From NCBI GenBank assembly GCA_963708045.1, contig OY970181.1, forward strand, positions 67,740-131,739: 64,000 nt of DNA, given 5' to 3'. The notes under the pieces are model-generated. The model saw only the letters and a program-made list of their open reading frames with translations, was not told where the DNA came from and did no database searches. The position numbers and the translations under genes were made by a program. This DNA is from an uncultured bacterium (GTDB lineage Bacteria; Patescibacteriota; Patescibacteriia; CAIQCM01). This document shows positions 1 to 64,000 of this stretch, one piece after another; within the stretch, counting starts at the first letter, position 1, and the number at the start of each line of letters is the position of its first letter.

Positions 1-241
1 ACTTTGGACAACTGGACTGAGTTTTTATTACCGAACGACCAAATTTTTGACCGTCTAAACCCTAAACCCTAAACGCTATACCCTATCCTTGCCCACGAGG
101 GCACCTCCGTGCTAGGGTGAACATATAATAATGTAACTAATGGACGCCCATTTTTCCTTCTTGTGAATTCTGCAATTTTAGAGAAAATAGAACAAAATGC
201 AGTGCCGCGAGTCGCGGGGAATTTGGCGTCCCCGAATTCTT

Positions 242-1759
242 ATGACTTGGATACTTTTTTTGATCATCGGACTCTTAGCCGGCGCCTTGGTCGGTTATCT
301 AATCCGTCAAACGCTTGCAGGTAAGCGCACTGCGACCGCCGAAGCGAACGCCGAAAAGATTTTAAGCGAGGCCAAAGGCAAGGAACAACAAATTCTCCTT
401 GAAGCCAAAGAAAAAGCCATTAAGGTTTTAGACGAGGTTAAACGCGATGAACAATCGCGCCGCGTTGAGCTTTCCGAATACCAAAAAAAGCTGGAAAAAC
501 GCGAGTCGCTTTTTGACCAAAAAATTCTTGAGCTACAAACGGCGCAACAAAAAATCACCGACAAAGAAAAACAAATTGACGAAGCCAAAGCAAAAATAGA
601 CGCCATGGCCGGCGAAGAGATGAAAAAATTGGAAGCCGTTGCCAAACTTACGACCGAGGAAGCCAAAGAGCGCCTTCTTAAAATCGTTGAGGAGCGCTAC
701 CAAAACGACCTGATGTCGCGCGTCCGAAAATTAGAACAAGAAGACAGTGAAGTTTTGGAAACCAAGGCGCGGGAAATTTTGATGCCGATTATTGAACGCA
801 TGGGCGCCTCGGTCGTTTCCGACACGACGACGACCAACGTCCAACTCCCCTCGGACGACCTAAAGGGACGCATTATCGGCCGCGAAGGACGCAACATTAA
901 AGTCTTAGAATATTTGACTGGCTGCGAAATCGTCGTTGACGACACACCGGGAATGATTACCGTTTCCGGCTTCTCCCCGATTCGCCGACAAATTACCAAA
1001 CGCGCTTTGGACAAACTGCTTAAAGACGGGCGCATTCAACCAGCGCGCATTGAAGGCGCGGTTGAAGAAGCAAAAAAAGAATTGGCGTTGGATATTAAAA
1101 AGTCCGGCGAAGACGCTCTCTTTCAAGTCGGCGTTGCTGGCGTTGATCCCAAACTTGTCCAAATTTTGGGTCGCCTTAAATACCGCACCTCCTACGGACA
1201 AAACGTTCTTAACCACTCTATTGAAGTCGCTTTTATTTCCACGATGCTCGCCGAAGAGCTTGGCGCCAATGTTTCTGTGGCCAAGCGCGGCGGTCTCTTT
1301 CACGACATTGGTAAGGCCGTTGACCACGATGTCCAAGGCGGCCACCCCGAGATCGGCTACAACATTCTTAAAAAATTCGGCATGCCCGAAGAGGTTGCCT
1401 ATAACTCGCTCGGCCACCACGAAGACAAGCCGAAAACGTTGGAAGCGGAAATTGTTAAAGCTGCCGACGCCATTTCCGGCGCTCGTCCTGGCGCGCGCAA
1501 AGATTCGGTTGAACAATATGTTCAGCGTCTTGAAGATTTAGAAAAAACCGCCACTTCTTTCCCGGGCGTAGAAAAAGCGTATGCCATCCAGGCTGGCCGC
1601 GAAATTCGCGTCTTTGTAAAACCGCAGGAAATTGACGACTTTGCCGCTGTCCGCTTGGCGCAAGACGTGGCGCGAAAAATTGAAGCTGAGCTTCAATACC
1701 CTGGAGAAATTCGCGTGACAATTATCCGCGAAACACGCATTGTTGAATACGCCAAGTAA
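242..1759 (+). CDS. rny: Ribonuclease Y (N-terminal TM helix, KH domain, HD phosphohydrolase domain)
   Basis: Translation shows TM segment MTWILFLIIGLLAG, a coiled-coil, the KH-like GRIIGREGRNIK motif and HD-domain motifs (LFHDIGK ... GHHED). The ORF track spans 197..1759; the start was chosen at the Met that precedes the TM helix. Confidence 0.9.
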   Translation: MTWILFLIIGLLAGALVGYLIRQTLAGKRTATAEANAEKILSEAKGKEQQILLEAKEKAIKVLDEVKRDEQSRRVELSEYQKKLEKRESLFDQKILELQTAQQKITDKEKQIDEAKAKIDAMAGEEMKKLEAVAKLTTEEAKERLLKIVEERYQNDLMSRVRKLEQEDSEVLETKAREILMPIIERMGASVVSDTTTTNVQLPSDDLKGRIIGREGRNIKVLEYLTGCEIVVDDTPGMITVSGFSPIRRQITKRALDKLLKDGRIQPARIEGAVEEAKKELALDIKKSGEDALFQVGVAGVDPKLVQILGRLKYRTSYGQNVLNHSIEVAFISTMLAEELGANVSVAKRGGLFHDIGKAVDHDVQGGHPEIGYNILKKFGMPEEVAYNSLGHHEDKPKTLEAEIVKAADAISGARPGARKDSVEQYVQRLEDLEKTATSFPGVEKAYAIQAGREIRVFVKPQEIDDFAAVRLAQDVARKIEAELQYPGEIRVTIIRETRIVEYAK

Positions 1760-1765
1760 CGACTA

Positions 1766-1794
1766 TTGCAGGTTTGGAAAGAATTTGGTATAAT
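1766..1794 (+). promoter_or_regulatory. Sigma70-like promoter for hup (TTGCAG -17 bp- TATAAT with TG extension)
   Basis: Seen in sequence: ttgcag gtttggaaagaatttgg tataat, about 65 bp upstream of the hup start codon. Confidence 0.5.
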
Positions 1795-1859
1795 ATAGCT
1801 ATAATATATTGGATTAACGAATCCAAATAACTTAATCAATTTAAAAATTAATTAAGAAT

Positions 1860-2177
1860 ATGAATAAAGTTGACTTAGGTAATGCGATCGCCGAAAAATT
1901 CGGTCTCCCAAAAACACAGGGCGTTTCCATTGTGGAAGCGGCTGCCGAGTTTATCACCGAAGAGCTTAAAAAGGGCGGCGAAGTAACGATCGCCGGCTTT
2001 GGCCAGTTCACGTCCAAAGAACGCAAGGGTCGGATTGGCGTTAACCCACGCACCAAGGAAAAAATCACCATCCCCCCAATCCGCGTTCCTAAATTTAAAT
2101 CCGGAAAGAATTTGAAAGAAGCCTTAAAAGGCGAACGCAAACCAGCCGCCGCGCCAGCCGCCGCGCCGACGGTCTAA
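1860..2177 (+). CDS. hup: HU family DNA-binding protein
   Basis: MNKVDLGNAIAEKFGL...GFGQFTSKERKGRIGVNPRT is typical of the HU/IHF fold, with an Ala/Pro-rich C-terminal tail. Confidence 0.9.
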   Translation: MNKVDLGNAIAEKFGLPKTQGVSIVEAAAEFITEELKKGGEVTIAGFGQFTSKERKGRIGVNPRTKEKITIPPIRVPKFKSGKNLKEALKGERKPAAAPAAAPTV

Positions 2178-2219
2178 TGGCACGGGGCACTTAGCTAATA
2201 GCAAATAGAATTTTAAAAA

Positions 2220-2248
2220 CCCTCTCGCCTTCGCGAGAGGGTTTTTGG
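2220..2248 (+). terminator. Rho-independent terminator after hup
   Basis: The GC hairpin ccctctcgccttcgcgagaggg is followed by a T-run. Confidence 0.7.
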
Positions 2249-2365
2249 TTTACACGGAAGCTTTATATTACGATAGACTTAATAATACATAAAAATGAAA
2301 ATTCCCGCACGGTCAATAGAGTTTGAACTCGACCGTGCGGGAATTGTAATACGTTATGGGGCGAG

Positions 2366-2980
2366 TTAGCCAGGCATATATACAGCTGTCTCAACCTCAG
2401 GAGTTACTTTGTTATCAAGAAAGCTGTGATGCCAACTCCACTCTGTACCATCCCATAAAAGCCAGAGGCAATAGAGCTCGCTTTTGGATTCATTTTCAGG
2501 ATCAGTCCGTCGAAGCGGATCGGCATAAAAATGGATGTACCGAGGTTGGGGACCTTTGATTCCCCATTGTTCACAGAGACGATCACGGTGCGTCCAGCAA
2601 TAGTAAAAATGATTACTACCCAGACAAACAGCCTTCGCTTTCTGTAGACGAGCAACGTGCTCTTTTGTGCTGATTCCTTCTTCTTTGCCGTGGAGCGTCT
2701 TCATGAAAGAAACCTTGCTCAAATCAATCCCGAACGGAGCCTTCGTTAGAAACAGTCCAGTCAAATCAATGACCCAATTGTCTCCAACGAACTCGGCCGG
2801 ATTAAAAGGATAATCAACGCCCTGATTAATGAACCGCGCAAAAAGAGCGCCGGCTTCCTTACAACGAATGAACTCTTGTGCCCTCAACGGGTCAATGTCT
2901 TTATGCGAAACCTTCAACATGAAGGTAGCAAACAACGTGCTGAACTGTTCAATACCCATCGCATTCTCTATCGTATGCAT
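2366..2980 (-). CDS. Hypothetical protein, Cys/His/Trp-rich, about 42% GC against a 55% background
   Basis: A 204-aa ORF with no recognisable family. It is bracketed by hairpins at 2297-2335 and 3103-3135 and has lower GC than its neighbours. Confidence 0.55.
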   Translation of the reverse strand: MHTIENAMGIEQFSTLFATFMLKVSHKDIDPLRAQEFIRCKEAGALFARFINQGVDYPFNPAEFVGDNWVIDLTGLFLTKAPFGIDLSKVSFMKTLHGKEEGISTKEHVARLQKAKAVCLGSNHFYYCWTHRDRLCEQWGIKGPQPRYIHFYADPLRRTDPENESKSELYCLWLLWDGTEWSWHHSFLDNKVTPEVETAVYMPG

Positions 2981-3163
2981 GATTTCTCCTTGCTGCGGTT
3001 AGGCCGTTGCGCATAATTACGCATTGGGTTAGGCACAGCGCGATACGACCAAAGCCGCATGGCGCTGTGCCCAAAAAAATAACCAACGCCGTAACATAAC
3101 ACAAAACCCCTTGCTGGTCAAGGGGTTTTGTGGGCTTTGTTTTGTTGTGGTATGTGACGCGCG

Positions 3164-3775
3164 CTAAAACCCCAACTTCTCTTTCACCAAAATTACCGTG
3201 ATCCGGCCGTCGGTCATGTCGGAAAAAGTGATCAGCATTTTCTTAAGGTCGCTCCCTGCGTTCCCCATAGCCTTTTGATGCTTGTCTTCCATTGGCAAAG
3301 AATATTCGCGCACGCGCTTGATGCCGTCTTCAAAAGCCGGCACGATCTTTTGGCAACCGACAACAAAAATAGCGTGCGGGGAAAGCATTGCAAAGGCGGG
3401 AATTTGCGAACCAGAGTACGAACCTTGAAAAAGGATACCGTCTTCCGAAAGCGCGTGGGCGCTTGCGAGATAATAACTCGCGGCGGACGATTGTTTGCGC
3501 AAATCCATTTGCTTGGCTTGGTCTTTTTCCGAAAAAATTTTATCTTTCCAATTAACCCAACCGTTTTTCCCCGACTTGAGCAAATCGGAAAACCCGATTT
3601 CTTCCAACGTCACCGAGCCGCCAGTCATTACGTCGGCGCCCGTTGGAATTATTTCTTTAAGTTTCGCGAGCGCTTCGGCGCGACTTGTGACGACCGCGAC
3701 GTTATATTTCTTCGCGGTCAAAGCGGCCGCCGTCTTGTTGATCGCCTCTTCCGAGGCAAGGGTGTCGTAAGACAT
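3164..3775 (-). CDS. LUD-domain (LutC/YkgG-like) protein
   Basis: The protein is about 200 aa. Its architecture resembles DUF162/LUD-domain proteins (MSYDTLASEEAINKTAAAL ... GADVMTGGSVTLEE). This is a family-level call from memory. Confidence 0.5.
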   Translation of the reverse strand: MSYDTLASEEAINKTAAALTAKKYNVAVVTSRAEALAKLKEIIPTGADVMTGGSVTLEEIGFSDLLKSGKNGWVNWKDKIFSEKDQAKQMDLRKQSSAASYYLASAHALSEDGILFQGSYSGSQIPAFAMLSPHAIFVVGCQKIVPAFEDGIKRVREYSLPMEDKHQKAMGNAGSDLKKMLITFSDMTDGRITVILVKEKLGF

Positions 3776-3791
3776 ATTTAAAAAATATTTA

Positions 3792-3986
3792 ATATCTAAT
3801 GTCTAATATCTAATCCGACGACAGAGCACCGCATCAAATCTGTCATTGCGAGGAGTGAGTGGTAACGAATGACGCGGCAATCTCGCGAATATTGCAACCA
3901 TGGTGATATTCCGATGAGATTGCCGCGCTACCGCTCGCAATGACATTAAAAAAACTAAACGCTATACGCTAAACCCTAAACGCTAG
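3792..3986. mobile_element. MITE-like element: heptamer-repeat TIR (atctaat x3) + inverted pair of 'tgtcattgcgag...gcggcaatctc' palindromic units + ccctaaa/cgctaaa heptamer tail
   Basis: Seen in sequence. The left arm is atctaatgtctaatatctaatccgacg. Unit A (3839-3890) and the reverse complement of unit B (3895-3950) are near-identical. The right flank is ctaaacgctatacgctaaaccctaaacgctag. Confidence 0.6.
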
Positions 3987-5266
3987 TGATGATGTTCTTC
4001 CCCACAATCGCAGCCGCCAAAATATGATTCTAATTCTTTACCTAAATCTTTTATTTTAACCATTTTGGCGACGCCCGAGGCGCGGTCTTTTATTTCAACG
4101 GCATCTTCCTTTAGAGTTTTTTCGGAAATAATAATGCGCTTGGGAATACCAATCAGATCGGCGTCGGCGAACTTCTCCCCCGCTCCGCGGTCTTCGCGAT
4201 CGTCATAGAGAACATCCAAGCCGGTTTGCATTAACGCACCATAAAGCGACATCGCTTCTTCTCGCACTTTTTCATCTTTGCTTTTTATTTCAATCAAATG
4301 CAAATCAAATGGCGTAATCGCAGCCGGCCACTTCAAACCATTAGCATCGTTATAAATTTCGGCAATCGTGCCCATCACGCGTGACGGACCAATGCCATAG
4401 CAACCCATCATTACCGGCTGCAACTTACCGGCTTCGTCGGGATATTTAAAACCAAACGGCTCGGTATATTTAGTCTTTAACTTAAAGATATTACCGACTT
4501 CAATTGCTTTTCCTTCGGCAATGACGCCGTCTTTGCATTTCGGACATTTGTCGTCAGCCGCGACTTCGGTAATTTCTTTGTTCTGAGCGTAACGGCACGA
4601 CTTGCAGTAAAAAATCAAATCCTCGCCCGACTCGGTCAGCACCTGAAATTCGTGCGAATATTTTGCAAATGATCCGCCCGACGCTTCAACTAAATACGCA
4701 TCAAGACCGCAGCGCTTGTAAACATTATTGTAAGCAAGAATTGCGCGTTCGTAGAAAGCGTCAAGATCGGCTTCGTCGCGATGAAAGCTGTAAAGATCCT
4801 TCATTGAAAATTCGCGACCGCGAAGCAAACCCGCCTTGGCGCGCGCTTCATTTCTAAATTTATTTTGAATCTGGTAAACCGCGAGCGGCAGGTCTTTGTA
4901 CGACTTAACAAACTTTTGCACGAGCGGGGTGATAATTTCTTCGTGCGTCCAACCAAGCCCGTATTCTTTGTCGCCGTGGCCCTTTAAGTGAAAGAAAACG
5001 TCCTCATCCCAGCGACCAGAGATTTTCCAAGGCTCTTTAGGGGTCAAAGCCGGCAAAGCAACTTCTTCACCGCCAAGCGCGTTCATTTCCTCGCGAATAA
5101 TATTTTTTATTTTGTCGTGAACACGGAGCCCGAGCGGCAAAAAGCTGTACACACCAGCCGTAAGCTGATCAACAAACCCAGCCTTGGTTAAAAGCTCGGC
5201 ATTTTTTGATTCTAATTCAGCAGAAACGTTCTTTACGGTTTTTCCAAAAAGTTTTGAGTACAACAT
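3983..5266 (-). CDS. proS: Prolyl-tRNA synthetase (short form, no editing domain)
   Basis: Class II aaRS motifs are present, the anticodon-binding domain is C-terminal, and a Cys/His-rich zinc tail (CDCGEEHHH) closes the protein. Length is 427 aa. Confidence 0.85.
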   Translation of the reverse strand: MLYSKLFGKTVKNVSAELESKNAELLTKAGFVDQLTAGVYSFLPLGLRVHDKIKNIIREEMNALGGEEVALPALTPKEPWKISGRWDEDVFFHLKGHGDKEYGLGWTHEEIITPLVQKFVKSYKDLPLAVYQIQNKFRNEARAKAGLLRGREFSMKDLYSFHRDEADLDAFYERAILAYNNVYKRCGLDAYLVEASGGSFAKYSHEFQVLTESGEDLIFYCKSCRYAQNKEITEVAADDKCPKCKDGVIAEGKAIEVGNIFKLKTKYTEPFGFKYPDEAGKLQPVMMGCYGIGPSRVMGTIAEIYNDANGLKWPAAITPFDLHLIEIKSKDEKVREEAMSLYGALMQTGLDVLYDDREDRGAGEKFADADLIGIPKRIIISEKTLKEDAVEIKDRASGVAKMVKIKDLGKELESYFGGCDCGEEHHH

Positions 5267-5270
5267 TTTT

Positions 5271-5382
5271 TAGGGGTTAGGGTTTAGGGGCTAGGGGTTA
5301 GTTTATGAAACATGAAACACACAGCACGAAGCATTATTACCACCCCAATATCCATTGGAGTGGCTAGATGTTTCATAGTTCA
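5271..5382. repeat. Intergenic repeat: ccctaaa-type heptamer array (reverse orientation) followed by an atgaaac-heptamer inverted-repeat hairpin
   Basis: taggggttagggtttaggggctaggggttag, then tttatgaaacatgaaacac ... gatgtttcatagttcat. Confidence 0.6.
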
Positions 5383-5474
5383 TTAAATTACCCTTTTTAT
5401 GGTTTTTTGTAAACAAAAGCCGATTGCTTTCGCGATCGGCTTTTGTTTGTGTGTTTTAAATAAAAAATCTTAAA

Positions 5475-7277
5475 TTATTCTTTATTGCTCCGCTTGCGCT
5501 CAAGGTGATCCAAAATTGCCTTACGAATGCGGATAGACTTTGGCGTGGCTTCAACGAGTTCGTCGTCGCCAATGTATTCCAAGGCATCTTCAAGTTCCAT
5601 TGTTCGCGGCGTGTCCAATTTTTCTTGTCCGCCGTCGCCCTTGGAGCGCATATTGGACAAACGTTTTTCTTTGCAAACGTTGACTTCAATATCTTCGGGT
5701 TTGGCGTTTTGTCCGACGACCATTCCCCCGTAAACCTCAACGCCCGGACCGATAAATAACTGTCCGCGTTCTTGCGCCGCCACCATTCCGTAAGTAATGG
5801 ACGTTCCGGCTTCGTAAGCAACGAGCGAGCCGTGTTCAATGCCAGAAAAGTCGCCGCGGTATGGTTCATAACCCAAGAAAAGCGAGTTAATGATGCCAAG
5901 TCCTTTGGTGTCAGTTAAAAATTCATTACGGTAACCAATAAGACCACGCGTCGGGATCGTAAATTCCAAAAAGGTCGTGCCGCGTTCAACCTTCATATCT
6001 TTCATTTCACCGCGGCGCTTGCCCATTTTTTCAATTACCGATCCGGAAAAAGCTTCGGGTGCTTCAATAAAGACTTGTTCCACTGGCTCCGAAGTGACAC
6101 CGTTAATTTCTTTTAAAATCACTTGCGGGCGCGAGACTTGCAATTCAAAACCTTCGCGACGCATTTTTTCAATCAAGATCGCGAGGTGTAATTCGCCGCG
6201 GCCAGACACAACAAAGTGGTCGGCGGAGTCGCCTGGCGCGACGCGCAAAGCAACGTCGGTCTGAAGTTCGCGTTCCAAACGATCTTTAATATTTCGGGAG
6301 GTCGTGTATTTTCCTTCTTTGCCCGAGAACGGCGAAGTGTTGATACCGAAAGTCATTTTAACCGTCGGCTCTTCAATCGCGATTGGCGGAAGTGGGGTTG
6401 GACTTTCAATGTCAGTGATTGATTCGCCAATGGAAATATCGGTAATGCCGGCAATGGCAATAATGTCCCCTGGGACGGCGGCTTCGGTTTCAAGGCGACC
6501 AAGCCCGTCATAAGTCATAACCGAAGTAAGACGAACTTTGGCCGAAGAACCATCGCGGCGCACGTGCAAAACTTCCTGACCCTTTTTAAGCGATCCGGCA
6601 TAAAGACGACCAACGGCAATTTTGCCAATGTAGTTGTCGTAAGCAAGCGACACGGCCAAGTACTGTAACTTAACATTTGGCAACACTGGCGCGGGAATTG
6701 ATTTTAAAATGGTTTCAAAAACCGGAACCACATCGGTCATTTTGGATAGATCCGGTTCTAAGCCGGCTTTGCCCTGTTTGGCCGAAGCATAAATAATCGG
6801 AAAATCGGTTTGTTCGTCGGAGGCACCCAAAGAAACAAAGAGGTCAAAAGTTTTATCCAAAACCCATTCAACGCGCGCGTCGGGTTTGTCAATTTTATTG
6901 ATAACAACAATAACTTTGTGACCAGCGGCAATCGCCTTTTTTAAAACGAATTTAGTCTGCGGCATTGGCCCTTCTTTGGCATCCACGAGCAAAAGCACGC
7001 CGTCAACCATTCGCATAATGCGCTCCACTTCGCCGCCAAAGTCGGCGTGACCAGGCGTGTCCACAATATTGATCTTAAAATCTTTATAATGAATAGCCGC
7101 GTTTTTTGAAAAAATCGTAATACCGCGTTCGCGCTCCAATTCGTTGGAGTCCATAATCAGGTCGGAAACGGCATCTTGTTTAATCTTAAAATCAGCTGAC
7201 TGCTTTAAAAGCGCGTCAACGAGCGTTGTCTTTCCATGGTCTACGTGAGCGATGATGGCGATGTTTCTTATTTCCAT
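5475..7277 (-). CDS. typA: Translational GTPase TypA/BipA
   Basis: MEIRNIAIIAHVDHGKTTLVDALL carries the G1-G4 GTPase motifs. The protein is 600 aa with EF-G-like domains. Confidence 0.92.
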   Translation of the reverse strand: MEIRNIAIIAHVDHGKTTLVDALLKQSADFKIKQDAVSDLIMDSNELERERGITIFSKNAAIHYKDFKINIVDTPGHADFGGEVERIMRMVDGVLLLVDAKEGPMPQTKFVLKKAIAAGHKVIVVINKIDKPDARVEWVLDKTFDLFVSLGASDEQTDFPIIYASAKQGKAGLEPDLSKMTDVVPVFETILKSIPAPVLPNVKLQYLAVSLAYDNYIGKIAVGRLYAGSLKKGQEVLHVRRDGSSAKVRLTSVMTYDGLGRLETEAAVPGDIIAIAGITDISIGESITDIESPTPLPPIAIEEPTVKMTFGINTSPFSGKEGKYTTSRNIKDRLERELQTDVALRVAPGDSADHFVVSGRGELHLAILIEKMRREGFELQVSRPQVILKEINGVTSEPVEQVFIEAPEAFSGSVIEKMGKRRGEMKDMKVERGTTFLEFTIPTRGLIGYRNEFLTDTKGLGIINSLFLGYEPYRGDFSGIEHGSLVAYEAGTSITYGMVAAQERGQLFIGPGVEVYGGMVVGQNAKPEDIEVNVCKEKRLSNMRSKGDGGQEKLDTPRTMELEDALEYIGDDELVEATPKSIRIRKAILDHLERKRSNKE

Positions 7278-7369
7278 AATGAATAAGTTTTATAGAAAAA
7301 ATCCCGCAAGGCGGGACTTTTTCCGAACATAAAGATAGATTAACCTATTTTTAGCCAAATGTCAACTAT

Positions 7370-7963
7370 TTACCGGGTAGCGAGGTCGGCTGTCTTTCCA
7401 GTCGTTAGATCGTACGTCCAAACGTGAAAAGCCGTTTCATTCCCTTTTACCCCAGAAATTACATAAACTGTGCTCCCCGAACTTGCGAGATATGCCGCGA
7501 TAATAGGAGCATAGACCTTATCTTTAACTTCAAAAGAGGTGCGAATACTTTCAAGAATAACCTTTTTGCTCCCATCAGCTGTCGTACAGACAAGTTTGGC
7601 ATCGCCGTTCTTGTCGCCGCTTATATTTTCCGCGTTGCAGGAAGAAATTTTACCAGCGGCGTCGGTACGATTTTTTTCATACAAATTAATTTTGCTTTGC
7701 AAACCGCTCATCCGATGATTTACCGTTTGCAACTGATTGCCGGCGTAGGCGGTATAGCGAACAGCTTGCGTGGTTTTAAAATAAAAAAGTACCGAAGCGG
7801 CAAGCGAGACAAGCGTCACTAAAACCAAAATAAGCGCGCCCATTGTAAAGCCGCCGCGCCCTTCTGGAAGCGAAAGAACGGTCTTGGCCGCGGGCAAGGC
7901 CGCTGGCTCGTTGACCTTGGCCAAAAGTTTTACTTTTTTAACTACTTTTTTCATAATGAACAA
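7370..7963 (-). CDS. Pilin-like/pseudopilin-like secreted protein (possible start at 7954)
   Basis: The N-terminus has the basic stretch KKVVKKVK, then GRGGFTMGALILVLVTLV, which resembles a prepilin leader plus hydrophobic helix but lacks the canonical E5. Confidence 0.5.
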   Translation of the reverse strand: MFIMKKVVKKVKLLAKVNEPAALPAAKTVLSLPEGRGGFTMGALILVLVTLVSLAASVLFYFKTTQAVRYTAYAGNQLQTVNHRMSGLQSKINLYEKNRTDAAGKISSCNAENISGDKNGDAKLVCTTADGSKKVILESIRTSFEVKDKVYAPIIAAYLASSGSTVYVISGVKGNETAFHVWTYDLTTGKTADLATR

Positions 7964-7978
7964 TTAATATTTTTTGAT

Positions 7979-8263
7979 TTATTTGTTAAGGGAATTTAAT
8001 TGGTCTAAAACAATTCCGTTACTTACGCGCAATTCCACATTGTCCACATAATTTTTTATTTCAGTAACATCAGACTGAAGCGCGGCATCGTAAAGCAAAA
8101 TAGAACCGAGCGCCTGCGACGACAAAACGGAAAAAAATAAAGTTAAGACGGCGGCAAACAAAAATAAAATCTCCGCGTCGGTGTGATAATGTTTTAATTT
8201 TTTAACGGGCATTTTAAGCACAAGTGCTTTCTTTGCCGTCGGTTTTCGTAAGGTGCGTTTCAT
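7979..8263 (-). CDS. Small membrane protein (hypothetical)
   Basis: A 94-aa ORF with a basic N-terminus and one TM helix (ILFLFAAVLTLFFSVL). Confidence 0.45.
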   Translation of the reverse strand: MKRTLRKPTAKKALVLKMPVKKLKHYHTDAEILFLFAAVLTLFFSVLSSQALGSILLYDAALQSDVTEIKNYVDNVELRVSNGIVLDQLNSLNK

Positions 8264-8365
8264 AAAAAACTAATTAAGAATTTATTATACACCTAAATTA
8301 TGGCTCTTGAAAGAGAAACAGGTTTCTGCTACATTATGAAGGTCTTAACAAGGCCTTTTATTTTT

Positions 8366-8437
8366 GCGCCCTTAGTGAAATGGATATCACGGCAGGCTTC
8401 GAACCTGCTATTGGGGGTTCGAATCCCTCAGGGCGCA
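8366..8437 (+). tRNA. tRNA-Arg (anticodon TCG)
   Basis: Cloverleaf folded by hand: acceptor gcgccct/agggcgc, D-stem gtga/tcac, anticodon stem gcagg/cctgc with loop cttcgaa, and T-arm ggggg-ttcgaat-ccctc. Confidence 0.85.
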
Positions 8438-8765
8438 GAGGCTAGAGCCGTATCGCGGCTTTGACCTCTGCGCAGTTATGGTGGTCGGTATCGGCGCTAT
8501 CGCTTGATACCAACCCTAGCTCGGAGAAAGTGCAAAACGGTGCGCGATCAAATTGTTTCACAATTAACCTTTGTCGCCGTCTGTTATTAGCTCGAATACG
8601 ATTCGGCTAATAACAGCCGTCAACAAAGTAAAATCACTGCGGTGATTTTGATCGCACACCATTTTGTACTTTCAGTCACTCACAACGGGGTCCGTATCGT
8701 TGATACGATACCGGCCCTCGTTCGGAAAAAAAGTAAAAACACTTTTACTTTTTGTTCCTCACTTC

Positions 8766-8838
8766 GGGTCGGTAGCTCAGCCGGTAGAGCGGAGGACTCT
8801 TAATCCTTAGGTCGTGGGTTCAATCCCCACCCGACCCA
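8766..8838 (+). tRNA. tRNA-Lys (anticodon CTT)
   Basis: Acceptor gggtcgg/ccgaccc, D-stem gctc/gagc, anticodon stem gagga/tcctt with loop ctcttaa, and T-arm gtggg-ttcaatc-cccac. Confidence 0.9.
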
Positions 8839-8844
8839 TAAAAA

Positions 8845-8878
8845 ATATCCCACACTTTCGTGTGGGATATTTTTTATT
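8845..8878 (+). terminator. Rho-independent terminator after tRNA-Lys
   Basis: The hairpin atatcccacactttcgtgtgggatat is followed by tttttattt. Confidence 0.75.
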
Positions 8879-8904
8879 TATTTGATTGTGGGAACGAAAG
8901 AAAA

Positions 8905-9185
8905 CTAAATCAGTAACGAACTCCCCCTACCCCCCCGATGGCCATCGGGGGGCTAAGACTGGTTACAGATTTCATGTCTACCAATGTGCAAAGAGAGGGC
9001 GAGGATAAAATTCTAAAATACAATCTTTTTTACAAAGACAGTGACAAAGGCACGAAAAATCTTAGGCCTCCCTTTGGTAAAAGGGAGGGTAGGGAGAGTT
9101 CTTTTTTATTACGTTAAAATTATTTACGGCGAAACGAACTCCCCCTACCCCCTCTTTTGCAAAGAGTGGGCTAAGACATTACCAG
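8905..9185. repeat. Two direct copies of the 'cgaaacgaactccccctaccccc...gggctaagac' repeat flanking a 'cctccctttggtaaaagggagggt' terminator-like hairpin
   Basis: Seen in sequence at 8910-8960 and 9125-9180. A related copy sits at 46795-46880 with the same hairpin family at 46740-46766. Confidence 0.6.
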
Positions 9186-9270
9186 ACATATGATTATTGA
9201 CTTTTTATAAAAATAAACTTAAAGTCTTCTCAGTCAAAGCATCATTAACAATCAGCAGAAAGGCCAACCA

Positions 9271-10038
9271 ATGTCCACACTTGCAGACCTGGCAGCAGAA
9301 AACTTCGTGCAACTAGCCGCCAACAAATACCCTGGCCGGATCGTTTTCGCTGGCACGAGCTCTTGGGGCGCGATTCTCCAAGGACTCATCATCACCGTGC
9401 GCAGCAAGCCCAATCAGAATCGCGTCCTCGTTCCAGTGCCCGAGCCGAACCCTAACAACGAAGTAGGAACAGAGTTTGCCGACCCAGTTGCCGCCCACGG
9501 CGTTGATCCAACCAACATTCTCTACTTGGCGATGTCCGAAGATACCCACTCGTTCATAACGAGTAACGGCCAACATACCGCGATCATTTACTCAACGCAT
9601 CGCAACCTCGCCCTAGCCGACGGCCTTATGCAGGCCGGATGGAGGTATGAAGAGGACTCAGCTACAACGCCACGCATCGCCGTCCGCTCTTGGATCGGAT
9701 TGAATAATATCGTTCATACCCAATTCGCTGTTCTCAAAAAATCACTCTTTGACGACAGTGTCGTCGCGAACAACTTCCGCTACGACAACATTCCATCCGG
9801 TTTCGGTTTCTACATCTCAACCTACGAGCACGATGGCAATCCGCCACCTCCGTTCGTCGGCGAGCCGCGGCTGATTCCACTCATCGGATCTGATCTTGCC
9901 GACATCACCGACAGCCTCTGGAACGCTATGAGCCGCGACTATCGCGTGGCGATCGCGGTCAAAGAGATTGACCCCAAAACCTTCAAGTCGTGCACTCACA
10001 TCGTGAACCGCTTTCCAAAGGCTCCGACCGAGCCATAG
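9271..10038 (+). CDS. PurO-like (archaeal-type IMP cyclohydrolase family) protein, tentative
   Basis: The N-terminal GRIVFAG...ITVRSKPNQNR and the internal TPRIA motif resemble the PF07826 PurO pattern as recalled from memory. Local GC is up to about 62%, and the gene is flanked by repeat elements. Confidence 0.4.
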   Translation: MSTLADLAAENFVQLAANKYPGRIVFAGTSSWGAILQGLIITVRSKPNQNRVLVPVPEPNPNNEVGTEFADPVAAHGVDPTNILYLAMSEDTHSFITSNGQHTAIIYSTHRNLALADGLMQAGWRYEEDSATTPRIAVRSWIGLNNIVHTQFAVLKKSLFDDSVVANNFRYDNIPSGFGFYISTYEHDGNPPPPFVGEPRLIPLIGSDLADITDSLWNAMSRDYRVAIAVKEIDPKTFKSCTHIVNRFPKAPTEP

Positions 10039-10192
10039 ACTTACGAAGCAAACCCCTCGCAGACAGCGCGCCCGTCCAGTACGGCGCGCTGTTCTCTTTT
10101 GTCTATAAAAATAAAATAAATCAAGCTCATAACAAAACCTCCCATCTTTCTACGATCGTGGAAAGATGGGAGGTTTTAAAATTTAAAATACA

Positions 10193-10230
10193 GCATCACA
10201 TTAATTCGCGATCGCGAATTAATGTGATGC
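10193..10230. repeat. Perfect 38-bp palindrome gcatcacattaattcgcga|tcgcgaattaatgtgatgc
   Basis: Seen in sequence. It lies between the convergent genes at 9271-10038 and pilT. Hairpins at 10141-10170 and 10291-10310 flank it. Confidence 0.8.
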
Positions 10231-10373
10231 ATAAAAATTTTTTAATAAACATTAATCCGAAGCGAAAAAATAAATTAATAAAAACTTCACCAAAAGGTGA
10301 AGTTTTTATTAATTTTTAAAACTATACCCTTCAGCCAAAGGCTGATCCACCTCAGGCGGAAAACGCTAAAAAA

Positions 10374-11405
10374 CTAATCCGTGGCGCTTCGCTTAAACAT
10401 ATCGGCGATGTCTTGCGAGATTAGGCCTTCGCTTAGTAATTCGCGAACGCTTTGATTAAAATTAAACATCCCGGGCGAGGTCTGCATTACGTTTGGAATT
10501 TGCGCAACTTTATTTTCACGAATCATCGTGCCAATGGCTGGCGAATTTAATAACATTTCGCGAACCGCCACGCGGCCGCCGCCTTCTTTTGGCACCAAAT
10601 GCTGGGCAATAACCGCACGAAGCGAAAGCGCCATTTGCGAACGAATTTGGTTTTGATGATACGGCGGGAACATATCAATAATGCGGTCAATTGCCTGCGA
10701 CGCCGATGGCGTGTGCAAAGTTGAAAGCACTAAGTGGCCGGTTTCGGCCAAAGTTAAAGCCGCGGAAACAGTTTCTAGGTCGCGCATTTCGCCGACCATA
10801 ATCACGTTAGGGTCTTGGCGAAGAACGTGCTTAAGTCCTTCGGGAAAACTGGTCATATCTCCACCAAGCTCGCGCTGACGAATAAGCGCTTTGACTGGCG
10901 AGAACAAAAATTCAATTGGATCTTCAAGCGTCACGATGTTCACCGGCTGTTCTTCGTTAATTTTTTGAATCATCGCGGCGAGGGTGGTTGATTTACCGCT
11001 TCCAGTCGGGCCCGTGACGAGGATTAGCCCGTTCATCGCCGTCGTTAGCCGACCGACCACTTCCGGAAGATCAAGTTCTTTAAACGTCGGAACGGTGGTT
11101 GGAATAACGCGCGCCACGAGCGATAAATTACCGCGCTCAACGCAAATATTCACGCGGTAGCGGGCGCCGTTAACATCGTAAGAAAAATCAATGTCTTTAT
11201 GAGCTTCAAAACGCTGGCGCTGTTCGGGCGTAAGAATTTTATCTAGGATCGCCGAAAGGTCTTTGGCCGTAAGCACCGTGTCGTTAAGCGGGATCAGCAT
11301 TCCGTCAACGCGTAATGTTGGCGGACGATCAATTACCAAATGCACGTCCGAGGCTTTGCGTTCAAAAGCCTTTTTTAAAATGTCAGAAAAACTTATCGTG
11401 GCCAT
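10374..11405 (-). CDS. pilT: Type IV pilus retraction ATPase PilT
   Basis: Walker A GPTGSGKST, a PilT/GspE ATPase core and the VNIVTLEDPIEF motif. Length is 343 aa. Confidence 0.9.
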   Translation of the reverse strand: MATISFSDILKKAFERKASDVHLVIDRPPTLRVDGMLIPLNDTVLTAKDLSAILDKILTPEQRQRFEAHKDIDFSYDVNGARYRVNICVERGNLSLVARVIPTTVPTFKELDLPEVVGRLTTAMNGLILVTGPTGSGKSTTLAAMIQKINEEQPVNIVTLEDPIEFLFSPVKALIRQRELGGDMTSFPEGLKHVLRQDPNVIMVGEMRDLETVSAALTLAETGHLVLSTLHTPSASQAIDRIIDMFPPYHQNQIRSQMALSLRAVIAQHLVPKEGGGRVAVREMLLNSPAIGTMIRENKVAQIPNVMQTSPGMFNFNQSVRELLSEGLISQDIADMFKRSATD

Positions 11406-11419
11406 ATTTTTATTTTTTA

Positions 11420-12115
11420 TTACCAGCCTTTTTTGATAATTCCATTTTCCGCGGCTTTGACCTGAGCTTCTTGTTTAGAACTACCTTCGCCGTCGGCAAC
11501 AAATTCTTCGCCCAAATACACGCCAACTTTAAACCATTTATTATGATCCGGACCTTTTTCTTCAAGAACTTTATAGGACGGCGTAACGCCAGCCGTGTCT
11601 TGCGCCGCTTCCTGAAAGCGACTCTTGGGATCCAAATACAAACGATGTTCCAAAATATACGGCAACTTGACGAGGACGCGCTCGGTGCAGAATTTTTTTA
11701 CGGCATCATATCCCTTGTCTAAGTATATCGCACCAACGATCGCTTCAAAAGCGTTGGCTAAAATATATTGTCGCGCTTTGGTTCCCGCATCTTTTGATTC
11801 ACCACGCGAAAGATAAAGATAATCTTCAACGCCCAAGTCTTTGCAGATTCCCGAAAGCATTACCGCATTTACAAGCGCGGCGCGCCAATTTGTTAGATCG
11901 CCTTCGGGGTTAGGATAATTATTGTGAAGGTGTTCGGTTACAACAAGTTCAACGACCGCGTCGCCTAAAAATTCCAATCGTTCATTGTGACCAAGCCTAA
12001 AATCGGGATGCTCGTTAAGGTAGGAGCGATGAACTAGCGCTTGGGTTAAAAAATCAGGATTAGTAAACTTGACACCGAGTGTTTCTTCTAACCCGGAGAC
12101 ATCTTTGTCGGCCAT
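11420..12115 (-). CDS. rnc: Ribonuclease III
   Basis: The RNase III signature ERLEFLGDAV is present, with a C-terminal dsRBD. Confidence 0.92.
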   Translation of the reverse strand: MADKDVSGLEETLGVKFTNPDFLTQALVHRSYLNEHPDFRLGHNERLEFLGDAVVELVVTEHLHNNYPNPEGDLTNWRAALVNAVMLSGICKDLGVEDYLYLSRGESKDAGTKARQYILANAFEAIVGAIYLDKGYDAVKKFCTERVLVKLPYILEHRLYLDPKSRFQEAAQDTAGVTPSYKVLEEKGPDHNKWFKVGVYLGEEFVADGEGSSKQEAQVKAAENGIIKKGW

Positions 12116-12124
12116 ATCGGTAAA

Positions 12125-12208
12125 ATATCTAATGTCTAATATCTAACGTCTAATGAACGCGCCGAGGCCGTCCTTAGATTAGAAATTAAACATTAGATAT
12201 TGAAATTA
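12125..12208. mobile_element. Short MITE-like element with atctaat heptamer TIRs
   Basis: Left arm atatctaatgtctaatatctaacgtctaat, core gaacgcgccgaggccgtcc, right arm ttagattagaaattaaacattagatattgaaatt (inverted). Confidence 0.6.
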
Positions 12209-12219
12209 ATAATAAATAT

Positions 12220-12699
12220 TTATTCTTGCGTTTCTGGTTCGTCTGGAAGTTTCTTTGAAATGATCTTGTCCGCTTCTTTAGTTTGCCCGTTTAAGGCCAT
12301 ATCTTTGAAAACTGCGCCAAGGACGCCGTTTACAAACCTTCCCGATGATTCGCCGCCAAAAGTTTTCGCGAGTTCAATCGCTTCGTTAATCGCGACTTTT
12401 GACGGTATATTCTCCACGTACTTAAGTTCATAAATGCCGAGGCGCAAAATATTCCGATCAACTGTCGTAATTTGTTCAATCGGCCACTCCGGCGCGTACT
12501 TAATAATTGTGGCGTCAATTTCTTCCTGATGGTCGCGAACGCCAGAAACTAGACTTTGGATAAAAGCCTTGTCCTCGTAAGCCGGAGCAAACTCGGAAAT
12601 TGAATGATCAATAATTTCGGCGACCTCGCCGCCATTTCTAAAGTCCATCTGATAGAGGGACTGCATGGCAATAGTTCGGCCTAAATGTCGGTTGGACAT
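12220..12699 (-). CDS. nusB: Transcription antitermination factor NusB
   Basis: [16 protein letters not shown]...NGVLGAV is the NusB fold signature. The protein has a C-terminal extension. Confidence 0.85.
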
Positions 12700-12712
12700 A
12701 GATAAAGAGCAG

Positions 12713-12796
12713 GGTATTAGGTTTCGGGTTTCAGGTGTTAGGTTCTGTAATGACCTCTAACCTAAAACCTTGAACCTTGAACCTTAAACCTTAAAC
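12713..12796. mobile_element. MITE-like element with aggtttc/aaccttg heptamer TIRs between nusB and rpmF
   Basis: gtattaggtttcgggtttcaggtgttaggtt ... taacctaaaaccttgaaccttgaaccttaaaccttaaacc. Confidence 0.6.
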
Positions 12797-12994
12797 CTAT
12801 TTAGATGTTTTCTTGACCGCCTTAACTTTGGCCGCGGCGCGACCTTGATAAGTGCCACAAAAAGCGCAAGCATAATGCGAGCGAACGGGCTTTTTGCATT
12901 TGGCGCAAATCGTTAATTGCGTCGGCTTAAGCGCAAAATGCGAAGCGCGACGACGTTTGTGCGATGATGTGCGGCGATGGCCGGGTAATCCCAT
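12797..12994 (-). CDS. rpmF: 50S ribosomal protein L32
   Basis: A 65-aa basic protein with a CAKCKKPVRSHYACAFCGTY zinc ribbon. Confidence 0.85.
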   Translation of the reverse strand: MGLPGHRRTSSHKRRRASHFALKPTQLTICAKCKKPVRSHYACAFCGTYQGRAAAKVKAVKKTSK

Positions 12995-13227
12995 AGAAAT
13001 TTATAATTTAGTATTTAATTATAGCGCATTTCTGCGATTTTGGCAAGTTTGCTCTCCCCTTTTACTATATCTTTGGTAATAAGGCAAGGGTTTAACGGGG
13101 TTTTTTGCTTTAAAAGCCTTATTCGCCCAAGGCACGAGAAACGACCAGCCAGAAGACGAAACCGATAATGTTGACAGCTTTTAGTAATATGTTACAATCT
13201 CTATGTACTGATGTACCAGTACATAGT

Positions 13228-13503
13228 ATGAATGAAAAATATCGTAAGGAGTTGGTTGATCTGCTTGCGAACATAAAAGATTCCAAACTGATGAATCTCT
13301 TCCTAGAAGACCTTCTGACACCGGCTGAGTTAAAAGAAATTGTTTCGCGCTGGCAAATAATCAAACAATTATCAAAAAACGTGCCACAACGAAAAATTTC
13401 GTCTGGGTTAGGCGTGAGCATTGCTAAAATTACCAGAGGGTCGCGCGAACTAATGAATAAAAACGGCGGCTTTTGGAAAATATTAAAAAATACCAATGTC
13501 TAA
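13228..13503 (+). CDS. YerC/YecD-like Trp-repressor-fold protein
   Basis: About 92 aa from Met 13228. The LEDLLTPAEL...GLGVSIAKITRGSREL pattern matches the TrpR-like YerC family. Confidence 0.6.
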   Translation: MNEKYRKELVDLLANIKDSKLMNLFLEDLLTPAELKEIVSRWQIIKQLSKNVPQRKISSGLGVSIAKITRGSRELMNKNGGFWKILKNTNV

Positions 13504-13589
13504 TAATTTTTTAAACAAACAATTAGGTTGGTGGCGGACTTGCAACAACGTGGGCAAGATCCGTTTTTAATGCTAAACAAGCTTTTTAA

Positions 13590-13622
13590 AACGCCCGGAT
13601 CTGCCCCGGGCGTTTTTATTTG
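13590..13622 (+). terminator. Rho-independent terminator
   Basis: aaaacgcccggatctgccccgggcgtttttattt. Confidence 0.75.
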
Positions 13623-13694
13623 GAACAGGGTTGTGAATGGTTCATTCCCCTGCTCAGACAAAAACGTTCCTTAAAAAATCCGAAGGAGGCAGTT

Positions 13695-14789
13695 ATGCCA
13701 TTTCGCACCGACGCATCAGAAAGCCGATTGGTTGGAATCGGAATTGACTTAACCGAAATCTGCAACCGCCGCTGTCCGACTTGTTTTGCGGCACATACCC
13801 CGCAGAATATGTCGCTCGCGATTTACCAAAAAATCGTTGACGAAGCCGCTCAGAACAAATTCACCGAGCTATATATTCTCGGCGGTGAGCCAACCTTGCA
13901 TCCCGATATTTTGGAATGTCTGCAATATTCCAAAAATAAATTCAACCTTGTCATCTTGGTAACGAACATGGATCGCTTGGCCGACCGCGACTTTTGCGCG
14001 GCCGTGGAAAACCAAGGGGTGGTCATCGCCGGACAACGGCATACGCTTGGCAAAAATACCCACAGCCTAAGACTTGAACAATTGCTTGCTGGCGGCGACC
14101 ATCTGCACACTTCTAACCAGGCTTGGGAAAACGTGGCCGCAATTTTTCCGCCTGATCGCGTTTGTGTCCAGTGCTGTATTACCGCGCCGGTCATTGAAAA
14201 CGGCGACATCTTTGATGTCTTTCGCTTCGCACGGCAAATGGGTTATGAGCCGGTAATGGAATTTACCAAAGAAGGCGGTTCGTTCAAGCGCGGCGGAGCG
14301 TTGGATATTCAACCATCAACAATGATGAAGGTGCTTAGGGAGTTCCAACGCATTGATCGCGAAGAATTTAATCTGCCTGGCGCAAGTCTGCTTTCGCCAC
14401 AAGCATACGGAAAAACTTGCCATATGCAAGAAACGTCAATTCACTTTCGCGTGATGGGCGAAGCTGTTCCTTGTGTCGGACATCCAGCCTTAAGCTACGG
14501 AAACATTAGAACGAGCGATCTTAGTAAAATACTAAATCATCCGCTTCGGTCGCAGATTGCGTCGCCCGCAACGTGGGTCTATGGCTACTGCCGCGATACT
14601 TGCGAACACTTTGGGCTTTGCACGGGCGGCTGCCGCGGATCAAGTTACGACATGTCAGGGTGTTACCGGGCAAGCTTCTACTATTGCCCGCATATTCCGC
14701 GCGATCGTCTGAATCTCGCCGATATGATTCCGCCAAGTTGCGACGGTTGCCCGCTTAAAGGCAACTCAACCTGTCATCCTAAACGGTGA
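13695..14789 (+). CDS. Radical SAM / SPASM-domain enzyme (peptide-modifying or anSME-like maturase)
   Basis: A CNRRCPTC (CX3CX2C) cluster near the N-terminus. The C-terminal auxiliary-cluster region is Cys-rich and includes CRDTCEHFGLCTGGCRG (CX3CX5CX3C, a SPASM-like spacing). The RBS ggagg precedes ATG 13695. Confidence 0.8.
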   Translation: MPFRTDASESRLVGIGIDLTEICNRRCPTCFAAHTPQNMSLAIYQKIVDEAAQNKFTELYILGGEPTLHPDILECLQYSKNKFNLVILVTNMDRLADRDFCAAVENQGVVIAGQRHTLGKNTHSLRLEQLLAGGDHLHTSNQAWENVAAIFPPDRVCVQCCITAPVIENGDIFDVFRFARQMGYEPVMEFTKEGGSFKRGGALDIQPSTMMKVLREFQRIDREEFNLPGASLLSPQAYGKTCHMQETSIHFRVMGEAVPCVGHPALSYGNIRTSDLSKILNHPLRSQIASPATWVYGYCRDTCEHFGLCTGGCRGSSYDMSGCYRASFYYCPHIPRDRLNLADMIPPSCDGCPLKGNSTCHPKR

Positions 14790-14857
14790 CGCCGCCGCGC
14801 GGGAGCTGTAGTATGTAAATACTAGAGCTCCCGCATTTTCCTTTAATTAAAAAACGT

Positions 14858-15589
14858 ATGGGAAAAAATTCAATTTATAAAAACCAGGTAAAAATATTGG
14901 ATAATGTTTTTGATATTCAAAAAATTATTTCCGTCCGTTTTTCCAATACCAAAACCGACGCCTATAAAAAATATAACGACACTGCCTGCACTATTTTGGC
15001 GCGATGTTTTAAAAACAAAATTTTAACCTATATAGATCGCCGCGTTGGCCAGTCTTGTCCGGGTGGTAATTATTTTTTAGGCATCATCCCTGCAAAAAAA
15101 AATGCGCTGCGCGGAACATACGTTATGGACGAAAAAGTTTTTAAAACTAATGCCGGTTGCGACGCGTTTATAAACAAACTACCAAAATTTCCAAGAGCGG
15201 CGCAAAAAAATTTCGTGTTGTTTTCTCCACTCTTTAAAGAAACAAAAAAACCAGACATCATAATTTTACTCGTAAACGCCGCGCAAGTCGGGCGGCTTTT
15301 GGGCTTGGGCGCGTATCGTCAATTTTCTTATCCGCAAATTCTTCCGGCAATTTCAACTTGCGCCAGTATTTACGCGCCGCTTGACACGAACAGCATTCAC
15401 CTTAACTTTATTGATTATTTTGACAGATATTATCAAGGAAAACAGGCTGGTGGATTATTATGGAGCGATACGGACATAATCGTTTCTATGCCATATCGTC
15501 TTTTTTGCAAATTAATCCACGACGCCCCGCTTTCGGCCCACGGCAGTTATAAGCCAAATATCAAACCGCAAAAAATTGATCCGATATAA
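14858..15589 (+). CDS. Hypothetical protein, tentatively DUF169 family
   Basis: A 243-aa ORF that directly follows the rSAM gene after a hairpin. The family assignment comes from motif memory (SCPGGNYFLG) and is unverified. Confidence 0.45.
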   Translation: MGKNSIYKNQVKILDNVFDIQKIISVRFSNTKTDAYKKYNDTACTILARCFKNKILTYIDRRVGQSCPGGNYFLGIIPAKKNALRGTYVMDEKVFKTNAGCDAFINKLPKFPRAAQKNFVLFSPLFKETKKPDIIILLVNAAQVGRLLGLGAYRQFSYPQILPAISTCASIYAPLDTNSIHLNFIDYFDRYYQGKQAGGLLWSDTDIIVSMPYRLFCKLIHDAPLSAHGSYKPNIKPQKIDPI

Positions 15590-15590
15590 A

Positions 15591-15620
15591 AATACTCCGC
15601 CAATTGGCGGAGTATTTTAT
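15591..15620. terminator. Bidirectional terminator between DUF169 gene and gyrA
   Basis: aaaatactccgccaattggcggagtatttt. Confidence 0.7.
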
Positions 15621-15629
15621 TGATAAATT

Positions 15630-18094
15630 TTAGACAATGGTGACCGTGGACAGCGCGTCGTTTTCTTCCTTAAAGCGCATAATGCGAACGCCTTGGGTGG
15701 CGCGGCCGATCGTCCGAATCTCGCCCAAAGCCAAACGAATAACTTGGCCATGATTGGAGATCGCAACGATATCGCGTTCATCTTTGGCCGAAACAACAAA
15801 GCCGGTTACGATCTCGCCCGTCTTGGCCGTGACTTCGGCCGTCTTAATGCCGGAGCCGCCGCGCCCTTGCAAACGATATTCTTTCAAGTTAGTGCGTTTG
15901 CCAAAACCGTGCGCCATGACGACCAAAAGTTCCAGCAAATTCTTTTTTACTTCTTCGGAAGAAACAACGTCCATGCCGACAATGTAGTCACCGCGCTTTA
16001 ACTTCATTCCGCGGACGCCCGAAGCGGTACGTCCCATAGAACGAACATCTTTTTCTTCAAAGCGGATGGACATTCCTTTGCCGGTAATGATGACGATTTC
16101 GTCTTTGCCGGTTGAAGGACGAACATATTCAAGTGAATCCTGTTCGTGGAGTTTAAGCGCGATCAAGCCAGAGCGGCGAACTTGGGCAAATTCAGCGATC
16201 TCGGTTTTCTTAATCACACCCTCTTTTGTAATCATCACAAGATACTTAGCGTCGGGCATATCCGAAATCGGCAAAACAGCCGTAACTTTTTCGCTTGGCG
16301 CAAGCTGGAGGAAATTAACCAGTGCCTGTCCCTTGGCCGTTCGCGAGGCCGGCGGAATATCATATGCCTTAAGTTGGAAGACGCGGCCGCGCGACGTAAA
16401 GAAGAGAACATCGGCGTGCGTGCTCGTTGTAAACAACTGTTCAACCATATCTTCTTCTTTGGTCGCAACGCCGATCACGCCCTTGCCGCCGCGCGATTGG
16501 GCGTGGAACGTGTCCGGCGGCACGCGTTTTACATAGCCATCACCGGTAATAATGACAATCGTGGACTCATCAGGAATAACGTCTTCCATTGAAAATTCTT
16601 TAACCCCATGCGCGACGACTTGCGTCCGGCGCTCGTCGCCAAATTTGTCGCGAAGCCCAATGACCTCGTCGCGGACGATTTGCAAAATGCGTTTGGGCGA
16701 CGCCAAAATCGCCATCAGTTCTTTGATAATCTTTTTCTTTTCTTCAAGTTCGGTTTCAACCTTAATTCGTTCCAGGTTGGCAAGCTGCTGCAAGCGCATT
16801 TCCAAAATCGCAACCGTCTGCGCGTCCGAAAGCTTAAACTGCTTGATCAAATTAATCTTGGCTTCGTCTTTGTCCGTAGATTTTTTGATCGTCGCAATGA
16901 CCTTGTCAATATGAAGAATGGCAATGGATAATCCTTCCAAAATATGAGCCCGTTCTTTGGCGCGCATAAGGTCAAATTCGGTGCGCTTTCGGACAACGAC
17001 TTCGCGATGCTTAATATATTCTTCTAACAAAGTTTTTAAATTAAGCACGCGCGGCTGGATACCATCCACGAGCGACAGCATATTCACATGGAAAGTTTCC
17101 TGCAGCTGCGTCTGTTGGAACAAACGATTTAAAACTTTCTTTGGGTACGCGTCTTTTTTAAGTTCAATTACAACGCGCACGCCGTCCTTGTTGGACTCGT
17201 CGCGAATATCGCGGATGCCGTCAATTTTTTTGTCGCGAACCAGATCGGCGATTTTTTCCAAAAGCGTCGCTTTGTTTACCTGATAAGGAATTTCATTGAC
17301 GATGATCTTAAAAGCGCCGGCGCTATCTTCAACGATTTCCGTTTTGGCGCGCAAGTAATCGGCCCGCGACCAGTAACATAAGCCGAGAGAATTTCTTTCT
17401 TGTTATAAATAATGCCGCCGGTCGGAAAATCAGGTCCTTGAACAATATTGGTTAAATCTTCAACCGTTGAATCTGGCTCGTCAATAACTTTGACAATCGC
17501 GTTAGTAATTTCTGTCAGGTTGTGCGGCGGAATGTTCGTGGCCATGCCGACGGCAATGCCGACCGTGCCGTTAAGAAGCAAGTTGGGCAATTTTCCCGGA
17601 AACACCGACGGCTCTTTGTGCGAACCATCATAGTTCGGAATAAACGGAACCGTTTCTTTATCAAGATCAAAAAGAAGTTCTTCGGCGATCGGCGAAAGTT
17701 TGGCTTCGGTATAACGCATGGCCGCGGCGCCATCGCCGTCCATTGAGCCAAAGTTTCCTTGGCCATTCACGAGCGGATAGCGCATAGAGAAATCCTGCGC
17801 CATGCGCACCATTGATTCGTAAACCGCGGAGTCGCCGTGCGGATGGTATTTACCAAGCACTTCGCCGACCACAGTCGCCGATTTTTTGAATTTAGCGTTA
17901 GCGCGAAGGCCGATCGCCCACATCGCATAAAGAATGCGGCGATGCACTGGTTTCATGCCGTCTCTGGAGTCGGGAAGGGCGCGAGCAACAATGACTGACA
18001 TTGCGTAGTCTAGATACGACTCCTGCATTTCCGTCGTAATCTGCCGTTCGTTTATCTTACCGATAAGAAATTCTTTTGGTTGTTTATCACTCAT
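15630..18094 (-). CDS. gyrA: DNA gyrase subunit A, interrupted by an apparent -1/+1 frameshift near 17355-17375
   Basis: The N-terminal ORF (17276..18094) has the GyrA active-site region and ends in an out-of-frame tail (...[14 protein letters not shown]). The C-terminal ORF (15630..17354) begins [10 protein letters not shown], whose homologous sequence is normally contiguous with the N-terminal part. The +1 frame across the junction reads ...RAKTEIVED. Confidence 0.85.
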
Positions 18095-18438
18095 GGTTTT
18101 GCTGGTTCATTTAGAGGCTGCTTCGCGCCCGAGGCGTTAAGCAACGCGGCTTTAATTTTTTGTTTAGTTTCAATTTTTGACTTTAAGTTATTAATGGTCG
18201 CCTCTTTGCCATAGCCCGCGACAATCGCGGCATTCATTTCTTTAACACCATCGTCAAAAATCGTTTGTGCATCTTTAATACTGTTTAAGATTTTTTTTCC
18301 GTCCGATGATATTTCGGTCAAGATGCCGTCCGTTTTCGCGCCGGTGTGTCCAAGGACGCGGGGCAAGGTATAAACCCAACCCACGAGAATCGCCGCGAAG
18401 ACGATAACGCCAATTATAATTGGGGCACTGGTTTTCAT
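18091..18438 (-). CDS. Small membrane-anchored hypothetical protein
   Basis: A 115-aa ORF with an N-terminal TM helix that overlaps the gyrA start by 4 bp. Confidence 0.5.
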
Positions 18439-18459
18439 ACCAAGTGAAACGATTTAGAT

Positions 18460-19140
18460 TTACGTTTTTTCCAAAACGATTATTTTAGTTTCGGTAGTTG
18501 GCAAATCTTTTTTAGTAATCTTTAGTCTGCTCACGCGTTCAGCTTTAGTGGCGGCAATTTCTTTTAGAAATTTTTCAACATCGTCGCCGCCTTTGGGCAT
18601 TCCGGGAAGGGCGTAATGCATTGGGATAACAATTTTCGGTTCAAGTTCGGAAATAATCGCCACCGCTTCTTTGGCGTTGATCGTTGAATTTCCACCGACC
18701 GGAATAAGCAAAATATCAATGTCTTCAAGCGCTTCGCGCTCGGCGTCCACAATCGGCGTACCAAGATCGCCCAAATGCGCAAAAGAAAGATCGCCGATTT
18801 CAAAACGATAAATTGTGGTGAGTCCGCGTTTTTTCCCGTCGGCGGCATCATGCGGTGCAGGAATACCATAGACAAAAAGTCCACCAATTTCGTATTCGCC
18901 CGGCGAAGTTATTTTAAAAACGTCGCTCTTCCCTTCCATCACTTTAACGGCATCAATATTATTGTGCCAGCTATGATCGTGAGAAACCGTAACAACATCG
19001 GCCGATAGATTGCGCGGTAATTTAAGTCCAGTCTCTGCCTGAAAAGGATCAGTAACGAGTGTTGTTGAGGCATCGCCGTTCTTCGCTTCTATGGAAAAAC
19101 AGGAAACGCCGTGCCATTCAAAAACTAAGGTTGAAGCCAT
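18460..19140 (-). CDS. Metal-dependent hydrolase, beta-lactamase-like fold (UPF0173-like)
   Basis: The VSHDHSWH metal-binding motif and an overall pattern (...HLGDLG...) fit MBL-fold hydrolases. Confidence 0.65.
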   Translation of the reverse strand: MASTLVFEWHGVSCFSIEAKNGDASTTLVTDPFQAETGLKLPRNLSADVVTVSHDHSWHNNIDAVKVMEGKSDVFKITSPGEYEIGGLFVYGIPAPHDAADGKKRGLTTIYRFEIGDLSFAHLGDLGTPIVDAEREALEDIDILLIPVGGNSTINAKEAVAIISELEPKIVIPMHYALPGMPKGGDDVEKFLKEIAATKAERVSRLKITKKDLPTTETKIIVLEKT

Positions 19141-19250
19141 ATCTAGTAAGAGTGATTCTTTAATTTATTAAAATAATTATCCGCCGTAAAACGTCCTTTT
19201 TTGAGCTTATAATTTATCACAGCGAACCTTGTCTGGCAATGGATAAATTA

Positions 19251-19371
19251 CCTTGCGAGTTTTATTATTTTCCGCCTCAAAAATTTAATATGATTACCGC
19301 TTGCGATTTTTTGTCACTGGTTAATCTATGCCAAACGACCGTTTCGGCGGGAAATAATAAAACTCGCAAGG
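19251..19371. repeat. Hairpin element A: 26-bp perfect inverted arms around a 69-nt core (tcaaaaat...ttttttgtcac...cgtttc)
   Basis: The arms ccttgcgagttttattattttccgcc and ggcgggaaataataaaactcgcaagg are exact reverse complements. Confidence 0.7.
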
Positions 19372-19388
19372 TCGGGCTATAGATAAAG

Positions 19389-19522
19389 ATCGGCGACTTC
19401 CTCTTTTGTTATTTTTCACCTCAAAAGTCAGAAGAAACCGCCGTTGTGCAAATTGTCTAAATTGATTATTTTGTCATCAGCAATTGTTTCGGTGAAAAAT
19501 AACAAAAGAGGAAGTCGCCGAT
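19389..19522. repeat. Hairpin element B: 32-bp perfect inverted arms around a 70-nt core (tcaaaagt...ttgattattttgtcatcagcaattgtttc)
   Basis: The arms atcggcgacttcctcttttgttatttttcacc and ggtgaaaaataacaaaagaggaagtcgccgat are exact reverse complements. A terminator-like hairpin follows at 19540-19570. Confidence 0.7.
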
Positions 19523-19598
19523 AGAGACGAAAATGAGACGCGGCTGGAAAAACGAGTTTTCCAGCCGCTATGCGATGGGTGTCATTCGCGCCTCCGTC

Positions 19599-20015
19599 CT
19601 ATTTTGACAAAATCTGAAGATCACTGACTCTTGCGTAGATAATCCGCCTTTCTGCCAAAGACGCTTCGCCAACCAAACGAACGCGGATTTCGTGATAATG
19701 CCCGTTCGGATCGGACTTTATCAAAAGATTCATCGTCCGCTCTGGAAGTGAGCACCTCCCTGCCTGATCCCAGCGGTTTTTAAAAAGTGGCCCCGCGATG
19801 GCAAAAAGATTGCTGTCTTCCGGAAGTTTTGGAAAATGCTTGGCAAAAACCTCGGGGCTTAACCTGAAACAGTCGGTCTGGTTAAAATTAGGCACCGTCG
19901 GTAATTTTTTATCCTCACATTCCCTTGCCCCAGCCGGAAAGGGGTAGACTTGACCACAAAAACGACAGGTTCGCGAAGTAATATCGTTGCGAATTATTGG
20001 TGCCGCTCTTACCAT
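19599..20015 (-). CDS. Hypothetical protein (Cys-containing, 138 aa)
   Basis: A single ORF with no recognisable family. Confidence 0.5.
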   Translation of the reverse strand: MVRAAPIIRNDITSRTCRFCGQVYPFPAGARECEDKKLPTVPNFNQTDCFRLSPEVFAKHFPKLPEDSNLFAIAGPLFKNRWDQAGRCSLPERTMNLLIKSDPNGHYHEIRVRLVGEASLAERRIIYARVSDLQILSK

Positions 20016-20070
20016 GGCTAACTCCTTTGTAAAAACGTTTTGGTGATTACAATTTAAAGAACAACTGCGA

Positions 20071-20751
20071 TTAAATTTCCATTATGTCAACGTAGTACTC
20101 TATTTCCTTTTTTATGTCTATCACGGAAGGCAGTGGTTCAATTCCCGAAAAACCCAATTTAAAAGTTCTCGCCTTATCCAAAATTTCCGTCGCCCATTTT
20201 TCTGAACGCGCGGCGAGCAGCGTAAGCTCGTTTATTTTTTCGGCGAGGTCGGAAAAATTTGCTTTTTCTTTTAAAAGCAATTCACCAAAATCATTCTTTT
20301 TTTCGCCTTCAATAAGACGATTCATTTCTTCGCGCACCCCGTCGTGAGCGTCAAGTTCGGCCGCGACAATTTCGGCTTGAAAGTCGGGATTAAAAAACTC
20401 GTTAAACTTTTTGGCGCCGCGAACGTCTTCCACGCTATTTCCTTCGGCAATAAATTTTAAATACGCTTCAGCAGCTGGCTTGCTTAATTTGTCTAAAAGT
20501 CGGCGGTGCTCCGACGCCTCGCCATAAATTTTGTAAAACGTTTTATACGCTTCTATATAAGGAAGCGTTTCTTCACCAACAACAATCAATTGGTCTTCTA
20601 TTTGCTCGCGCGTAAGCGCCCCCTTTTCCAAATCGGCGATTTTTAAATTTATTTCCGTAAGCCGTTCGGCGGGAAAAACCAACGGCAAATCTATTAAGAT
20701 ATTTTTTACAATATTGATGGTTGATTGAAATTTATTCATATTGTTATCCAA
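20071..20751 (-). CDS. Hypothetical acidic helical protein (226 aa)
   Basis: ORF only. It overlaps the next gene by 8 bp, which suggests an operon. Confidence 0.5.
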   Translation of the reverse strand: MDNNMNKFQSTINIVKNILIDLPLVFPAERLTEINLKIADLEKGALTREQIEDQLIVVGEETLPYIEAYKTFYKIYGEASEHRRLLDKLSKPAAEAYLKFIAEGNSVEDVRGAKKFNEFFNPDFQAEIVAAELDAHDGVREEMNRLIEGEKKNDFGELLLKEKANFSDLAEKINELTLLAARSEKWATEILDKARTFKLGFSGIEPLPSVIDIKKEIEYYVDIMEI

Positions 20752-21430
20752 TGTTCATATCCATTAACTTGGGTTTGCTCTTTTCTTTATCTTTATCTTT
20801 ATCTGAATTTTTAGAGTCTGTCATTTGTCCCGGCTTGGATGTTTGGGGCGCAAGGTGGCCAAACGACGGCGTAAGCGGCCCCGCGACCGGCTTTGGCGTG
20901 CCGCTATAGGCCGAGAGATCTTCCTCCCCCGCCTTAATTCTGTCTTCCGTTTTTACCGCTTCAATATTTCTCTTTCTGGTTGCCTCGCGGCTAGCAAGCG
21001 CTTTTTGCTGGTGCATGGTCATTTGCCGACTCGCCCGCTCGTTCCCCATCCGATTTTCCGCGCGCTTGAAACGCGCCTTGATCATATTCTGTTTTTCTTG
21101 TTCAATCGCTTCTTTTACCCCACCACCATCGCCACCCGCCGCTTGTTGCACCAGCGTTTTAAGCACGTGCGTATCGCTTGAGTGGTATGTTCCGATATTT
21201 TCAATTTGTGCCTTAAGATAATCGTTGTCTTTTACCTGACCAACGATCTTCTTCGCTTCGGTAAGAGTAACTTTTCCGACCGACTTTGAACTTATGCCGA
21301 CTTTCTTAAGAGCATTAAAAGCTTCGTGGCGTTTTTCGGGACGCAAATCTTTTTTAAACGCGTCAAAAAGCGTTTTTTTGCTGACATAAGCGCCTAATCG
21401 GACTGGCCGTGCGGGATTTGTCGGCTGCAT
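20744..21430 (-). CDS. Hypothetical protein with Lys/Asp-rich disordered C-terminus (228 aa)
   Basis: ORF only. Confidence 0.5.
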   Translation of the reverse strand: MQPTNPARPVRLGAYVSKKTLFDAFKKDLRPEKRHEAFNALKKVGISSKSVGKVTLTEAKKIVGQVKDNDYLKAQIENIGTYHSSDTHVLKTLVQQAAGGDGGGVKEAIEQEKQNMIKARFKRAENRMGNERASRQMTMHQQKALASREATRKRNIEAVKTEDRIKAGEEDLSAYSGTPKPVAGPLTPSFGHLAPQTSKPGQMTDSKNSDKDKDKEKSKPKLMDMNIG

Positions 21431-21647
21431 AGTTTAGTATTTTAGCATATTTTTAACGAAACTTCCAGCCCTATTTTGATCGTTATAATGCGCCATTTTT
21501 TGATCAAAGCCGCGCTCGGACATGGGCTTTTGACAAAAATACCCCGTTTCTATATACTTCCAACACTAATTAATCATCCGTTTCCTTTGTTAAGCAAAGA
21601 ATAACGGAACTTGTCCGACCGACGTCGGATCGGTTAAGTTTCCAGCT

Positions 21648-22814
21648 ATGGAAGCTAAAAAACAAACACTAGAGTCACTTTTAGAAGATAATACTTATCT
21701 CAAGGTCCCCAAGGTCGGGGATATCGTCAAAGGCGCCGTTATTTCCGTCGCCCGCAACGAAGTCAAAATTGACATCCCAGGATTCCGAAGCGGCGTTGTC
21801 CGCGGTCCGGAACTTAAGGATGAATCCGGCTCAACCGAAGCCATTAAAGTTGGCGACGCGGTTGAAGCAACAGTCATTGGCACAGAAAACGAAAACGGCG
21901 ATATGGAACTTTCGTTCCGCTTTGCCGGACATTTGCGTGCCTGGGAAACAATTCACGAACTCCAAAAGACCGGCGAGAAAATTACCGTTCGCATTTTGGA
22001 AGCCAACAAAGGCGGTATGCTCGTCTCGGTAAACCACATTCAGGGATTCCTTCCGGTTTCCCAACTTTCGCCCGACCACTATCCGCGCATTTCCGGCGGC
22101 GAAAAGAACAAGATTTTGGAAAAACTCCGCACTTACGTTGGCGAAGACTTTACCGTTCGCATTATTGACGCGAACGAACAGGAACGTAAGCTGATTGTTT
22201 CGGAAAAAGCCATTTGGGAAGAAGACCAAAAAGAAGTTTTGAACCGCTTTAAAGTCGGCGATACGGTTGAGGGCGAAGTTGTCGCTCTGGCCGACTTTGG
22301 CGCCTTTATCCGCTTTGACGGCCTTGAAGGTTTGGTTCACATTTCCGAACTTGCTTGGCAACGCATTGACCACCCACGCGACATTCTCACGATGGGCCAA
22401 AAGGTTAAAGCGCAGATCATCAACATTGAAGCTTCAAAAATCTTCCTTTCGCTTAAACGCTTGGTCGCCGACCCGTGGAAAGATGTCGTTGACCGCTACC
22501 ACATCGGACAGATCGTCCGCGGCAAGATCATTAAAGCAAATCCGTTCGGCTTTTTCGTTGAACTTGATTCGGACATCCACGGCTTAGCCCACATTTCTGA
22601 ACTTTCTTCAAAACCAATTAAGGATCCGACCGAGGTTGCCAAAATCGGCGATGATATGGCTTGGAAAATCGTTTCCATTGAACCGGAACAACACCGCCTT
22701 GGCCTATCCCTTAAAGCGCTTGAAGAAACTGTAAAAGAAGGCAAAGAAAAAACTTCCGAAACCGAAGAAGAAACCAAGGAAGAAAAAAAGGAAGACGACA
22801 AAGAAGACAAATAA
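21648..22814 (+). CDS. rpsA: 30S ribosomal protein S1 (four S1 domains, short form)
   Basis: S1-domain motifs repeat (GDIVKGAV, GDTVEGEV, GQIVRGKI) and the tail is acidic and Lys-rich. Confidence 0.85.
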   Translation: MEAKKQTLESLLEDNTYLKVPKVGDIVKGAVISVARNEVKIDIPGFRSGVVRGPELKDESGSTEAIKVGDAVEATVIGTENENGDMELSFRFAGHLRAWETIHELQKTGEKITVRILEANKGGMLVSVNHIQGFLPVSQLSPDHYPRISGGEKNKILEKLRTYVGEDFTVRIIDANEQERKLIVSEKAIWEEDQKEVLNRFKVGDTVEGEVVALADFGAFIRFDGLEGLVHISELAWQRIDHPRDILTMGQKVKAQIINIEASKIFLSLKRLVADPWKDVVDRYHIGQIVRGKIIKANPFGFFVELDSDIHGLAHISELSSKPIKDPTEVAKIGDDMAWKIVSIEPEQHRLGLSLKALEETVKEGKEKTSETEEETKEEKKEDDKEDK

Positions 22815-22931
22815 AAAAATACCGATTATAATATAGTAGCCCCCCACTTTCTTTTGATTAAGCGAACCGCAAAATATGGGGTCGCTTGTTAAAAGAAAGT
22901 GGGGGGCTCTATTTGTTAATACACACATATC

Positions 22932-24775
22932 ATGAAAGCCCAATTAAAAAACATCATAATTTTTATCGCTGCCCTCGTCATTCTCGGTGTAATTTTTTCC
23001 GCCATCAATATGAATGCGGAAAAACCAACCAAGGTTGACTTGGTAAAACTTTCCGAGCAAGTAAAGAGCGAGCAGATTTCAACCGTGGTCATTAAGGGCT
23101 CAAGCATTGAAGCCACGACGACCGACAACAAAAAAGAGGTCGCGACCAAAGAAGACAGCGAATCATTTACCGACCTCATGAAAAATCTGGGCGTCGGCGA
23201 CGATAAACTGCAAAAAATTTCTCTTACCGTTTCCAACCCGAGCGGTTTTGAAAACTGGCTATCGCTTCTCATACCAGTTTTCCTTCCAGTCATTCTTATT
23301 GGCGTGCTCCTCTTTTTTATGATGCGCCAAGCACAGGGACAAAATATGCGCGCGATGTCGTTTGGCCAGTCTGGTGCGCGCGAAGTTGGGAAAGACAATA
23401 AAAACAAAATCACTTTTGCCGACGTTGCCGGCGCCAAAGAAGCTAAAGAAGAACTTTCCGAAGTTGTTGAATTTTTACGCCAGCCAAAAAAATTCGTTGC
23501 TGTTGGCGCCAAAATTCCTAAAGGCGTTCTCTTAATGGGGCCGCCGGGCACGGGAAAAACAATGCTCGCTCGCGCCGTGGCCGGCGAAGCCGATGTCCCC
23601 TTTCTTCATATTTCTGGTTCCGAGTTTGTGGAAATGTTTGTCGGCGTTGGCGCATCGCGCGTCCGCGATCTTTTCGCTCGCGCCAAAAAGAGCGCGCCGT
23701 GCATTGTCTTTATAGATGAAATTGACGCCGTTGGTCGTCAACGTGGCACGGGTCTTGGCGGCTCGCACGACGAACGCGAACAGACGCTTAACCAAATTTT
23801 GGTTGAGATGGACGGCTTTGACCCCTCCTTGGGCGTGATCGTTATTGCCGCTACCAATCGCCCCGACGTTCTTGATCCCGCCCTCCTTCGCCCCGGCCGT
23901 TTTGACCGCCGCGTCGTTCTTGACCTCCCTGATGTAAACGAACGCGAGGCGATTCTTAAGGTTCACTTTAAAGGCAAGCCGATTTCCGAAAATGTTTCTG
24001 CGAGAAAAGTTGCCGAGCGCACGCCCGGATTCTCTGGCGCCGACCTTGCTAACGTGGTGAACGAAGCCGCAATTCTTACGGCGCGTCTTAACACCAAAAC
24101 CGTAACCGAGGATTCGCTACTCACATCCATTGAAAAAGTAATGCTCGGGCCGGAACGCAAGAGCCGCGTCATTACCGAGGAAGAAAAGAAAATTATCGCC
24201 TACCACGAAGCTGGACACGCGCTGGTTTTCCACGAACTCCCCGCCGCTGACCCAGTGCAAAAAATTTCCATTATCGCTCGCGGGCACGCCGGCGGCTACA
24301 CGATTAAAATGCCGACGGACGATCGCCGACTCCGCACGCGCGGCAATTTCCTCGCCGACTTAGCCGGATCACTTGGCGGCTTTGTGACGGAACGAGAAAT
24401 TTTTGGCAACGACAAGCTTACAACCGGCGCTTCGGCCGACCTTAAAAACGCGACGCGCACCGCCCGCCGAATGGTTACCGAATTTGGTATGTCCGACGTC
24501 CTTGGCCCCAGAACTTTTGGCGAGCACGAGGAAATGATTTTCCTCGGTCGCGAAATTTCGGAACAGCGCGACTACTCGGAAAAAATCGCCGAGCAAATTG
24601 ACAACGAAGTAAGCGCGCTTATCCGCGCCGCCGAGAAAAAAGCCGAATCAATCATCAAAACCAAACGCGTTGTTTTAGAAAAAACTGGTGGAAACATTGC
24701 TTAAGAAAGAAACAATAGAACGCGAAGACTTTGAAGCCATCGTCGGCCCCAAAGCCAAGGTATAAAACAAATTCA
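22932..24775 (+). CDS. ftsH: ATP-dependent zinc metalloprotease FtsH, with an apparent frameshift in the A6 run at about 24677-24682
   Basis: An N-terminal TM, AAA+ Walker [12 protein letters not shown], and the zinc protease motif HEAGHAL. The annotated ORF stops at 24704. The +1 frame continues [26 protein letters not shown], which matches a typical FtsH C-terminus. Confidence 0.88.
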
Positions 24776-24796
24776 TACTCACAAACCCCCGCTTTA

Positions 24797-24826
24797 AGGC
24801 GGGGGTTTTGATTACTATCGTATCAT
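24797..24826 (+). terminator. Rho-independent terminator after ftsH
   Basis: aaacccccgctttaaggcgggggttttg. Confidence 0.75.
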
Positions 24827-24988
24827 CTAGAGGGTTTTATCGTATCGTTTTGATACGATTTTGGTTGAAGGTTTCGCCTCGACCAAAATGCGGTGGACGT
24901 CCGCTGTTCAACTACTGCCAAGCTAGTTATAACAAAAGCCCCATGTTCTCAACATGAGGCCTTCGATGAAACTTAACTAAAGAGCTGA

Positions 24989-25741
24989 TTACTTGCGACG
25001 ACGAAAGACGAAGCGGACGTCGGCACTCTGACGAGAGTCGGGGCTGCCATCGTCACTGCTCAACCAAAGTCCGTCATCGTCGCACCCAACGCTCCAGACC
25101 TTGAGATAGCTGCCCGTGTCAGTTGGTTCCATGGCTAGTATGAGCCACTCGCCTTTCGGTTGGTTAATGTACTTACGTCGCAGTTCGGGACCATCTTCTG
25201 GAAGACACAGGTCAAGACCCATTTCGCGACCTTTGTCGCATGTTTCTCGAAAAGTCGCCCCACTCGCGAATCCCAGTTCTGCGTTCGTAACCACGACTAA
25301 GGGAACGGTGGTTGTAGCAATATACTTGCTAAAAACAACGGTGTTCAGAAGATTGTTGGCCCAGTCACTGATCCGACGGCCGACTTGTACTAGGACGATG
25401 CGAAAACCGTCGGCGTCCTTCCTTCCGACGCTGTGGGTGATAGTTTTCCACGTCTTCCAAACACGGACTGGTTGTTCACGGACTGGTTGTTCAATGATCA
25501 AGTCAAAAACCCGATCCGCCAGCTTTGGCTCTTTGATAAGTCGTCTCAGATGTCCAATCGTGCCGTTGCGCTTTTCTAGCCCATGGACAACGACGCGGAT
25601 GAGCTCAAAGATGAATCCAATTACCGAGAGGAGTGTTCGCAAATTCCAATTCTTTTCTTTGCTTCTCATGACCCTGCTCTGCCTTTCTCTTGGCACACCC
25701 CTCATCCCGACACCACGCCGAGACATAGGGCTTGCCGACAA
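24989..25741 (-). CDS. Hypothetical protein, higher GC (about 63%); start uncertain (Met at 25741/25705/25669)
   Basis: A 250-aa ORF with one TM segment (LLSVIGFIFELIRVVV) and no recognisable family. Confidence 0.45.
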   Translation of the reverse strand: MSASPMSRRGVGMRGVPRERQSRVMRSKEKNWNLRTLLSVIGFIFELIRVVVHGLEKRNGTIGHLRRLIKEPKLADRVFDLIIEQPVREQPVRVWKTWKTITHSVGRKDADGFRIVLVQVGRRISDWANNLLNTVVFSKYIATTTVPLVVVTNAELGFASGATFRETCDKGREMGLDLCLPEDGPELRRKYINQPKGEWLILAMEPTDTGSYLKVWSVGCDDDGLWLSSDDGSPDSRQSADVRFVFRRRK

Positions 25742-25953
25742 CTAACAAAAATTGCAAAGGACACATTTTACTTTGTAAAAACAAAATAAAATGCGCACCT
25801 TCCAAAGGATTTTGACTTAATAATACATCATAGGAGCATGATTTTGTCAAAAATGTGTCCTTTAATTTTTTCATAAATTTTATTTAAAAACCCACAAAAA
25901 ACCTATTTATGATATAATGATTTAAACAAAAATTTTACTAACCATAGATCTTT

Positions 25954-26931
25954 ATGAGGACTGTTAAAAAAGAACAGACGACTTATCGGCATATTATTGC
26001 TGACGCTTGGAAAATTACCTGGCGGCGCAAAGAACTTTGGGTTTTTGGTTTTTTTGCTGTGTTTGCTTGGGGTGGCGGCGCGATAAATTATATCGCGAAC
26101 GCGGCGGCGCGATTTTCTTCGGGCGTGCCGTTTGTAAAAACAACCGAGACCATCCGTCTTTTTGCTTCCGAACTCGCATCGCCCGCGAGCGCCACGAGAA
26201 TTGCTGCCGCCATCGCCCTGCTTGTCACCGTTGTTATTTTTGCCATTGCCGTCTTTGCTTCCATAACCTCGGTTGGCGCAATTTTAAACGCCGCCGCCGA
26301 ACACAAAGCTGATCAAAAATCCAACCTGCGCAAAGACACCCTTGCGGGCGCGCGCTCTTTTTCCCGAATTTTTGCGATTATCTTGGCCTGCCGCATTATC
26401 GCCATTGCCCTTCTCCTTATTGTTGGACTAGCATTTTCCGGATATATTTTTGTGTCGCCATTGTTTTGGGTTTTGTTCATTATTCTTTTTATCATCGCTT
26501 GCCTGGTTTCGCTTTTTCTCTGGTTTGTTTCTTCGGTGGCGTCGGCCGGCGTTGCGATTGATAATTTAAGCATCCGACAGGCAGTTGCCGTTTCTTTTAA
26601 CCTGCTAGAACAGCACTGGCTCGTTTGTCTAGAAACAATGGTGATGCTTTTTGCCGCAACCATTGTTGCTGCAATCGCAATTATTGCCACAACTATTGTT
26701 CTTTCCCTACCCTTTACGATCCTTCTCTTTGTTGCCATCTTTGTTAAGTCAACAATCCTGGTAAACATTCTGGCTTATGTCGGGCTCGCGGTCGGTTTTG
26801 CCATAATTGTCGTCGCGGGAAGCGCGCTTTCAGTTTTTACTCAAGCAACTTGGGCGCTTCTTTACGAACGGCTCGGAACGCATGGCGCCGTGGCCAAACT
26901 GGAACGTCTTTTTTCTAAATTTAAAAAATAA
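25954..26931 (+). CDS. Polytopic membrane protein (hypothetical)
   Basis: A 325-aa ORF with about eight hydrophobic helices. Confidence 0.55.
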   Translation: MRTVKKEQTTYRHIIADAWKITWRRKELWVFGFFAVFAWGGGAINYIANAAARFSSGVPFVKTTETIRLFASELASPASATRIAAAIALLVTVVIFAIAVFASITSVGAILNAAAEHKADQKSNLRKDTLAGARSFSRIFAIILACRIIAIALLLIVGLAFSGYIFVSPLFWVLFIILFIIACLVSLFLWFVSSVASAGVAIDNLSIRQAVAVSFNLLEQHWLVCLETMVMLFAATIVAAIAIIATTIVLSLPFTILLFVAIFVKSTILVNILAYVGLAVGFAIIVVAGSALSVFTQATWALLYERLGTHGAVAKLERLFSKFKK

Positions 26932-27041
26932 CATAACCCCTCCCTGCCTCCCCTTACCTCCGACGTTTTGACCTCTTAAAATAATTTGGAGGTCGGAGTC
27001 CGATCAACATCGGACTTAAGGGGAGGAAAAGATAATATCCT

Positions 27042-27665
27042 GTGCCTACAGAAATGCGAGAAAAAATTCCCGGCGATCGCGTTCGTTATCTGCCGCCCGA
27101 CGGAACGGAAATAGAAAATAACTGGAAACTAATCCGTTACGAACCTGATTCGGGAAACGCGATTTTGGAACGCAATGCCACGCGCGTTAATGTGCCGCGC
27201 GAAAATTTTTTACTTTTAAATTTTCCCGGCAGTGATGACCTTTATCTTTGCCTTCAGAGCAGTATCGCTCGCGACCCCATGGCAACGAGCGCGATTAATG
27301 CTTGGAAAAACAACGATCTTAAAACCGTTAAACGCAATCTTACTGACATCATCAGCCGAAATGCGCCGGCGTTTTTGGGCATTCAAACCGCTTCCGATCT
27401 TTCGCAAAAACTTGTTGAACGCGAGGAAGCGATTGATAATTCAATGCGTATTCTCAAACTAGATATTGGCAGAGCCGAACAAGAATATAACCGCTTTGAA
27501 GCCAAAACAAACTTTGAGCGCGATAAGAAAGACAACCTCCTAATGCGTCTCCGCAACTTTCAAGATCAATACGCGACCAAACTTTTTGAAAAAAATAATC
27601 TTGTCCCCATTTGGCAAGAACTCTTTCGCGCCCTTTCGGCGATTGAATTTAAACTTAGAAATTAA
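27042..27665 (+). CDS. Hypothetical protein (207 aa)
   Basis: ORF only. The C-terminal half is predicted helical. Confidence 0.5.
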   Translation: MPTEMREKIPGDRVRYLPPDGTEIENNWKLIRYEPDSGNAILERNATRVNVPRENFLLLNFPGSDDLYLCLQSSIARDPMATSAINAWKNNDLKTVKRNLTDIISRNAPAFLGIQTASDLSQKLVEREEAIDNSMRILKLDIGRAEQEYNRFEAKTNFERDKKDNLLMRLRNFQDQYATKLFEKNNLVPIWQELFRALSAIEFKLRN

Positions 27666-27671
27666 CCTGCA

Positions 27672-27801
27672 AAGAAAAACCAGAAACCGCATTTTTTCAC
27701 CGAAACAAATTGACGATGAACAAATAATCAACCATTTTATTTAGCTTTAAGAATATATTTTCTAATTTTTGAGGTGAAAAAATGCGGTTCTGGTTTTTCT
27801 T
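27672..27801. repeat. Hairpin element C (opposite orientation): 29/30-bp inverted arms around a 71-nt core whose reverse complement shares ttgattatttgttcatcgtcaatttgtttc with element B
   Basis: Arms aagaaaaaccagaaaccgcattttttcacc / ggtgaaaaaatgcggttctggtttttctt, with one extra A in the left arm. Confidence 0.7.
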
Positions 27802-27852
27802 ATTCACACATCGCCTGACGGCGATTTTTTTGTTATACTGGCGGAAAGCAAT

Positions 27853-29574
27853 ATGGCAACAACCAAACCAACAATTGAAGAGATTCTCAAACGAAACGTG
27901 CCGATTTTAACCGATAAGCTGGATTCGGAGATGACGCAAGCGGAAAAAATCAGGGTGGAATTGGATGCGATTCGCTTAAAAGAAAAAGAAACCGAGACCG
28001 AACGAACGGCGGCCAAGCTCGGCCTGCCTTATGTTAATCTTTTTCGTTTCGCAATCGGCCCCGAAACAATTGCCACCATCCCCCAAGAACTGGCGGCCAA
28101 ACATTTCGTGGTTTGCTTTTTAAACACCGGCGCCGAAATCCGACTTGGCACAATTGATCCGTCGGACCCGGGTGTAGAAGAAATTCGTTATCAAATCGCC
28201 GAACGAACGCACTCCAACGTCGTTGTTTATTTTATTTCCGAACACTCGCTCGCCGCCGGTTATCGGCTTTATGAAACTCTTCCCGTCATTCACAAAGTTA
28301 CGCGCGGCGTGAATATTTCCGACGCCGAGATTCAGCGTTTTCACGATGTCCGCTCGTTTGACAAACTTCAAGCGGCGCTTAAAAACGCCAACATGACCGA
28401 CGTTGTCACGATTATCATTGCGGGCGCCCTTAACGCCCGCTCGTCGGACATCCACGTGGAAGCCGAAGAAAAAGAAACCTCTGTTCGTTTTCGCGTTGAC
28501 GGCGTCCTTGTCCGCGTCGCGACTTTGCCAGCAACAGACTGGCAACGAATGATTTCGCGCATCAAACTGCTTGCCAAATTAAAACTCAACGTCATTTCCC
28601 AACCGCAAGACGGACGCTTTAGCATTTTCCTAGAAAAAGAAAAAATTGACGTTCGCGTTTCCACCATTCCGACTGCTTTTGGCGAATCAATCGTTATGCG
28701 TATTCTTCGTTCCGGTTCGGCGCAAATCAAACTTGAATCCTTGGGCTTGCGCGCGCCGTATGACGCCCTTCTTAATCGGCAAATTGAACGCCCAAACGGA
28801 ATGATCATCACAACCGGACCGACCGGCTCTGGAAAAACGACGACGCTTTACGCTGTTTTGCAAAAACTTAATTCGCCGGACACAAAAATTATCACTCTTG
28901 AAGACCCGATTGAATACGAACTTGCCGGCATTAACCAGTCGCAAATTGACCACACCAAAGATTATACGTTTGCTAAAGGTTTGCGCTCCATTCTCCGCCA
29001 AGACCCCGACATTATTATGGTCGGCGAAATCCGCGACCTAGAAACTGCCGAGGTAGCGATTCAAGCCGCGCTCACCGGCCACCTTCTCCTTTCAACCATT
29101 CACACAAACGATGCCGCGGGTGCCATCCCCCGTTTTCTTTCTATGGGCGTTAAATCATTCTTGCTCGCGCCGGCGCTTAACGCGATTATCGGCCAGCGCC
29201 TATGCCGCACCATTCACGACAAATGCAAAACCGAAGCCAAGCTGGACGATGAAACGCTTGCCCGCGTTAAAAAAACACTCGCTGAAATTTCGCCAAAGTC
29301 GGGCGTTAAAGTTGATTTGAATAATTTACATTTTTACCGCGGCGCCGGTTGTGATGAATGCAACAACTTGGGCTACCTCGGACGCATTGGCATTTATGAA
29401 ATCCTCGCGATGAGCCAAGACATTGAAAAAGTCATTCTCTCGGGCGCGGTTTCGGAATATCAAATGCGCGACATCGCCAAAGAAGCCGGGATGATCACGA
29501 TGGCCGAAGACGGCTTGCTTAAAGCCCTAGACGGCTTTACCACCGTGGACGAAGTCTTCCGCGTGGCTGAATAA
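27853..29574 (+). CDS. pilB: Type IV pilus assembly ATPase PilB/GspE
   Basis: A T2SSE N-domain, Walker A GPTGSGKTT, and a tetracysteine motif CX2C...CX2C (CRTIHDKC ... CDEC). Confidence 0.9.
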   Translation: MATTKPTIEEILKRNVPILTDKLDSEMTQAEKIRVELDAIRLKEKETETERTAAKLGLPYVNLFRFAIGPETIATIPQELAAKHFVVCFLNTGAEIRLGTIDPSDPGVEEIRYQIAERTHSNVVVYFISEHSLAAGYRLYETLPVIHKVTRGVNISDAEIQRFHDVRSFDKLQAALKNANMTDVVTIIIAGALNARSSDIHVEAEEKETSVRFRVDGVLVRVATLPATDWQRMISRIKLLAKLKLNVISQPQDGRFSIFLEKEKIDVRVSTIPTAFGESIVMRILRSGSAQIKLESLGLRAPYDALLNRQIERPNGMIITTGPTGSGKTTTLYAVLQKLNSPDTKIITLEDPIEYELAGINQSQIDHTKDYTFAKGLRSILRQDPDIIMVGEIRDLETAEVAIQAALTGHLLLSTIHTNDAAGAIPRFLSMGVKSFLLAPALNAIIGQRLCRTIHDKCKTEAKLDDETLARVKKTLAEISPKSGVKVDLNNLHFYRGAGCDECNNLGYLGRIGIYEILAMSQDIEKVILSGAVSEYQMRDIAKEAGMITMAEDGLLKALDGFTTVDEVFRVAE

Positions 29575-29585
29575 TAAATTTATCT

Positions 29586-30743
29586 ATGGCCAAAAGAAAA
29601 CCACCGGAAAAAACTGAACAAGTTGAGCGTGGTGCAGAACCAATGGAGATAAGGGAAGAGGACACAGCAGAAGAAACATTTGAAACACCAGCCGAGTTAA
29701 GACGTGATGCTGTAAGAGAAAGGACAGAGACCGCACTGGGCATTGAAAAAGCAAAAGAAATAATTGAAAAGCACAGAAAAAAATCCAAAAAACCGACGTC
29801 GTCAAAAAACGAACGACTGGGAGATTTTGCCGACCAAGTTAATGAAGAAGGCGGAATAACTCTTACCCCCGAGCAGATGCCGGTTGTTCAAAAATTTTTA
29901 GAAAAAATCAAAACCGAAGATCGTTTTTCTCCCCCATCGCTTGCGATCGGCGGAAAAATTGCGACCGAATACGAAAGCCGGGCGCGCAACTTTAGCACCA
30001 GAACCAGAATTTTAGAACTTCCCGATGGACGAAAAGTTTTTGTAATCAATAATTACCCTCTTTCGGGAATACATCGTGAACTTGACGCCTTAGGAAAATG
30101 GACAGCCGGCGCGCCAATGCGCAAAGCCAAGCATCGCGATTGGAAAAAAGCCTTTGCGGAAAAAAGCAAAATTCCAATAATTGAATGCGACGACCCAAAT
30201 ATTGTCCTTGTCCCATATATTCAAAATATAAATGCTGACGATGTATTTACTTTTAACCACGAAATAAAAAATTTTGGCGAAATGCCGCAAGTCGCAGGCT
30301 ATGGCACTGAAGAAAAGTTGGAACTGGCCGACAAAATTGTGGACGAACTGGCTAAAACCCACACTGGCGGAATCGCCTGGGGCGAGGCAATTCTTGCTAA
30401 TATGATTATCGCAAAAGATGGCCAACCGATAATTGTTGACCCCGAAATCCGTTACAATAAAGACGTTCCGCTTACCGAACAAAAAGCACGCGATCTTCTT
30501 GATTTTATTCAATCACTTGTAAGCGCACTAAGGCGCAGTGAAAAAGACGTTGACATTAACGCGATCGTTCAGCGAATTATTGATCATTATCCTGACGCCG
30601 CCGTTAAAAGTGAACTCCCTGGCATTATAAAAGACAAGTCGCGTTGGATTAGAAAACTCTTGCGACCGATCCATGAACTACCTCGTTTAGGACAAAATAG
30701 TAAGGATTATGAAGCAGTCTTAAATGCCTTGCGAGAAAAATAA
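29586..30743 (+). CDS. Hypothetical protein; a kinase-like fold was considered but is not supported
   Basis: A 385-aa ORF 12 bp after pilB. A segment HTGGIAWGEAILANMIIAKDGQPIIVDPE vaguely resembles a kinase catalytic loop, but the catalytic Asp of the HGD motif is absent. Confidence 0.5.
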   Translation: MAKRKPPEKTEQVERGAEPMEIREEDTAEETFETPAELRRDAVRERTETALGIEKAKEIIEKHRKKSKKPTSSKNERLGDFADQVNEEGGITLTPEQMPVVQKFLEKIKTEDRFSPPSLAIGGKIATEYESRARNFSTRTRILELPDGRKVFVINNYPLSGIHRELDALGKWTAGAPMRKAKHRDWKKAFAEKSKIPIIECDDPNIVLVPYIQNINADDVFTFNHEIKNFGEMPQVAGYGTEEKLELADKIVDELAKTHTGGIAWGEAILANMIIAKDGQPIIVDPEIRYNKDVPLTEQKARDLLDFIQSLVSALRRSEKDVDINAIVQRIIDHYPDAAVKSELPGIIKDKSRWIRKLLRPIHELPRLGQNSKDYEAVLNALREK

Positions 30744-30755
30744 TCTTTTTCAAAA

Positions 30756-30788
30756 TCTGCCCCGATAAATATCGGGGCAGATTTTTAT
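30756..30788 (+). terminator. Rho-independent terminator (ccccgat-NNNN-atcgggg class)
   Basis: tctgccccgataaatatcggggcaga + ttttt. The same loop motif recurs at 37540, 40205, 42870 and 57022. Confidence 0.75.
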
Positions 30789-31268
30789 TTAAAAAAATTA
30801 TCCACTTTTATTTATTACTGGAGGTGAAATAATATAAATAGGCTGTTGTGGTTGTTTTGCACCTTCAAAAAAAGTTCACTAGTCACCCCACCAAACCACA
30901 ACAACTAACAAGGAGAAAAACAATGGGCGGCGGGGGCTTCTGAGCAACAACAACTTTTTATTTCAAGAGAGGAGAGTGTTATGGATTAACGACTTGGAAA
31001 AAATGAAGACTGACGCGCTTGTCAAAATTCATTTTTTCTAAATGCTTAGAGCGTCCGCGTTCAAGAGAATCGGCCAATCAGCCGAACAAAAATTTAGCCA
31101 ACAGGTTAGACCGGTTTACAAAGCAATGACGACAGACGACAAAACGACGCTTGTTAAACTGTCCGAAAAATACTGCTTGCCGTGTCGCCTGAATTGGCAC
31201 TTTAAGCACCAAGGTTACGCGCTACAAGGGGAGAGGAAAAGTCCGACGACTTGCCACTCCCCTTTTCC

Positions 31269-32033
31269 TTATTCACTCGCCAGCCAAGCCAGATTAAAAA
31301 GACCGCGCATTGTTTGCGCAAAAGATTCGTGTTCAATAATCGCCCCAACGATTCCTTTATTATAAGAAAGAAAAGCGACGGTTTTTCCAAAAATGACAAC
31401 TTCCCCTTCAAAGGGGTATTTTTGTTTTGAAACGCGGCGGCGCTCCCACCCGACTTTATTTACCAAATTCTCCAATAGTTTTTTATTAAGCTCGTCCGAG
31501 CAAGTATAAAGAACGCGGCCAGAAACATTATAAAGATTTAAATTTTTATAATGTTCGCGCATATTTTCCGACGGGGCGGCGGCAGAGAAAGCGTCCATAT
31601 CCAAAGCGTTTAAAATCTCTTCGTGACGATTTTTGTAAAGAATTTCGCGCATTACCGCAAGACCATCAACGCCTTCATAATAGCGCACCGCCGGCCGCGC
31701 GGGCGAACCTTTTACGATCGCCTCCAGTTCAGGAAGCGCCGAGGTAAGCTTTTCGCGGCGCGCGACCAAAGTTTCGTTTTCTTTTTCTATTTTAGAAACA
31801 AGCAATGTCGGCGGCTCAGCGCAAAACTGTTTGCTTCCAGCGCGTTCCACGCCACTCATAAGCCCGCGACTCATTAAACTTTCGGCAATTAAATAGGTCG
31901 TACCACGATTAATGCCGGACTTTCGCGCGATCTGCACTGCCGTACCGCCGCCAAGCTCCAGCGAGGCCAAATAAACTTTTGCCTCTTTTTCGGAAAGACC
32001 GGCGCCATGCAGCGCTTCAACAAGTCTCACCAT
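31269..32033 (-). CDS. TrmB-family transcriptional regulator
   Basis: N-terminal wHTH (EKEAKVYLASLELGGGTAVQIARKSGINRGTTY) plus a C-terminal TrmB-like domain. Confidence 0.65.
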   Translation of the reverse strand: MVRLVEALHGAGLSEKEAKVYLASLELGGGTAVQIARKSGINRGTTYLIAESLMSRGLMSGVERAGSKQFCAEPPTLLVSKIEKENETLVARREKLTSALPELEAIVKGSPARPAVRYYEGVDGLAVMREILYKNRHEEILNALDMDAFSAAAPSENMREHYKNLNLYNVSGRVLYTCSDELNKKLLENLVNKVGWERRRVSKQKYPFEGEVVIFGKTVAFLSYNKGIVGAIIEHESFAQTMRGLFNLAWLASE

Positions 32034-32045
32034 ATTTTTTATAAT

Positions 32046-32504
32046 TTAATAAGTCACGATCCGTTCGGTAGAATTTTTTCCGTGATTAAAATTCATCCAA
32101 GCGGCGCGTTTGGGAATTATTTTTTTCACTAAATCAGCCCACTCAATAACCGTTACCGTTTCTGGGTCTTCAAGTTTTTCACCAAGACCAATATTGATGA
32201 GCTCGCGTTCGTTCTTTATGCGATAAGCGTCAACGTGGCAAATAGCACGTAGCACGTGGCTCGTCGCACGTGGTTTTATATTGTAACATTTCATTAAAAG
32301 AAACGTTGGACTTTGGACAACTTGTTTAATGCCCAAAGCTTTTGCCAAACCTTTAACAAACGCAGTTTTTCCGGAACCAAGATCGCCGGTTAATGCCAAA
32401 ACCTCGCCGCCTTTTAAGGTCTTCGCAAACCTCGCCGCAAAAACTTGCATTTCTTTTGGAGATTTTATGATGATTTTTTTATCCATGTTATTTTCTACGT
32501 GCAA
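32046..32504 (-). CDS. tsaE: tRNA threonylcarbamoyladenosine biosynthesis protein TsaE, carrying an in-frame heptamer-repeat insertion (PRATSHVLRAI)
   Basis: P-loop GDLGSGKT. The insert is encoded by cacgtgc/gacgagc/cacgtgc/tacgtgc at 32222-32258. Confidence 0.8.
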   Translation of the reverse strand: MHVENNMDKKIIIKSPKEMQVFAARFAKTLKGGEVLALTGDLGSGKTAFVKGLAKALGIKQVVQSPTFLLMKCYNIKPRATSHVLRAICHVDAYRIKNERELINIGLGEKLEDPETVTVIEWADLVKKIIPKRAAWMNFNHGKNSTERIVTY

Positions 32505-32525
32505 CAGGCAACGTGCTACGCGCTG

Positions 32526-33542
32526 CTAAACCAGCTCCCAATTAGGATCGGCTTTGGCTTTGTTCCATAAAGTAAAATCCTTTTTGGCGGCGTGAAAATA
32601 TCCTGCTGTCCCGATCATCACCGCGTTGTCGGTGGTATATTTTCGCTGCGGCAAACGCAAAGTAATGCCCGGCAATTCTTTAACGCGCGCTTCAAGCGAC
32701 ATTCGTAAAAATTCGTTGGCAATAACTCCCCCGCCCACGATAATCGTTTTGACTTTAAATTTTTTTGCGGCGCGAATCGTTTTCTCTACCAATACTTCAA
32801 CAATCGCCGCTTGCACCGACGCGGCCATATCGTTTTTTAAATTTTTAATCCCCGATTTTGCGTCGCGAACACTATAAAGCACCGCTGTTTTAAGTCCGGC
32901 AAAACTAAATTCAAAATTATCTTCGCTAAGCATTGGCCGCGGCAATTTAAACGCTTGCGGATTCCCTTTTTCCGCGGCTTTGGCAATAGCGGGACCGCCC
33001 GGATAACCAAGGCCAAGCATCTGCGCTGTTTTGTCAAAGCATTCGCCGGCAGCATCGTCGCGTGTTCGCCCGATAAGTTTATATTTTCCGTGTCCGCGGA
33101 GGAGTAAAAGCTCGGTGTGTCCGCCCGAAACAATCAACCCAAGCGCCGGAAACTGCAATTCTTCCTTTTCATTAATAAGCGAAGAATATAAATGACCTTC
33201 AATATGATTAACCCGGACAAGCGGAATATCCCAAGCGTAGGAAAGGGTTTTTGCCGTTTCCAAACCAACCATCAATGACGAAAAAAGCCCCGGCCCTCCG
33301 GTCGCGGCAATAACATCAACTTTTGGTTTTATTTTAAAATCGCCGAGAAGCGTTTTAAGAAGCGGAATAATAACGCCAACATGTTCGCGCGCCGCAATTT
33401 CTGGAACCACCCCGCCGGTTAACGCGTGAATTTTCATCTGGGTTGCAACGAGCGATTCAATTTCTTTAACGCGCCCGCCATTTCCCTCCACCAAAGCAAC
33501 CGCGGTTTCGTCACACGATGTTTCTATCCCCAAAATTCTCAT
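32526..33542 (-). CDS. tsaD: tRNA N6-adenosine threonylcarbamoyltransferase TsaD
   Basis: MRILGIETSCDETAVALV with the Kae1/TsaD metal-binding signatures. Length is 338 aa. Confidence 0.92.
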   Translation of the reverse strand: MRILGIETSCDETAVALVEGNGGRVKEIESLVATQMKIHALTGGVVPEIAAREHVGVIIPLLKTLLGDFKIKPKVDVIAATGGPGLFSSLMVGLETAKTLSYAWDIPLVRVNHIEGHLYSSLINEKEELQFPALGLIVSGGHTELLLLRGHGKYKLIGRTRDDAAGECFDKTAQMLGLGYPGGPAIAKAAEKGNPQAFKLPRPMLSEDNFEFSFAGLKTAVLYSVRDAKSGIKNLKNDMAASVQAAIVEVLVEKTIRAAKKFKVKTIIVGGGVIANEFLRMSLEARVKELPGITLRLPQRKYTTDNAVMIGTAGYFHAAKKDFTLWNKAKADPNWELV

Positions 33543-33675
33543 AATTATTATATTCTATCACAAAATTAAACCACTTAGACAGACACCCCTTTTTCTAAGT
33601 TTATCCGATCGGATAAACTTAGAAAAAAACGAGGCCCGCCCAGGATGAGCAGGGCGGGCCGAGCGAAAGCGGCGG

Positions 33676-33993
33676 CTACTTTTTGTGCGAGATTCGGTAA
33701 CGAAACTCCGCAAACCAGCCTGGAGCGATCGTGCCGATACACAAGGTAATCGGAAACACAAAGGTCCCCACAATTGACGCCGCGAGAAGGATCTTTTCGG
33801 CGCGCGATTTGGGAAGACGTTTTTCGCGCCACATTCTTACCAAGTCGTAGATGACCGAAATGACCACAACAAACACGAACAAGTACAAGACGCCGATAAT
33901 AAACTGAGAAATGAACCTTCTATGCATTTTTAGTCCTTTCCCAAAGGTACGGTTGTCACGCAAAATAATAGCTCCAGCCGCACGTTTTGTCAA
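33676..33993 (-). CDS. Small membrane protein (hypothetical)
   Basis: A 105-aa ORF with two TM helices. The start is uncertain. Confidence 0.45.
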   Translation of the reverse strand: MTKRAAGAIILRDNRTFGKGLKMHRRFISQFIIGVLYLFVFVVVISVIYDLVRMWREKRLPKSRAEKILLAASIVGTFVFPITLCIGTIAPGWFAEFRYRISHKK

Positions 33994-34080
33994 CGGACAG
34001 GACTCGGCCTAATTGCCTTTTTAAAAACGTTGATATAAGATGCGGGCAGCACATTTTATCAACTTTTTGGAGGTTTAACA

Positions 34081-34886
34081 TGCCCGACGAACATCAATTG
34101 ATGCCAATCGGCCGGGCGCGTTTAATCGCCCTCGGCAGCGAAACTGGACGACTTGGCGAACCAACAAAGATGCCTGGTCCCTCTTTCGGCATATCGGCCA
34201 CGCACTGCATACGCGGAAAAGTTCTTGCCGCCGACCCGACGTCCGTCTGCGCCCATTGCTACGCTCTCACCAACTATTATCTGACCAAAGACGAGGTCCT
34301 AATTGCGCACAAACGACGGTTTGCCGGGCTTACGCATCCAGAATGGGTGCCGGCCATGGTGGCGCTAATTTTGCACGAGACCACAAACGAGTTTGGGAAA
34401 TATTTCCGTTGGCACGACTCTGGCGACCTCCAAGGTATTTGGCACCTCTTAAACATCGTCAAGGTCTGCATAGAGACGCCGCGAGTAAGGCACTGGCTTC
34501 CGACCCACGAGCCGAACATGGTCGCTGATTATCTCAAGCTCGTCCATTACGGTGTCCACCCAGCGTTTCCGGAAAACCTCTGCCTTCGTATTAGCGCCGA
34601 CTACATTGGGAAGCCGCCAAAAAAAATCGCAGGTCTGGAAATGATCCCAACGCACACGGCGCATCGCGGACACGGAAAACAATACCGCGTTAAGGTGTCC
34701 GACCGTCTCGGCGATTCGTTTGAGTGCGACTCCTACACGCGCGCCAAAAAAAAGGGCACCGCTGGTTTTTGCGGCGACTGTCGCGCCTGTTGGAACAACC
34801 GCATAAAAAACGTTTCGTTTCCGGTTCACGGAGAAAAATGGGACAAATATCAGCTTAGGTTGTTTCCGCTGTCCCCAACCAGATAA
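34081..34886 (+). CDS. Cys-rich hypothetical protein (CX2C and CX2CX2C motifs), possibly phage-associated family
   Basis: Starts at MPDEHQLMPIG inside ORF 33987..34886. Carries CAHCYA, CGDCRAC and WHDSGD. GC is about 55%. Resemblance to a phage 'gp88-like' family is from memory and unverified. Confidence 0.55.
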
Positions 34887-34976
34887 TGAATTAACCCTCG
34901 CATACGGCCGCCCGGAAAGCGGCCGTATTAAATTTTATAAAAAATAAAGCCGCATCTTCTCCCAAAGATGCGGCGG

Positions 34977-36008
34977 CTAGAATGGAACTTCTTCCTGCTC
35001 CCCTTTGGGAAGCCAAGTTCGCGACGTTGGTTTTGGTTTCTGAATCGGTTGCTGATGAACTTCAATGGTTGAGTAGCGTCCGTTGTGCCTGACCATCCGC
35101 AAATAAGTATCTCCAATGCGCTCGGCTTGATTGGGCAAAACGTTTTCTATGGCTCTTGAAAAAATCGGACTTGGTTCGCCGATCGCTTCAAGAATCCGAT
35201 CCAAACAAAACCGCACGGGACGATGCTTTTTACCCTCACCTTTCCTCATCAACTCAGCCAAGAGCCGCACCCTTTCATGAATGAGCAGCCGGTCAATTGA
35301 CGCCTTGGCAATCGCGGCATTGTGTTGTTTCCAAAAACCATGACTAGTACGCCGCGACAACTTATAGCGTGACATTAGCAAGCCGAGGAAACGAGCCATT
35401 TTTGGAATTTTTTCCTTGGCCAGAGGAGACAGCTCCCATTCGGCCCAAAGCACGTCCGCCATTAAATACTGGTCGGTGTACGGGATTGAGAAACGAATCC
35501 CGTTCGTTACCTCAACGTACGCCCGGCGCGTTTCCACTTTTTTTCTCCGATGAGAAAAGCTCGAGACAGAGGTTAAGATTTTTCTTGGGTTTTCTGGCGT
35601 TCCACATTGCCAGTTAGCCATCCGTGCTTTGGTAAGCTCGCGGATGATCCGAAAAATCTCAGGCGCTACCGCCGTATATTGTTCCAATGTGGGCCAAAAC
35701 CATTTACGGCGCTTTGGTATTTGCCGCGATTCACCGGCGCGATAACTGCCCTTGGTTTTGTTGGCGGCCGCATAAGGACGCCCACGGCTTACGCCAACCT
35801 CAAGCAGAACTGCTTCGTTATAATTACAACCGCCAAAACTTCCCGGACCAATAACGGCAATCACTGAAAGCCCAGAGCGTCCGCGGCGATAATCCACGCG
35901 CAGTTTGTTGCGCTGATCAAGCGTAATCACGACGAGCGCGTTTTCACGAACCCGACAAACGTCGCCTTCAACAAGAAGCGCGACGCGTTTGGAATTTGTC
36001 CAAAGCAT
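34977..36008 (-). CDS. Hypothetical basic protein (343 aa), unknown function
   Basis: A long ORF rich in Arg/Lys. No HUH, DDE, tyrosine/serine-recombinase or RuvC motif was found by eye. Confidence 0.55.
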   Translation of the reverse strand: MLWTNSKRVALLVEGDVCRVRENALVVITLDQRNKLRVDYRRGRSGLSVIAVIGPGSFGGCNYNEAVLLEVGVSRGRPYAAANKTKGSYRAGESRQIPKRRKWFWPTLEQYTAVAPEIFRIIRELTKARMANWQCGTPENPRKILTSVSSFSHRRKKVETRRAYVEVTNGIRFSIPYTDQYLMADVLWAEWELSPLAKEKIPKMARFLGLLMSRYKLSRRTSHGFWKQHNAAIAKASIDRLLIHERVRLLAELMRKGEGKKHRPVRFCLDRILEAIGEPSPIFSRAIENVLPNQAERIGDTYLRMVRHNGRYSTIEVHQQPIQKPKPTSRTWLPKGEQEEVPF

Positions 36009-36078
36009 TTAGAGCCTCCTTGTTGAAATTGGTTTAAAAATTCAAAGACCTGCCCTATTCTTCTCAAAAAAAACGACA

Positions 36079-36108
36079 AAAGTCAACACCTTGACAAAAA
36101 GACCGTTT
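36079..36108 (+). promoter_or_regulatory. Sigma70-like promoter TTGACA -17- TTAGAT upstream of 36144 gene
   Basis: ttgacaaaaagaccgttttgcggttagat, followed by RBS aggagg and ATG. Confidence 0.5.
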
Positions 36109-36143
36109 TGCGGTTAGATAGCAAGTTAGAAAGGAGGATGTCA

Positions 36144-36524
36144 ATGAGATACCACCGCCGGACGCGTATCTTATGCGTCCTCTTCTCAACCGTGCTCACC
36201 GCTCTTTCTGTGTTATTTTTCTTGTTCAGTTATACTACTGGGGCAATCGTTTGCGCGATCATTCCGAATATATTCGTTGCTTACTTTATGTGGATTACCT
36301 TTTCCACATATCGGGAAGCACAGGCTCTAAAAAACGAGTCTGAAAAACGCATCGCTGAAGCCGATGAAGTGACGCAGGCAGCGCTTCGTTCTAGCGCAAC
36401 CTTCCGACTATTGGCCGAGGAACTTCGTCGGGGGAAAAAAGAAACCCACGGACAAGAAACAACACCGCGCCCGCGTCAAGAAACAAAAAAACGTGGGCCT
36501 GGTCAAAACCGCTATGAGAACTAA
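36144..36524 (+). CDS. Small membrane protein (hypothetical)
   Basis: RBS aggagg lies 8 nt before ATG 36144. Two TM helices are followed by a charged tail. Confidence 0.5.
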   Translation: MRYHRRTRILCVLFSTVLTALSVLFFLFSYTTGAIVCAIIPNIFVAYFMWITFSTYREAQALKNESEKRIAEADEVTQAALRSSATFRLLAEELRRGKKETHGQETTPRPRQETKKRGPGQNRYEN

Positions 36525-36680
36525 AACGCGACACCTTTTCGGGGGTGTCGCGTTAAACTTTTTATAGACAAAATTATCGGCGCGTATTGACAAAATTGTA
36601 TTTAAGCGTATTTTACAGTCAAACGAGATCATTTAAAAAAAATCCGTTTGAGCAGGGTACCGCAAGCAAAGGGGGAAGGT

Positions 36681-37067
36681 ATGATTCACGAAGAACATCC
36701 GACCAAAGTTTTGTTCATAGATGAAACAAATGAGCGCGACGGGTCAGATCACCACATCTACAAAGCCGTTCCTTTTGACGCCGATCGCGACGCGCATTTA
36801 GCAAACAAGTTTCTCTACTGGCCAGCATCGGCTTTGTCTAATGGCCAAGCGATCCTCGCCGTCGGCTCATGCGCTAAATCACTCATGAGTCATCCGTTTC
36901 TTCTAGACAGACTCATTCGCCTTGCTATTATTAAGGAGGGGCAAATACCAACTGCCGCCGGGGATTTTAGAGACGGCAAGATCGCGAGTTGGGAAAGCAC
37001 TTGCTTTGAGATTGAGACGCCATGCGAACTAATGCCCGTGATTACCGAAGCACTTGGCCTTGGCTAA
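36681..37067 (+). CDS. Hypothetical protein (about 128 aa)
   Basis: ORF with a promoter-like TTGACA at 36587 and no recognisable family. Confidence 0.45.
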   Translation: MIHEEHPTKVLFIDETNERDGSDHHIYKAVPFDADRDAHLANKFLYWPASALSNGQAILAVGSCAKSLMSHPFLLDRLIRLAIIKEGQIPTAAGDFRDGKIASWESTCFEIETPCELMPVITEALGLG

Positions 37068-37102
37068 ACCAGAGATTCAAAACCCAGACAGGGAGTACTC
37101 AG

Positions 37103-37456
37103 ATGAAACTAGACGATGAAACCTTTGTGCCGTTTATCGGTGGACAGCTTGAAGCCCAAGATCACCGAGGACAATCACTCAAGCGCGGCGAAATTGCGGC
37201 GGTTAATATGACGGGAGATTTGGTCGCAGTAATCTTCAGCCAGTGCGTCCGAATGGAAAACGGGAAGTGGGTTCGCGAACAAAATCTTGTTCATTGTATT
37301 CACACCAACCTTTGCGACGCGAGCGTGATTCCTGGCAGGCGGCTCCTAATTCAACTAACGTCCACAACGGTCAAAACGGCTTCGCACTCAAGCATCTTCT
37401 ATCCCAAGGACTCCGCAATGGGACTGTTTGATTTCAGCTCCGTCGTGGCGTCCTAG
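37103..37456 (+). CDS. Hypothetical protein (117 aa)
   Basis: RBS gggag precedes ATG 37103. The gene is followed by terminator 37540-37575. Confidence 0.45.
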   Translation: MKLDDETFVPFIGGQLEAQDHRGQSLKRGEIAAVNMTGDLVAVIFSQCVRMENGKWVREQNLVHCIHTNLCDASVIPGRRLLIQLTSTTVKTASHSSIFYPKDSAMGLFDFSSVVAS

Positions 37457-37601
37457 TAACCAAGCGCACTCGTGTCTGCCTAACGCAGACGCGACAAAGA
37501 GCACGCTCTTTGCCACCGAGCGCGCTTTTTGTTTTAAACAAATCCCACCCCGATATATATCGGGGTGGGATTTGTTTATTATTTGTTTGCGATTTTATTT
37601 T

Positions 37602-38465
37602 TTACCAGCCTATCTTTGTTTTGTCGTCTTCGTTTGAGGCAATATTTTTAGGCATATTCCTCGCGATATATTTTTGTGATTCATTAAGCTGCGCTTCTTT
37701 TGTTTTTATTTTTTTTGCATTGTCCTTGAGCAAAGACGCAATTACGGCTAATGATTTATCAAGGTCGGCCATTTCGTCGCTGCCTATTTTTATATTTTCG
37801 TCATAATTACCTTCACCGATTTTCTTAATGGATTCGGTTAAACGCTGCATAGGCTCAACCATTTTATTTGCACAAAAACGCGCGTATAAAAAGCTTCCCA
37901 AAACCGCCGCTAAGCACAAAATTAAACCAACCATCTCACTCCAAAATTTTGTTTTTTTAATATCGGCTTGCGCGGTTTCCACGCTTTCTAATTCTTTGAG
38001 GAGCAAGGTGCCGGTATTTTCCCTGACAAAATTATTATCTTGCGCCGCTTTTAAGTAGTAGGAGGTAACTTCGGAAAAATTACCGGCGGAAATATTTTCA
38101 ACGCCACTATTTACTTCGCTAATCACTAGATTAATTGTATTCTTTACGCCCAAATAAACCGTCCAACTAGCGCCATCAGCCAAACTCTTGTCCAATTTTC
38201 CCAAAAGCGTTTGCAGTTTACTTAGGTTGCCCTGAAAAGCCAATACCCTTTCCCGATCGTTGCTGTACTGGATTAAATCGTAAAACGAATTAACCACATC
38301 GGTCGTGTCTTTGCTTAATTGGTATTCCGAAACCATATTATCCGTAATCCGCTGATATTTGTCGGTTACAATAAAGTGGGTGACGACAAAAAATATCTCG
38401 GAGATAAGCAAAAATGAGATTACGGTTAAAAACGCTTTTATGATTTTCTTTTTCATGATCTGCAC
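37602..38465 (-). CDS. Membrane sensor-like protein with periplasmic domain and HAMP domain but no output domain
   Basis: TM1, a periplasmic segment of about 170 aa, TM2, then a HAMP-like MVEPMQRLTESIKKIGEGNYDENIKIGSDEMADL. The protein ends about 50 aa later. Confidence 0.6.
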   Translation of the reverse strand: MQIMKKKIIKAFLTVISFLLISEIFFVVTHFIVTDKYQRITDNMVSEYQLSKDTTDVVNSFYDLIQYSNDRERVLAFQGNLSKLQTLLGKLDKSLADGASWTVYLGVKNTINLVISEVNSGVENISAGNFSEVTSYYLKAAQDNNFVRENTGTLLLKELESVETAQADIKKTKFWSEMVGLILCLAAVLGSFLYARFCANKMVEPMQRLTESIKKIGEGNYDENIKIGSDEMADLDKSLAVIASLLKDNAKKIKTKEAQLNESQKYIARNMPKNIASNEDDKTKIGW

Positions 38466-38476
38466 GAAGAGAGAGT

Positions 38477-39523
38477 TTATTTTGACGGTTGGTTGAAAAT
38501 AGCGCTATAGCTTTGGAAGCCGTCTTTTACGACCGTGGCCATTATATTGTCTTTATTCACAATAATCGGGTCAAGTAAAAACGAAGGAACGTCAATTTTC
38601 CCATTGTTCACAATGTTGTTTGTTTGCGGCGTTTCTCCTTTGGCCAAGGCGACAGCCATTTCCGCCGCCTTGTTGGCCAAAGACTTAATCGGCTTATAAA
38701 CCGTAGCTGTCTGTGTGCCGGCAATAATTCTTTGGCAAGCGGCCAAATCGGCATCCTGTCCAGAAACCGGAATTTTTCCAGCCAAGCCTTTTTCTTGCAA
38801 AGCTTTGATTACACCGTAAGCCATTCCGTCGTTGGCCGAAACAACAGCGTCCAACGTTTTTCCTGTGGCCAGATAATTCTTAATGGTTTGATAAGCCTCG
38901 GTTGGATCCCAGTTATTCATAAACTTATCAATCACCAATTTTATCTCGCCGCTTTTAATTTTTGCGTCCAAAACAGCCATAGAACCTTGTTTAACCAAGT
39001 AGGCGTTATTGTCCGATGGCGAGCCGCCGATGTAGGCAAAATTTCCTTTGGCTACTTTTCCAAAAACGCTTTGCGCTTCTAATTTACCGACCTGAACATT
39101 GTCAAAAGACACATACAAATCCAAATCGCTATTTTTAATCATTCGGTCGTAGGCAATAACTTTTGCGCCCGCGGCATGGGCTTCTTCTACAACTGGACCT
39201 AATTTTTCCGAATCAGCAGGCACGACAACGATTACTTTGACTCCTTGGCTGATCAAATTTTTAATTTGATTAATTTGCGCTTCCGCGTTGTTTGAAGAAA
39301 CCTCGTTGACTACTCCGCCAAGCGCAGTAACTTGTTCTTTAAACAATGCCGTATCTGTCATCCATCGTTCTTCCAAAGTACTGCCTAAAGAAAAACCAAT
39401 AATGATCGGCGCCGCTTTTTTGGCGGTGTCACCAGATCCTTTTAATAAGATTGTCCGACTGACCCAGAAAGCACCGCCCGCGACAACGACGAGCAAAACT
39501 AAAATCGCAATGATTCTTTTCAT
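38477..39523 (-). CDS. Periplasmic sugar-binding protein (type I PBP, ribose/xylose-binding family)
   Basis: Signal/TM peptide, then a type I periplasmic-binding fold pattern (VKVIVVVPADSE ... AYDR ... DAVVSANDGMAYGVIKAL). Confidence 0.7.
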   Translation of the reverse strand: MKRIIAILVLLVVVAGGAFWVSRTILLKGSGDTAKKAAPIIIGFSLGSTLEERWMTDTALFKEQVTALGGVVNEVSSNNAEAQINQIKNLISQGVKVIVVVPADSEKLGPVVEEAHAAGAKVIAYDRMIKNSDLDLYVSFDNVQVGKLEAQSVFGKVAKGNFAYIGGSPSDNNAYLVKQGSMAVLDAKIKSGEIKLVIDKFMNNWDPTEAYQTIKNYLATGKTLDAVVSANDGMAYGVIKALQEKGLAGKIPVSGQDADLAACQRIIAGTQTATVYKPIKSLANKAAEMAVALAKGETPQTNNIVNNGKIDVPSFLLDPIIVNKDNIMATVVKDGFQSYSAIFNQPSK

Positions 39524-39709
39524 ATTCTTTTTTAAAGAAATATTATTTAGAAGAAATTTTTATAAAATTGTTCAGGCGCGAACTAAATAACTAAATACAG
39601 ATAAATTCACTATTTATTATACCACTTTTTTAGGTGCAAGACAATAACCTTTATTAACCATCGTTTAAAACCAAAGAACAGTACTATTGTGATATAATTT
39701 ATTTCTATG

Positions 39710-40201
39710 ATGGCCAATTTTAAAAAAGGCTTTACCTTAATTGAGCTATTGGTTGTAATTGCAATCATCGGCCTGCTTTCAACAATCGCCGTTATCTCGC
39801 TTAGTAATACTAGGGTCAAAGCTCGGGACGCCAAACGCGCCGCTGATATGCGCCAAATATTGACTGCGCTTAATCTTTACCAAGACCAGTACGACTGTTT
39901 GCCAATTACCAACCTTTCCACTTGTCCGGGGAATGGTGGTTATAGTGAATGGAACGCGGGCGCGTGGGATTATAGTTCGCAGGGCGGATTCCTAACTTTT
40001 CTGCAAACGTCTGGAATTATGTCCAAGGTACCCGTTGACCCGATCAACAATATGACCGGCGACGGCACCCCCGCCGGCAGTTATTCTTATAGATATTTTT
40101 GTTATCCTTCTGGACCGCATTTGGTTTATTTTAGAGAGTCTGATTATACCCAGATCGGCGTACTCGTAACAGGAACCGACTCTGGTTACGTCTGCAAGTA
40201 A
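39710..40201 (+). CDS. Type IV pilin / pseudopilin
   Basis: The class III signal KKGFTLIELLVVIAIIGLLS is the canonical prepilin cleavage and methylation motif. Confidence 0.85.
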   Translation: MANFKKGFTLIELLVVIAIIGLLSTIAVISLSNTRVKARDAKRAADMRQILTALNLYQDQYDCLPITNLSTCPGNGGYSEWNAGAWDYSSQGGFLTFLQTSGIMSKVPVDPINNMTGDGTPAGSYSYRYFCYPSGPHLVYFRESDYTQIGVLVTGTDSGYVCK

Positions 40202-40329
40202 AAATACCGCCCCGATGGCCATCGGGGCGGTATTTTTATAATCTTGGGAACCGATAGTTGACCAGAAGAGGGTTTTCTGTTATGTTGTTCTGAACAAAAT
40301 CGCCAGTAACGATTTTGGGGGAGGAACAA

Positions 40330-41298
40330 ATGACTAAGCTCTTTTCATCTACCATCATCGCATTCCTAATTCTCGGCATTGGTAACGAGGTTCGCGCCGA
40401 AGTTACGCGCAACCAGCCTGCCGCGGCGGTAAATACCGTCAACGTCACGAACGACCCGCTAAAACAACTTGAGGGTCAAGGGCGTTTTGACATCATTCAG
40501 ATGTCGGCGCCGCCCGCCGAATGGCCGGAGCAGACGTTTGGGCCAACCAAACTCATCCTTGTTCGCTTTGCGAAAGAGTTCAACAGTTATTTAGATATCC
40601 TTAGCGAACTCCAAGTGCGCGGAATGATGCCGGCCAATTACCGCGAGCTGCTTTGCTACGCGGCGCAAGCGCCGGCGGCATACAAAGGCAAATTCACCGT
40701 GGTCGCGTTCGGCTCGTCCGTGGAAATGCCAAGCGGAAAAATTTCGTGGCAAAGCTATGGCGTAAACAACACCGGCAAGCGCTTTCTCTTCTATGTTGTG
40801 GAAGGCGACGGCTGGCCGGAGGAGTTTCTCTATCTTGCCAAGTACCAACCGCCAAAGCCAGACAATCGTCCGGCGAAAAAAACCGTCGTGAGCGCCGCGG
40901 ACTGGAAAAAAATGCAAGAGATCACCGCCATTATTAAGGCGGAGATACTGAAGCACAAAAAGAACGGCACCAACCCCAACAAGTTCGTTAGGAGGGTTGA
41001 GGAAACCACCCTAACCTACCACCTTATCGCGATTGCGGCCTATGATCAGCCAAAGACGCTTGCGCAAGCAAACGAACTCGCCGAGGTGCCCGAGGATTTC
41101 GTTTTAGGAAAAGCAATGTTTGAATTCAATGTCATCCAAGGCAATGAAACGAAATTGACCATCGGATGTTTTATTGAGCACTGCAGAAAGCGAACCGTTC
41201 ATATCCCGCTCACAATGGAAGGAATGGGGATCACCGACGCGCCGATTCTAATAGACATTGATTACTCAACGCGGCTCATCCCTATCCCCACACAGTGA
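40330..41298 (+). CDS. Secreted hypothetical protein (cassette 1)
   Basis: Signal peptide MTKLFSSTIIAFLILGIGNEVRA. Length is about 322 aa. Confidence 0.55.
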   Translation: MTKLFSSTIIAFLILGIGNEVRAEVTRNQPAAAVNTVNVTNDPLKQLEGQGRFDIIQMSAPPAEWPEQTFGPTKLILVRFAKEFNSYLDILSELQVRGMMPANYRELLCYAAQAPAAYKGKFTVVAFGSSVEMPSGKISWQSYGVNNTGKRFLFYVVEGDGWPEEFLYLAKYQPPKPDNRPAKKTVVSAADWKKMQEITAIIKAEILKHKKNGTNPNKFVRRVEETTLTYHLIAIAAYDQPKTLAQANELAEVPEDFVLGKAMFEFNVIQGNETKLTIGCFIEHCRKRTVHIPLTMEGMGITDAPILIDIDYSTRLIPIPTQ

Positions 41299-41332
41299 CC
41301 GTCTTGACCGACAACGCAAAGGAGACGACACA

Positions 41333-41587
41333 ATGACAAAGATCTTTTCGGTACAGTTTGAATTGCCGCTACCCGAGCGAGACCACATACCGCCAAACGC
41401 TGCCTTTGAACAACAGAAAGAGAACGATAAAAAACGGGTGTTGGGCGACTTGGAGCAAGGAATCAACACCTTCGTGAAATCGCTCAAAAAAGAAGAATTC
41501 GTTGGGATTCAGTGGCTCCAAACCACAACAGTGAATACATACGGATCTTTTGTCCAACTGACTGCGATTGTGACGTACACGTTCTGA
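41333..41587 (+). CDS. Small hypothetical protein (84 aa)
   Basis: RBS aaggag precedes ATG 41333. Terminator ccacttcggtgg follows. Confidence 0.45.
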   Translation: MTKIFSVQFELPLPERDHIPPNAAFEQQKENDKKRVLGDLEQGINTFVKSLKKEEFVGIQWLQTTTVNTYGSFVQLTAIVTYTF

Positions 41588-41617
41588 GCCACACCTCGCA
41601 CTCTCGACCAAAACGCC

Positions 41618-41867
41618 TACCACTTCGGTGGTGGGCGTTTTTATTTTTTCTTGTTTTCCGATCAAACCAAGAGCGTTCCTTTTTCTTCCAACTTTTCCCG
41701 ATCGGGAAAAGTTGGAAGAAAAATATTTTAATAAAATTATCAAGAATGTCCACTATAACGGCAAACTGGCATAGCCACTTATTTGGATAAACAAAAAACC
41801 ACCCCGATTAAAGGTTGATCTTTTTTTGCTGAGCCGATCTCAGTCAAAATAGGTAAGCCAAGTTTGT
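41618..41867. repeat. Inter-cassette junction copy 1: terminator + palindrome/AT-box module M1a (41683-41747) + module M2a (41790-41867)
   Basis: M1a is about 90% identical to 42785-42848. M2a is about 85% identical to 43700-43777. Confidence 0.7.
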
Positions 41868-41952
41868 ATCATTGACAACCTTGCCGTTGAGGTTCATCGT
41901 CTAGTCAACGATCAACACAATCGTTCTTTCAACAACCAAAAGGAGCGGGGCC

Positions 41953-42693
41953 ATGAAAGTAACAAATTTGTTTTCGCAAATTTTCCTGACAAGCGCATTC
42001 CTTATATTTCTCTCCGATGGAATCAAGGCCGACGAACCAACAATTGAAACCGACACCGATTTTGTTGAAACCTCTTTGAATACAGAGCCATCAATCACTG
42101 TCTACCCAACATTCAGGCACGACGCTCGTCCGGTCAACATTGATGGTTACGGTATCTATTCAACTTTTGGTATATCCAAGGAGATCGTCAAAGTTGACGA
42201 CAACGGTAGTGTTTCATTTAGTCCCTGGTCATGCCGAGAAGATTATTGTCTATTATTTTGCTTATATTGGCATGTTTTACGCCGACAATTTGACCAAATC
42301 ATTGACCTGAGTCAGGCCGACGGCATTGAAGTAACTATCAATGTTGAAAAACCTCTAAAAGTCAATGTAAAGAGGGATGGAAAATGTAGGACGCACTTGC
42401 GTGTCGTACTCTGCGATCGTGATAAAACGCTCACCGGTCGTAGAAATAACAACTTTGACAACCAATGGATTTTTGACCTACCAAAGTCAGTTCTCTATGA
42501 GAAGCATTCTGTCACTTTGAGGGTTCCATTTAGCAAGCTTCGCAAGCCGAGTCAGGACGAAAAAGGATCGAGAATAAGTTCCCTGCGTCGTTTCCGGCCG
42601 ACATATACAACGGCATACGAAATTGCGATTATTGGAATCAGCTGGAACGATTTTGGAATCACTAGCGTAATTACCTACAAGGACAAGAAATAA
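41953..42693 (+). CDS. Secreted hypothetical protein (cassette 2)
   Basis: Signal peptide MKVTNLFSQIFLTSAFLIFLSDGIKA. Length is 246 aa. Confidence 0.55.
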   Translation: MKVTNLFSQIFLTSAFLIFLSDGIKADEPTIETDTDFVETSLNTEPSITVYPTFRHDARPVNIDGYGIYSTFGISKEIVKVDDNGSVSFSPWSCREDYCLLFCLYWHVLRRQFDQIIDLSQADGIEVTINVEKPLKVNVKRDGKCRTHLRVVLCDRDKTLTGRRNNNFDNQWIFDLPKSVLYEKHSVTLRVPFSKLRKPSQDEKGSRISSLRRFRPTYTTAYEIAIIGISWNDFGITSVITYKDKK

Positions 42694-42727
42694 TCCAACT
42701 AGCGTGCCACGCCGACATCTAGAGCGC

Positions 42728-42848
42728 CTGCCACTTCGGTGACGGGCGCTTTCTTATATAAACAAAATCGGGAATATTTATTTTTTCTTCCAACTTTTAC
42801 CGATCGGTAAAAGTTGGAAGAAAATATTTTAATAAAATTATCAAGAAT
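42728..42848. repeat. Inter-cassette junction copy 2: terminator + M1b
   Basis: ccacttcggtgacgggcg ... ttcttccaacttttaccgatcggtaaaagttggaagaaaatattttaataaaattatcaagaat. Confidence 0.7.
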
Positions 42849-42914
42849 AATATTAACGAAAAACGGCCGCTCCGATGATTATCGGGGCGGCCGTTTGATG
42901 AGATTCCGCTTGCG

Positions 42915-43451
42915 CTACGTATTGAGTTGGTAGGTGAGCGGCACGATCAAACTGAAGTTTTCCCGTTTCCAGGACATTTCGCCGACCGCGTTGTAAAGCA
43001 GACCAATGCCGATTGCGAAGTTGTTGACCCTGATGCCGTAGGGCACGACGTAAACACCAAGAACGATGTCGGCCGAGGTCTGCGGTTTTTGCACTTGAAA
43101 ACCGGCGCCCCATTCCCAAAAGGAAATGCTCACGACTTCGTTTTTGCCATCAGCGCCGCGATAGCTAGTCCTTTTTAGGTATTGCAGATTTGAACTGTGC
43201 AGTTCAAGCGCCGCCGCCTTATCAAGCAGGCCGATCCTGGCCGTCTCCATATTGATGGACAGAGCCGAAAGCGCCGGACCAATGCTAAAGTACGGCCGCC
43301 AACCAGCGCGGCAAAAACTCGGCGCACCGGCCTTGTTTAGGTCGCGATCGGCTGGGCATTCTTCCGCCAATGCCATTTGTGGCAAGAGCAGTGCAGCGAA
43401 CGCCACAACCAAGAACAAACGAGAACGAATTAAATGCCAAAGAACGGACAT
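42915..43451 (-). CDS. Secreted hypothetical protein (inserted between M1b and M2b)
   Basis: Signal peptide MSVLWHLIRSRLFLVVAFAALLLPQMALA. The gene is bounded by hairpins at 42866-42895 and 43477-43507. Confidence 0.55.
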   Translation of the reverse strand: MSVLWHLIRSRLFLVVAFAALLLPQMALAEECPADRDLNKAGAPSFCRAGWRPYFSIGPALSALSINMETARIGLLDKAAALELHSSNLQYLKRTSYRGADGKNEVVSISFWEWGAGFQVQKPQTSADIVLGVYVVPYGIRVNNFAIGIGLLYNAVGEMSWKRENFSLIVPLTYQLNT

Positions 43452-43699
43452 GGTGCCTCCTACTGTTTTACCCGTCTTAGTTCAGATCACCCGATCTGAA
43501 CTAAGGTAAGGGTTTCCGACCGCATCTAAACAATTTGTCGTAAAAATGTCAACCAATTGCACTTGATAAACCTTGCTATCAGATCCAGTATGTGCAAATT
43601 TTGCACATACTGAGTCGGTGCCCAGATCATTGTCTTTAAAGATATTGCAAATACGTTTAGTAATCAAAAAACACAAGCAGATAACACAAAAGAGACTAA

Positions 43700-43777
43700 T
43701 AACAAAAGACCACCCCGATTAAAGGGTGATCTTTTTTGCTGAGCCGACCTCGGTTCAAGTAGGCAAGCGAAGTTGAG
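43700..43777. repeat. Module M2b, adjacent to the tRNA-Glu 3' end
   Basis: taacaaaagaccaccccgattaaagggtgatcttttttgctgagccgacctcggttcaagtaggcaagcgaagttgag. Confidence 0.7.
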
Positions 43778-43813
43778 CTTCGCCGTCACTCTTAGAACCG
43801 AGCTGAGCTCGGG

Positions 43814-43888
43814 TAGCCCCAACCGGATTCGAACCGGTGTACCCAGAATGAAAATCTGGTGTCCTAGGCCGGACTAGACGATGGGGCC
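43814..43888 (-). tRNA. tRNA-Glu (anticodon TTC)
   Basis: The minus-strand fold ggccccatcgtctagtccggcctaggacaccagattttcattctgggtacaccggttcgaatccggttggggcta has anticodon loop ttTTCat and T-loop ttcgaat. Confidence 0.85.
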
Positions 43889-43893
43889 TTATT

Positions 43894-43980
43894 GGCACGT
43901 GGCACGTGGCTCGTGGCTTTTGGCAAATGGACTCCGCCTTATACCGTACGTTCTCTGCCGGTTTTGCTACGTGCCATGTG
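43894..43980. repeat. cacgtgg-heptamer inverted-repeat element
   Basis: ggcacgtggcacgtggctcgtggc ... gctacgtgccatgtgctatatgctatgtgctatta. Confidence 0.6.
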
Positions 43981-44085
43981 CTATATGCTATGTGCTATTA
44001 GCCAACGAAGGGTATTCTTACATAAACTAAAAGATATTTCAAGAGGTGATCCGCGCCAATGATATTTAATGAAATAATTTGCTTT

Positions 44086-46680
44086 TTACGCCTCTTCTGG
44101 CGAAAAGCGGGTTTTAATAAACTGGGCCAAGAGGAAATACAAGACAATCATTATTGCTAAGGCAATCCAGTACAAAAACGGTAGCGGAACAAAGCCTAGC
44201 GTTGCGGCGAGTGGCGAATAGGGCAATAAAATTCCGATGATCACCGCACCCGTAGTCGTAAAGGTCAGCGCTTTGCTGGCGCGACTTTGGAAGAACGGCA
44301 ATTTGCCAGTGCGAAGAACGTGAATAATAAGCGTCTGGCTCACGATAGATTCCACAAACCAGCCGGTATGAAAAAGCGCAGGGTTGGCCCAAGCGTTAAA
44401 AACAAAAATCATTAACCCGAAGGTAAGGTAGTCAAAAAGCGAGCTAACGGGTCCAATGCGATAAATAAATTTTTCAATAGCTTTAATGTTCCACTGGCGC
44501 GGCTTTTTAATATATTCTTCATCAACGGCGTCGGTGGGGATTCCAATTTGCGAAAAGTCATAGAGCAAATTATTGACAATAATCTGAAGCGGTAACATCG
44601 GCAAAAACGGCAAGAAAATACTTGCGCCAATGACACTAAACATATTGCCAAAATTTGAGCTCGCGGCCATTTTTAAATATTTCACGATGTTGCCAAAAAC
44701 TTTGCGACCTTCACGCACGCCGTTTGCAAGCACGGACAAACTTTTTTCCAAAAGAATAATGTCCGACGATTCTTTGGCAATGTCCACGGCGTCGTCAACG
44801 GAAATACCAACATCAGCCGCGCGCAAAGCCGGCGCGTCGTTGATGCCGTCGCCCAAATAACCAACCGTGTGCCCAGCGGATTTGAGCGCGCGAATGATTC
44901 GTTCTTTGTCGGGCGGCGTCAGTTTGTAAAAAACATTGGCCACGGTCGCGGCGGCGGCCAATTCTTTTTCGCTCATTTTTTCAATTTGCTCGCCCGAAAG
45001 CGCGCCCGTTACCGGCAAATTAACTTCGCGGCAAATTTTATCGGTAACCAGCTCGTTGTCGCCGGTCAAAATTTTTACGGCCACGCCAAGCTCCTCCAAT
45101 TTACGAAGGGCGGCACCAGAAGACGGCTTGGGCGGATCCAAAAACGCCAAAAAGCCAACAAGCGTCATCCCCTTTTCGTCGGCAACGGAATATTCTTTTT
45201 CCTCGCGTTCAAGTTCGCGCACGGCAACCGCGATCATCCTAAACCCGTCGTTATTCATTTTTGCCAAAATTTTATTTTTAAATTCGTGATGTGCTTTTTT
45301 AATCAAGCTTACCGTCTTGCCGTCTTTTACCTTACTGCAAACCGCAAGCACTTCTTCCACCGCTCCTTTTGTAATAATTAGCGTTTTCCCGGCCTGTGAT
45401 TTTACGACGACCGACATTCGTCGGCGAATAAAATCAAAAGGCATTTCATTAAGCTTAGTATAACTTTTGGCAATTGCGCGTTCCGATGGATCAAAACGCA
45501 GCACCGCCTCGTCCAGCATATTTTTTAAACCGGTTTGGAAAAAACTATTGACCGTCGCAAGTTCAAGCACCGATTTTTCTTCTTTGCCACAAATATCCAT
45601 ATATTTAATAAGCGCGACGCGGCCGTCGGTGAGCGTACCGGTTTTGTCGGTGCACAAAATATCCATTGCGCCAAAATTTTGAATGGCGTTTAACCGTTTA
45701 ACAATAACTTTATACGACGACATTTTGATCGCGCCCTTGGAAAGGTTTACCGTCACGATCATCGGCAGGAGCTCCGGAGTTAGGCCAACGGCCACGGCCA
45801 AGGCAAAGAAAAATGCCTCACCCCAATCGCCTTTGCTTAAGCCGTTCGCAATAAAAACCGTCGGCGTTAAAAACAGCATTAGCTTGATCATTAGCCAGGT
45901 GAAATGCTTGATCCCCTTGTCAAAACTCGTGACTTCGCGCAGTTCGGTTAAACGATTTCCAAGCGCACCAAACTTGGTCGCGCCAGCCGTCGCAATTACG
46001 ACCGCGGTGGCCATTCCGTTTTCCACGCTCGTACCCATAAAACAAATATTTGGAAAATCGGTTTCCGCGACCCCGCTCATTGTTTTTTTAAGCAGTGGCG
46101 CTTCCACAATTTTTTCCGCGGCAAACGATTCGCCGGTTAAGGTAGCTTGGTTAACGTACAAATTATGAGACGAAATAAGCCGGACGTCGGCCGGGATCAT
46201 ATCGCCGGCCGTAAGTTCAACAATGTCGCCAGGGACGATCTGACGCAAGGGAATTTCTTTTTTAGTTCCGTTTCGGAGCACAGTCGCGGTCGTATGGACC
46301 ATTCGCTTAAGTTTTTTCGCGGCCAAGTCGGCGCGGTTTTCCTGAAAAAATCGCAAGCCGACGCTTATAACAATCATCAAAACAATTAGAATGGAAGTTT
46401 TTTGGTCGCCGGTAAGATACGAAAGCGCGGCCAAAACGGCAAGCAAAATAACGAGCGGGTTTTTTAAATTTAAAATCAGTGCCCAAAGCCAGTTGTCACG
46501 CTTTTCCGTTTTAATTTCATTAAAGCCGAATTCAAGCCGACGTTTTAATACTTCTGAATGCGTTAAGCCGGAATCGCGAGAGCGCAAACGGCTTAATGCT
46601 TCATTCGCCGCTAGGCTAGAAAATTCCCGAAGGTTTAACGATCCAGCTTTTGACGAATTATTTTTTATCTTTTGCGGCAT
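44086..46680 (-). CDS. mgtA: Magnesium-translocating P-type ATPase (MgtA-like)
   Basis: DKTGTLT phosphorylation motif, TGD and GDGxND motifs, 10 TM topology, an N-terminal MgtA-like segment, and 864 aa. Confidence 0.85.
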   Translation of the reverse strand: MPQKIKNNSSKAGSLNLREFSSLAANEALSRLRSRDSGLTHSEVLKRRLEFGFNEIKTEKRDNWLWALILNLKNPLVILLAVLAALSYLTGDQKTSILIVLMIVISVGLRFFQENRADLAAKKLKRMVHTTATVLRNGTKKEIPLRQIVPGDIVELTAGDMIPADVRLISSHNLYVNQATLTGESFAAEKIVEAPLLKKTMSGVAETDFPNICFMGTSVENGMATAVVIATAGATKFGALGNRLTELREVTSFDKGIKHFTWLMIKLMLFLTPTVFIANGLSKGDWGEAFFFALAVAVGLTPELLPMIVTVNLSKGAIKMSSYKVIVKRLNAIQNFGAMDILCTDKTGTLTDGRVALIKYMDICGKEEKSVLELATVNSFFQTGLKNMLDEAVLRFDPSERAIAKSYTKLNEMPFDFIRRRMSVVVKSQAGKTLIITKGAVEEVLAVCSKVKDGKTVSLIKKAHHEFKNKILAKMNNDGFRMIAVAVRELEREEKEYSVADEKGMTLVGFLAFLDPPKPSSGAALRKLEELGVAVKILTGDNELVTDKICREVNLPVTGALSGEQIEKMSEKELAAAATVANVFYKLTPPDKERIIRALKSAGHTVGYLGDGINDAPALRAADVGISVDDAVDIAKESSDIILLEKSLSVLANGVREGRKVFGNIVKYLKMAASSNFGNMFSVIGASIFLPFLPMLPLQIIVNNLLYDFSQIGIPTDAVDEEYIKKPRQWNIKAIEKFIYRIGPVSSLFDYLTFGLMIFVFNAWANPALFHTGWFVESIVSQTLIIHVLRTGKLPFFQSRASKALTFTTTGAVIIGILLPYSPLAATLGFVPLPFLYWIALAIMIVLYFLLAQFIKTRFSPEEA

Positions 46681-46943
46681 ATTTACATATCATAACACTT
46701 TGAACCAAATTTTCATTATTGATAAAAAAAATTGACTAGCCCCTCCCTTTGGTAAAAGGGAGGGTGCCCGAAAGGGCGGGAGGGTTCTGTTTTGTTACGT
46801 TAGGACGAAACAAACTCCCCGCCTCGTTGGCGGACAAGCCCCTACCCCCCGATGGACATCGGGGGGGGTAAGACAATTCCAAAATACTTAAACAAAAACA
46901 TCCCTCACTTGTATAAAGTGAGGGATGTTTTTTAAATTTTAAA

Positions 46944-47417
46944 TTATTTTTCTGTTTCGTTTGAAGCGAGCGGGGTTTTACCCATTGCCCTGTCTACAAC
47001 CAACTGAGATTCATTAAATATTCTTACTTCATCAAGATCCCGTTTCATTTTGTCAGCAAAATCATAGTGCATTCCCTCGTCGCCTTTGTCGGTTTTGGTA
47101 AGCGCATATCTCTTTGTGTCGGTATTACCATCAATATCAATTGTTATTTCCATAACAATACCAACCCCTGGTTCTTCTCTAACTTTTGCCGACCAGTTTT
47201 TACCAGGAAGAGTTGTTCCGCTAGTTTCGTTAAAGGTTGAGCCATTTAATTCGTTTAAAACTGACTTTTGTGCGCCTTCTAAAACCGTTTTAGGATTGGT
47301 ATATTTTTCTACGTGCTCTGGAGCAGCTTGTGCGTTGTTTTCCACGCCGACAGCACCGCCAGCGAGGGTTGCGGCAACGGCGGCCGCTTCTATTGTCTTT
47401 CTTCCAAATCCAAACAT
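46944..47417 (-). CDS. Secreted hypothetical protein (157 aa)
   Basis: A signal-peptide-like N-terminus is present. Confidence 0.5.
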   Translation of the reverse strand: MFGFGRKTIEAAAVAATLAGGAVGVENNAQAAPEHVEKYTNPKTVLEGAQKSVLNELNGSTFNETSGTTLPGKNWSAKVREEPGVGIVMEITIDIDGNTDTKRYALTKTDKGDEGMHYDFADKMKRDLDEVRIFNESQLVVDRAMGKTPLASNETEK

Positions 47418-47603
47418 ATAATTAGTTTCCTTAATTATTAGCGTCCTTAGGTGGACTTTTGTGAATATATACTACCATTTTTTTGGCCTTTTGTCAATTG
47501 GTTGGCTAAAAAAATTTCTTTTTAAAGACTTTTAAAATACTTATGAACAGGTTACCCACCATTCCCCTTTGGCACAACATCTTGTGTATAAGTCAAAAAG
47601 ACA

Positions 47604-47619
47604 ACGCTATATATTGGGG
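47604..47619 (+). promoter_or_regulatory. Possible NrdR-box-like palindrome upstream of nrdD
   Basis: acgctatatattgggg matches 12 of 16 positions of the acaCwAtATaTwGtgt consensus as remembered. Only a single box is present. Confidence 0.25.
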
Positions 47620-47681
47620 TTTTGAAATGTTTGCGTGCGTTCGCGCGCGGGGTTATATTTAGAGGGCGACATAATTTTTAA

Positions 47682-47760
47682 ATGAAACATAAAGCATAAA
47701 ACACGAAGCACTCTTGCGTCCCCGCGGGACGTCCGGATGCTTCATGGTTCATGCTTCATG
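47682..47760. repeat. atgaaac-heptamer inverted-repeat element in nrdD 5' region
   Basis: aatgaaacataaagcataaaacacgaagca ... ccccgcggg ... gcttcatggttcatgcttcatg. Confidence 0.6.
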
Positions 47761-47770
47761 CCAAATACAT

Positions 47771-49921
47771 ATGACCGAACTTTTAGTAGTAAAACGAGAC
47801 GGCGAAAAAATTCCGTTTGATAAAGAATTTATCGTGAGCGCCGTTACCAAAGCCGCCGAAGCAACAAACGAGTTTGGACCGACCGAAGCGCGTAAGATTG
47901 CCGAGATGGCCGCCCATTTTATTGCTAAATCTAAAAAAATGGCCGAAACGATTGCTGTTGAAGAAATCCAGGACATTGTTGAATTTACTATAATGAGCTC
48001 TGGGCACTTTAAAACCGCCCGCGCTTACATTGTTTACCGCGAACACCGCGCCCAATCCCGCGCCGCCGGCGCCGTGGCGGTTGAAGTTGAAAAGACGATT
48101 AATGAATATTTGCAACAATCCGACTGGCGCGTCCATGAAAACGCCAACCAAAGCTATTCCTTGGGCGGCATGATTCTTAATACTTCTGGCAAGCTGACCG
48201 CTAATTACTGGTTACATCACGTTTATCCGCGCGAAGTCCGCGAAGCACATCTTGAGGGTGATTTTCACATCCATGATCTTTCTATGTTCTCCGGCTATTG
48301 CGCTGGCTGGTCACTGCGACAACTCTTAGAGGAAGGCTTTAACGGCGTTCCGGGCAAAGTTGAATCCGCTCCGCCAAAACACTTAGAAACAGCTGTCGCC
48401 CAAATGGTCAACTTCCTTGGCACTTTGCAAAACGAATGGGCTGGCGCGCAAGCTTTCTCATCTTTTGACACGCTCCTCGCGCCGCTTATTAAAAAAGATA
48501 ATTTGGATTATGACCGCGTTAAGCAGTCGGTTCAACAATTTGTCTTTAACCTTAATGTTCCGTCCCGCTGGGGCACTCAGACGCCATTTACCAATATTAC
48601 GCTTGATTGGGTCTGTCCCGACGACCTAAAGCCGCAACATCCCAAAATTGGTGGTGTTGAAATGCCTTTCACCTACAGCGACTGCCAAAAAGAAATGGAT
48701 ATGCTGAACAAGGCATATATTGAGGTTATGACTGCTGGCGATTATCGCGGCCGCATTTTTACCTTTCCTATTCCAACCTACAACATCACAAAAGATTTTA
48801 ATTGGGACGATGAAAAAGTTAAGCCATTGTTTGAAATGACTGCCAAGTTTGGCACGCCCTACTTCCAAAACTTCATCAATTCAAATTTAAACCCCTCGGA
48901 TGTGCGTTCTATGTGCTGTCGCCTGCAGTTAGACCTGAGACAACTCCGCGCCAAGGGTGGTGGCCTGTTCGGTTCTGGCGAAATGACCGGCTCGGTCGGC
49001 GTTGTTACTATTAATATGCCACGCATCGGCTACCTTTCGCGCACGGAAGCGGAATTCTTTGAACGTCTCGGACGGCTTATGGAGATTGCCAAAGAATCGT
49101 TGGAAATAAAGCGCAACGTTGTAACCGACAGCATTGAACGCGGGCTATTACCATTTACCAAGCGCTATTTACCATCCCTGCACAACCATTTTTCAACAAT
49201 CGGGATAAATGGAATGAACGAAGCTTGTTTAAACTTCCTTGGCAAAGACATTTCAACGTCAGAAGGTAAAGAATTCGCCTTACGCGTTATGGAGTTTATG
49301 CGTAATCGCCTGACCGACTTCCAAGAAAAAACCACCCACTTCTATAATCTGGAAGCAACGCCGGGCGAAGGAATTACCCACCGTTTTGCCAAAGAGGATA
49401 AAGTTCGTTTCCCGGGTATTATTCAGGGCGGCGTTCATGACGCGCCTTACTACACCAATTCCACTCACCTACCAGTTGATCACACGAGCGACCCGCTTGC
49501 AGCATTGGATCACCAAGACGAACTGCAAACTAAATACACTGGCGGCACCGTGCTCCACCTCTTTATGGGCGAACGCGTGACTGACTGGGAAACCTGCCGC
49601 GACTTTGTAAAACGCGTTGCCGAAAATTACCGCCTCCCCTATTTCACCATTACTCCAACCTTTAGCATTTGTCCGACGCATGGTTATCAAAACGGCGAGG
49701 TTCCTGTCTGTGGCGTATGCGGAACGAAGAACGAAATTTGGTCGCGTATTGTCGGCTACTACCGCCCGACCGAGGAATGGAATCACGCAAAAAAGAGCGA
49801 GTACGCCGAACGCGTTGAATACACCATTCCCGCCGCAATCGCTTATGAATGCGAAACTGCTCCTGTCGCTTCCGTTGTTTCTTCCGAATCTGTCAGCGTT
49901 CCGACACAAAGCAACATATAA
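47771..49921 (+). CDS. nrdD: Anaerobic ribonucleoside-triphosphate reductase (class III)
   Basis: An N-terminal ATP-cone, the C-terminal zinc ribbon CPTHGYQNGEVPVCGVCG and the glycyl-radical motif RIVGYYRP. Confidence 0.9.
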   Translation: MTELLVVKRDGEKIPFDKEFIVSAVTKAAEATNEFGPTEARKIAEMAAHFIAKSKKMAETIAVEEIQDIVEFTIMSSGHFKTARAYIVYREHRAQSRAAGAVAVEVEKTINEYLQQSDWRVHENANQSYSLGGMILNTSGKLTANYWLHHVYPREVREAHLEGDFHIHDLSMFSGYCAGWSLRQLLEEGFNGVPGKVESAPPKHLETAVAQMVNFLGTLQNEWAGAQAFSSFDTLLAPLIKKDNLDYDRVKQSVQQFVFNLNVPSRWGTQTPFTNITLDWVCPDDLKPQHPKIGGVEMPFTYSDCQKEMDMLNKAYIEVMTAGDYRGRIFTFPIPTYNITKDFNWDDEKVKPLFEMTAKFGTPYFQNFINSNLNPSDVRSMCCRLQLDLRQLRAKGGGLFGSGEMTGSVGVVTINMPRIGYLSRTEAEFFERLGRLMEIAKESLEIKRNVVTDSIERGLLPFTKRYLPSLHNHFSTIGINGMNEACLNFLGKDISTSEGKEFALRVMEFMRNRLTDFQEKTTHFYNLEATPGEGITHRFAKEDKVRFPGIIQGGVHDAPYYTNSTHLPVDHTSDPLAALDHQDELQTKYTGGTVLHLFMGERVTDWETCRDFVKRVAENYRLPYFTITPTFSICPTHGYQNGEVPVCGVCGTKNEIWSRIVGYYRPTEEWNHAKKSEYAERVEYTIPAAIAYECETAPVASVVSSESVSVPTQSNI

Positions 49922-50023
49922 CTCGTTCAAAAAACTTTTAACTATTAACTGTTAACTTTTAGTCCTGCTAAGCGGCTAAAAGCAGACCCTAACAGTTATA
50001 AAGTTAAAAGTTAACAGTTCAAA

Positions 50024-50713
50024 ATGAAAATTGCTGGCTTCCAAAAAATTAGTTTGCTGGATTATCCAAAAACACCCTGCGCGATTGTTTTCACGCAGGG
50101 TTGTTCGTTTCGTTGTCGCTTTTGCCATAACCCCGATCTTATTCCAGCGACGGCGCCAAATAGCGTTAATGAGGACGAACTCATCGCCAAACTAAATGCG
50201 CACAAAAAAATGGTTAGTGCCGTCACGATTACGGGCGGCGAGCCAACGCTTCACCCTGACCTTCCTAAATTTATCAAACGCCTTAAAGACGAAGGCTATA
50301 AGGTTAAGTTAGATACGAATGGTACCAACCCAGAAATGGTGGAAAAACTTATTCGCGACGGACTTTTGGACTACCTCGCAATGGACATAAAAAACGATTG
50401 GGAAAATTATGATGCCATAACAAACACCGGCTCGCCCACGGTTTTTGAACGCCCAAAAGAAACTCTTAAGATTATCCAAGATTCTATGGTTGCCCACGAA
50501 TTTCGGACAACGATTCTTCCCGCCGTGCATACGCCGGAAAATTTTATGAAAATCGTGAGCTACCTTAGGCCGGGTGAAAAATATTTTATCCAAGACACGC
50601 GTTTTACCGTTACCCTTGATTCAACCATTTCTCACGAATATGGTTTTGATCTTGACGAGCTAATTAAAAATCTGCGTGCCAAGTATCCCGAGGTTTTGAT
50701 ACAGAAAAGATAG
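50024..50713 (+). CDS. nrdG: Anaerobic RNR activating protein (radical SAM)
   Basis: CSFRCRFCHNP (CX3CX2C) cluster. The protein is 229 aa and lies immediately downstream of nrdD. Confidence 0.85.
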   Translation: MKIAGFQKISLLDYPKTPCAIVFTQGCSFRCRFCHNPDLIPATAPNSVNEDELIAKLNAHKKMVSAVTITGGEPTLHPDLPKFIKRLKDEGYKVKLDTNGTNPEMVEKLIRDGLLDYLAMDIKNDWENYDAITNTGSPTVFERPKETLKIIQDSMVAHEFRTTILPAVHTPENFMKIVSYLRPGEKYFIQDTRFTVTLDSTISHEYGFDLDELIKNLRAKYPEVLIQKR

Positions 50714-50730
50714 ATTTTAAATTTTAAAAA

Positions 50731-51032
50731 TATCTAATATCTAATCCGACGAAACATCATCATCAAAGATTGTCAGCTTTTTCGGCGTCATCCCGAGCGA
50801 AGCGAGGGAACTCAAAGTCTCTAGGCAAGCTCCGTGATTCCTCGCCCTGGACAAACCGACCTCACAGGCTCGGAATGACGGCGGGGTGTTTGACGTCATC
50901 CCGAAGAGCCGAAGCGATGAGGGAACTCAACGTCTCTAAGTCGTCTGCGAGATCCCTCGCCTTGGACAAACCGACCTTACAGGCTCGGAATGACGGCGAA
51001 CGGATTAGACATTAGGTATTAGATATTAGGTA
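50731..51032. mobile_element. MITE-like element (about 300 bp): atctaat-heptamer terminal inverted repeats flanking two tandem about 100-bp imperfect palindromes of the 'gtcatcccgagcgaagcgaggg...gctcggaatgac' type
   Basis: Left TIR tatctaatatctaatccgacg; right TIR cggattagacattaggtattagatattaggta. A single-unit copy in inverted orientation sits at 58585-58759. Confidence 0.75.
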
Positions 51033-51084
51033 TTCATCGGGTGACTATTGTTCACGACAATGATCCGTTATAGAATATAAGAAT

Positions 51085-51504
51085 ATGTTAGAGCAACCAG
51101 AAATCCGCACTGACGAAAATGGCGAGTTCTTCTTTTACGCTCCGGAAAAAATCGCCGCTATTCATCCGATTGACGCGCCCGACGAAGGCGAACTTTCGGT
51201 TGATGTTTTTGAAACCGAAGACGCGCTTATTGTGCAATCCACCATCGCTGGCGCGCGCATTGAAGATCTTGAACTGTCGCTTCACAACGATATGTTCACG
51301 ATTCGCGGCACGCGACGCCACGAAATTCCCGTGACCGGCAAACTGCTTTGGGGCGAATGTTATTGGGGTCCGTTTTCCCGCTCAATTATTCTTCCTTCCG
51401 AAATCAAGGGCGACGAAGCGACCGCGATCTTGCGCGCTGGCGTTCTAACTGTTAATCTCCCCAAACGAAACCGCCGCACCATTCCGGTGGAAGAAGTAGA
51501 ATAG
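51085..51504 (+). CDS. Hsp20/alpha-crystallin family small heat-shock protein
   Basis: An alpha-crystallin domain pattern with a C-terminal IPV-like motif (TIPVEEVE). Confidence 0.75.
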   Translation: MLEQPEIRTDENGEFFFYAPEKIAAIHPIDAPDEGELSVDVFETEDALIVQSTIAGARIEDLELSLHNDMFTIRGTRRHEIPVTGKLLWGECYWGPFSRSIILPSEIKGDEATAILRAGVLTVNLPKRNRRTIPVEEVE

Positions 51505-51605
51505 TTAATTGAGACAATAGAGATTAGAGATTTGAAATTAGATTTTAGAAGACGAACGGACGGCTTCAACATTCAAATCTCAAATCTCTTATCTCAACAA
51601 AAAAA

Positions 51606-51902
51606 ATGGAAAACCTTACTGCAATCCAAGCACAAATTTTAGCCAAAGCCATTTCCGAGGAATGGGACAATCTCCCCAGCTCCGAAGAAGTTGAATACGG
51701 ACCAAACACCGAAAAAAAAGCTAACGCCGCCATTCTTAACGCTTTGCAAAGCGCGGAGGTTGTTGACGCTGGAATTAAATTAAACGGCGACGCGCTCACG
51801 GACTTAATCGGCCAATTTCAAGTGTACTTGGAGTCTGCTGAAAATCTTGCCGACCTTACCCGGATGGAAGACGAACTGGCCGCGCTTTTTGCCGCTGAAT
51901 AA
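51606..51902 (+). CDS. Hypothetical acidic protein (98 aa)
   Basis: ORF only. It sits 4 bp upstream of the VanW-family gene. Confidence 0.45.
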   Translation: MENLTAIQAQILAKAISEEWDNLPSSEEVEYGPNTEKKANAAILNALQSAEVVDAGIKLNGDALTDLIGQFQVYLESAENLADLTRMEDELAALFAAE

Positions 51903-51905
51903 AAA

Positions 51906-53789
51906 ATGGAAACCGAAACACAAAAACCACAAAGGACTCGCCGACTCCTTGCTGTAGCCGGCGTTCTTTTTATTATCCTCATTGCGGCACCACCGATCGC
52001 TTATGCCATTTTTTATCATGAACGAATTATCCCTGGCGTTTATGTCGCCGGCGCTAATCTTAGCGGTCTCACCCAAAACGAAGCACGAACAAAAATAATT
52101 CAGACAATTGATAAAATAAAACTTCACGGAATTTTCGTTACAAATGGCGTTAAAACCATTCGCTTGGAAGACAAAACCGAATTTAACGCTGAAGACGCTC
52201 TGCACCAAGCTTATGAACTCGGCCGCGCCGGAAGTTTGCCAAGCCGACTCCGTGCCGCCACGAGCGCTGTTTTTTCCAACATCCATATTCCAATCTCCGG
52301 ATCGTTAGAGCCGACGCAGATGGATAAAATTTTAAAAGACAATTTTTCTGGCAACGAACGAAAAGCGATTGACGCAAAACTCGTCGTTAATATGAACGGC
52401 GAAAACTTTGTTTCGGCCGAAATTGTTCCAGAAAAATCCGGCTTAGCCTACGATTACGCGGATGCCGAGGCAAGAGTTCAGAAAATGCTTTTTTCTATGG
52501 AAATAGAAACGGTAAAGATAAAAGAAATCACCATCCCGCCAACGCTTAGCCAAAACGATGTCGCCCTCTTTACAACGCTTGTGCCAAACGCCATTCGTCT
52601 TGCTCCCTTAACCATTCAAGCCGAAGATAAAAAAATAATTTTAACAGCCAGCAAGCTGGCGAAACTTTTGACCGTTAATAAAAACAATGGTTCGGTAGCA
52701 CTCGTCTTGGACGAATCAGCAACGCAAACTTTTTTAAAAAATCTTTCTGACGCCTATGATATTCCGGCCAAGGACACGTATTTAGAAATTGACCCGGCAA
52801 CCAACCGCATGACCAGCTTAAAAGCCGGCCGCGACGGACGCCGCGTCAACGCCGAAAAAACTTTTGCCGCACTAAACGATACTTTTAAAACAGCGCTCGC
52901 GGGAAACACCTCCGCAAAAAACATTAGTGCTGTAACCGAAACGGCAAAATCGCAAGTCATTTCCGATTCCGCGGCCGCGCTCGGCATAAAAGAAGTTCTT
53001 GGCACCGGCCGCTCTAACTACAAAGTTTCGTCGGCTAACCGGATAAAAAATATTGCAAACGGCGTCGCCAAACTTAACGGACGTCTGATCGCGCCCGATG
53101 AAGTTTTTTCAATGATCGGTGCGCTTTCGCCTTTTACCATTGAAGGCGGCTATGTTCCCGAGTTGGTTATTCTTGGCGATTCGCTTAAACCAGAAATCGG
53201 CGGCGGCCTTTGCCAAATTGGCACGACTACCTTTCGCGCGGCAATGAATTCCGGTTTGCCGATTTTGGAACGACAAAATCATTCGCTCGTTATTAGTCAC
53301 TATTTAGATCCACAAAACAACCAACCTGGAACGGACGCGACTATTTACGACCCTGCACCTGACTTAAAATTTAAAAACGATACCGGACACTGGCTTCTTT
53401 TCACCGCCGATATGAATACCAAAACCGGCGACTTGGCCTTTAGTTTTTGGGGAACACCCGACGGACGGCGTGGCTCATATTCCGCGCCCAAAGTCAGCGA
53501 ATGGATAAATTATCCGCCCGAAATAAAAAATATTGAAACCGATACGCTTGCTCCAGGAAAAACTACCTGTCAAAATCCTTTCCGCGGCGCCAACGCTTCG
53601 TTCGTTTACACGATAGAATTTGCCGACGGCACTAAAAAAGAAAAAACCTTTGTCTCACACTACAAACCGCTCCAGAAAATTTGTATGGTTGGCAAGGCCG
53701 CACCGGAAATTGCCATTCCCCCATCGGACGCTGCGGCGCCCGCACCAACCGAACCAATTCTTCCACCCGAAGCGGCGGTTGGAAACTAG
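51906..53789 (+). CDS. VanW-family protein with N-terminal TM anchor
   Basis: The conserved VanW region ...GGGLCQIGTTTFRAAMNSGLPILERQNHS... is present. Confidence 0.7.
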   Translation: METETQKPQRTRRLLAVAGVLFIILIAAPPIAYAIFYHERIIPGVYVAGANLSGLTQNEARTKIIQTIDKIKLHGIFVTNGVKTIRLEDKTEFNAEDALHQAYELGRAGSLPSRLRAATSAVFSNIHIPISGSLEPTQMDKILKDNFSGNERKAIDAKLVVNMNGENFVSAEIVPEKSGLAYDYADAEARVQKMLFSMEIETVKIKEITIPPTLSQNDVALFTTLVPNAIRLAPLTIQAEDKKIILTASKLAKLLTVNKNNGSVALVLDESATQTFLKNLSDAYDIPAKDTYLEIDPATNRMTSLKAGRDGRRVNAEKTFAALNDTFKTALAGNTSAKNISAVTETAKSQVISDSAAALGIKEVLGTGRSNYKVSSANRIKNIANGVAKLNGRLIAPDEVFSMIGALSPFTIEGGYVPELVILGDSLKPEIGGGLCQIGTTTFRAAMNSGLPILERQNHSLVISHYLDPQNNQPGTDATIYDPAPDLKFKNDTGHWLLFTADMNTKTGDLAFSFWGTPDGRRGSYSAPKVSEWINYPPEIKNIETDTLAPGKTTCQNPFRGANASFVYTIEFADGTKKEKTFVSHYKPLQKICMVGKAAPEIAIPPSDAAAPAPTEPILPPEAAVGN

Positions 53790-53861
53790 CTCACCTTCGT
53801 TATTACGAGGAATAAAACAGGCCGTTCCCTTGTCGGGAGCGGCCTTGTTGTAAGCCTCCTT

Positions 53862-54593
53862 TTACTTTTTGAAAAGAAAGTCCGAAATAGCGAACCCGAG
53901 TCCGCCGGTGGCTTGTTTTGAACCATCAAGCTCAAACCAAATTACCAAATGAAGAATTTCGTATCCAATCTCAATACTATTCCGCCAAGCCGCGCCACTA
54001 GAAATTGAGACACGATTCTTAAGTTCCGAACCGTTTGGACAGTCGCGACAATCAACACCTCGGTAGGTTTTAACGTCAAGTTCGTATCTCCGCACCGAGA
54101 GTGAATACTGAATCATCTGCTTGATACCAAGTGTGGTATCGTTCATGAATCCAATAGTAAAACCAATGGACGGCCCGCGGATAATACCAACGTCTTCGGC
54201 TGGAACCAAATTCCACCAATGCATTGTTGTTGAACGAATTATCTGTCGGTTGTATTTGTTACCAGCATTCATACCGTTCAAACCGAAAGAAACATAGGTG
54301 CTGGTCAACCCAAGATAAAACCGATCGTCAAGGCGCTCGCGAAAATCAATGGCAAATTCCAACAAACCCGTCGTTGTTTTATTGTCCGTATCAGTAATCA
54401 TCTCTCCACCTGCCGGCAAAAAATCATTCGGGTCAACTACTGGCGGTTTCTTATATTCTTCACTTGACGACCACGCCGCGACAATGGATCCGCTGTGCGT
54501 GAGCGAGGTGTTTTGGCCAAGCTTAAGCGTGTAGCAGCCCGAAACAAAAATAACAACTATAACAAACAACGCCTTATTGCCAATTCGTGACAT
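53862..54593 (-). CDS. Putative lipoprotein (beta-rich, 243 aa)
   Basis: Signal peptide with lipobox FVSGC. Confidence 0.5.
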   Translation of the reverse strand: MSRIGNKALFVIVVIFVSGCYTLKLGQNTSLTHSGSIVAAWSSSEEYKKPPVVDPNDFLPAGGEMITDTDNKTTTGLLEFAIDFRERLDDRFYLGLTSTYVSFGLNGMNAGNKYNRQIIRSTTMHWWNLVPAEDVGIIRGPSIGFTIGFMNDTTLGIKQMIQYSLSVRRYELDVKTYRGVDCRDCPNGSELKNRVSISSGAAWRNSIEIGYEILHLVIWFELDGSKQATGGLGFAISDFLFKK

Positions 54594-54750
54594 GACACAT
54601 CCCTTTCTAATGCCTTGCGAGCATTTTGACGGAGTTATAATTCAATAAGTTAAAGAGCTAGCTTTAAACCCTAAACCCACACCTAAAAAGTGTCAACCTT
54701 AACGGTGTCGTTTAGTATAAAATTTTGTTATACTGTAAGCATAATTTTCT

Positions 54751-56916
54751 ATGCTAAGAAGGATCGCGATTGTTGCCGCGTTAATCGTTTGGATAGCAGC
54801 CAACCTGTTATTTTTTTATTGGTATCACCAGCTGATTGGTCTGAGTTTTTCTTTGCCTTCGGCTATAGTTATTATTATCGCGAGCGCTTGGTTTTTTTCA
54901 ATCGCTTATTTTGTGCCACGCCTCGCCGTTCGGTTTTTTTTAAGCGGAACCGTTGCCATAATCCTTGCCTGGACACTCGTCAACTTTGCATATTTTAAAA
55001 TTTTTGGAACTTTTTTGCCGCTTACCTCAAGCCGACTGATGTCGCTCAATTTGCCGATGCTACGCCTCGTTCACGACTTTGCCTACACTGTTCCCCTACC
55101 GCTTTCGCTCGCGGCGCTCGGGCTAGTTATTTATTATTTTGCAATCGGGCGCTTACTAAAAATTCCCAAAGAAGACGAGATGACCGTTCTTTTTGCGTCG
55201 GCGGAAAACCAAATCACCTCAATCAGTTTTAGAAAAAAATTTAAAAAAACTTTTATCACCATTGGCGTTGCGACTCAGCTTGGCGTTTTCTTGCTTATGT
55301 CCGCGACGATCACCGACATTAGGCGCGACGCGCGCGCCACCGACCCGACCACTGTTCTCTCTAAAATCGGCCTGATTGGTTTTGCGCTTGCGAGCGGCGC
55401 CGACCCGGGCCCACAATCCGAAAACGGCGTCGCCCGACCAAAAGAAAATAATTTTTCCTCGCTCTCGGGCGCCAAAGGAAACATTGCCTCGCTCCGCGAG
55501 TCGCTTGCCAAGCTAAATTCCGATGCCGAAAAATCTGCCAATCTTAAACGGCCGGTTCCGCCAAAAACGCCGCACTTAATTTTTTACCAAATGGAGTCCG
55601 CGGATAGCTGGCCGCTTTACCAAAACCCGACGCCAATGCCTTTTCTCGCGTCGCTTATGGAAAAATACGGAACAGTAAATGATTATTTTGCGAACGGCTG
55701 TACCACCGTGGACGCCGAGTTTTCTATAAACTGCGGCTTCTTGCCCGAAACCTACGGCCCCGTTAGCGACTTGTATTCAAAAAATTCTTATAACTGCTTA
55801 CCATCAATCCTCAAAGACAAAGGGTATCGCACGTCTATTTATCACGCGAACGACAGTTCTTTTTGGGCACGCGCGACACTCGCGCCAGCTTGGGGTTTTG
55901 ACAATTTAAATTTTGAACCAGTTTTTAAAAACCGCGAACCGGACAGCGCGATTTTTGATCGCGTTGTCTCCGACCTTAAAGCCGCAAACGAACCGACAAT
56001 GCAATATGTAATCGGGATGACCGGCCACGCGCCGCACGACGAACATTTTCAAAGATTTTATAACGATAGTTATCATTTAGACGTCCAGCCATACGCCGGC
56101 GAATTAAATTTGTCGTCGCAAGCAATGAACATAGACGAGCCAACACTGCGCCTTTACTTGGGCTTTCTTAAAGCGACCGACAACGGCCTTAAGCATCTTT
56201 TTGACCGCCTAACCCAAGAAGGATTACTAGACGAAACCGTGGTTATAATTTATGGCGACCATCGCTACTACCAAGCCAGCTCTGGCAACGCGGAAAAAGA
56301 TTTTCTTCTTTATAACCGTATTCCAATGGTAATCGCGATGCCGAATGCTGAAAAAATCGCTTGGCCAAAAATTGCGAGCCATCTTGATATCGCGCCGACG
56401 ATTTACGATTACCTCACAAGCGGCAAAGAAACCCTTCCGCCGACCTTTCTTGGCACTAGTTTATTTTCTTCCGCGCACGCGAACGCGGCGATAAACAAAT
56501 GTCTTGGCCGCGCCAGTTATTACGATGGCAATACACTTGCTGACAACAATGTTTCTTTGCGCACTTTTAAAATCACGAATTTCCGCGGCACAACGACGAG
56601 CGACAAACAGACAACAATAGAAAACGAACTTGCAAGCATTGCTAGCGCAAGCGACCTTTTGTTTGCTAGAAACTTACTTCACGAAAACGCCATCGTGAGT
56701 TCACCAGATGCAGAAGTGGGTGCCCCTCTGCCCGAACAAAATTCCGCCGACGCGAATACCGACACTGACCACGATGGTTTGTCTGACCTACGCGAAAAAG
56801 CGCTTGGCACTGATCGGAACAATCCCGATACTGATGGCGATGGTTTTACCGATGGCAATGAGGTTATGAACGGTTTTGATCCATTGGGACCTGGGAAAAA
56901 GTTAATGGAAAATTAA
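54751..56916 (+). CDS. LTA-synthase/sulfatase-family membrane protein with C-terminal calcium-binding D-x-D repeats
   Basis: Five N-terminal TM helices, an alkaline-phosphatase-superfamily catalytic domain, and a C-terminal DTDHDGLSDLRE...DTDGDGFTDGNE (thrombospondin-type-3-like). Confidence 0.7.
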   Translation: MLRRIAIVAALIVWIAANLLFFYWYHQLIGLSFSLPSAIVIIIASAWFFSIAYFVPRLAVRFFLSGTVAIILAWTLVNFAYFKIFGTFLPLTSSRLMSLNLPMLRLVHDFAYTVPLPLSLAALGLVIYYFAIGRLLKIPKEDEMTVLFASAENQITSISFRKKFKKTFITIGVATQLGVFLLMSATITDIRRDARATDPTTVLSKIGLIGFALASGADPGPQSENGVARPKENNFSSLSGAKGNIASLRESLAKLNSDAEKSANLKRPVPPKTPHLIFYQMESADSWPLYQNPTPMPFLASLMEKYGTVNDYFANGCTTVDAEFSINCGFLPETYGPVSDLYSKNSYNCLPSILKDKGYRTSIYHANDSSFWARATLAPAWGFDNLNFEPVFKNREPDSAIFDRVVSDLKAANEPTMQYVIGMTGHAPHDEHFQRFYNDSYHLDVQPYAGELNLSSQAMNIDEPTLRLYLGFLKATDNGLKHLFDRLTQEGLLDETVVIIYGDHRYYQASSGNAEKDFLLYNRIPMVIAMPNAEKIAWPKIASHLDIAPTIYDYLTSGKETLPPTFLGTSLFSSAHANAAINKCLGRASYYDGNTLADNNVSLRTFKITNFRGTTTSDKQTTIENELASIASASDLLFARNLLHENAIVSSPDAEVGAPLPEQNSADANTDTDHDGLSDLREKALGTDRNNPDTDGDGFTDGNEVMNGFDPLGPGKKLMEN

Positions 56917-57129
56917 CACGCAAAAACCCTCTCCCGGCCTTCGGCCAGCTGAGCTGGCCTGCGGACCACCCTCCCCCATTTTTGGGGGAGGGTTTTAAAA
57001 ATACGAAGCCGCATCTAACAAAAACCGCTCCGATAAATATCGGAGCGGTTTTTGTTAGTAAGTATTAAGTATATTTATACCGTCGCAAACAACAACTAAT
57101 TTAATTATTCCTTAAATAAATTAAACAGA

Positions 57130-57528
57130 CTATAAACTATAATCTGGGAGTTTTTCTGGTATTACTGGATTACGAATAGCATTTATTCGTGATCGCAAGT
57201 CTGCTTGAAGATTTGCGACGAACTTTTGTTTATCGTCCGCTGCAACATATGCCTCTTTTAATTCACCGAACTTAAGTGCAAGATCCTGCCATTTTTCGTC
57301 CGGCACCCGCGAATTAAGCGCCTCGGCATGTAGCAATACCATGAAAGCCTTACTTCCTGGAAACGACTCGCCGTCTTGAAGAGTTGGTCTTATCAGACCG
57401 ATTTCCAACTCGGCATCTGTTAGAGCGTGATCCTCGTCAACTGTTAGAGCATGCTCAAAGCTCATTTTACTTTCTTGGACGCCAGTTTCAGATCCTGGTT
57501 GTTCTGGAGAGCCATGTCTTTCGTTCAT
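57130..57528 (-). CDS. Hypothetical acidic protein (132 aa)
   Basis: ORF only. Confidence 0.45.
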   Translation of the reverse strand: MNERHGSPEQPGSETGVQESKMSFEHALTVDEDHALTDAELEIGLIRPTLQDGESFPGSKAFMVLLHAEALNSRVPDEKWQDLALKFGELKEAYVAADDKQKFVANLQADLRSRINAIRNPVIPEKLPDYSL

Positions 57529-57935
57529 AAAAAATAATTAATTATTATTGTATTATTCTACAATATTTTATCTAGATTGTCAAGATAAATGTATGTCCGA
57601 GTACCCTTCCTCCCGCAAAAACCTTAACGCTGCCGTCCGAAGGACGCAGCGTTCTAGATAACAAAAACACCTCCACTTTATTAAGTGGAGGTGTTTTTTA
57701 TCACATACAGGGGGTCGCGCCCAAGAAGTTTGGTACAAGGGAATGTTGAGCCGGAGCCCACGCAATCCTAAAAACCAAACCCCATGCTTGTCGTGGGCGC
57801 GACCGCTATTTGCGAATTTAGTTCGCTTAGCAGCCGTGCGAGCAACAACTAAAAATACCATAACTATGCCGAACTGTCAAGTCCCGTATATTTATACGCA
57901 AAAGCCGCCCGTTTGGGCGGCTTTTAAAATCTATT

Positions 57936-58535
57936 TTATGCCCTATTTTTCAACACTTTATCAGCCAAGCCGTAGGCGACGGCTTCTTCGGCGGTCATAA
58001 AGTAATCACGATCGGCGTCTTTTTCAACTTTGGAAAACGACTGTCCGGTGTGACCGGCCAAAATTTCATTAAGACGCTTTTTAAGTTTTATAATCCGACG
58101 CGCCGAAATTTCTATGTCCGAGGCCTGACCCTGCGCTCCGCCCATTACTTGGTGAATCATTACTTCGGAATTAGGCAAAACAAAACGTTTGCCTTTGGTG
58201 CCAGCGGCGAGAAGCACCGAGGCCATTGAAGCGGCCATTCCAATACAGATTGTGGAAATGTCCGACTTTACGTATTGCATTGTGTCGTAAATCGCCATTC
58301 CCGACGTCACCGATCCGCCCGGCGAATTGATATAAAGTTTGATGTCTTTGGTCTTGTCTTGTGACTCCAAAAACAAAATTTGCGCGATCACGGCATTCGC
58401 CACGTCGTCGTCAATCGTGTCGCCAAGAAAAATAATCCGGTCTTTAAGCAGACGCGAATAGATATCGTAGGCCCGCTCGCCAAATTGCGATTTTTCTATG
58501 ACAGTGGGGATGAGGGTGTAGTTTGATGGTTTCAT
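57936..58535 (-). CDS. clpP: ATP-dependent Clp protease proteolytic subunit
   Basis: The Ser-His-Asp triad context (GMAASMAS ... HQVMGG) is present. The protein is 199 aa. Confidence 0.92.
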
Positions 58536-58584
58536 ATTTTCTAATAATTTAATCTTTAAACCAGCGTTAATATTTTCTTGTTGA

Positions 58585-58759
58585 AAATATCTAATTTTAC
58601 GCCGTCATTCCGAGCCCGTAAGGTCGTTTTGTCCAGGGCTCGGCCGAGCTCAGCTCGGCGAGGGATCTCGCAGACGACTTAGAGACGTTGGGTTCCCTCA
58701 TCGCTCCCACTCTTCGGGATGACGCCAGAGGATTAGATATTAGGTATTCATAATCACTC
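58585..58759. mobile_element. Single-unit copy of the 'gtcattccgagc' palindromic MITE with atctaat/attagatattagg flanks
   Basis: gccgtcattccgagcccgtaaggtcgttttgtccaggg ... gggatgacgccagaggattagatattaggtattc. Confidence 0.7.
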
Positions 58760-58788
58760 GTATATAAAAACTAGCACCAAAAAATGAT

Positions 58789-59832
58789 TTAGTCTACGGA
58801 AACACTCCACTCATTTTCCATCTCAACAATCTTTCCTTTAACAACAAACCCTGCGGCTTTGCGGTGGCCACCGCCGCCCCAGCGGAGTGCTTCGGCTGCG
58901 ACGTCAATGTCTTCGCGTGCTGTGCGCAAGCTCCCCTTTATCGTTCCGTCGTCGTTTTCGCGCAAAACCAAAACCGTTCGCGCTGGGAGGACACTGTTTA
59001 AAAAATTAGAAAGACCACCAAGGGCGTCTTCGTCTATGCAAAGCAAAGCCGTTTCTTCGGCGTAAAGAACGGTGGAGGCGCGACCAAGATCGGTGTTGTA
59101 CTTTAATCGCTCTAGCGCTTTACCCCAAAGCGAGAGTGATTCTATGGATTTATTTCTAACAACCAGACGGGAAACAAAATGGCGGTCGGCGCCGAGCGCT
59201 TCTAGGCGCGACGCGACGGCGAGCGATTCGGCAGTTGTCGCCGGATTAAAAAACATCATCGTATCGTGAATAACGCCGGCGAGCATATTTGTTGCCGCGT
59301 CCTCGGAAGCGGTATGACCAAAACATTCGTAGACGCCAAAAATAATTTCGGTCGTAGAAGCGGCCGTCGGAATTACCAAATTCACATCGCCAAAAAATTC
59401 GTTAGCGCCGTGATGGTCAATATTAACAATAAACGGACGCGGTGAAAGCGAAGGAATCACCTTATCCATACCGGCGAACTTTAAATCGCTCGCGTCCAAA
59501 ACCACGATAGCGTCAGCGTTAGAAAAGACGCCAAGGTCGGCGGTAAACTTTTTGGAATTTGGCAATTCCACAAGCGACAATGGAACCGGATCGGACGAAA
59601 AACAAGCCACAGTTTTGCCTCGTTTTTCTAAAAGGTCGGCGAGCGCCAGCGCCGCGCCAAGCGTGTCCGCATCAGGCCGACGATGTGAAACCGTAACAAT
59701 TCGGTTGGCTTTGTTAAGCGCCGAAACGACCGCGTTAAATTGAATCGTGTTTGAAGTCATCCAGACACAATACGGCCATATTTTTGCCTTGTCAATGGGC
59801 GGCCTTTGGCCGTAAAATGAAACATGAAGCAC
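58789..59832 (-). CDS. nrnA: DHH/DHHA1 phosphoesterase (NrnA-like oligoribonuclease/pAp phosphatase); likely start at 59757
   Basis: The DHH motif region (VSHRRPDADTLGAA) and the C-terminal DHHA1 GGGH motif are present. The N-terminal extension of the ORF overlaps a repeat element. Confidence 0.75.
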   Translation of the reverse strand: MLHVSFYGQRPPIDKAKIWPYCVWMTSNTIQFNAVVSALNKANRIVTVSHRRPDADTLGAALALADLLEKRGKTVACFSSDPVPLSLVELPNSKKFTADLGVFSNADAIVVLDASDLKFAGMDKVIPSLSPRPFIVNIDHHGANEFFGDVNLVIPTAASTTEIIFGVYECFGHTASEDAATNMLAGVIHDTMMFFNPATTAESLAVASRLEALGADRHFVSRLVVRNKSIESLSLWGKALERLKYNTDLGRASTVLYAEETALLCIDEDALGGLSNFLNSVLPARTVLVLRENDDGTIKGSLRTAREDIDVAAEALRWGGGGHRKAAGFVVKGKIVEMENEWSVSVD

Positions 59833-59902
59833 GCAACATGAAACATCACCATCCCGCTTCGCGGGGTTAATGTGTTTTATGCTTCATGTTTCATGCTTCA
59901 TA
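59816..59902. repeat. atgaaac-heptamer inverted-repeat element between nrnA and smc
   Basis: aaatgaaacatgaagcacgcaacatgaaacat ... cccgcttcgcgggg ... tgcttcatgtttcatgcttcat. Confidence 0.6.
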
Positions 59903-59908
59903 CCTTAT

Positions 59909-62158
59909 ATGTATCTCCAACGCTTAGAAATTCAGGGCTTTAAGTCGTTCGCCTCAAAGACGACGATTTTATTTTCCGCGGCCGGCGACGATGGCCGCCG
60001 CGGCCTTACCGCCATTGTCGGACCAAACGGTTCGGGCAAATCCAACATCGCTGACGCGATGCGTTGGGTTATGGGCGAACAATCATTAAAACAGCTACGC
60101 GGAAAAAAGAGCGAAGACGTTATTTTTTCCGGCTCGGACAAACGGGCAAAAATGGGTATGGCCGAGGTTTCGTTATTTTTAAAAAATGAACACGGCGTTG
60201 CCGGCTCGGCTGAAGACGATTCCGTGGACACAATTCTTAATGCGCCCGAAATTGTAATTACCCGCCGCCTTTTCCGCGACGGCACTTCGGAGTACCTCCT
60301 TAACGGCGCCCGAGCGCGGCTTTCCGATATTAATATGCTGCTCGCCAAAGCCGCGATCGGCGAACGCGGCTTTACGATTATTGGCCAAGGAATGATTGAC
60401 CAGTTTCTTTTTCTTTCGCCCGAAGAGCGCAAAGAAGCGATTGACGAAGCCGCCGGCATCCGCCACCTGCAAATAAAAAAGAACGAGGCCGAACGCAAAC
60501 TCGCGGCGACTCGCGAAAATCTGCGTGAAGCTGAAGTTTTGCTCGGCGAAATTGAACCGCGCTTGCGTTCGCTCGGCCGAATGGTGAAGCGCCTTAGCGA
60601 ACGCGAAGAAATGGAAAAAGAATTAAAATCGCTCCAAGCGCGCCACTACGGTTCGCTTTATAATTCGCTACTAAAAGAAGTCGTGACCGTTCGCGCTGGG
60701 ATGAGCGTTAAAGAAAAAATCGTCGCCGAAAAAGAAAGCGCCATTCGCGTTGTCCAAGAAAAATTAAATTCTCTAGAAAAAGCCGAGACCTCGTCTTCAA
60801 AACTTTTAGACTTTCAAAAAGAACTTGAGCCTTTGCACGCCGAGCGCCAACGCTTGCGCGATCGCGCTTTTGAAATTCGCGTTACGGCCGAGCGCACAAA
60901 AAACACCCAACTGCCAATGGCCGCGATTATCGCCGGCGTGGAAACGCTTCAGGCCGAAGAACAAACGTTGCTTGGCAAAATTCAAGCCGCAACGACGCTA
61001 GAAGACTTGGACGCCTTAAAAATCGCCGCGCAAAACTTGGATGCGCGCGTTACCAAATTCCTTGGTACGCTTCGCGGCGAAACGCGCAATAAAGAAAACG
61101 AAAAAAATCTGGCCGAGGTTGAAGCTGGTATTAACAACGTCAACGCCAAAATTAACGCCGTTCAGGCCAAGATCGCCGCGTCTTCAAAAAACGAACAAGA
61201 GCAAAAGTCGGCCTTCTTTGACATTCAGCGCGAATACCAAACCCTGCTTGAAGCCGCTACCTTTGCGCGGCAAGAACTTGGCGAGCGCCGCGTTACTTTG
61301 GCCAAGCTGGAACAGCGCTTGGAAGATTTGGAATCGGAAATAAAAGCCGAAATGCAGATAGAAAATATTGCCGACGTGCTTAAGGGTGCGGCCGAACCGG
61401 CTAACGAAATTTTAGGGAACAATCTTGATAGCCCCGAAGAAGCGTATCGCCATATTCAACGGCTTAAACAACAAGTGGCGGCGATCGGCGGCATTGACCC
61501 CGAAGTTGTTCGCGAACATGCCGAAACCGCGACTCGTTACGAAACCCTAAAAACGCAATACGACGACCTTATCTCCGCCGAAGGAAAATTGTTGGAGCTC
61601 GGAAAAGAATTGGACGAAACAATCGGTAAATCTTTTCACGAAGCGTTTAAAAAAATCAGCGTTGAGTTTGAAAAATTCTTCAAAATTCTTTTTAACGGCG
61701 GTAGTGCGAAATTGGTTTATCTTGAACCGGAAGAAGTGTTGCCCGAAGAAAATTCTGCCGAAGGCGAAACAACCGAAGCCGCAAAACCCGTTCGCACCAA
61801 GCCGGGCGTAGAAATTATCGCCCAACCGCCAGGAAAACGCGTTAAGTCAATGAGCATTCTTTCGGGCGGCGAACGCGCACTTACGGCGATCGCCCTTATT
61901 TCCGCGATCATCGCCGTAAACCCCTCCCCCTTTGTTGTTTTGGACGAAGTTGACGCCGCCTTGGACGAAGCCAACTCCGTCCGCTTTGCCGACATTATTT
62001 TTGAACTGACTAACAAAACGCAATTTATCGTCGTCACCCACAACCGCTACACGATGGAGCGCGCCGGCCTTATCTACGGCGTCACGATGGGCGACGACGC
62101 CGTCTCTAAAATTTTGTCTATCAAATTTGAGGAGGCAGTGGTTGGGAGTACGAAGTAA
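59909..62158 (+). CDS. smc: SMC-family ATPase (short, about 750 aa)
   Basis: N-terminal [14 protein letters not shown], Walker [10 protein letters not shown], long coiled coils, ABC signature [13 protein letters not shown], Walker [11 protein letters not shown] and a D-loop. No obvious hinge was seen. Confidence 0.75.
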
Positions 62159-62159
62159 T

Positions 62160-64000
62160 ATGAAGCCTATGGATAACCCCAAATTTAACGAGCCGATAAA
62201 AGCGGATTATCCTCTACCTGACCAATATTCTCCATCCCAAAATACAGAACGCCGAGAAAAATTGGACGAGATTCGTGCTGAATTAAACAGACTAGCCACC
62301 ACACCAAAAAATCATCCAGTGGACACGTCTGCCGATTTGCAAGCAATCCGCCAAGAACTCGGTTCGGAAGTACCCGCTGCGATCGGACAAGCCCAAGAGA
62401 AGACAGACCAAGAAGCGCGCTTCTTGGTTGATTTGGAAAATAGGCGCAAGGATGAACTTGCGCGTGAAGAAAAAATTTTGTCTTTTCTTATAGAGAGTTT
62501 ACCAGAAACCGAAGAACGTATCGGTAAAAAAATGGACCCGCACTCTGAAGTAGCAGTCGTCATCCCCGCTTATAGCGAGCGTGATTTTATTTTGCGACCG
62601 TTAGAATCTTTGGCGGAACAAAGAAATGTCTCAACCGATCAATTTGAGGTCATCGTCGTCGTCAACAATCCGGATGATACGCCCGCCCGTACGCCCGACG
62701 AAACAGACGATGACTATCGTCGTAAAATGGAACAGTACCGCAAGTCGCTCATGGAAAATCAGGAAACACTCAAGCTCATCCGCTTGCTAAATGATGAATC
62801 AACCGACGTCGCCGTAAACGCCGAGGAAATGGAAATAATAAAAAAAATCCGTCTCTCTGGTCTAAAAGTCTACGCCATAGACAAAGCTAGTCACGGAAAA
62901 ACACTTCCACCGAGCGAAGCCAATGTCGGCGGCGCTAGAAACCGCGGCGTTGCCGAGGCATGCGCTCGTTTCTACGAGGCAGGGAGAAACGGCATCATCG
63001 CCCAATCCGATGCTGACACCAAATTTGATGAACATTATATAGAGAACCTGATCAGAACTTTTCAGGAACGTCCCGAAATCGTCGGCTTAACAGGCAACTC
63101 CCAGTTTGAGGAATTGGAAGGCAACAAAGAGTTGGGATTGATTCTGTATAAATACGACGAGGCCTTGTATGAATACAAGGGGCTCCTAAAAAAATTATCA
63201 ATGGCACCAGAGGAAAAGAAGAGCGAGTCGGACGTGTTTTTTAGTGGTGCCAATATGGCCAGCCGTGCTTTTGAAACAGCAATCGTTGGCGGCGTTCCAA
63301 AAATCAGCGGCGGTGAAGATCCGGCGTTCGGAAAACGTCTTGAGACGGTTGGAAAAATCGTAAGAGTTGAAGATATCATCACAATGCCAGCCTTTCGTTT
63401 CTCTGCCCGAACAGCAAAGGACTCGGGGCAAGGACAAAGCAATATACGTTTTGCTGAGAACCTCCGAAAGCATGGCGCCTTGATGGTCAAAAATCCCGAA
63501 ATATCTTTGCGCGAAAGAGAAATTAAAGTAAGCATGGAAGAAATTTTTGCCACAGAAAAAGCAAAGCAAATTTCTCCCCAAGAAATCAGCGAAATTTTTT
63601 CTATCAACGGAAAGCATTTATTAACAGACAGCGAGTCCGAACTTTTAAGCGCTAAGCTAAAAGAAGCGGCTGACCCAAGGCAACTATCCAGCGATCCAGA
63701 GCTAGCTTTTTTAAAAACAAACTTTAGACAAGCCCTTAATGACTCGCTACCAGAATTACCCTTTGACGTGGCCACGGCTAAAATCATAGATTTATTTAAA
63801 AGAGATCCAGGTGTAGCTCATAAATACGAAATTAATCTTGCGAAAATCTTAGAAAAAGAAAAGATTAAGTTAGAAAAACGAGCACAGCTCCTCAATAAAA
63901 TTTTTGAGGTGTCTTTCCGTGACAAGCCCCAAAAACCAGACAGTAAGTGGGTATTCCGGGTACTGCAAGACAATAGAGCGGAGCTCGGTTTGGATGAAAA
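62160..64000 (+). CDS. Family 2 glycosyltransferase (GT-A fold) with long C-terminal extension; partial, runs off the window end
   Basis: Hand translation from ATG 62160: ...VAVVIPAYSERDFILRPLESLAEQ...FEVIVVVNNPDD...SDADTKFD (GT2 motifs with D-x-D). No stop codon before 64000. Confidence 0.65.
   Translation, partial: MKPMDNPKFNEPIKADYPLPDQYSPSQNTERREKLDEIRAELNRLATTPKNHPVDTSADLQAIRQELGSEVPAAIGQAQEKTDQEARFLVDLENRRKDELAREEKILSFLIESLPETEERIGKKMDPHSEVAVVIPAYSERDFILRPLESLAEQRNVSTDQFEVIVVVNNPDDTPARTPDETDDDYRRKMEQYRKSLMENQETLKLIRLLNDESTDVAVNAEEMEIIKKIRLSGLKVYAIDKASHGKTLPPSEANVGGARNRGVAEACARFYEAGRNGIIAQSDADTKFDEHYIENLIRTFQERPEIVGLTGNSQFEELEGNKELGLILYKYDEALYEYKGLLKKLSMAPEEKKSESDVFFSGANMASRAFETAIVGGVPKISGGEDPAFGKRLETVGKIVRVEDIITMPAFRFSARTAKDSGQGQSNIRFAENLRKHGALMVKNPEISLREREIKVSMEEIFATEKAKQISPQEISEIFSINGKHLLTDSESELLSAKLKEAADPRQLSSDPELAFLKTNFRQALNDSLPELPFDVATAKIIDLFKRDPGVAHKYEINLAKILEKEKIKLEKRAQLLNKIFEVSFRDKPQKPDSKWVFRVLQDNRAELGLDE

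Follow-up and report, generated by a model that had tools for sequence, protein, structure and literature searches.

Repeats whose unit length is not a multiple of three pose a constant risk of frameshift, and essential genes are normally kept free of them by selection. In the Patescibacteria locus studied here, part of a 64-kb stretch of DNA that was analysed throughout (the window), an array of seven-nucleotide units nevertheless lies in tsaE, an essential housekeeping gene of tRNA modification (t6A) rather than a surface gene. This raises the question of what kind of repeat the array is and how the gene accommodates it. We consider it probable that the tsaE repeat is a tolerated coding heptamer minisatellite, the product of a lineage-wide process that generates and homogenises repeats and mainly fills intergenic spacers.

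The sequence-only reading of this DNA had assigned the host gene to TsaE, and profile searches bore this out. The product matches Pfam PF02367 with E = 3.3e-34 (118 bits, against a cut-off of 26.6), PDB TsaE entries match it down to E = 3e-19, and it contains the P-loop GxxGxGKT, SPTF and HxDxYR motifs of the family. Residues G37, G39, K40, T41, S59, P60, T61, F62, H84, D86, Y88 and R89 are invariant in 36 TsaE orthologues. The adjacent gene encodes TsaD (Pfam E = 5e-86), and TRF finds no heptamer array in the tsaD gene of this genome. We placed the tsaE start at the ATG rather than at the TTG of the mechanical ORF (32504), because the N-terminus MxKKIIIKS is conserved in orthologues; one database call gives a protein of 134 aa compared to the orthologue-supported 146 aa. 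Beside heptamer arrays, mechanical ORF starts and this one database gene call are thus wrongly placed. The coordinates of these genes, and of the arrays and hairpins described below, are collected in Table 1.

Table 1. Genes, heptamer arrays and hairpins of the window (position 1 is the first letter of the window).
Feature	Positions	Strand	Description	Evidence
tsaE CDS	32046..32486	minus	146 aa, ATG at 32486	Pfam; orthologue N-terminus; AlphaFold
tsaD CDS	32526..33542	minus	directly upstream of tsaE	Pfam
Heptamer array inside tsaE	32233..32273	minus	about 5.9 degenerate units	sequence; TRF; register common to orthologous arrays
Heptamer array filling the tsaD-tsaE spacer	32497..32524	minus		28-nt inverted-repeat arms, folds, inverted-repeat score
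GGCACGT/GGCTCGT-family hairpin	43890..43999		arms 43890-43925 and 43969-43999	
Composite hairpin before nrdD	47681..47770	plus	CATGAAR-type distal arm, GC-rich apical mini-hairpin, ATGCTTC-type proximal arm	
Second CATGAAR composite hairpin	59815..59908	plus	apical ccccGCGAAGCgggg on minus strand	
ATTAGAT-family arm hairpin	12120..12200	minus	31 Watson-Crick and 2 G-U pairs; immediately upstream of RNase III gene (11420-12115)	
Hairpin, AACTTTT / AAAAGTT units	49932..50023	plus	fills nrdD to radical-SAM gene spacer	
Intergenic hairpin, TAGAGAT / ATCTCAA units	51512..51597	plus	Hsp20 gene to next gene	
Intergenic hairpin, AAGGTTT / GAAACCT units	12719..12801	minus	L32 to NusB genes	
Single ATTAGAT-family array	3783..3815	minus	ends 8 nt upstream of LUD-domain gene start (3164-3775)	
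CTAAACG-family array	3954..3986		abuts stop of class II aminoacyl-tRNA synthetase gene (3983-5266, minus)	
TTTAGGG-family array	5269..5301		3 nt upstream of class II aminoacyl-tRNA synthetase gene start	

On the sense strand (32273-32233), the tsaE array reads CCACGTG CGACGAG CCACGTG CTACGTG CTATTTG CCACGT and stands between AAAA and TGAC in its minus-strand context. It encodes P72-RATSHVLRAICH-V85, within the peptide K71-PRATSHVLRAICHV-D86, and its last unit comprises the conserved Cys-His-Val codons. TRF delimits a core at 32243-32271 (period 7, 4.1 copies, 81% matches), and the extent in Table 1 is obtained when the Cys-His-Val unit is counted as well. These head-to-tail seven-nucleotide copies are the defining feature of a heptanucleotide SSR. 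The heptamers, their translation and their reading frame are as the sequence-only reading described them; the position that it gave, 32222-32258, is off by 11-15 nt. The repeat is no assembly artefact, since a 100% identical protein (P0001) is recorded in NCBI, Logan and ENA, being called on a 4.8-kb Logan contig, an identical copy is located on a 1.19-Mb contig, and a near-identical array was found in two further JGI samples (L164 and L165). The heptamer repeat of tsaE is real and non-random.

The array coincides with a loop that is longer than usual. The Y68-H84 interval counts 15 residues in the window TsaE, compared to 7 in T. maritima (6N9A_E), 8 in B. subtilis (5NP9) and a median of 11 in the non-periodic loops of Patescibacteria. 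An alignment of orthologues had been proposed as the check for an extra segment, and it reveals one: the loop exceeds those of solved TsaE structures by 7-8 residues, which the alignment leaves unmatched. In an AlphaFold model for which 36 orthologues served as input, the mean pLDDT was 93.6; strands 65-69 and 81-86 are joined by a coil of lower confidence, residues 70-80 (pLDDT about 74). Extra residues are thus found at a structurally tolerant site, as in RPE-like insertions, and the earlier claim that tsaE has tolerated an in-frame repeat agrees with the position of this coil between confident strands. As modelled, the segment is a predicted surface-loop extension, tolerated by an otherwise canonical TsaE.

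Arrays of the same period recur throughout the window. At a strict threshold we counted 13 period-7 arrays (16 at a laxer threshold), compared to none in 20 shuffles, and the periods from 3 to 21 that are not multiples of seven yielded 0-1 arrays each. The excess of period 7 that is typical of heptanucleotide SSRs extends to 1.05 Mb of related Patescibacteria loci, which hold 111 such arrays versus at most 7 for non-multiple periods. Fifteen of the 16 window arrays lie in non-coding DNA, although this makes up only about 16% of the window; these arrays have the intergenic location of STRR-type repeats, whereas the tsaE array is coding. The arrays at 47737 and 59879 count as intergenic rather than coding, since correcting the mechanical ORF starts places them before the true starts of nrdD and smc. 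For most window arrays, a start or stop codon is only 2-12 nt away; many arrays are inverted pairs, forming hairpins that fill the spacers. No window array contains three perfect units, the longest perfect run being about two. By eye, the two arrays beside the class II aminoacyl-tRNA synthetase gene (3954..3986 and 5269..5301) appear partly complementary.

Several of these hairpins stand immediately before genes. That at 43890..43999 sits 4 nt upstream of tRNA-Glu (43812-43888, minus), and the tsaE array, read antisense, is identical to its segment 43895-43914 at 19 of 20 positions, including a common GCTCGT variant unit. A composite design, in which a distal (CATGAAR)n arm is followed by a GC-rich apical mini-hairpin, then by a proximal (YTTCATG)n arm and, after a further 7-8 nt, by an ATG, precedes nrdD and smc in the window and rpiB in L084, L090 and L001. 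The nrdD hairpin is separated by 8 nt from the ATG at 47771, and the proximal arm of the smc hairpin stops 6-7 nt short of the ATG at 59909. The rpiB composite hairpin is nearly identical in L084 and L090, two genomes whose TsaE is about 66-74% identical to that of the window (each compared to the window, not to each other). This near-identity suggests that the intergenic hairpins, at least, are perhaps under selection.

We considered known functions for the arrays and hairpins. An Rfam scan of the window returned three tRNAs only and placed no known RNA family at any array. HutP-like UAG-N4 sites, or units that put a stop codon into each of the three frames, agree with the ATTAGAT, TTTAGGG and TAGAGAT families and disagree with GGCACGT, CATGAAR and AACTTTT. 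Proximal arms were likewise rejected as promoters, because they show no consistent hexamers and leave too little space for -10 and -35 elements and a leader.

The loop array itself recurs among orthologues. Relatives of this TsaE are labelled Falkowbacteria, Buchananbacteria, Komeilibacteria and Parcubacteria, and in 41 of 140 distinct Patescibacteria sequences the tsaE loop is heptamer-periodic (lag-7 identity at least 0.5; 20 of the 140 reach at least 0.6). Each of the other lags from 3 to 12 was found in at most 9 loops, and control segments of the same gene gave none. The median loop length is 15 residues where the sequence is periodic and 11 where it is not. Loop lengths show modes near 8, 15-16 and 22-24, a seven-residue quantisation that is suggestive and is confounded by non-periodic insertions. 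The units are varied: CAGAAAT in L080, CAAGAAT in L024, ACCTACA in L075, TCCGAAA in L036, CAACGAT in L010, AGAACCA in L091 and TCGTTCA, in four perfect copies, in L161. Orthologues that carry the same residues without nucleotide periodicity, which the sequence-only reading had named as the observation that would count against it, did not appear; where close orthologues have the same residues, they are also heptamer-periodic, and other orthologues have different loop residues, yet again in heptamer arrays. In 12 other genomes, TsaD contains in-frame arrays as well, located in 3-4 variable loops that recur.

In the close clade (TsaE 65-90% identical), every relative has an array at the tsaE site, and all of these arrays fall in one register when anchored on the Cys-His codons. 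Their units can be ordered in two series of single-substitution steps, one running through CCATGGT, TCATGGT, TCATCGT/TCATTGT, TCAAGGT and CCAAGAA, and the other through CCATGGA, CCACGTA, CCACGTG, CTACGTG, CTACGCG and CTACAAC. The common register and the single-base steps, with a substitution appearing in several units at once, point to concerted evolution of a resident array. Comparison of these sequences therefore indicates that the close-clade tsaE array evolved in place and is probably not a recent arrival. Domestication of an inserted repeat, one of the two interpretations offered by the sequence-only reading, is accordingly too narrow: the array belongs to a genome-wide and phylum-wide class and appears to have evolved in place. 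An attempt to sort units into discrete families by single linkage at one mismatch was abandoned, as almost all units chain together.

The explanation that we find probable, a tolerated coding minisatellite, starts from what is established above: how the array is built, the enrichment of period 7, the position in a loop and, among orthologues, the recurrence of arrays and their common register. A process in Patescibacteria would build and homogenise short (21-45 nt) period-7 arrays at weakly constrained sites, comprising intergenic spacers, where the arrays are often inverted pairs that form hairpins by start codons, and permissive loops in housekeeping proteins, TsaE and TsaD among them. Inside genes, an array would survive only if it contains no stop codon and its net length is a multiple of three. 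In tsaE, some 5-6 degenerate seven-nucleotide units would be read through all three phases to give a peptide with a seven-residue period, PRATSHV-LRAICHV, which is predicted to form a surface loop, extended and with little order, that connects two TsaE beta-strands. Once established, an array would stay at one site for a long time while its unit drifts through single substitutions that spread across the units, that is, by concerted evolution through slippage, unequal exchange or template switching. We infer that the mutational mechanism is polymerase slippage with a seven-nucleotide preference, supplemented by template switching for the inverted arms, and that the peptide encoded by the loop array is functionless. 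Neutral slippage alone does not explain the uniform array length (4-6 units), the rarity of perfect tracts, the close abutment of arrays on start codons or the near-identity of the rpiB hairpins.

The alternative that survives best concerns the spacer between tsaD and tsaE. A second array fills this spacer, with the sense strand AGCGCGT AGCACGT TGCCTGT TGCACGT (on the plus strand, ACGTGCA ACAGGCA ACGTGCT ACGCGCT). It begins 1 nt past the tsaD stop codon (32526-32528), and 10 nt separate its end at 32497 from the tsaE ATG (32486-32484). The sequence-only reading was right that a second array exists in this junction and wrong on its position, which is 32497-32524 rather than 32481-32520, and on the length of the junction, which is 39 nt rather than 21. 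That reading also missed the inverted complementarity of the two arrays.

The spacer and tsaE arrays are inverted complements of each other, with 28-nt arms that are 82% complementary and lie 225 nt apart; 23 of 28 positions match as DNA, and 26 of 28 as RNA if G-U pairs are included. The best inverted-repeat score between 31900 and 32700 was 15.5, compared to 9.5 ± 1.0 (maximum 12.5) in 100 shuffles, whereas the direct-orientation control for the same two arrays scored 6.5. A stem between spacer and loop is present in both the MFE and the centroid folds (z = -5.3 for the window), and L083, with arms of 42 nt, is predicted to fold such a stem with z = -2.7. Two of the features expected of a regulatory stem, namely complementarity above chance and a predicted stable structure, are hence found here. 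In the tsaD-tsaE mRNA, the two arrays could pair over approximately 26 bp, enclosing the tsaE start and the first 71 codons, and thereby regulate tsaE. One version of this model holds that the stem could hide the site at which ribosomes load, to be melted only by a ribosome that is completing tsaD (translational coupling); another, that RNase III could cut the stem and so fix the ratio of TsaE to TsaD. The genome does encode an RNase III with a dsRNA-binding domain, the gene for which has a heptamer-arm hairpin leader of its own. There is also a precedent in the H. influenzae hmw genes, in which a heptamer SSR tract is one arm of a 5'-UTR hairpin that is cut by RNase III (PMC12721329).

The evolutionary evidence is less favourable to this model. 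The pairing is present only in the window, L164/L165 and L083/L084, and it is absent in L161, L087, L091, L085, L092, L133 and the distant orthologues; the conserved pairing or covariation expected of a regulatory stem is thus not seen. L161, a syntenic relative at 81% identity, combines a CGTTTAG-family spacer array with its TCGTTCA loop array; L087 and L091 have kept a GGCACGT spacer array next to a loop array of AGAACCA units, without a partner arm; and L085 has a PRAT-type loop array and no spacer at all. A search for an upstream partner arm in every orthologue, including distant ones with loop arrays, gave scores equal to those of direct-repeat controls except in the window lineage. The stem of L164 and L165 has 23 of 28 pairs, and two derived C-to-T changes in the loop arm of the window raise this to 26 of 28 by turning A-C mismatches into A-U pairs. 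These improvements are compatible with selection or templated correction, but they also fit the general A+T shift of the window at synonymous sites. Furthermore, sense and antisense folding energies of the heptamer hairpins differ in both directions, and in a set of 26 heptamer hairpins G-U mismatches do not significantly outnumber A-C mismatches (P = 0.27), which gives no indication of strand-specific selection at the RNA level. Any two arrays of the GGCACGT family are largely complementary because their CACGTG core is palindromic, and membership of both arrays in this near-palindromic family is the most likely reason for the complementarity of spacer and loop. Taken with the folds, scores and precedent above, this makes a regulatory stem unlikely, at perhaps one chance in several.

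The layout of the hmw genes can be compared more widely with that of the window. As with the (ATCTTTC)n tract of hmw1A, the leader hairpins of the window have a heptamer arm in a long hairpin directly upstream of a gene, in a genome that encodes RNase III. In contrast, the hmw tract has at least 11 units, is perfect and demonstrably phase-variable, and lies upstream of a surface adhesin gene, whereas the window arrays are short and degenerate, reveal no length variation among the sequences compared, and in one case place an arm inside a CDS. The hmw-like layout extends to the hairpin before the RNase III gene of the window itself.

A broader version of this model, which we rate as quite unlikely, combines the elements above into one self-homogenising, genome-wide heptamer system of Patescibacteria. 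The hairpins a few bases before start codons and tRNA 5' ends would be candidate RNase III processing or stability modules in genomes where there is little Shine-Dalgarno signal, the loops of the t6A proteins would have been colonised by the arrays, and in this genome the 26-bp stem would couple tsaE expression to tsaD translation or to RNase III cleavage.

The array could also have entered tsaE from elsewhere, as an in-frame insertion or conversion by a dispersed GGCACGT/GGCTCGT element in antisense orientation. Rickettsia palindromic elements (RPEs) are the classical example of in-frame repeats that housekeeping genes accommodate (Ogata et al. 2000, 2002, as cited in PMC10969869). Like the tsaE array, RPEs are repeat DNA in frame in essential genes of a reduced genome, at positions compatible with the fold. 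The window contains four copies of the family, at 32243, 32497, 43890 and 43969, and the 19 of 20 identities between the tsaE array and the tRNA-Glu hairpin, variant unit included, are in keeping with a copied element. Common families also occupy non-orthologous sites: the window array at 3954-3986 matches the tsaD-tsaE spacer of L161, and CATGAAR hairpins precede nrdD, smc and rpiB. In L036, L086, L090, L133 and L161, the loop array has its family in common with other arrays of the same genome, and the loop array of L087, though not that of L091, contains a separate 30-nt palindromic insert. Across the close clade, arrays of the same unit family are about five-fold commoner within a genome than in unrelated loci (63 vs 12 per Mb, n = 10), a statistic restricted to this clade because the wider version is swamped by A-rich units. 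Such sharing is compatible with ectopic conversion or mobility.

Descent in place is nonetheless favoured by the close-clade arrays, which have a common start, end and register and differ by single-base steps. Among the ORFs adjoining arrays there is no transposase, RAYT or reverse transcriptase, and no target-site duplications were seen. Moreover, the stop-free units that a loop can accept are restricted in number, so that families could converge, as exemplified by the CTACAAG arrays in the TsaD of the distant L078. RPEs further differ from the tsaE array in being palindromic elements of about 150 bp that form discrete mobile families, whereas the tsaE array consists of 41 nt of tandem heptamers that apparently evolve in place. 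We therefore consider arrival of the array as a mobile repeat to be very doubtful.

Contingency repeats, such as the CTCTT units of Neisseria opa or the tetranucleotide tracts of Haemophilus, are long and perfect, belong to genes for surface structures or interaction with the host, and differ from one sibling cell to the next. The sequence-only reading had raised phase variation of this kind for tsaE, in which slippage by one or two heptamers would toggle the gene and so modulate t6A, and this is extremely improbable: the array does resemble classical contingency genes in being a tandem unit inside a CDS with a length indivisible by three, and four perfect units do occur in some orthologues (L161, L024 and L036), but in the window the tract is degenerate, with at most about two perfect units and 81% matches overall, where a contingency locus would have a long, perfect, slippage-prone tract; unit number is identical in L164 and L165 (TsaE 90% identical) for both arrays; clusters at 90% identity contain no length variants of 7 aa; tsaE is intact in 160 of 160 loci; and none of the hallmarks of a long perfect tract, a surface gene or sibling-cell variation was seen. 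A 79-aa member that starts inside the array (P0138) was examined as a potential frameshift allele and discarded, since its contigs begin 2-66 nt upstream and its DNA is that of L090.

The closest counterparts of the window arrays, taken as a class, are the STRR repeats of cyanobacteria and the GGGAATC repeats of Xanthomonas. According to PMC4692102, which cites Mrazek et al. (2007), heptameric SSRs are over-represented in many bacteria, and polymerase slippage has been proposed as their origin. The heptamer SSRs of Xanthomonas mostly have four units and are often convergent inverted pairs (PMC4692102). Both the published repeats and the window arrays have 7-nt units, about four per array and in excess over other periods; both are mostly intergenic, in convergent inverted pairs able to form stem-loops, and both show large turnover of sequence and length between related genomes. 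However, the published arrays are built from a small number of unit types (sometimes one), G-rich and prone to form quadruplexes, and are described as intergenic, whereas the units described here are diverse, ranging from AT-rich to GC-rich, appear to evolve in concert, and are also found within conserved housekeeping genes, in frame and in a loop position that is common to a phylum. A literature search found no description of heptamer repeats in CPR/Patescibacteria.

Across many Patescibacteria, heptamer periodicity persists at the tsaE loop and at several tsaD loops while the sequence itself changes. This has practical consequences: contig breaks induced by the repeats occur exactly at heptamer array sites, and in alignments, variable loops that bear arrays do not follow ordinary substitution models. 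If the neutral reading of the tsaE array as a coding minisatellite is true, an unusually strong, lineage-wide seven-nucleotide process would shape both the intergenic architecture and the protein loops of these reduced genomes. If the hairpins are functional, they would open a first route to the mRNA processing signals of a phylum in which experimental genetics hardly exists.

In-frame heptamer arrays are found in the TsaD proteins of many Patescibacteria, in three to four variable loops and at recurrent sites; the TsaD of the window carries no heptamer arrays. In one example the array forms a loop in place of KGNPQAFK, ahead of LPRPM, and in another a loop C-terminal to NHIEGH. Immediately upstream of the window's tsaD is an ORF with a match to the phage family GP88 (PF17338, E = 1e-18); it may be a phage-derived gene or small island.

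Heptamer arrays also form hairpins next to genes. An array hairpin lies upstream of the tRNA-Glu gene with a gap of 4 nt; its arrays are of the GGCACGT family, as are both tsaE arrays. Upstream of the RNase III gene, a nearly perfect hairpin with 33 paired positions is reminiscent of the E. coli rnc leader, which is self-cleaved. A composite hairpin recurs ahead of nrdD, smc and rpiB, and consists of a (CATGAAR)n arm, a GC-rich apical mini-hairpin (in one example ccccGCGAAGCgggg), the complementary arm, 7–8 nt and an ATG. The copies in L084 and L090, two tsaE loci of related Patescibacteria, share a 29-nt identity in the distal arm.

Two further sets of arrays flank open reading frames. Inverted ATTAGAT-family arrays surround an 81-codon ORF that gave no family match; this ORF is perhaps not a gene, and could instead be a large hairpin loop or an insert. 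The arrays adjoining the stop and start of a class II aminoacyl-tRNA synthetase gene look partly complementary by eye, and 5'–3' pairing across the entire gene is therefore possible. Their match to the plant telomere repeat is coincidental. A big palindrome of no relation to the heptamers (AATGTCATTGCGAGCGGTAGCGCGGCAATCTC ... GAGATTGCCGCG ... CTCGCAATGACA) is located between two heptamer arrays, within the spacer 3776–3982. Elsewhere in the window, a single nucleotide appears to have been lost from gyrA near ATTACTTGCGCGCC (17276–17354), where a 15-residue stretch would be expected, and the gene is split as a result; it could be misassembled here, be a pseudogene or undergo programmed frameshifting.

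Location of arrays, hairpins and associated genes
Feature	Position	Strand	Remark
Synthetase gene	window 3983–5266		class II
CTAAACG-type array	window 3954–3986		at synthetase stop
TTTAGGG-type array	window 5269–5301		at synthetase start
Palindrome	window ~3820–3950		
RNase III gene	window 11420–12115	minus	
RNase III leader hairpin	window 12120–12200		ATTAGAT-type arms
gyrA, two overlapping ORFs	window 17276–18094; 15630–17354	minus	
GP88-family ORF	window 33987–34886	opposite tsaD	
tRNA-Glu	window 43812–43888	minus	with hairpin, 43812–43999
81-codon ORF	window 50770–51015		with arrays, 50729–51034
Composite CATGAAR hairpins	window 47681–47770; window 59815–59908; L084 2670–2765; L090 2013–2110; L001 135–235		
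tsaD with in-frame arrays	L161 (782–822), L078, L036, L014, L007, L009, L051, L076, L111, L023, L024, L044		
L087 tsaE loop array	~1865–1900		

Two independent Logan contigs (L162 and L163) have their first base 2–66 nt ahead of the array in the tsaE loop, which suggests that short-read assembly can be interrupted by the repeats at these sites. In another tsaE locus, L087, the loop array is interrupted by a palindrome of 30 nt, CGCGAAAGCTTCGCG, which encodes HYAKASRGRP; the near-identical locus L091 lacks this insert, and the tsaE loop of L021 has a similar one, AYAKALAD. Together, these inserts suggest that a second kind of small element, besides the heptamer arrays, targets the tsaE loop.

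Follow-up and report, generated by a model that had tools for sequence, protein, structure and literature searches.

A convergent GP88-family gene and a gene for a basic protein with an SSB-like tip in a tsaD-adjacent cluster of Saccharibacteria

The segment between the tsaD region and the HAMP/sugar-binding genes is not an inserted mobile element, and its reading as a genomic island is largely refuted. The interpretation that we tentatively favour is a vertically inherited, lineage-specific cluster of Saccharibacteria (Patescibacteria/CPR). Its core is a convergent pair of genes, one (g1) for a GP88-family protein and one (g2) for a very basic protein, which may act together as a DNA-transaction pair. 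In this interpretation the cluster would consist of separately transcribed genes. Two small two-transmembrane proteins (g0 and g3) and a soluble protein (g4) accompany the g1/g2 pair in the lineages nearest to this one. Viewed as an island, the segment is ordinary; the GP88 and g2 families are possibly useful by-products of its analysis.

Extent and gene content of the cluster

The coordinates of the genes and of the associated sites in the window (the whole stretch of 64,000 nucleotides that was analysed) are collected in Table 1. The flanks named in the earlier note are borne out by gene content, with tsaD/tsaE/TrmB to the left and, to the right, a HAMP protein and a sugar-binding protein. 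Five open reading frames, g1 to g5, lie inside 33990-37580 as had been claimed, but a sixth gene of the same conserved cluster, g0, was overlooked. Since g0 belongs to the cluster, the unit starts at about 33590 rather than at 33990. Perfect palindromes mark both boundaries. The one on the right is the standard ccccgat-loop terminator that the earlier note placed at the end of the segment, and inverted pairs of its CCCCGAT core are present at five sites within the window.

Table 1. Features of the cluster and its boundaries (positions in the window)
Feature	Position	Strand	Description
Left palindrome	33590..33627	.	38 nt, perfect; left cluster boundary, between tsaD promoter and g0 terminator
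Terminator-like hairpin	33635..33653	-	Downstream of g0
g0	33676..33927	-	Gene call, 83 aa; two hydrophobic segments, predicted as two transmembrane helices
g0 promoter-like site	33965..33993	-	TTGACA-17-TATTAT; 11/12 matches
g1	34080..34886	+	268 aa; GP88 family (PF17338), Cys-rich
Terminator-like hairpin	34902..34928	+	3' of g1
Terminator-like hairpin	34949..34974	-	3' of g2
g2	34977..36008	-	343 aa; pI 10.4, net charge +29
g3 promoter-like site	36091..36120	+	TTGACA, 17-18 nt, TTAGAT/TAGATA, then AAAGGAGG ribosome-binding site; as read from the sequence
g3	36144..36524	+	126 aa; two predicted transmembrane helices, charged helical tail
Terminator-like hairpin	36525..36554	.	In the g3/g4 gap
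g4 promoter-like site	36587..36614	+	TTGACA-16-TATTTT
g4	36681..37067	+	128 aa; soluble, without family
g5	37103..37456	+	117 aa; soluble
Right palindrome	37535..37578	.	44 nt, perfect; right cluster boundary, terminator-like hairpin, core CCCCGAT-ATAT-ATCGGGG

Promoter-like and terminator-like sites accompany every gene of the cluster individually, and the genes do not form an operon. The TTGACA -35 boxes that had been noticed before two of the small genes are found at 36091 (g3) and 36587 (g4), with good ribosome-binding sites, and the best promoter match of the region is that of g0. Homologues of g0 adjoin GP88 genes in two other loci, L009 (49% identity) and L098 (38%), and homologues of g3 adjoin g2 in the same two loci. 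A g4 homologue is present in L009 (52%), and L098 holds a weak match (E 5e-4). No homologue of g5 was found in Pfam, PHROGs, NCBIfam, the L009 locus or a pattern scan of IMG/VR.

The GP88-family protein and the basic protein

The Cys-rich protein with a WHDSGD sequence described in the earlier note is g1. The statement that the segment matches no housekeeping family still holds, but g1 is a clear member of the Pfam family GP88 (PF17338, 'Gene product 88', phrog_1392), scoring 68.5 bits where 24.4 is the cutoff (E 1e-18), and the same profile is matched by 58 of 58 aligned homologues. No function is assigned to the family, and a search for PF17338 or 'gene product 88' found no publications. The FRWHDSGD and WLPTxE motifs of GP88 are both present in g1, and its cysteines, with strictly conserved spacing, are arranged as C43-x13-C57-x2-C60 and C216...C231-x2-C234-x2-C237. 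All seven are invariant in 58 GP88 sequences, as are W111, D113, G115 and D116. The phage members of the family are at most about 43% identical to g1, which falls in a sub-clade of cellular proteins (52-68% identity) that are extended slightly at both the N and the C terminus.

The predicted structure of g1 is a confident model with a putative radical-SAM-like partial TIM barrel. The Radical_SAM profile of Pfam (PF04055) matches neither g1 nor the 58 GP88 members; DUF5131 is matched weakly by three of the 58 (best E 0.031) and DUF7227 by 16. DUF5131/Gp37Gp68 is a subgroup of the radical SAM superfamily placed beside spore photoproduct lyase. In the superfamily a three-cysteine motif after beta-1, CX3CX2C or a known variant of it, binds a [4Fe-4S] cluster. 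QueE carries the variant CX14CX2C (PMC4389238). The C-x13-C-x2-C of GP88 resembles it, and binding of a [4Fe-4S] cluster by GP88 is a prediction. Together, the model, the cysteine motifs and the weak DUF5131 matches point to g1 and its family being divergent radical-SAM-like enzymes. The g1 protein would be a domesticated phage-type GP88, in which C-x13-C-x2-C may hold a catalytic [4Fe-4S] cluster, the SGD motif may stand in place of GGE, and the four-cysteine group (C216...C237) may form a second metal site.

GP88 is widespread in viruses, with more than 572 matches in IMG/VR and 16 in GenBank phages; plasmid records gave no match. Its phage neighbours encode primase, helicase, polymerase and nucleotide hydrolases, as found in early or replication regions, and in 17-18 of 80 viral loci the gene directly 3' of GP88 encodes a small protein that bears the nuclease motif PD...ELK. 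For this phage family there is now a concrete candidate assignment, a radical-SAM-like protein with C-x13-C-x2-C and an auxiliary four-cysteine site, encoded in replication modules.

The second gene of the pair, g2, encodes the basic protein of 343 aa that the earlier note had listed as of unknown function. Its family, which is undescribed, consists of very basic proteins of about 330 aa that are common in Saccharibacteria and unannotated there; clustering at 50% identity leaves 339 representatives. A profile scan with a narrower alignment gave five matches in named genomes, all of them Candidatus Saccharibacteria; the source genome is not among these. Searches with g2 gave no match in Pfam, the PDB, phage records or plasmid records, and none in IMG/VR by a pattern scan that detects close relatives only. 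The AF2 model has a pLDDT of 84.9, and a fold search with it returned no structural match, with neither an OB fold nor another recognisable DNA-binding fold. Residues 331-343 of the model fall below a pLDDT of 50, and the tail is probably disordered.

The end of this tail, ...GEQEEVPF, follows the low-confidence linker. Bacterial SSB ends in the C-terminal tip DDDIPF, a pattern that recruits SSB partners (PMC5872125, PMC3632105), and a viral SSB among the sequences analysed ends in DDEIPF. The g2 protein is like SSB in having a linker and then an acidic tip ending in V-P-F, but unlike SSB in its body, which has 343 aa, a net charge of +29 and no OB fold; no match to SSB was found in Pfam or among structures. 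The pattern (D/E)(D/E)(V/I/C/L)PF ends 61 of the 150 full-length members of the family (41%), whose mean charge is -2.4 in the tail and +22 in the body. The PF tip is absent from three of the six g2 proteins linked to GP88. In the mechanism that we consider likeliest, the positively charged body would bind nucleic acid and the tip would either join the network of SSB partners or auto-regulate the binding by g2 itself. If the g2 family does engage the SSB interactome, it would be a lineage-specific player in the genome maintenance of these minimal-genome organisms.

Conservation of the cluster and of the g1/g2 pair

The closest relative found is L098, whose tsaD is 84% identical. It has homologues of g0, g1, g2 and g3, together with the weak g4 match, at the same position adjacent to tsaD, and its cluster proteins are 26-65% identical to those of the window. 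The earlier note had taken conservation of the gene set at this site in distantly related members of the lineage as evidence against an island; L098 shows such conservation, at a shallow phylogenetic depth. The synteny with tsaD is seen in this one relative only; a search through tsaD in metagenomes gave no shared neighbourhood, the relatives found being distant (51-54% identity). The gene order from g0 to g4 recurs in L009. Unrelated genes are inserted within the cluster in both L009 and L098, and the small genes adjoining the pair differ between lineages.

The pair itself is more widely kept. Convergent g1 and g2 genes occur in at least six lineages with differing flanks, the loci L001-L006 and L010-L011 all having the pair in different surroundings. 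Most g2 relatives are found without GP88, adjoining ftsEX/truB or rpoB in contexts conserved within each sub-lineage, and close GP88 relatives are also found without g2. The proposal of a novel module is therefore sustained in part, by the pair kept in at least six lineages and by the undescribed g2 family.

The main competitor is that there is no module: the genes would be unrelated, lineage-specific and independent of one another, neighbours by shared descent only. The separate promoter-like and terminator-like sites of each gene, the convergence of g1 and g2, the occurrence of either gene without the other and the unrelated insertions in L009 and L098 all agree with this alternative. We nevertheless hold it to be somewhat unlikely, since the adjacency of g1 and g2 outlasts rearrangements that move Bax1-I and change both flanks (L001 and L010 compared with the window) and spans divergence down to 42-52% identity.

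Under the favoured interpretation of a lineage-specific cluster with a g1/g2 core, GP88 would share one process with g2, whether repair, modification or replication restart, with DNA or a nucleotide as the substrate of its Fe-S/radical chemistry. The functional link between the two is a best guess whose sole basis is conserved adjacency, in one clade and perhaps shared by descent. The convergent arrangement of g1 and g2 with separate promoters and terminators counts against such a link. A bolder version is distinctly unlikely. It would make g2 a nucleic-acid-binding hub of new fold, seen only in Saccharibacteria and equipped with an SSB docking peptide, and GP88 a phage-borne radical SAM branch acting on DNA, the two being coupled as a repair/modification pair in one Saccharibacteria clade.

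Mobile-element and defence interpretations

The segment shares with genomic islands a slightly higher GC, one gene of phage type and a run of unannotated genes flanked by housekeeping operons, but differs from them in lacking an integrase, att sites and a tRNA, in its native composition and in its position, which is conserved in a relative. A degraded prophage or other integrated element, with GP88 and holin-like two-transmembrane proteins as phage remnants between tsaD and the HAMP/sugar-binding operon, is improbable. GP88 is typical of phages, one close GP88 relative lies on a phage-like contig, and the size and topology of g0 could be taken to resemble those of a class-II holin. However, no integrase or recombinase was found among the six proteins with Pfam, PHROGs or NCBIfam, no structural phage gene was found in the cluster and no tRNA lies within 10 kb. 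The site in L098 is occupied and the cluster proteins have already diverged to 26-65% identity, so any insertion would have to be old. The largest gene, g2, belongs to a chromosomal Saccharibacteria family unmatched in the phage collections searched, and a pattern scan of IMG/VR found no close relative of either g4 or g5. The DNA of the segment matches no phage or plasmid record. An empty tsaD/HAMP site was found in none of the relatives, the distant ones having no shared synteny at all.

The composition is ordinary, which also speaks against an integrated element. The GC content of 33990-37580 is 49.7%, 3.5 points over the window mean of 46.2% (sd 1.5% for windows of the same size). This excess is a point in favour of integration, but stretches of the window at 58.6 kb and at 21.7 kb are just as high. 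The earlier figure of about 55% was overstated, as only g1 reaches about 54%. The z-scores of gene GC and GC3 are at most 1.7, codon usage is ordinary and the tetranucleotide distance is unremarkable (z = -0.15 to 1.2); foreign composition was rejected as a candidate explanation.

The search for att sites gave no convincing direct repeat at the ends of the segment. The sole exact direct repeat of 15 nt, at 33559/37915, is a point in favour of integration, but such a repeat is expected by chance in about 4% of Markov simulations, and of its two copies the left one is part of the tsaD promoter and the right one falls within the HAMP gene; the repeat was rejected as a pair of att sites. The suggestion of an integrated element therefore fails on the absence of an integrase, a tRNA and a convincing att repeat, on ordinary composition and on the occupied site in L098.

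Anti-phage defence, with GP88 as a viperin-like radical SAM enzyme, g2 as a nucleic-acid sensor and g0 and g3 as two-transmembrane membrane-disrupting effectors, is highly improbable: the adjoining small genes do differ between lineages and g3 does match SLATT_1 weakly (E 0.0056), but at 16.6 bits this match is far under the cutoff of 41, PADLOC gave no meaningful score for the six proteins at E up to 1 (the sole row being g0 against ZorA, E 0.096, 9.5 bits), GP88 is chiefly phage-borne and located in replication modules rather than defence islands, and the genes do not form an operon.

The segment is also represented by a separate Logan contig of 3967 bp. Its reading as a free circular element was dropped because both contig ends, as well as the end of the tsaD contig, lie inside the palindromes at 33590-33627 and 37535-37578; the contig reflects an assembly break of the typical de Bruijn kind.

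The cluster between tsaD and the HAMP/sugar-binding genes

With high confidence, the segment between tsaD and the HAMP/sugar-binding genes is a lineage-conserved cluster and not a mobile island. The five genes that the earlier note placed there are real, and with g0 on the minus strand the count becomes six (g0 to g5), all matching independent public gene calls for identical sequences. The cysteine motifs and TTGACA boxes that it described are present as well. Every gene or gene pair has its own promoter-like and terminator-like sites, and two back-to-back hairpins lie at the meeting point of the convergent genes g1 and g2. A weak, sub-threshold match to SLATT_1 is seen in g3 (16.6 bits, cutoff 41).

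Features of the cluster and its flanks
Feature	Position	Strand	Description
tsaD	32526-33542	minus	Pfam TsaD; followed by TsaE and TrmB
Left palindrome	33590-33627		perfect, 38 nt; left bracket of the cluster
g0	33676-33927	minus	83 aa, two transmembrane helices
g1	34080-34886	plus	268 aa, Pfam GP88
g2	34977-36008	minus	343 aa, very basic, no family
g3	36144-36524	plus	126 aa, two transmembrane helices and a charged helical tail
g4	36681-37067	plus	128 aa, soluble, no family
g5	37103-37456	plus	117 aa, soluble, no homologue found
Right palindrome	37535-37578		perfect, 44 nt; right bracket; core CCCCGAT-ATAT-ATCGGGG
HAMP-domain and Peripla_BP_4 sugar-binding proteins	37602-39523	minus	other flank of the cluster

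The core of the right palindrome is found as a perfect hairpin five times in the window (8933-8950, 30760-30777, 37548-37565, 40210-40227 and 46847-46864), and the CCCCGAT 7-mer is present 16 times where 7.6 copies would be expected. The right-hand hairpin is therefore of a genome-wide type, apparently a shared intrinsic-terminator motif, which bears out the proposal that the genome's standard terminator closes the segment.

The GP88 and g2 families

The g1 product is a clear member of the Pfam family GP88 (68.5 bits), on which no literature was found. Viral contigs carry it in large numbers (at least 572 confirmed matches). It is also encoded by 16 GenBank phages, where every copy is labelled hypothetical; its gene lies in the early/replication region, close to those for primase, helicase, polymerase and nucleotide hydrolases, or else beside the terminase genes at the end of the genome. 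Directly after GP88 in 17-18 of the 80 IMG/VR viral loci (L018-L097; e.g. L044, 9234-9692) lies a protein of ~130 aa with no Pfam match, whose GtPDL...VELK motif is like the PD-(D/E)xK nuclease signature. GP88 has seven invariant cysteines of fixed spacing, C-x13-C-x2-C near the N-terminus and C-x(8-16)-C-x2-C-x2-C near the C-terminus, together with the conserved motifs FRWHDSGD and WLPTxE. The N-terminal pattern is close to the extended CX14CX2C motif of QueE, an accepted radical SAM enzyme (PMC4389238). Weak Pfam matches to DUF7227 occur in 16 of 58 aligned GP88 homologues (best E 5e-5) and to DUF5131 in three of the 58; the latter family appears in PMC9477430 among the subgroups of the radical SAM superfamily, next to spore photoproduct lyase. 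The Radical_SAM profile itself does not match GP88. Based on the QueE-like cysteines and the weak DUF5131 and DUF7227 matches, we infer that GP88 may be a divergent radical-SAM-like Fe-S enzyme with a putative cofactor; the sequence comparisons also suggest an unrecognised clan joining GP88, DUF7227 and DUF5131 to the radical SAM superfamily.

Only nine close homologues of g2 are found, and a profile search retrieved 339 cluster representatives, nearly all of 310-350 aa. No Pfam family matched any of 101 scanned members or ten longer members, and PDB sequence and profile searches gave nothing. With a pI of 10.4 and a net charge of +29 (~+22 on average in the family), g2 is extremely basic. It also has an SSB-like tip: 61 of 150 full-length family members end in (D/E)(D/E)(V/I/C/L)PF, the same pattern as DDDIPF, the C-terminal tip on which SSB docks numerous proteins of genome maintenance (PMC5872125, PMC3632105). 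Among the analysed loci, one canonical viral SSB ends in DDEIPF. The linker before the tip is of low confidence in the g2 model (residues 331-343, pLDDT <50). Every g2 relative from a named genome is a Candidatus Saccharibacteria MAG, and related contigs bear hallmarks of CPR, T4SS-pilin arrays among them; the contig that contains the window is 1.19 Mb long. Relatives without GP88 adjoin ftsEX/truB, or a 459-aa gene and rpoB, in contexts conserved per sub-lineage; phage and plasmid records yielded no relatives of the family, and an IMG/VR pattern scan, sensitive to close relatives only, returned none. Thus, g2 is a chromosomal family, so far observed only in Saccharibacteria, and not mobile-element cargo. 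In three contigs of Saccharibacteria (L012 8537-9916, L013 1426-2568, L016 3215-4450), the g2 relatives without GP88 have a conserved neighbour, a protein of ~380-460 aa that may work together with the g2 family; its L012 copy has no precomputed Pfam match.

The g1/g2 pair

In the window, in its closest relative found (L098) and in the related loci L009, L001-L003, L004-L006 and L010-L011, the GP88 and g2 genes lie side by side and converge, with identities of 42-57% for g2 and 52-68% for GP88. The simplest history has a phage GP88 captured once, beside g2, by an ancestor from which a single Saccharibacteria clade descends, and inherited vertically since then. As a mechanism, g2 would bind nucleic acid, its tip recruiting SSB partners or regulating g2 itself, and GP88 would act on DNA or nucleotides by radical or Fe-S chemistry, so that the two would serve one DNA-transaction pathway. 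The complete statement, a lineage-conserved, non-mobile cluster with a GP88-g2 DNA-transaction pair, is put forward tentatively; the functional coupling is held with much less confidence than the conserved, non-mobile part. The next most probable reading makes the two unrelated neighbours sharing no function. It is favoured by close GP88 relatives (54-58% identity) that lack g2, on one cellular contig unlike CPR and one phage-like contig, and disfavoured by an adjacency that persists while the flanks of the pair vary (tsaD in two loci; NTP-transferase, Bax1-I or Wzy, locally rearranged, elsewhere). Two uncharacterised families retain interest, now with concrete testable hypotheses.

Composition, ends and conservation at tsaD

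The earlier note had taken the segment as a candidate integrated element of ~55% GC. The GC of 33990-37580 is 49.7%, against 46.2% for the window (sd 1.5% among stretches of the same length), and GC is just as high in two further regions, at 58.6 kb and 21.7 kb. Among the cluster genes only g1 reaches ~54%; GC and GC3 z-scores per gene are at most 1.7 and tetranucleotide distances from the window are unremarkable (z = -0.15 to 1.2), so the 55% figure was overstated. The search for att sites at the segment ends gave only the exact 15-nt direct repeat CACAAAATTAAACCA (33559-33573 and 37915-37929), its left copy in the tsaD promoter region. Since such a repeat arises in ~4% of Markov simulations, it is probably due to chance, and with the right copy within the HAMP gene it was rejected as an att site. 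The closest tRNAs are ~10 kb or more away. In the public Logan assembly (ERR12035931) the island is a separate 3967-bp contig (window 33598-37564) and the adjoining tsaD contig stops at ~33619; all these breaks fall inside the two perfect palindromes, indicating an assembly artefact and not an excised or free element.

Among the cluster proteins, Pfam, PHROGs and NCBIfam detect neither an integrase or recombinase nor any structural family of phages, plasmid records match neither GP88 nor g2, and phage records match neither g2 nor the island DNA. An old prophage remnant, to which the viral abundance of GP88 might point, is accordingly improbable. A defence module is more improbable still, as PADLOC profiles gave nothing meaningful, the sole row being g0 against ZorA (E 0.096, 9.5 bits).

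The site is occupied in L098, whose tsaD is 84% identical: directly beside it lie homologues of g0 (38%), g1 (65%), g2 (57%) and g3 (26%), with a weak match only for g4 (E 5e-4), the cluster being interrupted by two lineage-specific insertions. L009 holds g0 to g4 in unchanged order. Synteny is wholly gone in more distant tsaD relatives (51-54% identity), so the gene set at this position counts against an integrated element at shallow phylogenetic depth only. With ordinary composition, no plausible att repeat and no integrase, the genomic-island reading, an ordinary one, is largely refuted. A signal-peptide protein of 88-89 aa ending in ...INF, missing from the window, occurs in two Saccharibacteria lineages, where similar copies adjoin GP88 (L098 5339-5605, L004 9816-10085).

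Follow-up and report, generated by a model that had tools for sequence, protein, structure and literature searches.

We propose that the region from 40.2 to 43.8 kb of the window (the whole 64-kb stretch of DNA analysed) is a small islet of mosaic composition, assembled by recombination on the 3' side of a tRNA-Glu gene, and that its repeated junction modules, M1 and M2, are duplicated terminator spacers. We put the probability of this reading at roughly 0.55. The host genome is probably small and of the CPR type (1.19-Mb contig). The genes of the islet fall into three autonomous transcription units (P322-P84, P246, and P178), and each gene has its own terminator or terminators and a weak promoter-like motif upstream. 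Since the tRNA-Glu gene lies on the minus strand, its 3' end faces the array, and the islet starts at this side, as the original prediction had placed it. The junctions are reproduced by independent short-read contigs (Logan), which argues against misassembly; these contigs break inside the palindromes. The features are as follows, with the strand given where one applies.

33590-33627: third, diverged M1-like palindrome, TTTTTCT..CCGATCGG..AGAAAAA, upstream of tsaD and following a GC hairpin (33634-33661)
40199-40238: left boundary of the islet, formed by the bidirectional terminator belonging to the pilin gene (39707-40201); 40-nt perfect palindrome TAAAAATACCGCCCCGATGG/CCATCGGGGCGGTATTTTTA
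40330-41298, plus: P322 gene, 322 aa (ORF)
41333-41587, plus: P84 gene, 84 aa (ORF)
41610-41650, plus: T1a, GC-rich intrinsic terminator with a C(UUCG)G loop and a U-run, after P84; left part of M1a; 73% identical to T1b (terminator scan, fold)
41680-41723: M1a core, 44-nt perfect AT-rich palindrome with centre CGATCG; 20-bp hairpin within the M1a fold (fold z = -8.6)
41723-41747, plus: AT box a, 25/25 identical to AT box b
41790-41866: M2a, truncated copy of the tRNA-Glu trailer, distal att-like direct repeat; bidirectional terminator (about 41797-41828) and tail; 87% identical to M2b
41867-41952, plus: native 5' region of P246 with motifs TTGACAACC ... AAGGAGCG, also found upstream of the L037 homologue (9955-10000)
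41953-42693, plus: P246 gene, 246 aa (ORF)
42721-42759, plus: T1b, terminator after P246, homologous to T1a (repeat comparison, fold)
42782-42824: M1b core palindrome; relative to M1a it has a symmetric C>A / G>T pair of changes, and one A also differs
42824-42848, plus: AT box b, identical to AT box a
42861-42896, minus: P178 terminator hairpin of the CCGAT...ATCGG type (repeat comparison)
42915-43451, minus: P178 gene, 178 aa (ORF)
43476-43612, minus: P178 leader and promoter region, read from the sequence: 5'UTR hairpin (43476-43505), promoter-like TTGACA-17-TTAGAT, operator-like 27-nt palindrome (43586-43612)
43701-43776, minus: M2b, terminator (43735-43704) and 3' arm of the tRNA-Glu trailer hairpin; tRNA-proximal direct repeat (terminator scan, fold)
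43777-43811, minus: 5' arm of the trailer hairpin, absent from M2a; 49% identical to 41867-41901, the stretch after M2a (global alignment)
43812-43888, minus: tRNA-Glu(ttc), islet anchor (ARAGORN; Rfam 58 bits); 92% identical to tRNA-Glu of L037-L040

The tRNA-Glu trailer and its counterparts in relatives

In its natural position, M2b forms the 3' trailer and the terminator of the tRNA-Glu gene. The minus strand from 43812 to 43697 folds into a long hairpin and a terminator (-54 kcal/mol, z -6.5). M2a is a partial, derived copy of M2b in which the bidirectional terminator is predicted to be kept intact and the tail is unpaired and more diverged; the partner arm of the trailer hairpin is missing from it, and it folds only weakly (z -1.3 to -2). 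The copies (M2a 41790-41864, M2b 43701-43774) lie 1.9 kb apart and align over 75 nt at 87% identity (E 6e-16), with 92% identity in the terminator part, 76% in the tail, and 49% in the stretches beyond M2 by global alignment. As 76-nt direct repeats they bracket 41867-43700 (P246, M1b, and P178; 1.8 kb). Because M2a is a truncated copy of M2b, the pair appears to behave like att-type direct repeats around a two-gene insert, the repeat being derived from the tRNA trailer and terminator and not from the tRNA body. The breakpoint between M2a and the native 5' region of P246 lies at about 41866-41882.

The original prediction regarded M1a and M2a as contiguous, and M1b and M2b as split by a nested insertion of about 850 bp carrying a minus-strand secreted-protein gene with its own hairpin. 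The layout was accurately described: the M1a core ends at about 41750-41770, shortly before the start of M2a, and the gap between M1b and M2b measures 849 nt (42852-43700) and contains P178 and its own terminator. The polarity, however, is probably wrong, since M2b completes the trailer hairpin and terminator of tRNA-Glu in its native context whereas M2a is truncated and derived. Instead, recombination would have brought in the 1.8-kb segment or, as an equivalent option, the 1.1-kb segment of M2a and P246 that lies between M1a and M1b. The source may have been circular or other donor DNA recombining at shared sequences, through an integrase encoded elsewhere or through homologous recombination.

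The same tRNA-Glu is a variable site in a distant lineage (L037 and L038). Homologues of P84 and P246 adjoin it there, within 5 kb, so these two genes are not free-floating cassettes. P84 is conserved beside tRNA-Glu, sharing 52% amino acid identity with the product of L037 13721-13978 on the minus strand (DNA 60% over 356 nt), and the orientation of P246 relative to P84 and tRNA-Glu is inverted in L037 compared with the window. Positions 8907-19734 of L037 and of L038 are 99.96% identical, forming a 10.8-kb block that starts at the tRNA 3' end and contains the P84 and P246 homologues, and the IleRS/Fic side is 79-86% identical. The tRNA-Glu thus bounds recent horizontal exchange in relatives whose genomes are otherwise about 80-86% identical. 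The geometry of the M2 repeats is that of the relatives, where islets at the same tRNA lie between repeats of the tRNA end and terminator: in L038, two copies of such a repeat, about 48 nt long, enclose an islet of 3.7 kb. An islet of 4.2 kb in L037 is flanked by 74-nt copies, 97% identical, that come from the 5' part of the tRNA. L037 also reuses its own junction terminator, D1, in three copies, one of which follows no gene. No integrase was found in L037 or L038, with only HTH_17, Fic, and VanY among the Pfam matches listed. The collections searched contained no close relative of the window genome and showed neither an empty site nor another arrangement for this lineage, a point against the islet reading. 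Synteny via MgtA gave no support, the best relative (L001, 72%) having no common neighbourhood.

These results support the view that the locus beside tRNA-Glu is recombination-prone, and its modules look like scars of DNA insertion left by ordinary genome plasticity at a tRNA-linked hot-spot. The islet resembles tRNA-linked islands with att repeats in adjoining the 3' side of a tRNA, in what appears to be a direct repeat from the tRNA 3' flank around inserted genes, in its lineage-specific secreted-protein cargo and mosaic composition, and in having relatives with strain-variable islets and a horizontally exchanged block at the same tRNA. Unlike such islands, it has its repeat in the trailer and terminator, 36 nt past the tRNA, instead of in the tRNA; the repeat spans 76 nt with no more than 87% identity, in which it departs from fresh att sites; the insert is just 1.8 kb; and neither islet end has an integrase in the 64-kb window. 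The distance of the repeat from the tRNA, its divergence, and the absence of an integrase from the window and from the examined parts of the relatives' islands weigh against the islet reading, which by itself also gives no reason why M1 has one copy within the segment bracketed by M2 and another beyond it. The locus is a concrete, well-bounded case of small surface or secreted genes gathering beside a tRNA in a reduced genome. It also advises caution in annotation, as reused "junction modules" can be merely duplicated terminators and tRNA-trailer scars.

The M1 modules and perfect palindromes of the window

M1 consists of a GC-rich terminator hairpin, a 44-nt AT-rich perfect palindrome, and a 25-nt AT box, and is present in two copies 1.1 kb apart. 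M1a (41614-41747) and M1b (42725-42848) align over 135 columns at 76% identity (E 3e-20), distributed as 73% in the T1 hairpin, 30% in the spacer, 41/44 in the palindrome, and 24/27 in the AT box. The modules proposed in the original prediction are therefore real duplications: with these values for M1, and 75 nt at 87% for M2, both exceed the similarity expected of generic terminator hairpins (<70% over <40 bp), the outcome that would have spoken against them. The palindrome first noticed sits exactly at 41685-41718, and its second copy, with two symmetric changes, at 42787-42820; no match was obtained in 100 shuffled sequences. The window contains no further copy of the AT box beyond a and b.

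T1, the M1 palindrome, and M2 all scan as terminator-like. The T1a, T1b, and M2 hairpins have the form of intrinsic terminators (where a transcription unit ends, a GC-containing hairpin with a U-run behind it); on the plus strand the scan also flags the M1 palindrome, and the U-tract behind that palindrome is weak (UAUUUUAAU). The palindrome begins 92 nt past the P84 stop codon and 88 nt past that of P246, in both cases beyond the separate terminator. M1 may be the common 3' flank of plus-strand units, with the palindrome most likely serving as a second hairpin or insulator terminator, its symmetry perhaps maintained by the process that also preserves many other intergenic hairpins of this genome as perfect palindromes. 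Among known RNA families only the tRNA passes in the islet, the matches to M1 and M2 being sub-threshold microRNA and small-RNA noise.

The M1 palindrome is one of a class of perfect palindromes that lie between genes across the window: nine with arms of at least 9 were observed, compared with 0.63 in simulations. Its architecture is not confined to the islet, given the diverged palindrome at 33590-33627, and combinations of a GC hairpin, a spacer, and a CGATCG-centred palindrome occur also at 10047-10177 and 33590-33661. The M1 core is the best-conserved pair among the CGATCG-centred palindromes. It was not found in genome representatives or viral contigs, and in metagenome collections a single contig (L032) carries only the inner 26-nt palindrome, between unrelated convergent genes, a match compatible with chance among terminator hairpins. 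The word CCCCGAT was considered as an uptake-sequence-like motif and rejected, being not over-represented and confined to hairpin tops.

Alternative origins of the junction modules

The modules could also have a purely local history, in which the M1-M2 spacer underwent segmental duplication followed by gene gain or loss and divergence, the proximity of tRNA-Glu being incidental. The repeat pairs interleave in the order M1a, M2a, M1b, M2b, as expected from duplication with insertions and deletions; they are old (76-87% identical), the 64 kb contain no integrase, and L037 likewise duplicates a terminator module locally. Such a history, though, requires at least three steps (duplication, deletion, and insertion) and accounts neither for M2a being specifically a copy of the tRNA trailer nor for the tRNA-bounded islets and transferred block at the same tRNA in relatives, and we consider it unlikely. 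Somewhat less probable still is that the M1 core is a regulatory element co-opted at two units and under selection, either an operator of a dimeric protein with a promoter or the start of a small or antisense RNA. The palindrome and AT box are about 93% identical between copies, against 30% in the adjoining spacer, which hints at a sequence-specific function beyond termination; both palindrome substitutions are symmetric (chance about 1/129 given the first), a perfect loopless palindrome is typical of protein sites, a similar one lies about 50 nt upstream of tsaD, and a minus-strand promoter-like site (10/12) overlaps AT box a. Yet neither copy drives a gene, because the strong terminator M2a lies downstream of M1a and a convergent gene 3' end downstream of M1b. 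M1b does not keep the minus-strand -35 element, plus-strand promoters all score below the scan threshold, and perfect palindromes are a genome-wide habit here. A broader idea, which we regard as a long shot, is that the CGATCG-centred perfect palindromes are genome-wide recombinogenic or protein-bound sites at which autonomous secreted-protein units are inserted, deleted, or inverted by an enzyme encoded elsewhere, that is, integron-independent cassette shuffling at tRNA-Glu in a CPR-type genome of ultra-small size. Only if the palindromes turned out to be active sites would the locus point to a new mechanism.

An integron attC site contains R''/R' boxes (RYYYAAC / GTTRRRY) and a central spacer that stays unpaired, and its L box has extrahelical bases; integron cassettes are ORFs that have no promoter, share one orientation, and are closely flanked by attC, with IntI, attI, and Pc adjacent. 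The original prediction of a cassette array or recombination hot-spot for secreted proteins holds in part for the hot-spot, through the relatives' islets and the 10.8-kb block. A dedicated site-specific system, integron-like or novel, with the M1 palindromes as recombination sites and a recombinase elsewhere, appears very improbable. As in arrays of attC or Vibrio cholerae repeats, an imperfectly conserved palindromic element follows successive ORFs, here each plus-strand unit; its half-sites TTCCAAC / GTTGGAA, read from the sequence, match the R-box consensus at 6/7, each core is its own reverse complement (inverted-repeat pair I1, 95%), and the inversion of P246 in L037 would also fit. In contrast to attC, the 44-nt element folds as an uninterrupted 20-bp stem with neither bulges, extrahelical bases, nor an unpaired spacer, lies about 90 nt past the stop codon behind a separate terminator, and exists in just two close copies, whose flanks, T1 and the AT box, run in the same direction instead of being inverted. 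The units carry their own terminators and promoter-like motifs, P178 lies on the other strand with a promoter-like region of its own, and the only occurrence of the core elsewhere in genome, metagenome, and viral collections is that one unrelated 26-nt hairpin. IntI, attI, and Pc are absent from the 64-kb window, an absence with which an attC cluster far from its integrase (CALIN) is compatible. A recombinase of the kind that the original prediction suggested seeking elsewhere is not encoded in the 64 kb, where ORFs of at least 150 aa and gap ORFs were searched for Phage_integrase, other recombinase families, and transposases. Least probable is that M1 is a miniature MITE- or REP-like element inserted independently after two genes. 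It is palindromic, intergenic, and located after stop codons, with weakly similar architectures at 10071-10179 and 33590, and like REP/BIME palindromes it forms long hairpins beside terminators and belongs to a window-wide family with a common CGATCG centre. Against this, the palindromes differ strongly in sequence between sites, target-site duplications and discrete ends are lacking on inspection, the homology runs through a separate T1 hairpin with an unalignable spacer between, the 64 kb contain just two close copies besides one or two weakly similar ones, and the window encodes no transposase, Y1 transposase, or RAYT.

Minimal mobile elements of Neisseria are small gene units between conserved flanks, exchanged by recombination. 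The islet resembles them in this layout, and, as in these and in the intergenic mosaic elements (e.g. PMC1797815), the repeated intergenic modules at the islet junctions double as terminators. The islet differs in its unrelated lineage and its sequences, and bears no sign of uptake sequences, many copies, or population-level exchange.

Genes and proteins of the islet

The four genes are small and, judged by their sequences, mostly encode secreted proteins. As originally predicted, three of the products appear to carry signal peptides (P322, P246, and P178: a basic N-terminus, a hydrophobic stretch, and a VRA, IKA, or ALA motif), and the small protein P84 has none; structure models of two of the three show N-terminal helices. 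GC3 differs along the adjacent genes, at 0.625, 0.55, 0.43, and 0.62 (P322, P84, P246, and P178), which favours a mosaic islet; the deviations stay within about 2 sd of a broad distribution (P322, +2 sd), which counts against it. Paralogy among the four proteins was looked for and not found, and a C-terminal resemblance between P84 and P246 was not significant (E 0.3 in a five-protein database). A phage or plasmid origin was also dropped, there being no DNA similarity besides the tRNA and no PHROG matches.

P322, predicted to be secreted, is an ORFan whose sole match among 5.8 billion protein clusters is itself; it has no Pfam, NCBIfam, or PHROG match. A promoter-like site precedes it (40258-40286, promoter scan), and with P84 it likely forms an operon (35-nt gap). 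P246 is predicted to be a secreted CBM11/CIA30-like beta-sandwich. Its model (pLDDT 79) gave top Foldseek matches to CBM11 (E 1e-6, TM 0.46/0.62), CBM30, and a complex-I assembly intermediate (7zkq). P246 has no Pfam match of its own, and a weak CIA30 match was found only in a distant homologue. A full HMMER search yielded eight homologues, all distant; sequence searches matched no solved structure for the family, and its profile detected no further member in the window or related loci. Other loci of the family lie on contigs too short or in unrelated contexts, and an IMG/VR lead proved to be a chance motif match in a structural gene of a phage.

P178 is predicted to be a secreted all-beta protein of a rare family, its model being of low confidence (pLDDT 64) with no significant fold match. 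Its two homologues (58-59% identity) each lie near a tRNA-Ala(ggc), so that they too sit beside tRNA genes. A strain variant of P84, P0005, differs from it by one residue.

Genes and junction modules of the islet

The feature beside tRNA-Glu is real but ordinary. It is probably a mosaic islet linked to the tRNA, with duplicated terminators and a scar of the tRNA trailer serving as junction modules. The palindrome, the repeats M1 and M2 and the adjoining tRNA-Glu were all present in the sequence as described in the original prediction of a secreted-protein cassette array. The islet genes are named by protein length in residues, and the letters a and b denote the two copies of each module.

Features of the islet
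40330-41298, P322, upstream partner of P84
41333-41587, P84, protein without signal peptide
41685-41718, 34-nt palindrome quoted in the original prediction (M1a)
41953-42693, P246, separate unit
42787-42820, second copy of the 34-nt palindrome (M1b)
42915-43451, minus strand, P178, separate unit
43812-43888, minus strand, tRNA-Glu(ttc)

P322 and P84, separated by 35 nt, are probably one operon, and the promoter scan placed a promoter-like site ahead of them (40258-40286). None of the four proteins matched Pfam, NCBIfam or PHROGs, and 5.8 billion protein clusters contain no relative of P322. For P246, a word-indexed search found no relative; a full HMMER search returned eight distant homologues, each about 230 aa long, that have the motifs DGYGIY, WxSIRREF, LRxTLxD, and AYEI in common. 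The P246 model (pLDDT 79) resembles carbohydrate-binding modules of family 11 (E 1e-6), CBM30, and an assembly intermediate of complex I. Given these structural matches and the weak CIA30 Pfam match of one homologue, P246 is a predicted secreted CBM11/CIA30-like beta-sandwich. For P178, two homologues were found (58-59% identity), and the all-beta, low-confidence model of this protein gave no significant match in the fold search. Upstream of the promoter-like site of P178 lies a 27-nt palindrome (43586-43612, CAGTATGTGCAAA-T-TTTGCACATACTG), and its leader contains a 13-bp hairpin (43476-43505); judged from sequence, the former is a possible operator and the latter a possible 5'UTR structure. 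GC3 alternates along the islet (0.625, 0.55, 0.43, 0.62; window mean 0.49, sd 0.07), which agrees with a mosaic origin and is not decisive.

M1 consists of the T1 terminator, a palindrome and an AT box, and M2 of a terminator and a tail. M1a and M1b are 76% identical across 135 aligned columns (E 3e-20), and M2a and M2b 87% over 75 nt, exceeding the similarity of generic hairpins (<70% over <40 bp) to which the original prediction might have been reduced. Conservation of M1 is uneven: the T1 hairpins share 73% identity, the spacer between T1 and the palindrome is essentially unalignable (30%), and the palindrome and AT box retain 41/44 and 24/27 identical positions. The AT box includes 25 consecutive identical bases, a run with no further copy elsewhere in the window. 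Both T1 copies are GC-rich terminators of the ordinary type, closed by a C(UUCG)G loop. The full palindromes measure 44 nt (41680-41723) and 43 nt (42782-42824); the former is AT-rich and perfect with a 20-bp stem, and is followed by UAUUUUAAU, rated terminator-like in the plus-strand terminator scan. The 34-nt palindrome gave 0 matches in 100 shuffles. Contigs assembled from short reads by an independent pipeline, spanning 40209-41709, 41694-42812, and 42795-43731 (spans derived from gene positions), match every junction and end inside the palindromes. Misassembly is therefore unlikely.

M2 and the tRNA-Glu trailer

On the minus strand, the 3' side of tRNA-Glu carries a long hairpin (43811-43738) followed by a strong terminator (43735-43704), and this trailer folds with -54 kcal/mol (z -6.5). 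M2b comprises the 3' arm of the trailer hairpin plus the terminator, and thus lies in its native functional context. M2a shares this terminator and arm but lacks the partner arm (43777-43811), and folds weakly alone (z -1.3 to -2). Its terminator remains usable in both directions and is 92% conserved, compared with 76% for the orphaned arm that forms the tail; beyond the M2 copies, identity falls to just 49% in global alignment. The missing partner arm, the weak fold and the greater divergence of the orphaned arm indicate that M2a was copied from the tRNA-Glu trailer in truncated form. M2 homology stops at 41866, and from ~41882 on the sequence is similar to that found upstream of the P246 homologue on L037, a contig of a distant relative (TTGACAACC ... 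AAGGAGCG), pointing to a recombination breakpoint at ~41866-41882. M2a and M2b are thus 76-nt direct repeats around 41867-43700, which holds P246, M1b, and P178. Tandem heptamers were also observed just upstream of tRNA-Glu, before the mgtA end: TGGCACG x3.6 (43892-43925) and TGCTATA x2.9 (43972-43998).

The same tRNA-Glu in relatives, and the proposed history

No close relative of the genome was found in the collections searched. When clustered at 90% identity, the four islet proteins and MgtA are each singletons, a single 1,188,223-bp contig encodes all of them, and the neighbourhood of the nearest MgtA (72%) shares nothing with the window. The closest P246 homologue, P0009 (38% identity by phmmer, 35% by BLASTP), occurs on six contigs of other genomes (L037-L042), which carry a tRNA-Glu 92% identical to that of the window and a P84 homologue (52% identical in amino acids, and 60% in DNA over 356 nt). 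The order P84, P246, tRNA-Glu matches that of the window, and P84 points the same way with respect to the tRNA, whereas different genes lie in between and P246 has the opposite orientation.

Between L037 and L038, identity is 79-86% on the side of the tRNA where IleRS and Fic lie. Starting at the last bases of tRNA-Glu, identity rises to 99.96% over at least 10.8 kb (8907-19734 in both). L038 has an additional 3.7-kb islet between ~48-nt copies (5193-5239/8907-8953) of the last 7 nt of the tRNA plus its terminator, and in L037 two 74-nt copies (97%) of the tRNA 5' part (4634-4707/8828-8901) bracket an islet of 4.2 kb. No integrase is on record in the 20-kb stretches of these relatives, and both islets are integrase-less. 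In the L037 block, a 52-nt terminator module is reused at three junctions, one copy following no gene. The identity jump and the repeat-bracketed islets argue that tRNA-Glu is a recombination boundary in the wider lineage, where islets are bracketed by repeats including the tRNA terminator, and terminator modules are copied between junctions.

We propose that a resident arrangement beside tRNA-Glu would have gained a short segment through recombination at common terminator/trailer sequences, leaving M2a and M2b (or, under the other pairing, M1a and M1b) as scars. In a single step, a circle [P246-M1-P178] could have integrated at M2, or a circle [M2-P246] at M1; both fit the geometry equally well, and the data do not separate them. 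The nested insertion originally put forward, with P178 entering an M1b-M2b unit, is less likely, given the native context of M2b and the position of P178-type genes beside tRNAs elsewhere. P178 homologues adjoin tRNA-Ala(ggc) in both available lineages, a linkage that is suggestive and statistically not strong. We infer that the modules now act mainly as terminators insulating three independent units. At 33987-34886, between tsaD and the pilin/islet region and among several family-less ORFs, lies a high-GC3 gene for a GP88-family (phage-type, PF17338 / phrog_1392) protein; the entire 33.6-43.8 kb may be accessory DNA.

Known systems and palindromes across the window

A tRNA-linked island fits the position of the islet and, in part, its repeats, but the expected integrase was not found in the window. 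No recombinase or transposase family was found in the scanned ORFs of the window, and there is no phage or plasmid similarity apart from the tRNA. Integron membership was rejected, since the islet has no integrase, its palindrome is a perfect stem without bulges or unpaired spacer, its sites lie ~90 nt from stop codons behind separate terminators, and its genes are in mixed orientation. MITE/REP membership was rejected on present evidence because M1, with two close copies only, has no target duplication, discrete ends or transposase. A role of the palindromes as active sites of recombination is very improbable.

The copies of the 34-nt palindrome differ solely by C>A and the mirror G>T; given the first change, a complementary base at the mirror position has a chance of ~1 in 129. 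This symmetry need not imply special function, as perfect palindromes are in excess throughout the window: nine loop-less palindromes with arms of at least 9 nt (9-22 nt) were found, compared with 0.63 in simulated sequence (examples at 10193-10230, 15589-15618, 33590-33627, 37535-37578, and 62407-62428). Four of the nine, and a further palindrome that is near-perfect, have CGATCG at their centre; this word occurs 34 times against ~13 expected. The excess suggests either a mutational process that makes palindromes perfect or a function at the level of DNA. The order of GC hairpin, U-run, ~30 nt and long CGATCG-centred palindrome is seen again at 10047-10177 and, upstream of tsaD, on the minus strand at 33661-33590. 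With the palindrome excess, this recurrence makes the M1 core the closest pair within a genome-wide habit, although its higher conservation than the adjoining spacer leaves room for a sequence-specific, regulatory role.

The exact 26-nt inner palindrome CAACTTTTCCCGATCGGGAAAAGTTG was also seen between convergent genes of an unrelated metagenome contig (L032, 1505-1530), probably by chance among terminator hairpins. Between convergent genes at 10040-10373, four hairpins follow in succession, two being 38-44-nt CGATCG-centred palindromes; that at 10193-10230 has no U-run. Most strong intrinsic terminators of the window share the stem top CCCCGAT-N0-4-ATCGGGG (or CCGAT..ATCGG), including those at 8931, 30752, 37535, 40199, 42861, 46845, 57015, and in M2 (41797, 43708). 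The words CCCCGAT/ATCGGGG are intergenic in 13/16 cases, and CCCCGAT is not over-represented across the window as a whole. Elsewhere, GyrA is split into two minus-strand ORFs with a 79-nt overlap (15630-17354, C-terminal 574 aa; 17276-18094, N-terminal 272 aa), which may reflect a frameshift, an error in sequencing or a genuine split.

Follow-up and report, generated by a model that had tools for sequence, protein, structure and literature searches.

Slipping heptanucleotide hairpins at gene starts and Ssn-related-motif-type repeat pairs in a Patescibacteria genome: two probably unrelated, superimposed systems

The spacer between nrdG and hsp20 (50729-51034) was analysed in a 64,000-nt stretch of contig OY970181.1 from an uncultured member of the Patescibacteria (this whole stretch is referred to here as the window). 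Read from left to right on the plus strand, the locus carries a short heptamer array that can be written as (aatatct)2.4 or (atctaat)2.4 (50729-50745; TRF and sequence), the motif ccgacga, a short spacer, two tandem units of approximately 100 nt, and then cgg followed by an attagat array. The right side reads cggattag(acattaggtattagatattaggtatt), with attagat at 4.4 copies. This right arm, (attagat)4.4 at 51001-51034 on the plus strand, lies 50 nt 5' of the hsp20 start codon and is kept in the relatives L081 and L082. Repeat comparison placed the two tandem units at 50787-50879 and 50895-50994, both on the plus strand; each is bounded by gtcatcccgag...ctcggaatgac, and they are 86% identical over 80 nt. 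Rfam searches at 50650-51100, 3700-4050 and 19100-19650 returned nothing above chance, and across the window only three tRNAs exceeded the gathering threshold.

Gene calls and Pfam searches identified the following neighbourhoods in the window: RNase Y; LUD-domain gene, class II aminoacyl-tRNA synthetase and typA; rnc, nusB and rpmF; tsaE; tRNA-Glu; nrdD, nrdG, hsp20, orf98 and vanW; and clpP, nrnA and smc. Matches of its proteins assign the window to Patescibacteria. Related loci were recruited with two proteins. The VanW protein yielded the syntenic relatives L081 and L082 (approximately 70% identity), and TypA yielded a series comprising L083 (92% identity), L085, L086 and L087 (near-identical strains from three samples), L090, L091 and L084 (84% identity). 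Loci recruited with NrdD (the best approximately 70% identical, without arrays) serve only as a negative control.

An earlier note, made from the sequence alone, had described heptamer arrays across the window as the inverted ends of palindromic elements, and its units are present at every coordinate that it listed. The inverted symmetry is real at eight of its loci (5305-5380, 12124-12204, 12719-12798, 43893-43998, 47682-47761, 50729-51034, 58585-58751 and 59817-59901) and also at two loci absent from its list (49933-50023, taactNt; 51518-51597, tagagat). It does not extend to 55-85, a solo (ctaaacc)n array of 4.4 copies with no inverted partner, 112 nt 5' of the RNase Y start (TRF, Pfam), or to 3784-3985, where one arm is built from atctaat, the other from ctaaacg, and the two do not complement each other. 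The left of these two arrays, (atctaat)n at 3784-3814 on the minus strand, lies 9 nt 5' of the LUD-domain gene start and lacks a complementary partner at the locus; its ortholog in L083 is an attcgac/attagtc array 5' of the LUD gene (15847-15888). The right one, (ctaaacg)n at 3955-3985 (TRF), abuts the stop codon of the class II aminoacyl-tRNA synthetase gene. Between them lies a 103-nt gtcattgcgag...ctcgcaatgac element (3842-3944), made of two inverted Ssn-related-motif-like hairpin repeats with no gene between. The stretch 3952-3985 matches 5271-5304 (79% complementary) across the whole synthetase gene. On the other side of that gene, a (ttagggg)n array on the minus strand (5270-5301), which is (cccctaa)n on the sense strand, ends 4 nt 5' of the synthetase start codon and has a solo array as its ortholog in L083 (14347-14383). 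It is followed by an atgaaac-family hairpin with a GC-rich tip hairpin (5305-5380; z -4.2), which is missing at the orthologous site of L083.

The remaining loci are mostly simple hairpins. In the nusB-rnc spacer, a gtctaat/attagac hairpin on the minus strand (12124-12204) has a 3' arm that ends 11 nt before the RNase III start codon; its orthologs lie at 4879-4974 in L083, 6612-6713 in L085 and 6581-6667 in L090. An aggtttc/gaaacct hairpin occupies the rpmF-nusB spacer (12719-12798, minus strand; z -3.0), and a tggcacg/tgctatg hairpin (43893-43998, minus strand; z -3.1), with eight G-T pairs on the plus strand, lies 5 nt from the 5' end of tRNA-Glu. Three hairpins on the plus strand belong to the nrdD-vanW neighbourhood: an atgaaac-family hairpin in the nrdD leader, 3' of NrdR-box-like sites, 10 nt short of the start codon (47682-47761); a taactNt hairpin filling the spacer between nrdD and nrdG (49933-50023; z -4.4); and a tagagat/atctcaa hairpin between hsp20 and the 98-aa ORF (51518-51597; z -6.7), which is missing in L082. 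In the spacer between clpP and nrnA (58585-58751, minus strand), short atctaat arms surround one gtcat element (58604-58723), inverted with respect to the copies at 50787-50994; this locus has repeat matches elsewhere in the window at 93% (inverted) and 100% (direct). A further atgaaac-family hairpin (59817-59901, plus strand; z -6.3) runs from a promoter-like -10 box to 6 nt before the smc start codon. One pair is partly coding: a (gcacgtg)n array at 32236-32273 on the minus strand lies within the tsaE coding sequence, where it adds approximately seven residues before the HxDxYR motif, and its inverted partner (score 18), a (cacgtgc)-type array at 32490-32525 on the same strand, lies in a 39-nt spacer 5' of the tsaE start codon.

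Tandem arrays of period 7 are strongly over-represented in the window. TRF reported 24 period-7 rows among 58 rows, against a mean of 1.5 (range 0-4) in 30 dinucleotide-preserving shuffles of the window, so that head-to-tail 7-nt units, as in heptanucleotide simple-sequence repeats, occur well above chance. A self-match scan of the window returned 13 arrays of period 7, one of period 6 and none of periods 4, 5 or 8-12; by both methods the enrichment is limited to period 7. The same period is again the sole enriched one in L081 (seven arrays), L083 (eight) and L085 (eight). No period-7 arrays were found in L084 or in 80 NrdD loci of other bacteria, including other Patescibacteria, and the trait is thus restricted to this clade.

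Pairing and folding of the arrays both exceed chance. When the arrays of the window and five related loci were pooled (n = 49), 30 (61%) had an inverted partner within 330 nt and none had a direct partner, compared with an inverted partner for 7 of 400 random 35-mers; the other 19 arrays are solo. Folded as DNA, eight simple hairpins gave z values of -3.0 to -6.7, with 0-1 of 200 dinucleotide shuffles folding equally well, and folding with RNA parameters agreed. Thus, the heptamer-hairpin architecture is real and far above chance, and the possibility raised with the original description, that the arrays might be unrelated low-complexity sequence without inverted symmetry, is set aside by systematic testing. 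Most arrays are the inverted arms of hairpins of 80-110 nt.

The hairpins share one build with different units, as had been proposed. At least seven unrelated heptamers, mostly AT-rich, coexist in the 64-kb window, and some unit families recur at several loci (atctaat four times, atgaaac three times and ccctaaa three times). Arms within the atgaaac family are 80-83% identical over 30 nt, with variable copy number and no fixed ends. Members of one family differ in arm length, and the loops, or cores, are unrelated from locus to locus. The gtcat palindrome noted earlier in several cores is present in three atctaat loci. The resemblance of ccctaaa to a telomeric repeat is best read as coincidence, and a telomeric reading was rejected, since the arrays are internal and short and ccctaaa is one unit among many.

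The placement of the arrays is not random with respect to genes. As the earlier note had observed, they lie at gene boundaries (approximately 12 in the window), with the array inside tsaE (32236-32273) as an exception. Arrays or hairpins were found in 12 of 41 co-directional or divergent spacers and in 0 of 11 convergent ones (Fisher one-sided p = 0.038), and a gene start lies downstream in 12 of the 12 intergenic array-bearing loci tallied. The distance from the end of the 3' arm to the downstream start codon is 4-20 nt at most loci, solo arrays included. The hairpin at 59817-59901 starts at a -10 box, which belongs to a promoter-like site of the form TTGTCA-18-TAAAAT; that at 47682-47761 is placed between conserved NrdR-box-like sites and the nrdD start codon. 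Convergent spacers hold CCCCGAT...ATCGGGG palindromes instead of arrays.

A role as intrinsic terminators or attenuators, which had been suggested for these elements, was largely rejected, given that most hairpins have no T tract and that the convergent spacers contain no array; a terminator-like score was obtained only at the tip of the hairpin at 59817-59901. Wobble analysis gave no support for selection on the sense RNA. Transition mismatches in the stems, read on the sense strand, comprised 20 of G-U type and 38 of A-C type, with no bias to G-U; mismatch asymmetry by strand was 23 against 24, with no consistent signal; and the antisense fold was more stable than the sense fold at eight of 10 loci. 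Shine-Dalgarno-like motifs are scarce in this genome (approximately eight of 60 genes), and their lack beside the hairpins is therefore uninformative.

Hairpins persist at orthologous sites, mostly with the same unit, in relatives whose proteins are 70-92% identical. L081 and the window have the same unit family in the nrdD leader and in the spacers nrdD-nrdG, nrdG-hsp20, hsp20-orf98 and nrnA-smc. The nusB-rnc hairpin is kept with the same unit family in L083, L085 and L090, and in L083 solo arrays also remain before two start codons, (ccctaa)n at the synthetase gene and an attagac-type array at the LUD gene. The nrdD-leader and smc-leader hairpins are 90% and 85% identical, respectively, between the window and L081; in the flanking genes, identity at the third codon positions of conserved residues is only 56-67%. 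These two hairpins are far more conserved than synonymous sites, which are near saturation. Furthermore, paired changes were found: the nrdD-nrdG unit has changed in both arms (aact in the window, agct in L081), and compensatory pairs are present in the GC-rich tip hairpins of the atgaaac family.

Array length changes in whole units. An alignment of L085 with L086 and L087 over 16,825 nucleotides contains one SNP and a single indel, which is 14 nt long, exactly two units of the (attcgac)n array upstream of nusB. Such a change among near-identical strains shows slippage in whole units, on the basis of a single event, and is the length polymorphism characteristic of heptanucleotide repeats. Larger changes occur between genomes at 70-90% protein identity, which include both presence or absence of hairpins and replacement of units, whereas the near-identical strains differ only by the 14-nt change in array length. 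Hairpins are missing in L082 from the nrdD leader, hsp20-orf98 and nrnA-smc, and in L083 from the site of 5305-5380. The content of the clpP-nrnA spacer differs among three genomes: the window has atctaat arms together with a gtcat element, L081 a ttagggg/ccctata hairpin, and L082 an agcttac array. In the window, the right end of this locus (58732-58751) is identical over 20 nt to 51018-51037 in the nrdG-hsp20 spacer. Heptamer hairpins also occur in frame within genes. The truB gene of L085 and L083 contains a complete in-frame heptamer hairpin of approximately 26 added residues, whose units are atgaaca/tgttcat in L085 and atggacc/ggtccat in L083, both arms having changed together; the insert at this position of truB in L084 is also palindromic but different. 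Not all changes are paired. At nusB-rnc in L083, L085 and L090, the 3' arm has shifted from attagac to attcgac and the 5' arm remains gtctaat, and in this lineage attcgac is also found ahead of nusB and the LUD gene. This uncompensated shift suggests homogenisation between loci, or a unit-specific reader, rather than selection on the stem. Shared unit families and the replacement of units at one site need a copying mechanism beyond slippage.

The gtcat cores are a repeat family separate from the heptamer arrays and linked to a small GIY-YIG gene. They are inverted (tail-to-tail) pairs of hairpin repeats, 93-113 nt in length; of the four atctaat hairpins of the window, three have such pairs in their loops. 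In L081, the family occurs many times at 16196-17760 without heptamer arms, and a full-length copy at 17093-17491 encloses a 97-aa GIY-YIG ORF (PF01541, E 6.7e-15). This copy and the element at 3842-3944 have common ends and a common subterminal gcggcaatctc/gagattgccgc pair. The window itself contains no GIY-YIG gene. Relatives recruited from metagenome contigs with the L081 97-aa protein gave 71 usable loci; in 46 of these, the gene has GTCATnnCRA on its upstream side and the complementary motif on its downstream side, each within 200 nt, compared with a background frequency of 0.14 matches per kb for this motif. NCBIfam and PDB sequence searches with the L081 97-aa protein returned nothing specific.

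This layout matches that of a recently described system. Ssn proteins are GIY-YIG site-specific single-strand nucleases associated with NTS/SRM hairpin repeats that carry a CGTCAT tag (Nat Commun 2025, PMC11893778); they are small single-domain proteins of about 94 aa assigned to CDD cd10448 (PMC11893778). Similarly, a GIY-YIG gene of approximately 95 aa lies here between hairpin repeats with a (C)GTCAT tag on both sides (46 of 71 loci, and L081 17093-17491), and many gene-less copies occupy intergenic DNA; the likeness applies to the gtcat cores only. However, the ends found here (GTCATTGCGAG, GTCATCCCGAG) fall outside the published SRM pattern, HGTCWYN(0-2)YYVSBRHN(0-5)WNVSBRGN(0-2)RNCYNB, which had no matches in the window or L081 and matched in nine of 80 GIY-YIG loci. 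In addition, the copies in the window are tail-to-tail pairs of 93-113 nt within heptamer hairpin loops. Since the published pattern fails on their ends, the gtcat cores are classed as a variant of the Ssn/SRM system, and the GIY-YIG protein is a candidate nuclease.

Taken together, we favour, with a probability of roughly 60%, the view that two unrelated systems are superimposed, slipping heptanucleotide hairpins at gene starts and gtcat repeat pairs of Ssn-related-motif type, rather than transposons with heptamer ends. The arrays would be heptanucleotide simple-sequence repeats of the LSSR/STRR type that, in this Patescibacteria clade, are mostly arranged as inverted pairs, each probably forming an imperfect hairpin of 80-110 nt in a leader or intercistronic spacer just 5' of a gene start. 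Array length changes in 7-nt steps through replication slippage, and the two arms frequently change in parallel with the stem retained, which would reflect stem selection, hairpin-internal templated repair, or both. Such hairpins persist at their sites over long evolutionary distances, are at times replaced or lost, and occasionally lie in frame within genes. As to their role, they are most likely, in our tentative estimate, stem-loops of mRNA leaders and intercistronic regions that act on processing, stability or the initiation of translation, for instance as targets of RNase III or RNase Y. In that case, the 7-nt period would be the mark of a mutational process and would not be needed for function. 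The gtcat cores would be gene-less miniatures of a repeat-GIY-YIG gene-repeat unit, lodged in some hairpin loops, mainly those of the atctaat family.

The reading proposed in the earlier note, by which the heptamer arrays are the terminal inverted repeats of one MITE superfamily, has to be weighed against this. In broader form, this would make the hairpins non-autonomous mobile elements of MITE, REP or RPE-like kind, with an enzyme encoded elsewhere recognising their arms and with insertion at gene boundaries, sometimes in frame within genes. REP elements have a conserved sequence and an associated RAYT transposase, and Rickettsia palindromic elements are a family with a conserved sequence that also occurs in frame within protein-coding genes. 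The hairpins resemble REP/BIME and Rickettsia elements as dispersed palindromic repeats at gene boundaries, but they have no conserved sequence across families, only the 7-nt periodic build. Mobility would account for unit families at several loci (atctaat at four, atgaaac and ccctaaa at three each), for whole-hairpin presence or absence between relatives (three loci in L082; 5305-5380 in L083), for three different units at clpP-nrnA in three genomes, for the 20-nt identity of 51018-51037 and 58732-58751, and for the in-frame hairpins in truB and tsaE. Nevertheless, no target-site duplication was found at filled compared with empty sites (the nrdD leader, hsp20-orf98 and nrnA-smc in L082; 5305-5380 in L083), and Pfam revealed no transposase or recombinase among approximately 60 ORFs of the window. 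Orthologous sites mostly keep their unit in relatives with 70-92% identical proteins, slippage alters array length in 7-nt steps, arm length and loops differ within one family, and cores are unrelated between loci. The notion of dispersed families finds partial support as a description (shared build, some turnover, the 20-nt identity between loci), but none as a MITE mechanism. We regard mobile elements as quite unlikely.

Two other readings were weighed. In one, the arrays are tandem RNA or DNA binding sites for a reader of 7-nt units at translation or transcription starts, the inverted partner being secondary, for example as a masking arm. Its appeal lies in the arrays, solo ones too, that end 4-20 nt before start codons, in the solo arrays kept before the synthetase and LUD genes of L083, and in the replacement of attagac by attcgac at several loci in the lineage of L083, L085 and L090, where the opposite arm shows no compensation; the same placement and idea have been published for the TAACTGA repeats of Beggiatoaceae (PMC4679880). 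Yet with at least seven unrelated units in 64 kb, either many factors or a single non-specific one would be required. No candidate for such a factor emerged, and inverted pairing is far above chance. This reading is improbable as well. In the other, the hairpins have no function and are by-products of 7-nt slippage and palindrome-templated repair in a repair-poor reduced genome, tolerated where harmless. This is consistent with observed slippage, with in-frame hairpins within genes whose arms change together where an RNA role is unlikely, with the lack of a wobble signal on the sense strand, and with restriction of the trait to one clade (none in L084 or other Patescibacteria loci). We consider it very doubtful. 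The nrdD- and smc-upstream hairpins are much better conserved than synonymous sites, and placement is non-random, always 5' of a gene start and never in convergent spacers. More speculatively, and in our opinion unlikely, the hairpins may belong to an undescribed clade-specific regulatory or self-copying system, in which families of stem-loops with a 7-nt period would be copied between gene starts, even in frame within genes, by some hairpin-directed mechanism, with units co-evolving across loci with a reader and with the loops as landing sites for Ssn/GIY-YIG units; the idea of co-evolving units derives from attagac becoming attcgac at several loci in one lineage.

Parts of the favoured picture of slipping hairpins have been described in other bacteria. 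Heptanucleotide repeats have been known for decades in cyanobacteria, Xanthomonas and Beggiatoaceae, and their function and the cause of the 7-nt period are unsettled. In Xanthomonas, intergenic arrays are built from a single G-rich heptamer, GGGAATC, for which quadruplex formation has been discussed (Rehm et al., 2015, PMC4692102). Each genome has 70-75 cases of two close convergent arrays able to form stem-loops, and array positions are conserved between related species while length varies (PMC4692102). Intergenic heptanucleotide arrays, inverted pairs forming stem-loops and conserved positions are thus common to both systems, whereas here there are at least seven mostly AT-rich units, in a 1.2-Mb Patescibacteria genome, beside start codons and sometimes in frame within genes. 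In Beggiatoaceae, cyanobacteria and Bacteroidetes, TAACTGA repeats are found between genes, a few nucleotides 5' of start codons (MacGregor, 2015, PMC4679880); arrays of Cyanothece strains differ by indels in 7-nt steps, for which slippage was proposed (PMC4679880). Heptanucleotide long simple-sequence repeats are credited there to Mrazek (2007, as cited in PMC4679880). The arrays of the window share with these cyanobacterial STRR and TAACTGA repeats the period of 7, the intergenic position near start codons, indels of whole units and a sporadic taxonomic spread. However, TAACTGA arrays are almost all direct, with one inverted set among 170 in BOGUAY (PMC4679880), whereas here 61% of the arrays belong to inverted, hairpin-forming pairs. 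Inverted pairs of heptamer arrays (Xanthomonas; PMC4692102) and arrays just 5' of start codons (Beggiatoaceae, cyanobacteria and Bacteroidetes; PMC4679880) are therefore already known. New here are the host lineage, the presence of several units in one genome, the dominance of hairpin pairs, the in-frame hairpins and the Ssn-type pairs nested in loops.

A reduced 1.2-Mb genome with graded relatives offers a compact comparative system for heptamer arrays. The combination of fixed gene starts, several units, paired changes, slippage and in-gene copies makes the three ideas of an RNA stem-loop, an array of binding sites and a mutational by-product directly testable. As judged from repeats and gene layout, Patescibacteria would also possess the Ssn/SRM nuclease-repeat system, with a repeat of GTCATTGCGAG type that escapes the published pattern. 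A general residence of GIY-YIG units in hairpins was rejected as a rule, complementary outer flanks being found in only 6 of 44 cases. A few GIY-YIG units inside heptamer hairpins do occur in other metagenomes (L136, L107 and L146), and in the window gene-less repeat pairs are nested in the hairpin loops.

Among metagenome loci from many samples that encode relatives of the 97-aa GIY-YIG protein of the syntenic relative L081 (L092-L171), the small GIY-YIG gene was flanked by GTCATTGCGA / TCGCAATGAC ends in 46 of 71 loci. Of the 80 loci in this set, only 9 were matched by the published SRM search pattern, which therefore under-counts this branch within the Ssn-type system. The gtcat repeats also occur in the hairpin loop between nrdG and hsp20, which is made up of nested elements. 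In L081 (6112-6580) this loop carries a unit of the gtcatcgcaag type, a gtcatcccgag unit that is truncated, and palindromes of the GGGGAGAGG type. In the window (50714-51084) it holds a gtcatcgcaag-type remnant and two gtcatcccgag copies. The loop of L082, the second syntenic relative, contains GGGAGAGG-type repeats only.

Heptamer arrays were also observed inside coding sequences. The tsaE coding sequence (32046-32486, minus strand) contains an array at 32236-32273, which encodes approximately seven additional residues (PRATSHVLRAIC) immediately ahead of the HxDxYR motif. Since the inverted partner of this array lies in the spacer upstream of the tsaE start codon, the array pair encloses the first ~78 tsaE codons. 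In truB of L085 (19382-19476) and L083 (20300-20404), two relatives found via TypA, a complete heptamer hairpin forms an in-frame insertion between the TGRIT and FxGKI motifs, and a single unit reads atgGaca at precisely the position where an unaltered atgaaca would introduce a TGA in frame. At this position, truB of L084 (7513-8289), another such relative, carries a palindromic insert that differs from the heptamer hairpin. The truB insertion is similar to Rickettsia palindromic elements.

The ttagggN / ccctaaN unit (5270-5301, 55-85 and 3955-3985; L081 12727-12807) resembles the 7-nt plant telomere repeat, a likeness treated here as coincidence. The G-rich strand of these arrays could form quadruplexes.

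The window contains further repeats. Two long non-heptamer inverted repeats (19250-19372 and 19389-19522), located within a 458-nt spacer, are 27 nt (96%) and 32 nt (100%) long, respectively, each enclosing ~70 nt. They could represent a further type of hairpin element or segments capable of inversion, and an Rfam search of both returned just microRNA-precursor matches, all sub-threshold. Near-perfect 43-nt palindromes (TTTTTCTTCCAACTTTTCCCGATCGGGAAAAGTTGGAAGAAAAA; 41680-41723 and 42782-42824) lie on either side of the gene at 41953-42693, and a 75-nt direct repeat (84-95% identical) is present at 41790-41864 and 43701-43774, 1.9 kb apart. A CCCCGAT..ATCGGGG palindrome family (8915, 30751, 37539, 40201, 42861, 46829 and 57019) is terminator-like, with A/T-rich flanks; its members sit at gene 3' ends, which lack heptamer hairpins.

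Two NrdR-box-like sites upstream of nrdD, cacaacatcttgtgtata and gctatatattgg, are conserved as a pair in all three genomes (window 47560-47625; L081 2985-3045; L082 2260-2320). In the gyrA gene (15630-18094), a 1-nt frameshift at GRGPIT|LRAKTEIV (junction near 17276-17354) breaks the coding sequence into two ORFs that overlap, while that of relatives is one 821-aa ORF. Either the assembly contains an indel error here, or this essential gene is a pseudogene or contains a recoding site. The ORF at 33987-34886 matches GP88 (PF17338, E 1e-18), a phage-type Pfam domain, the rest of the region being housekeeping in character.
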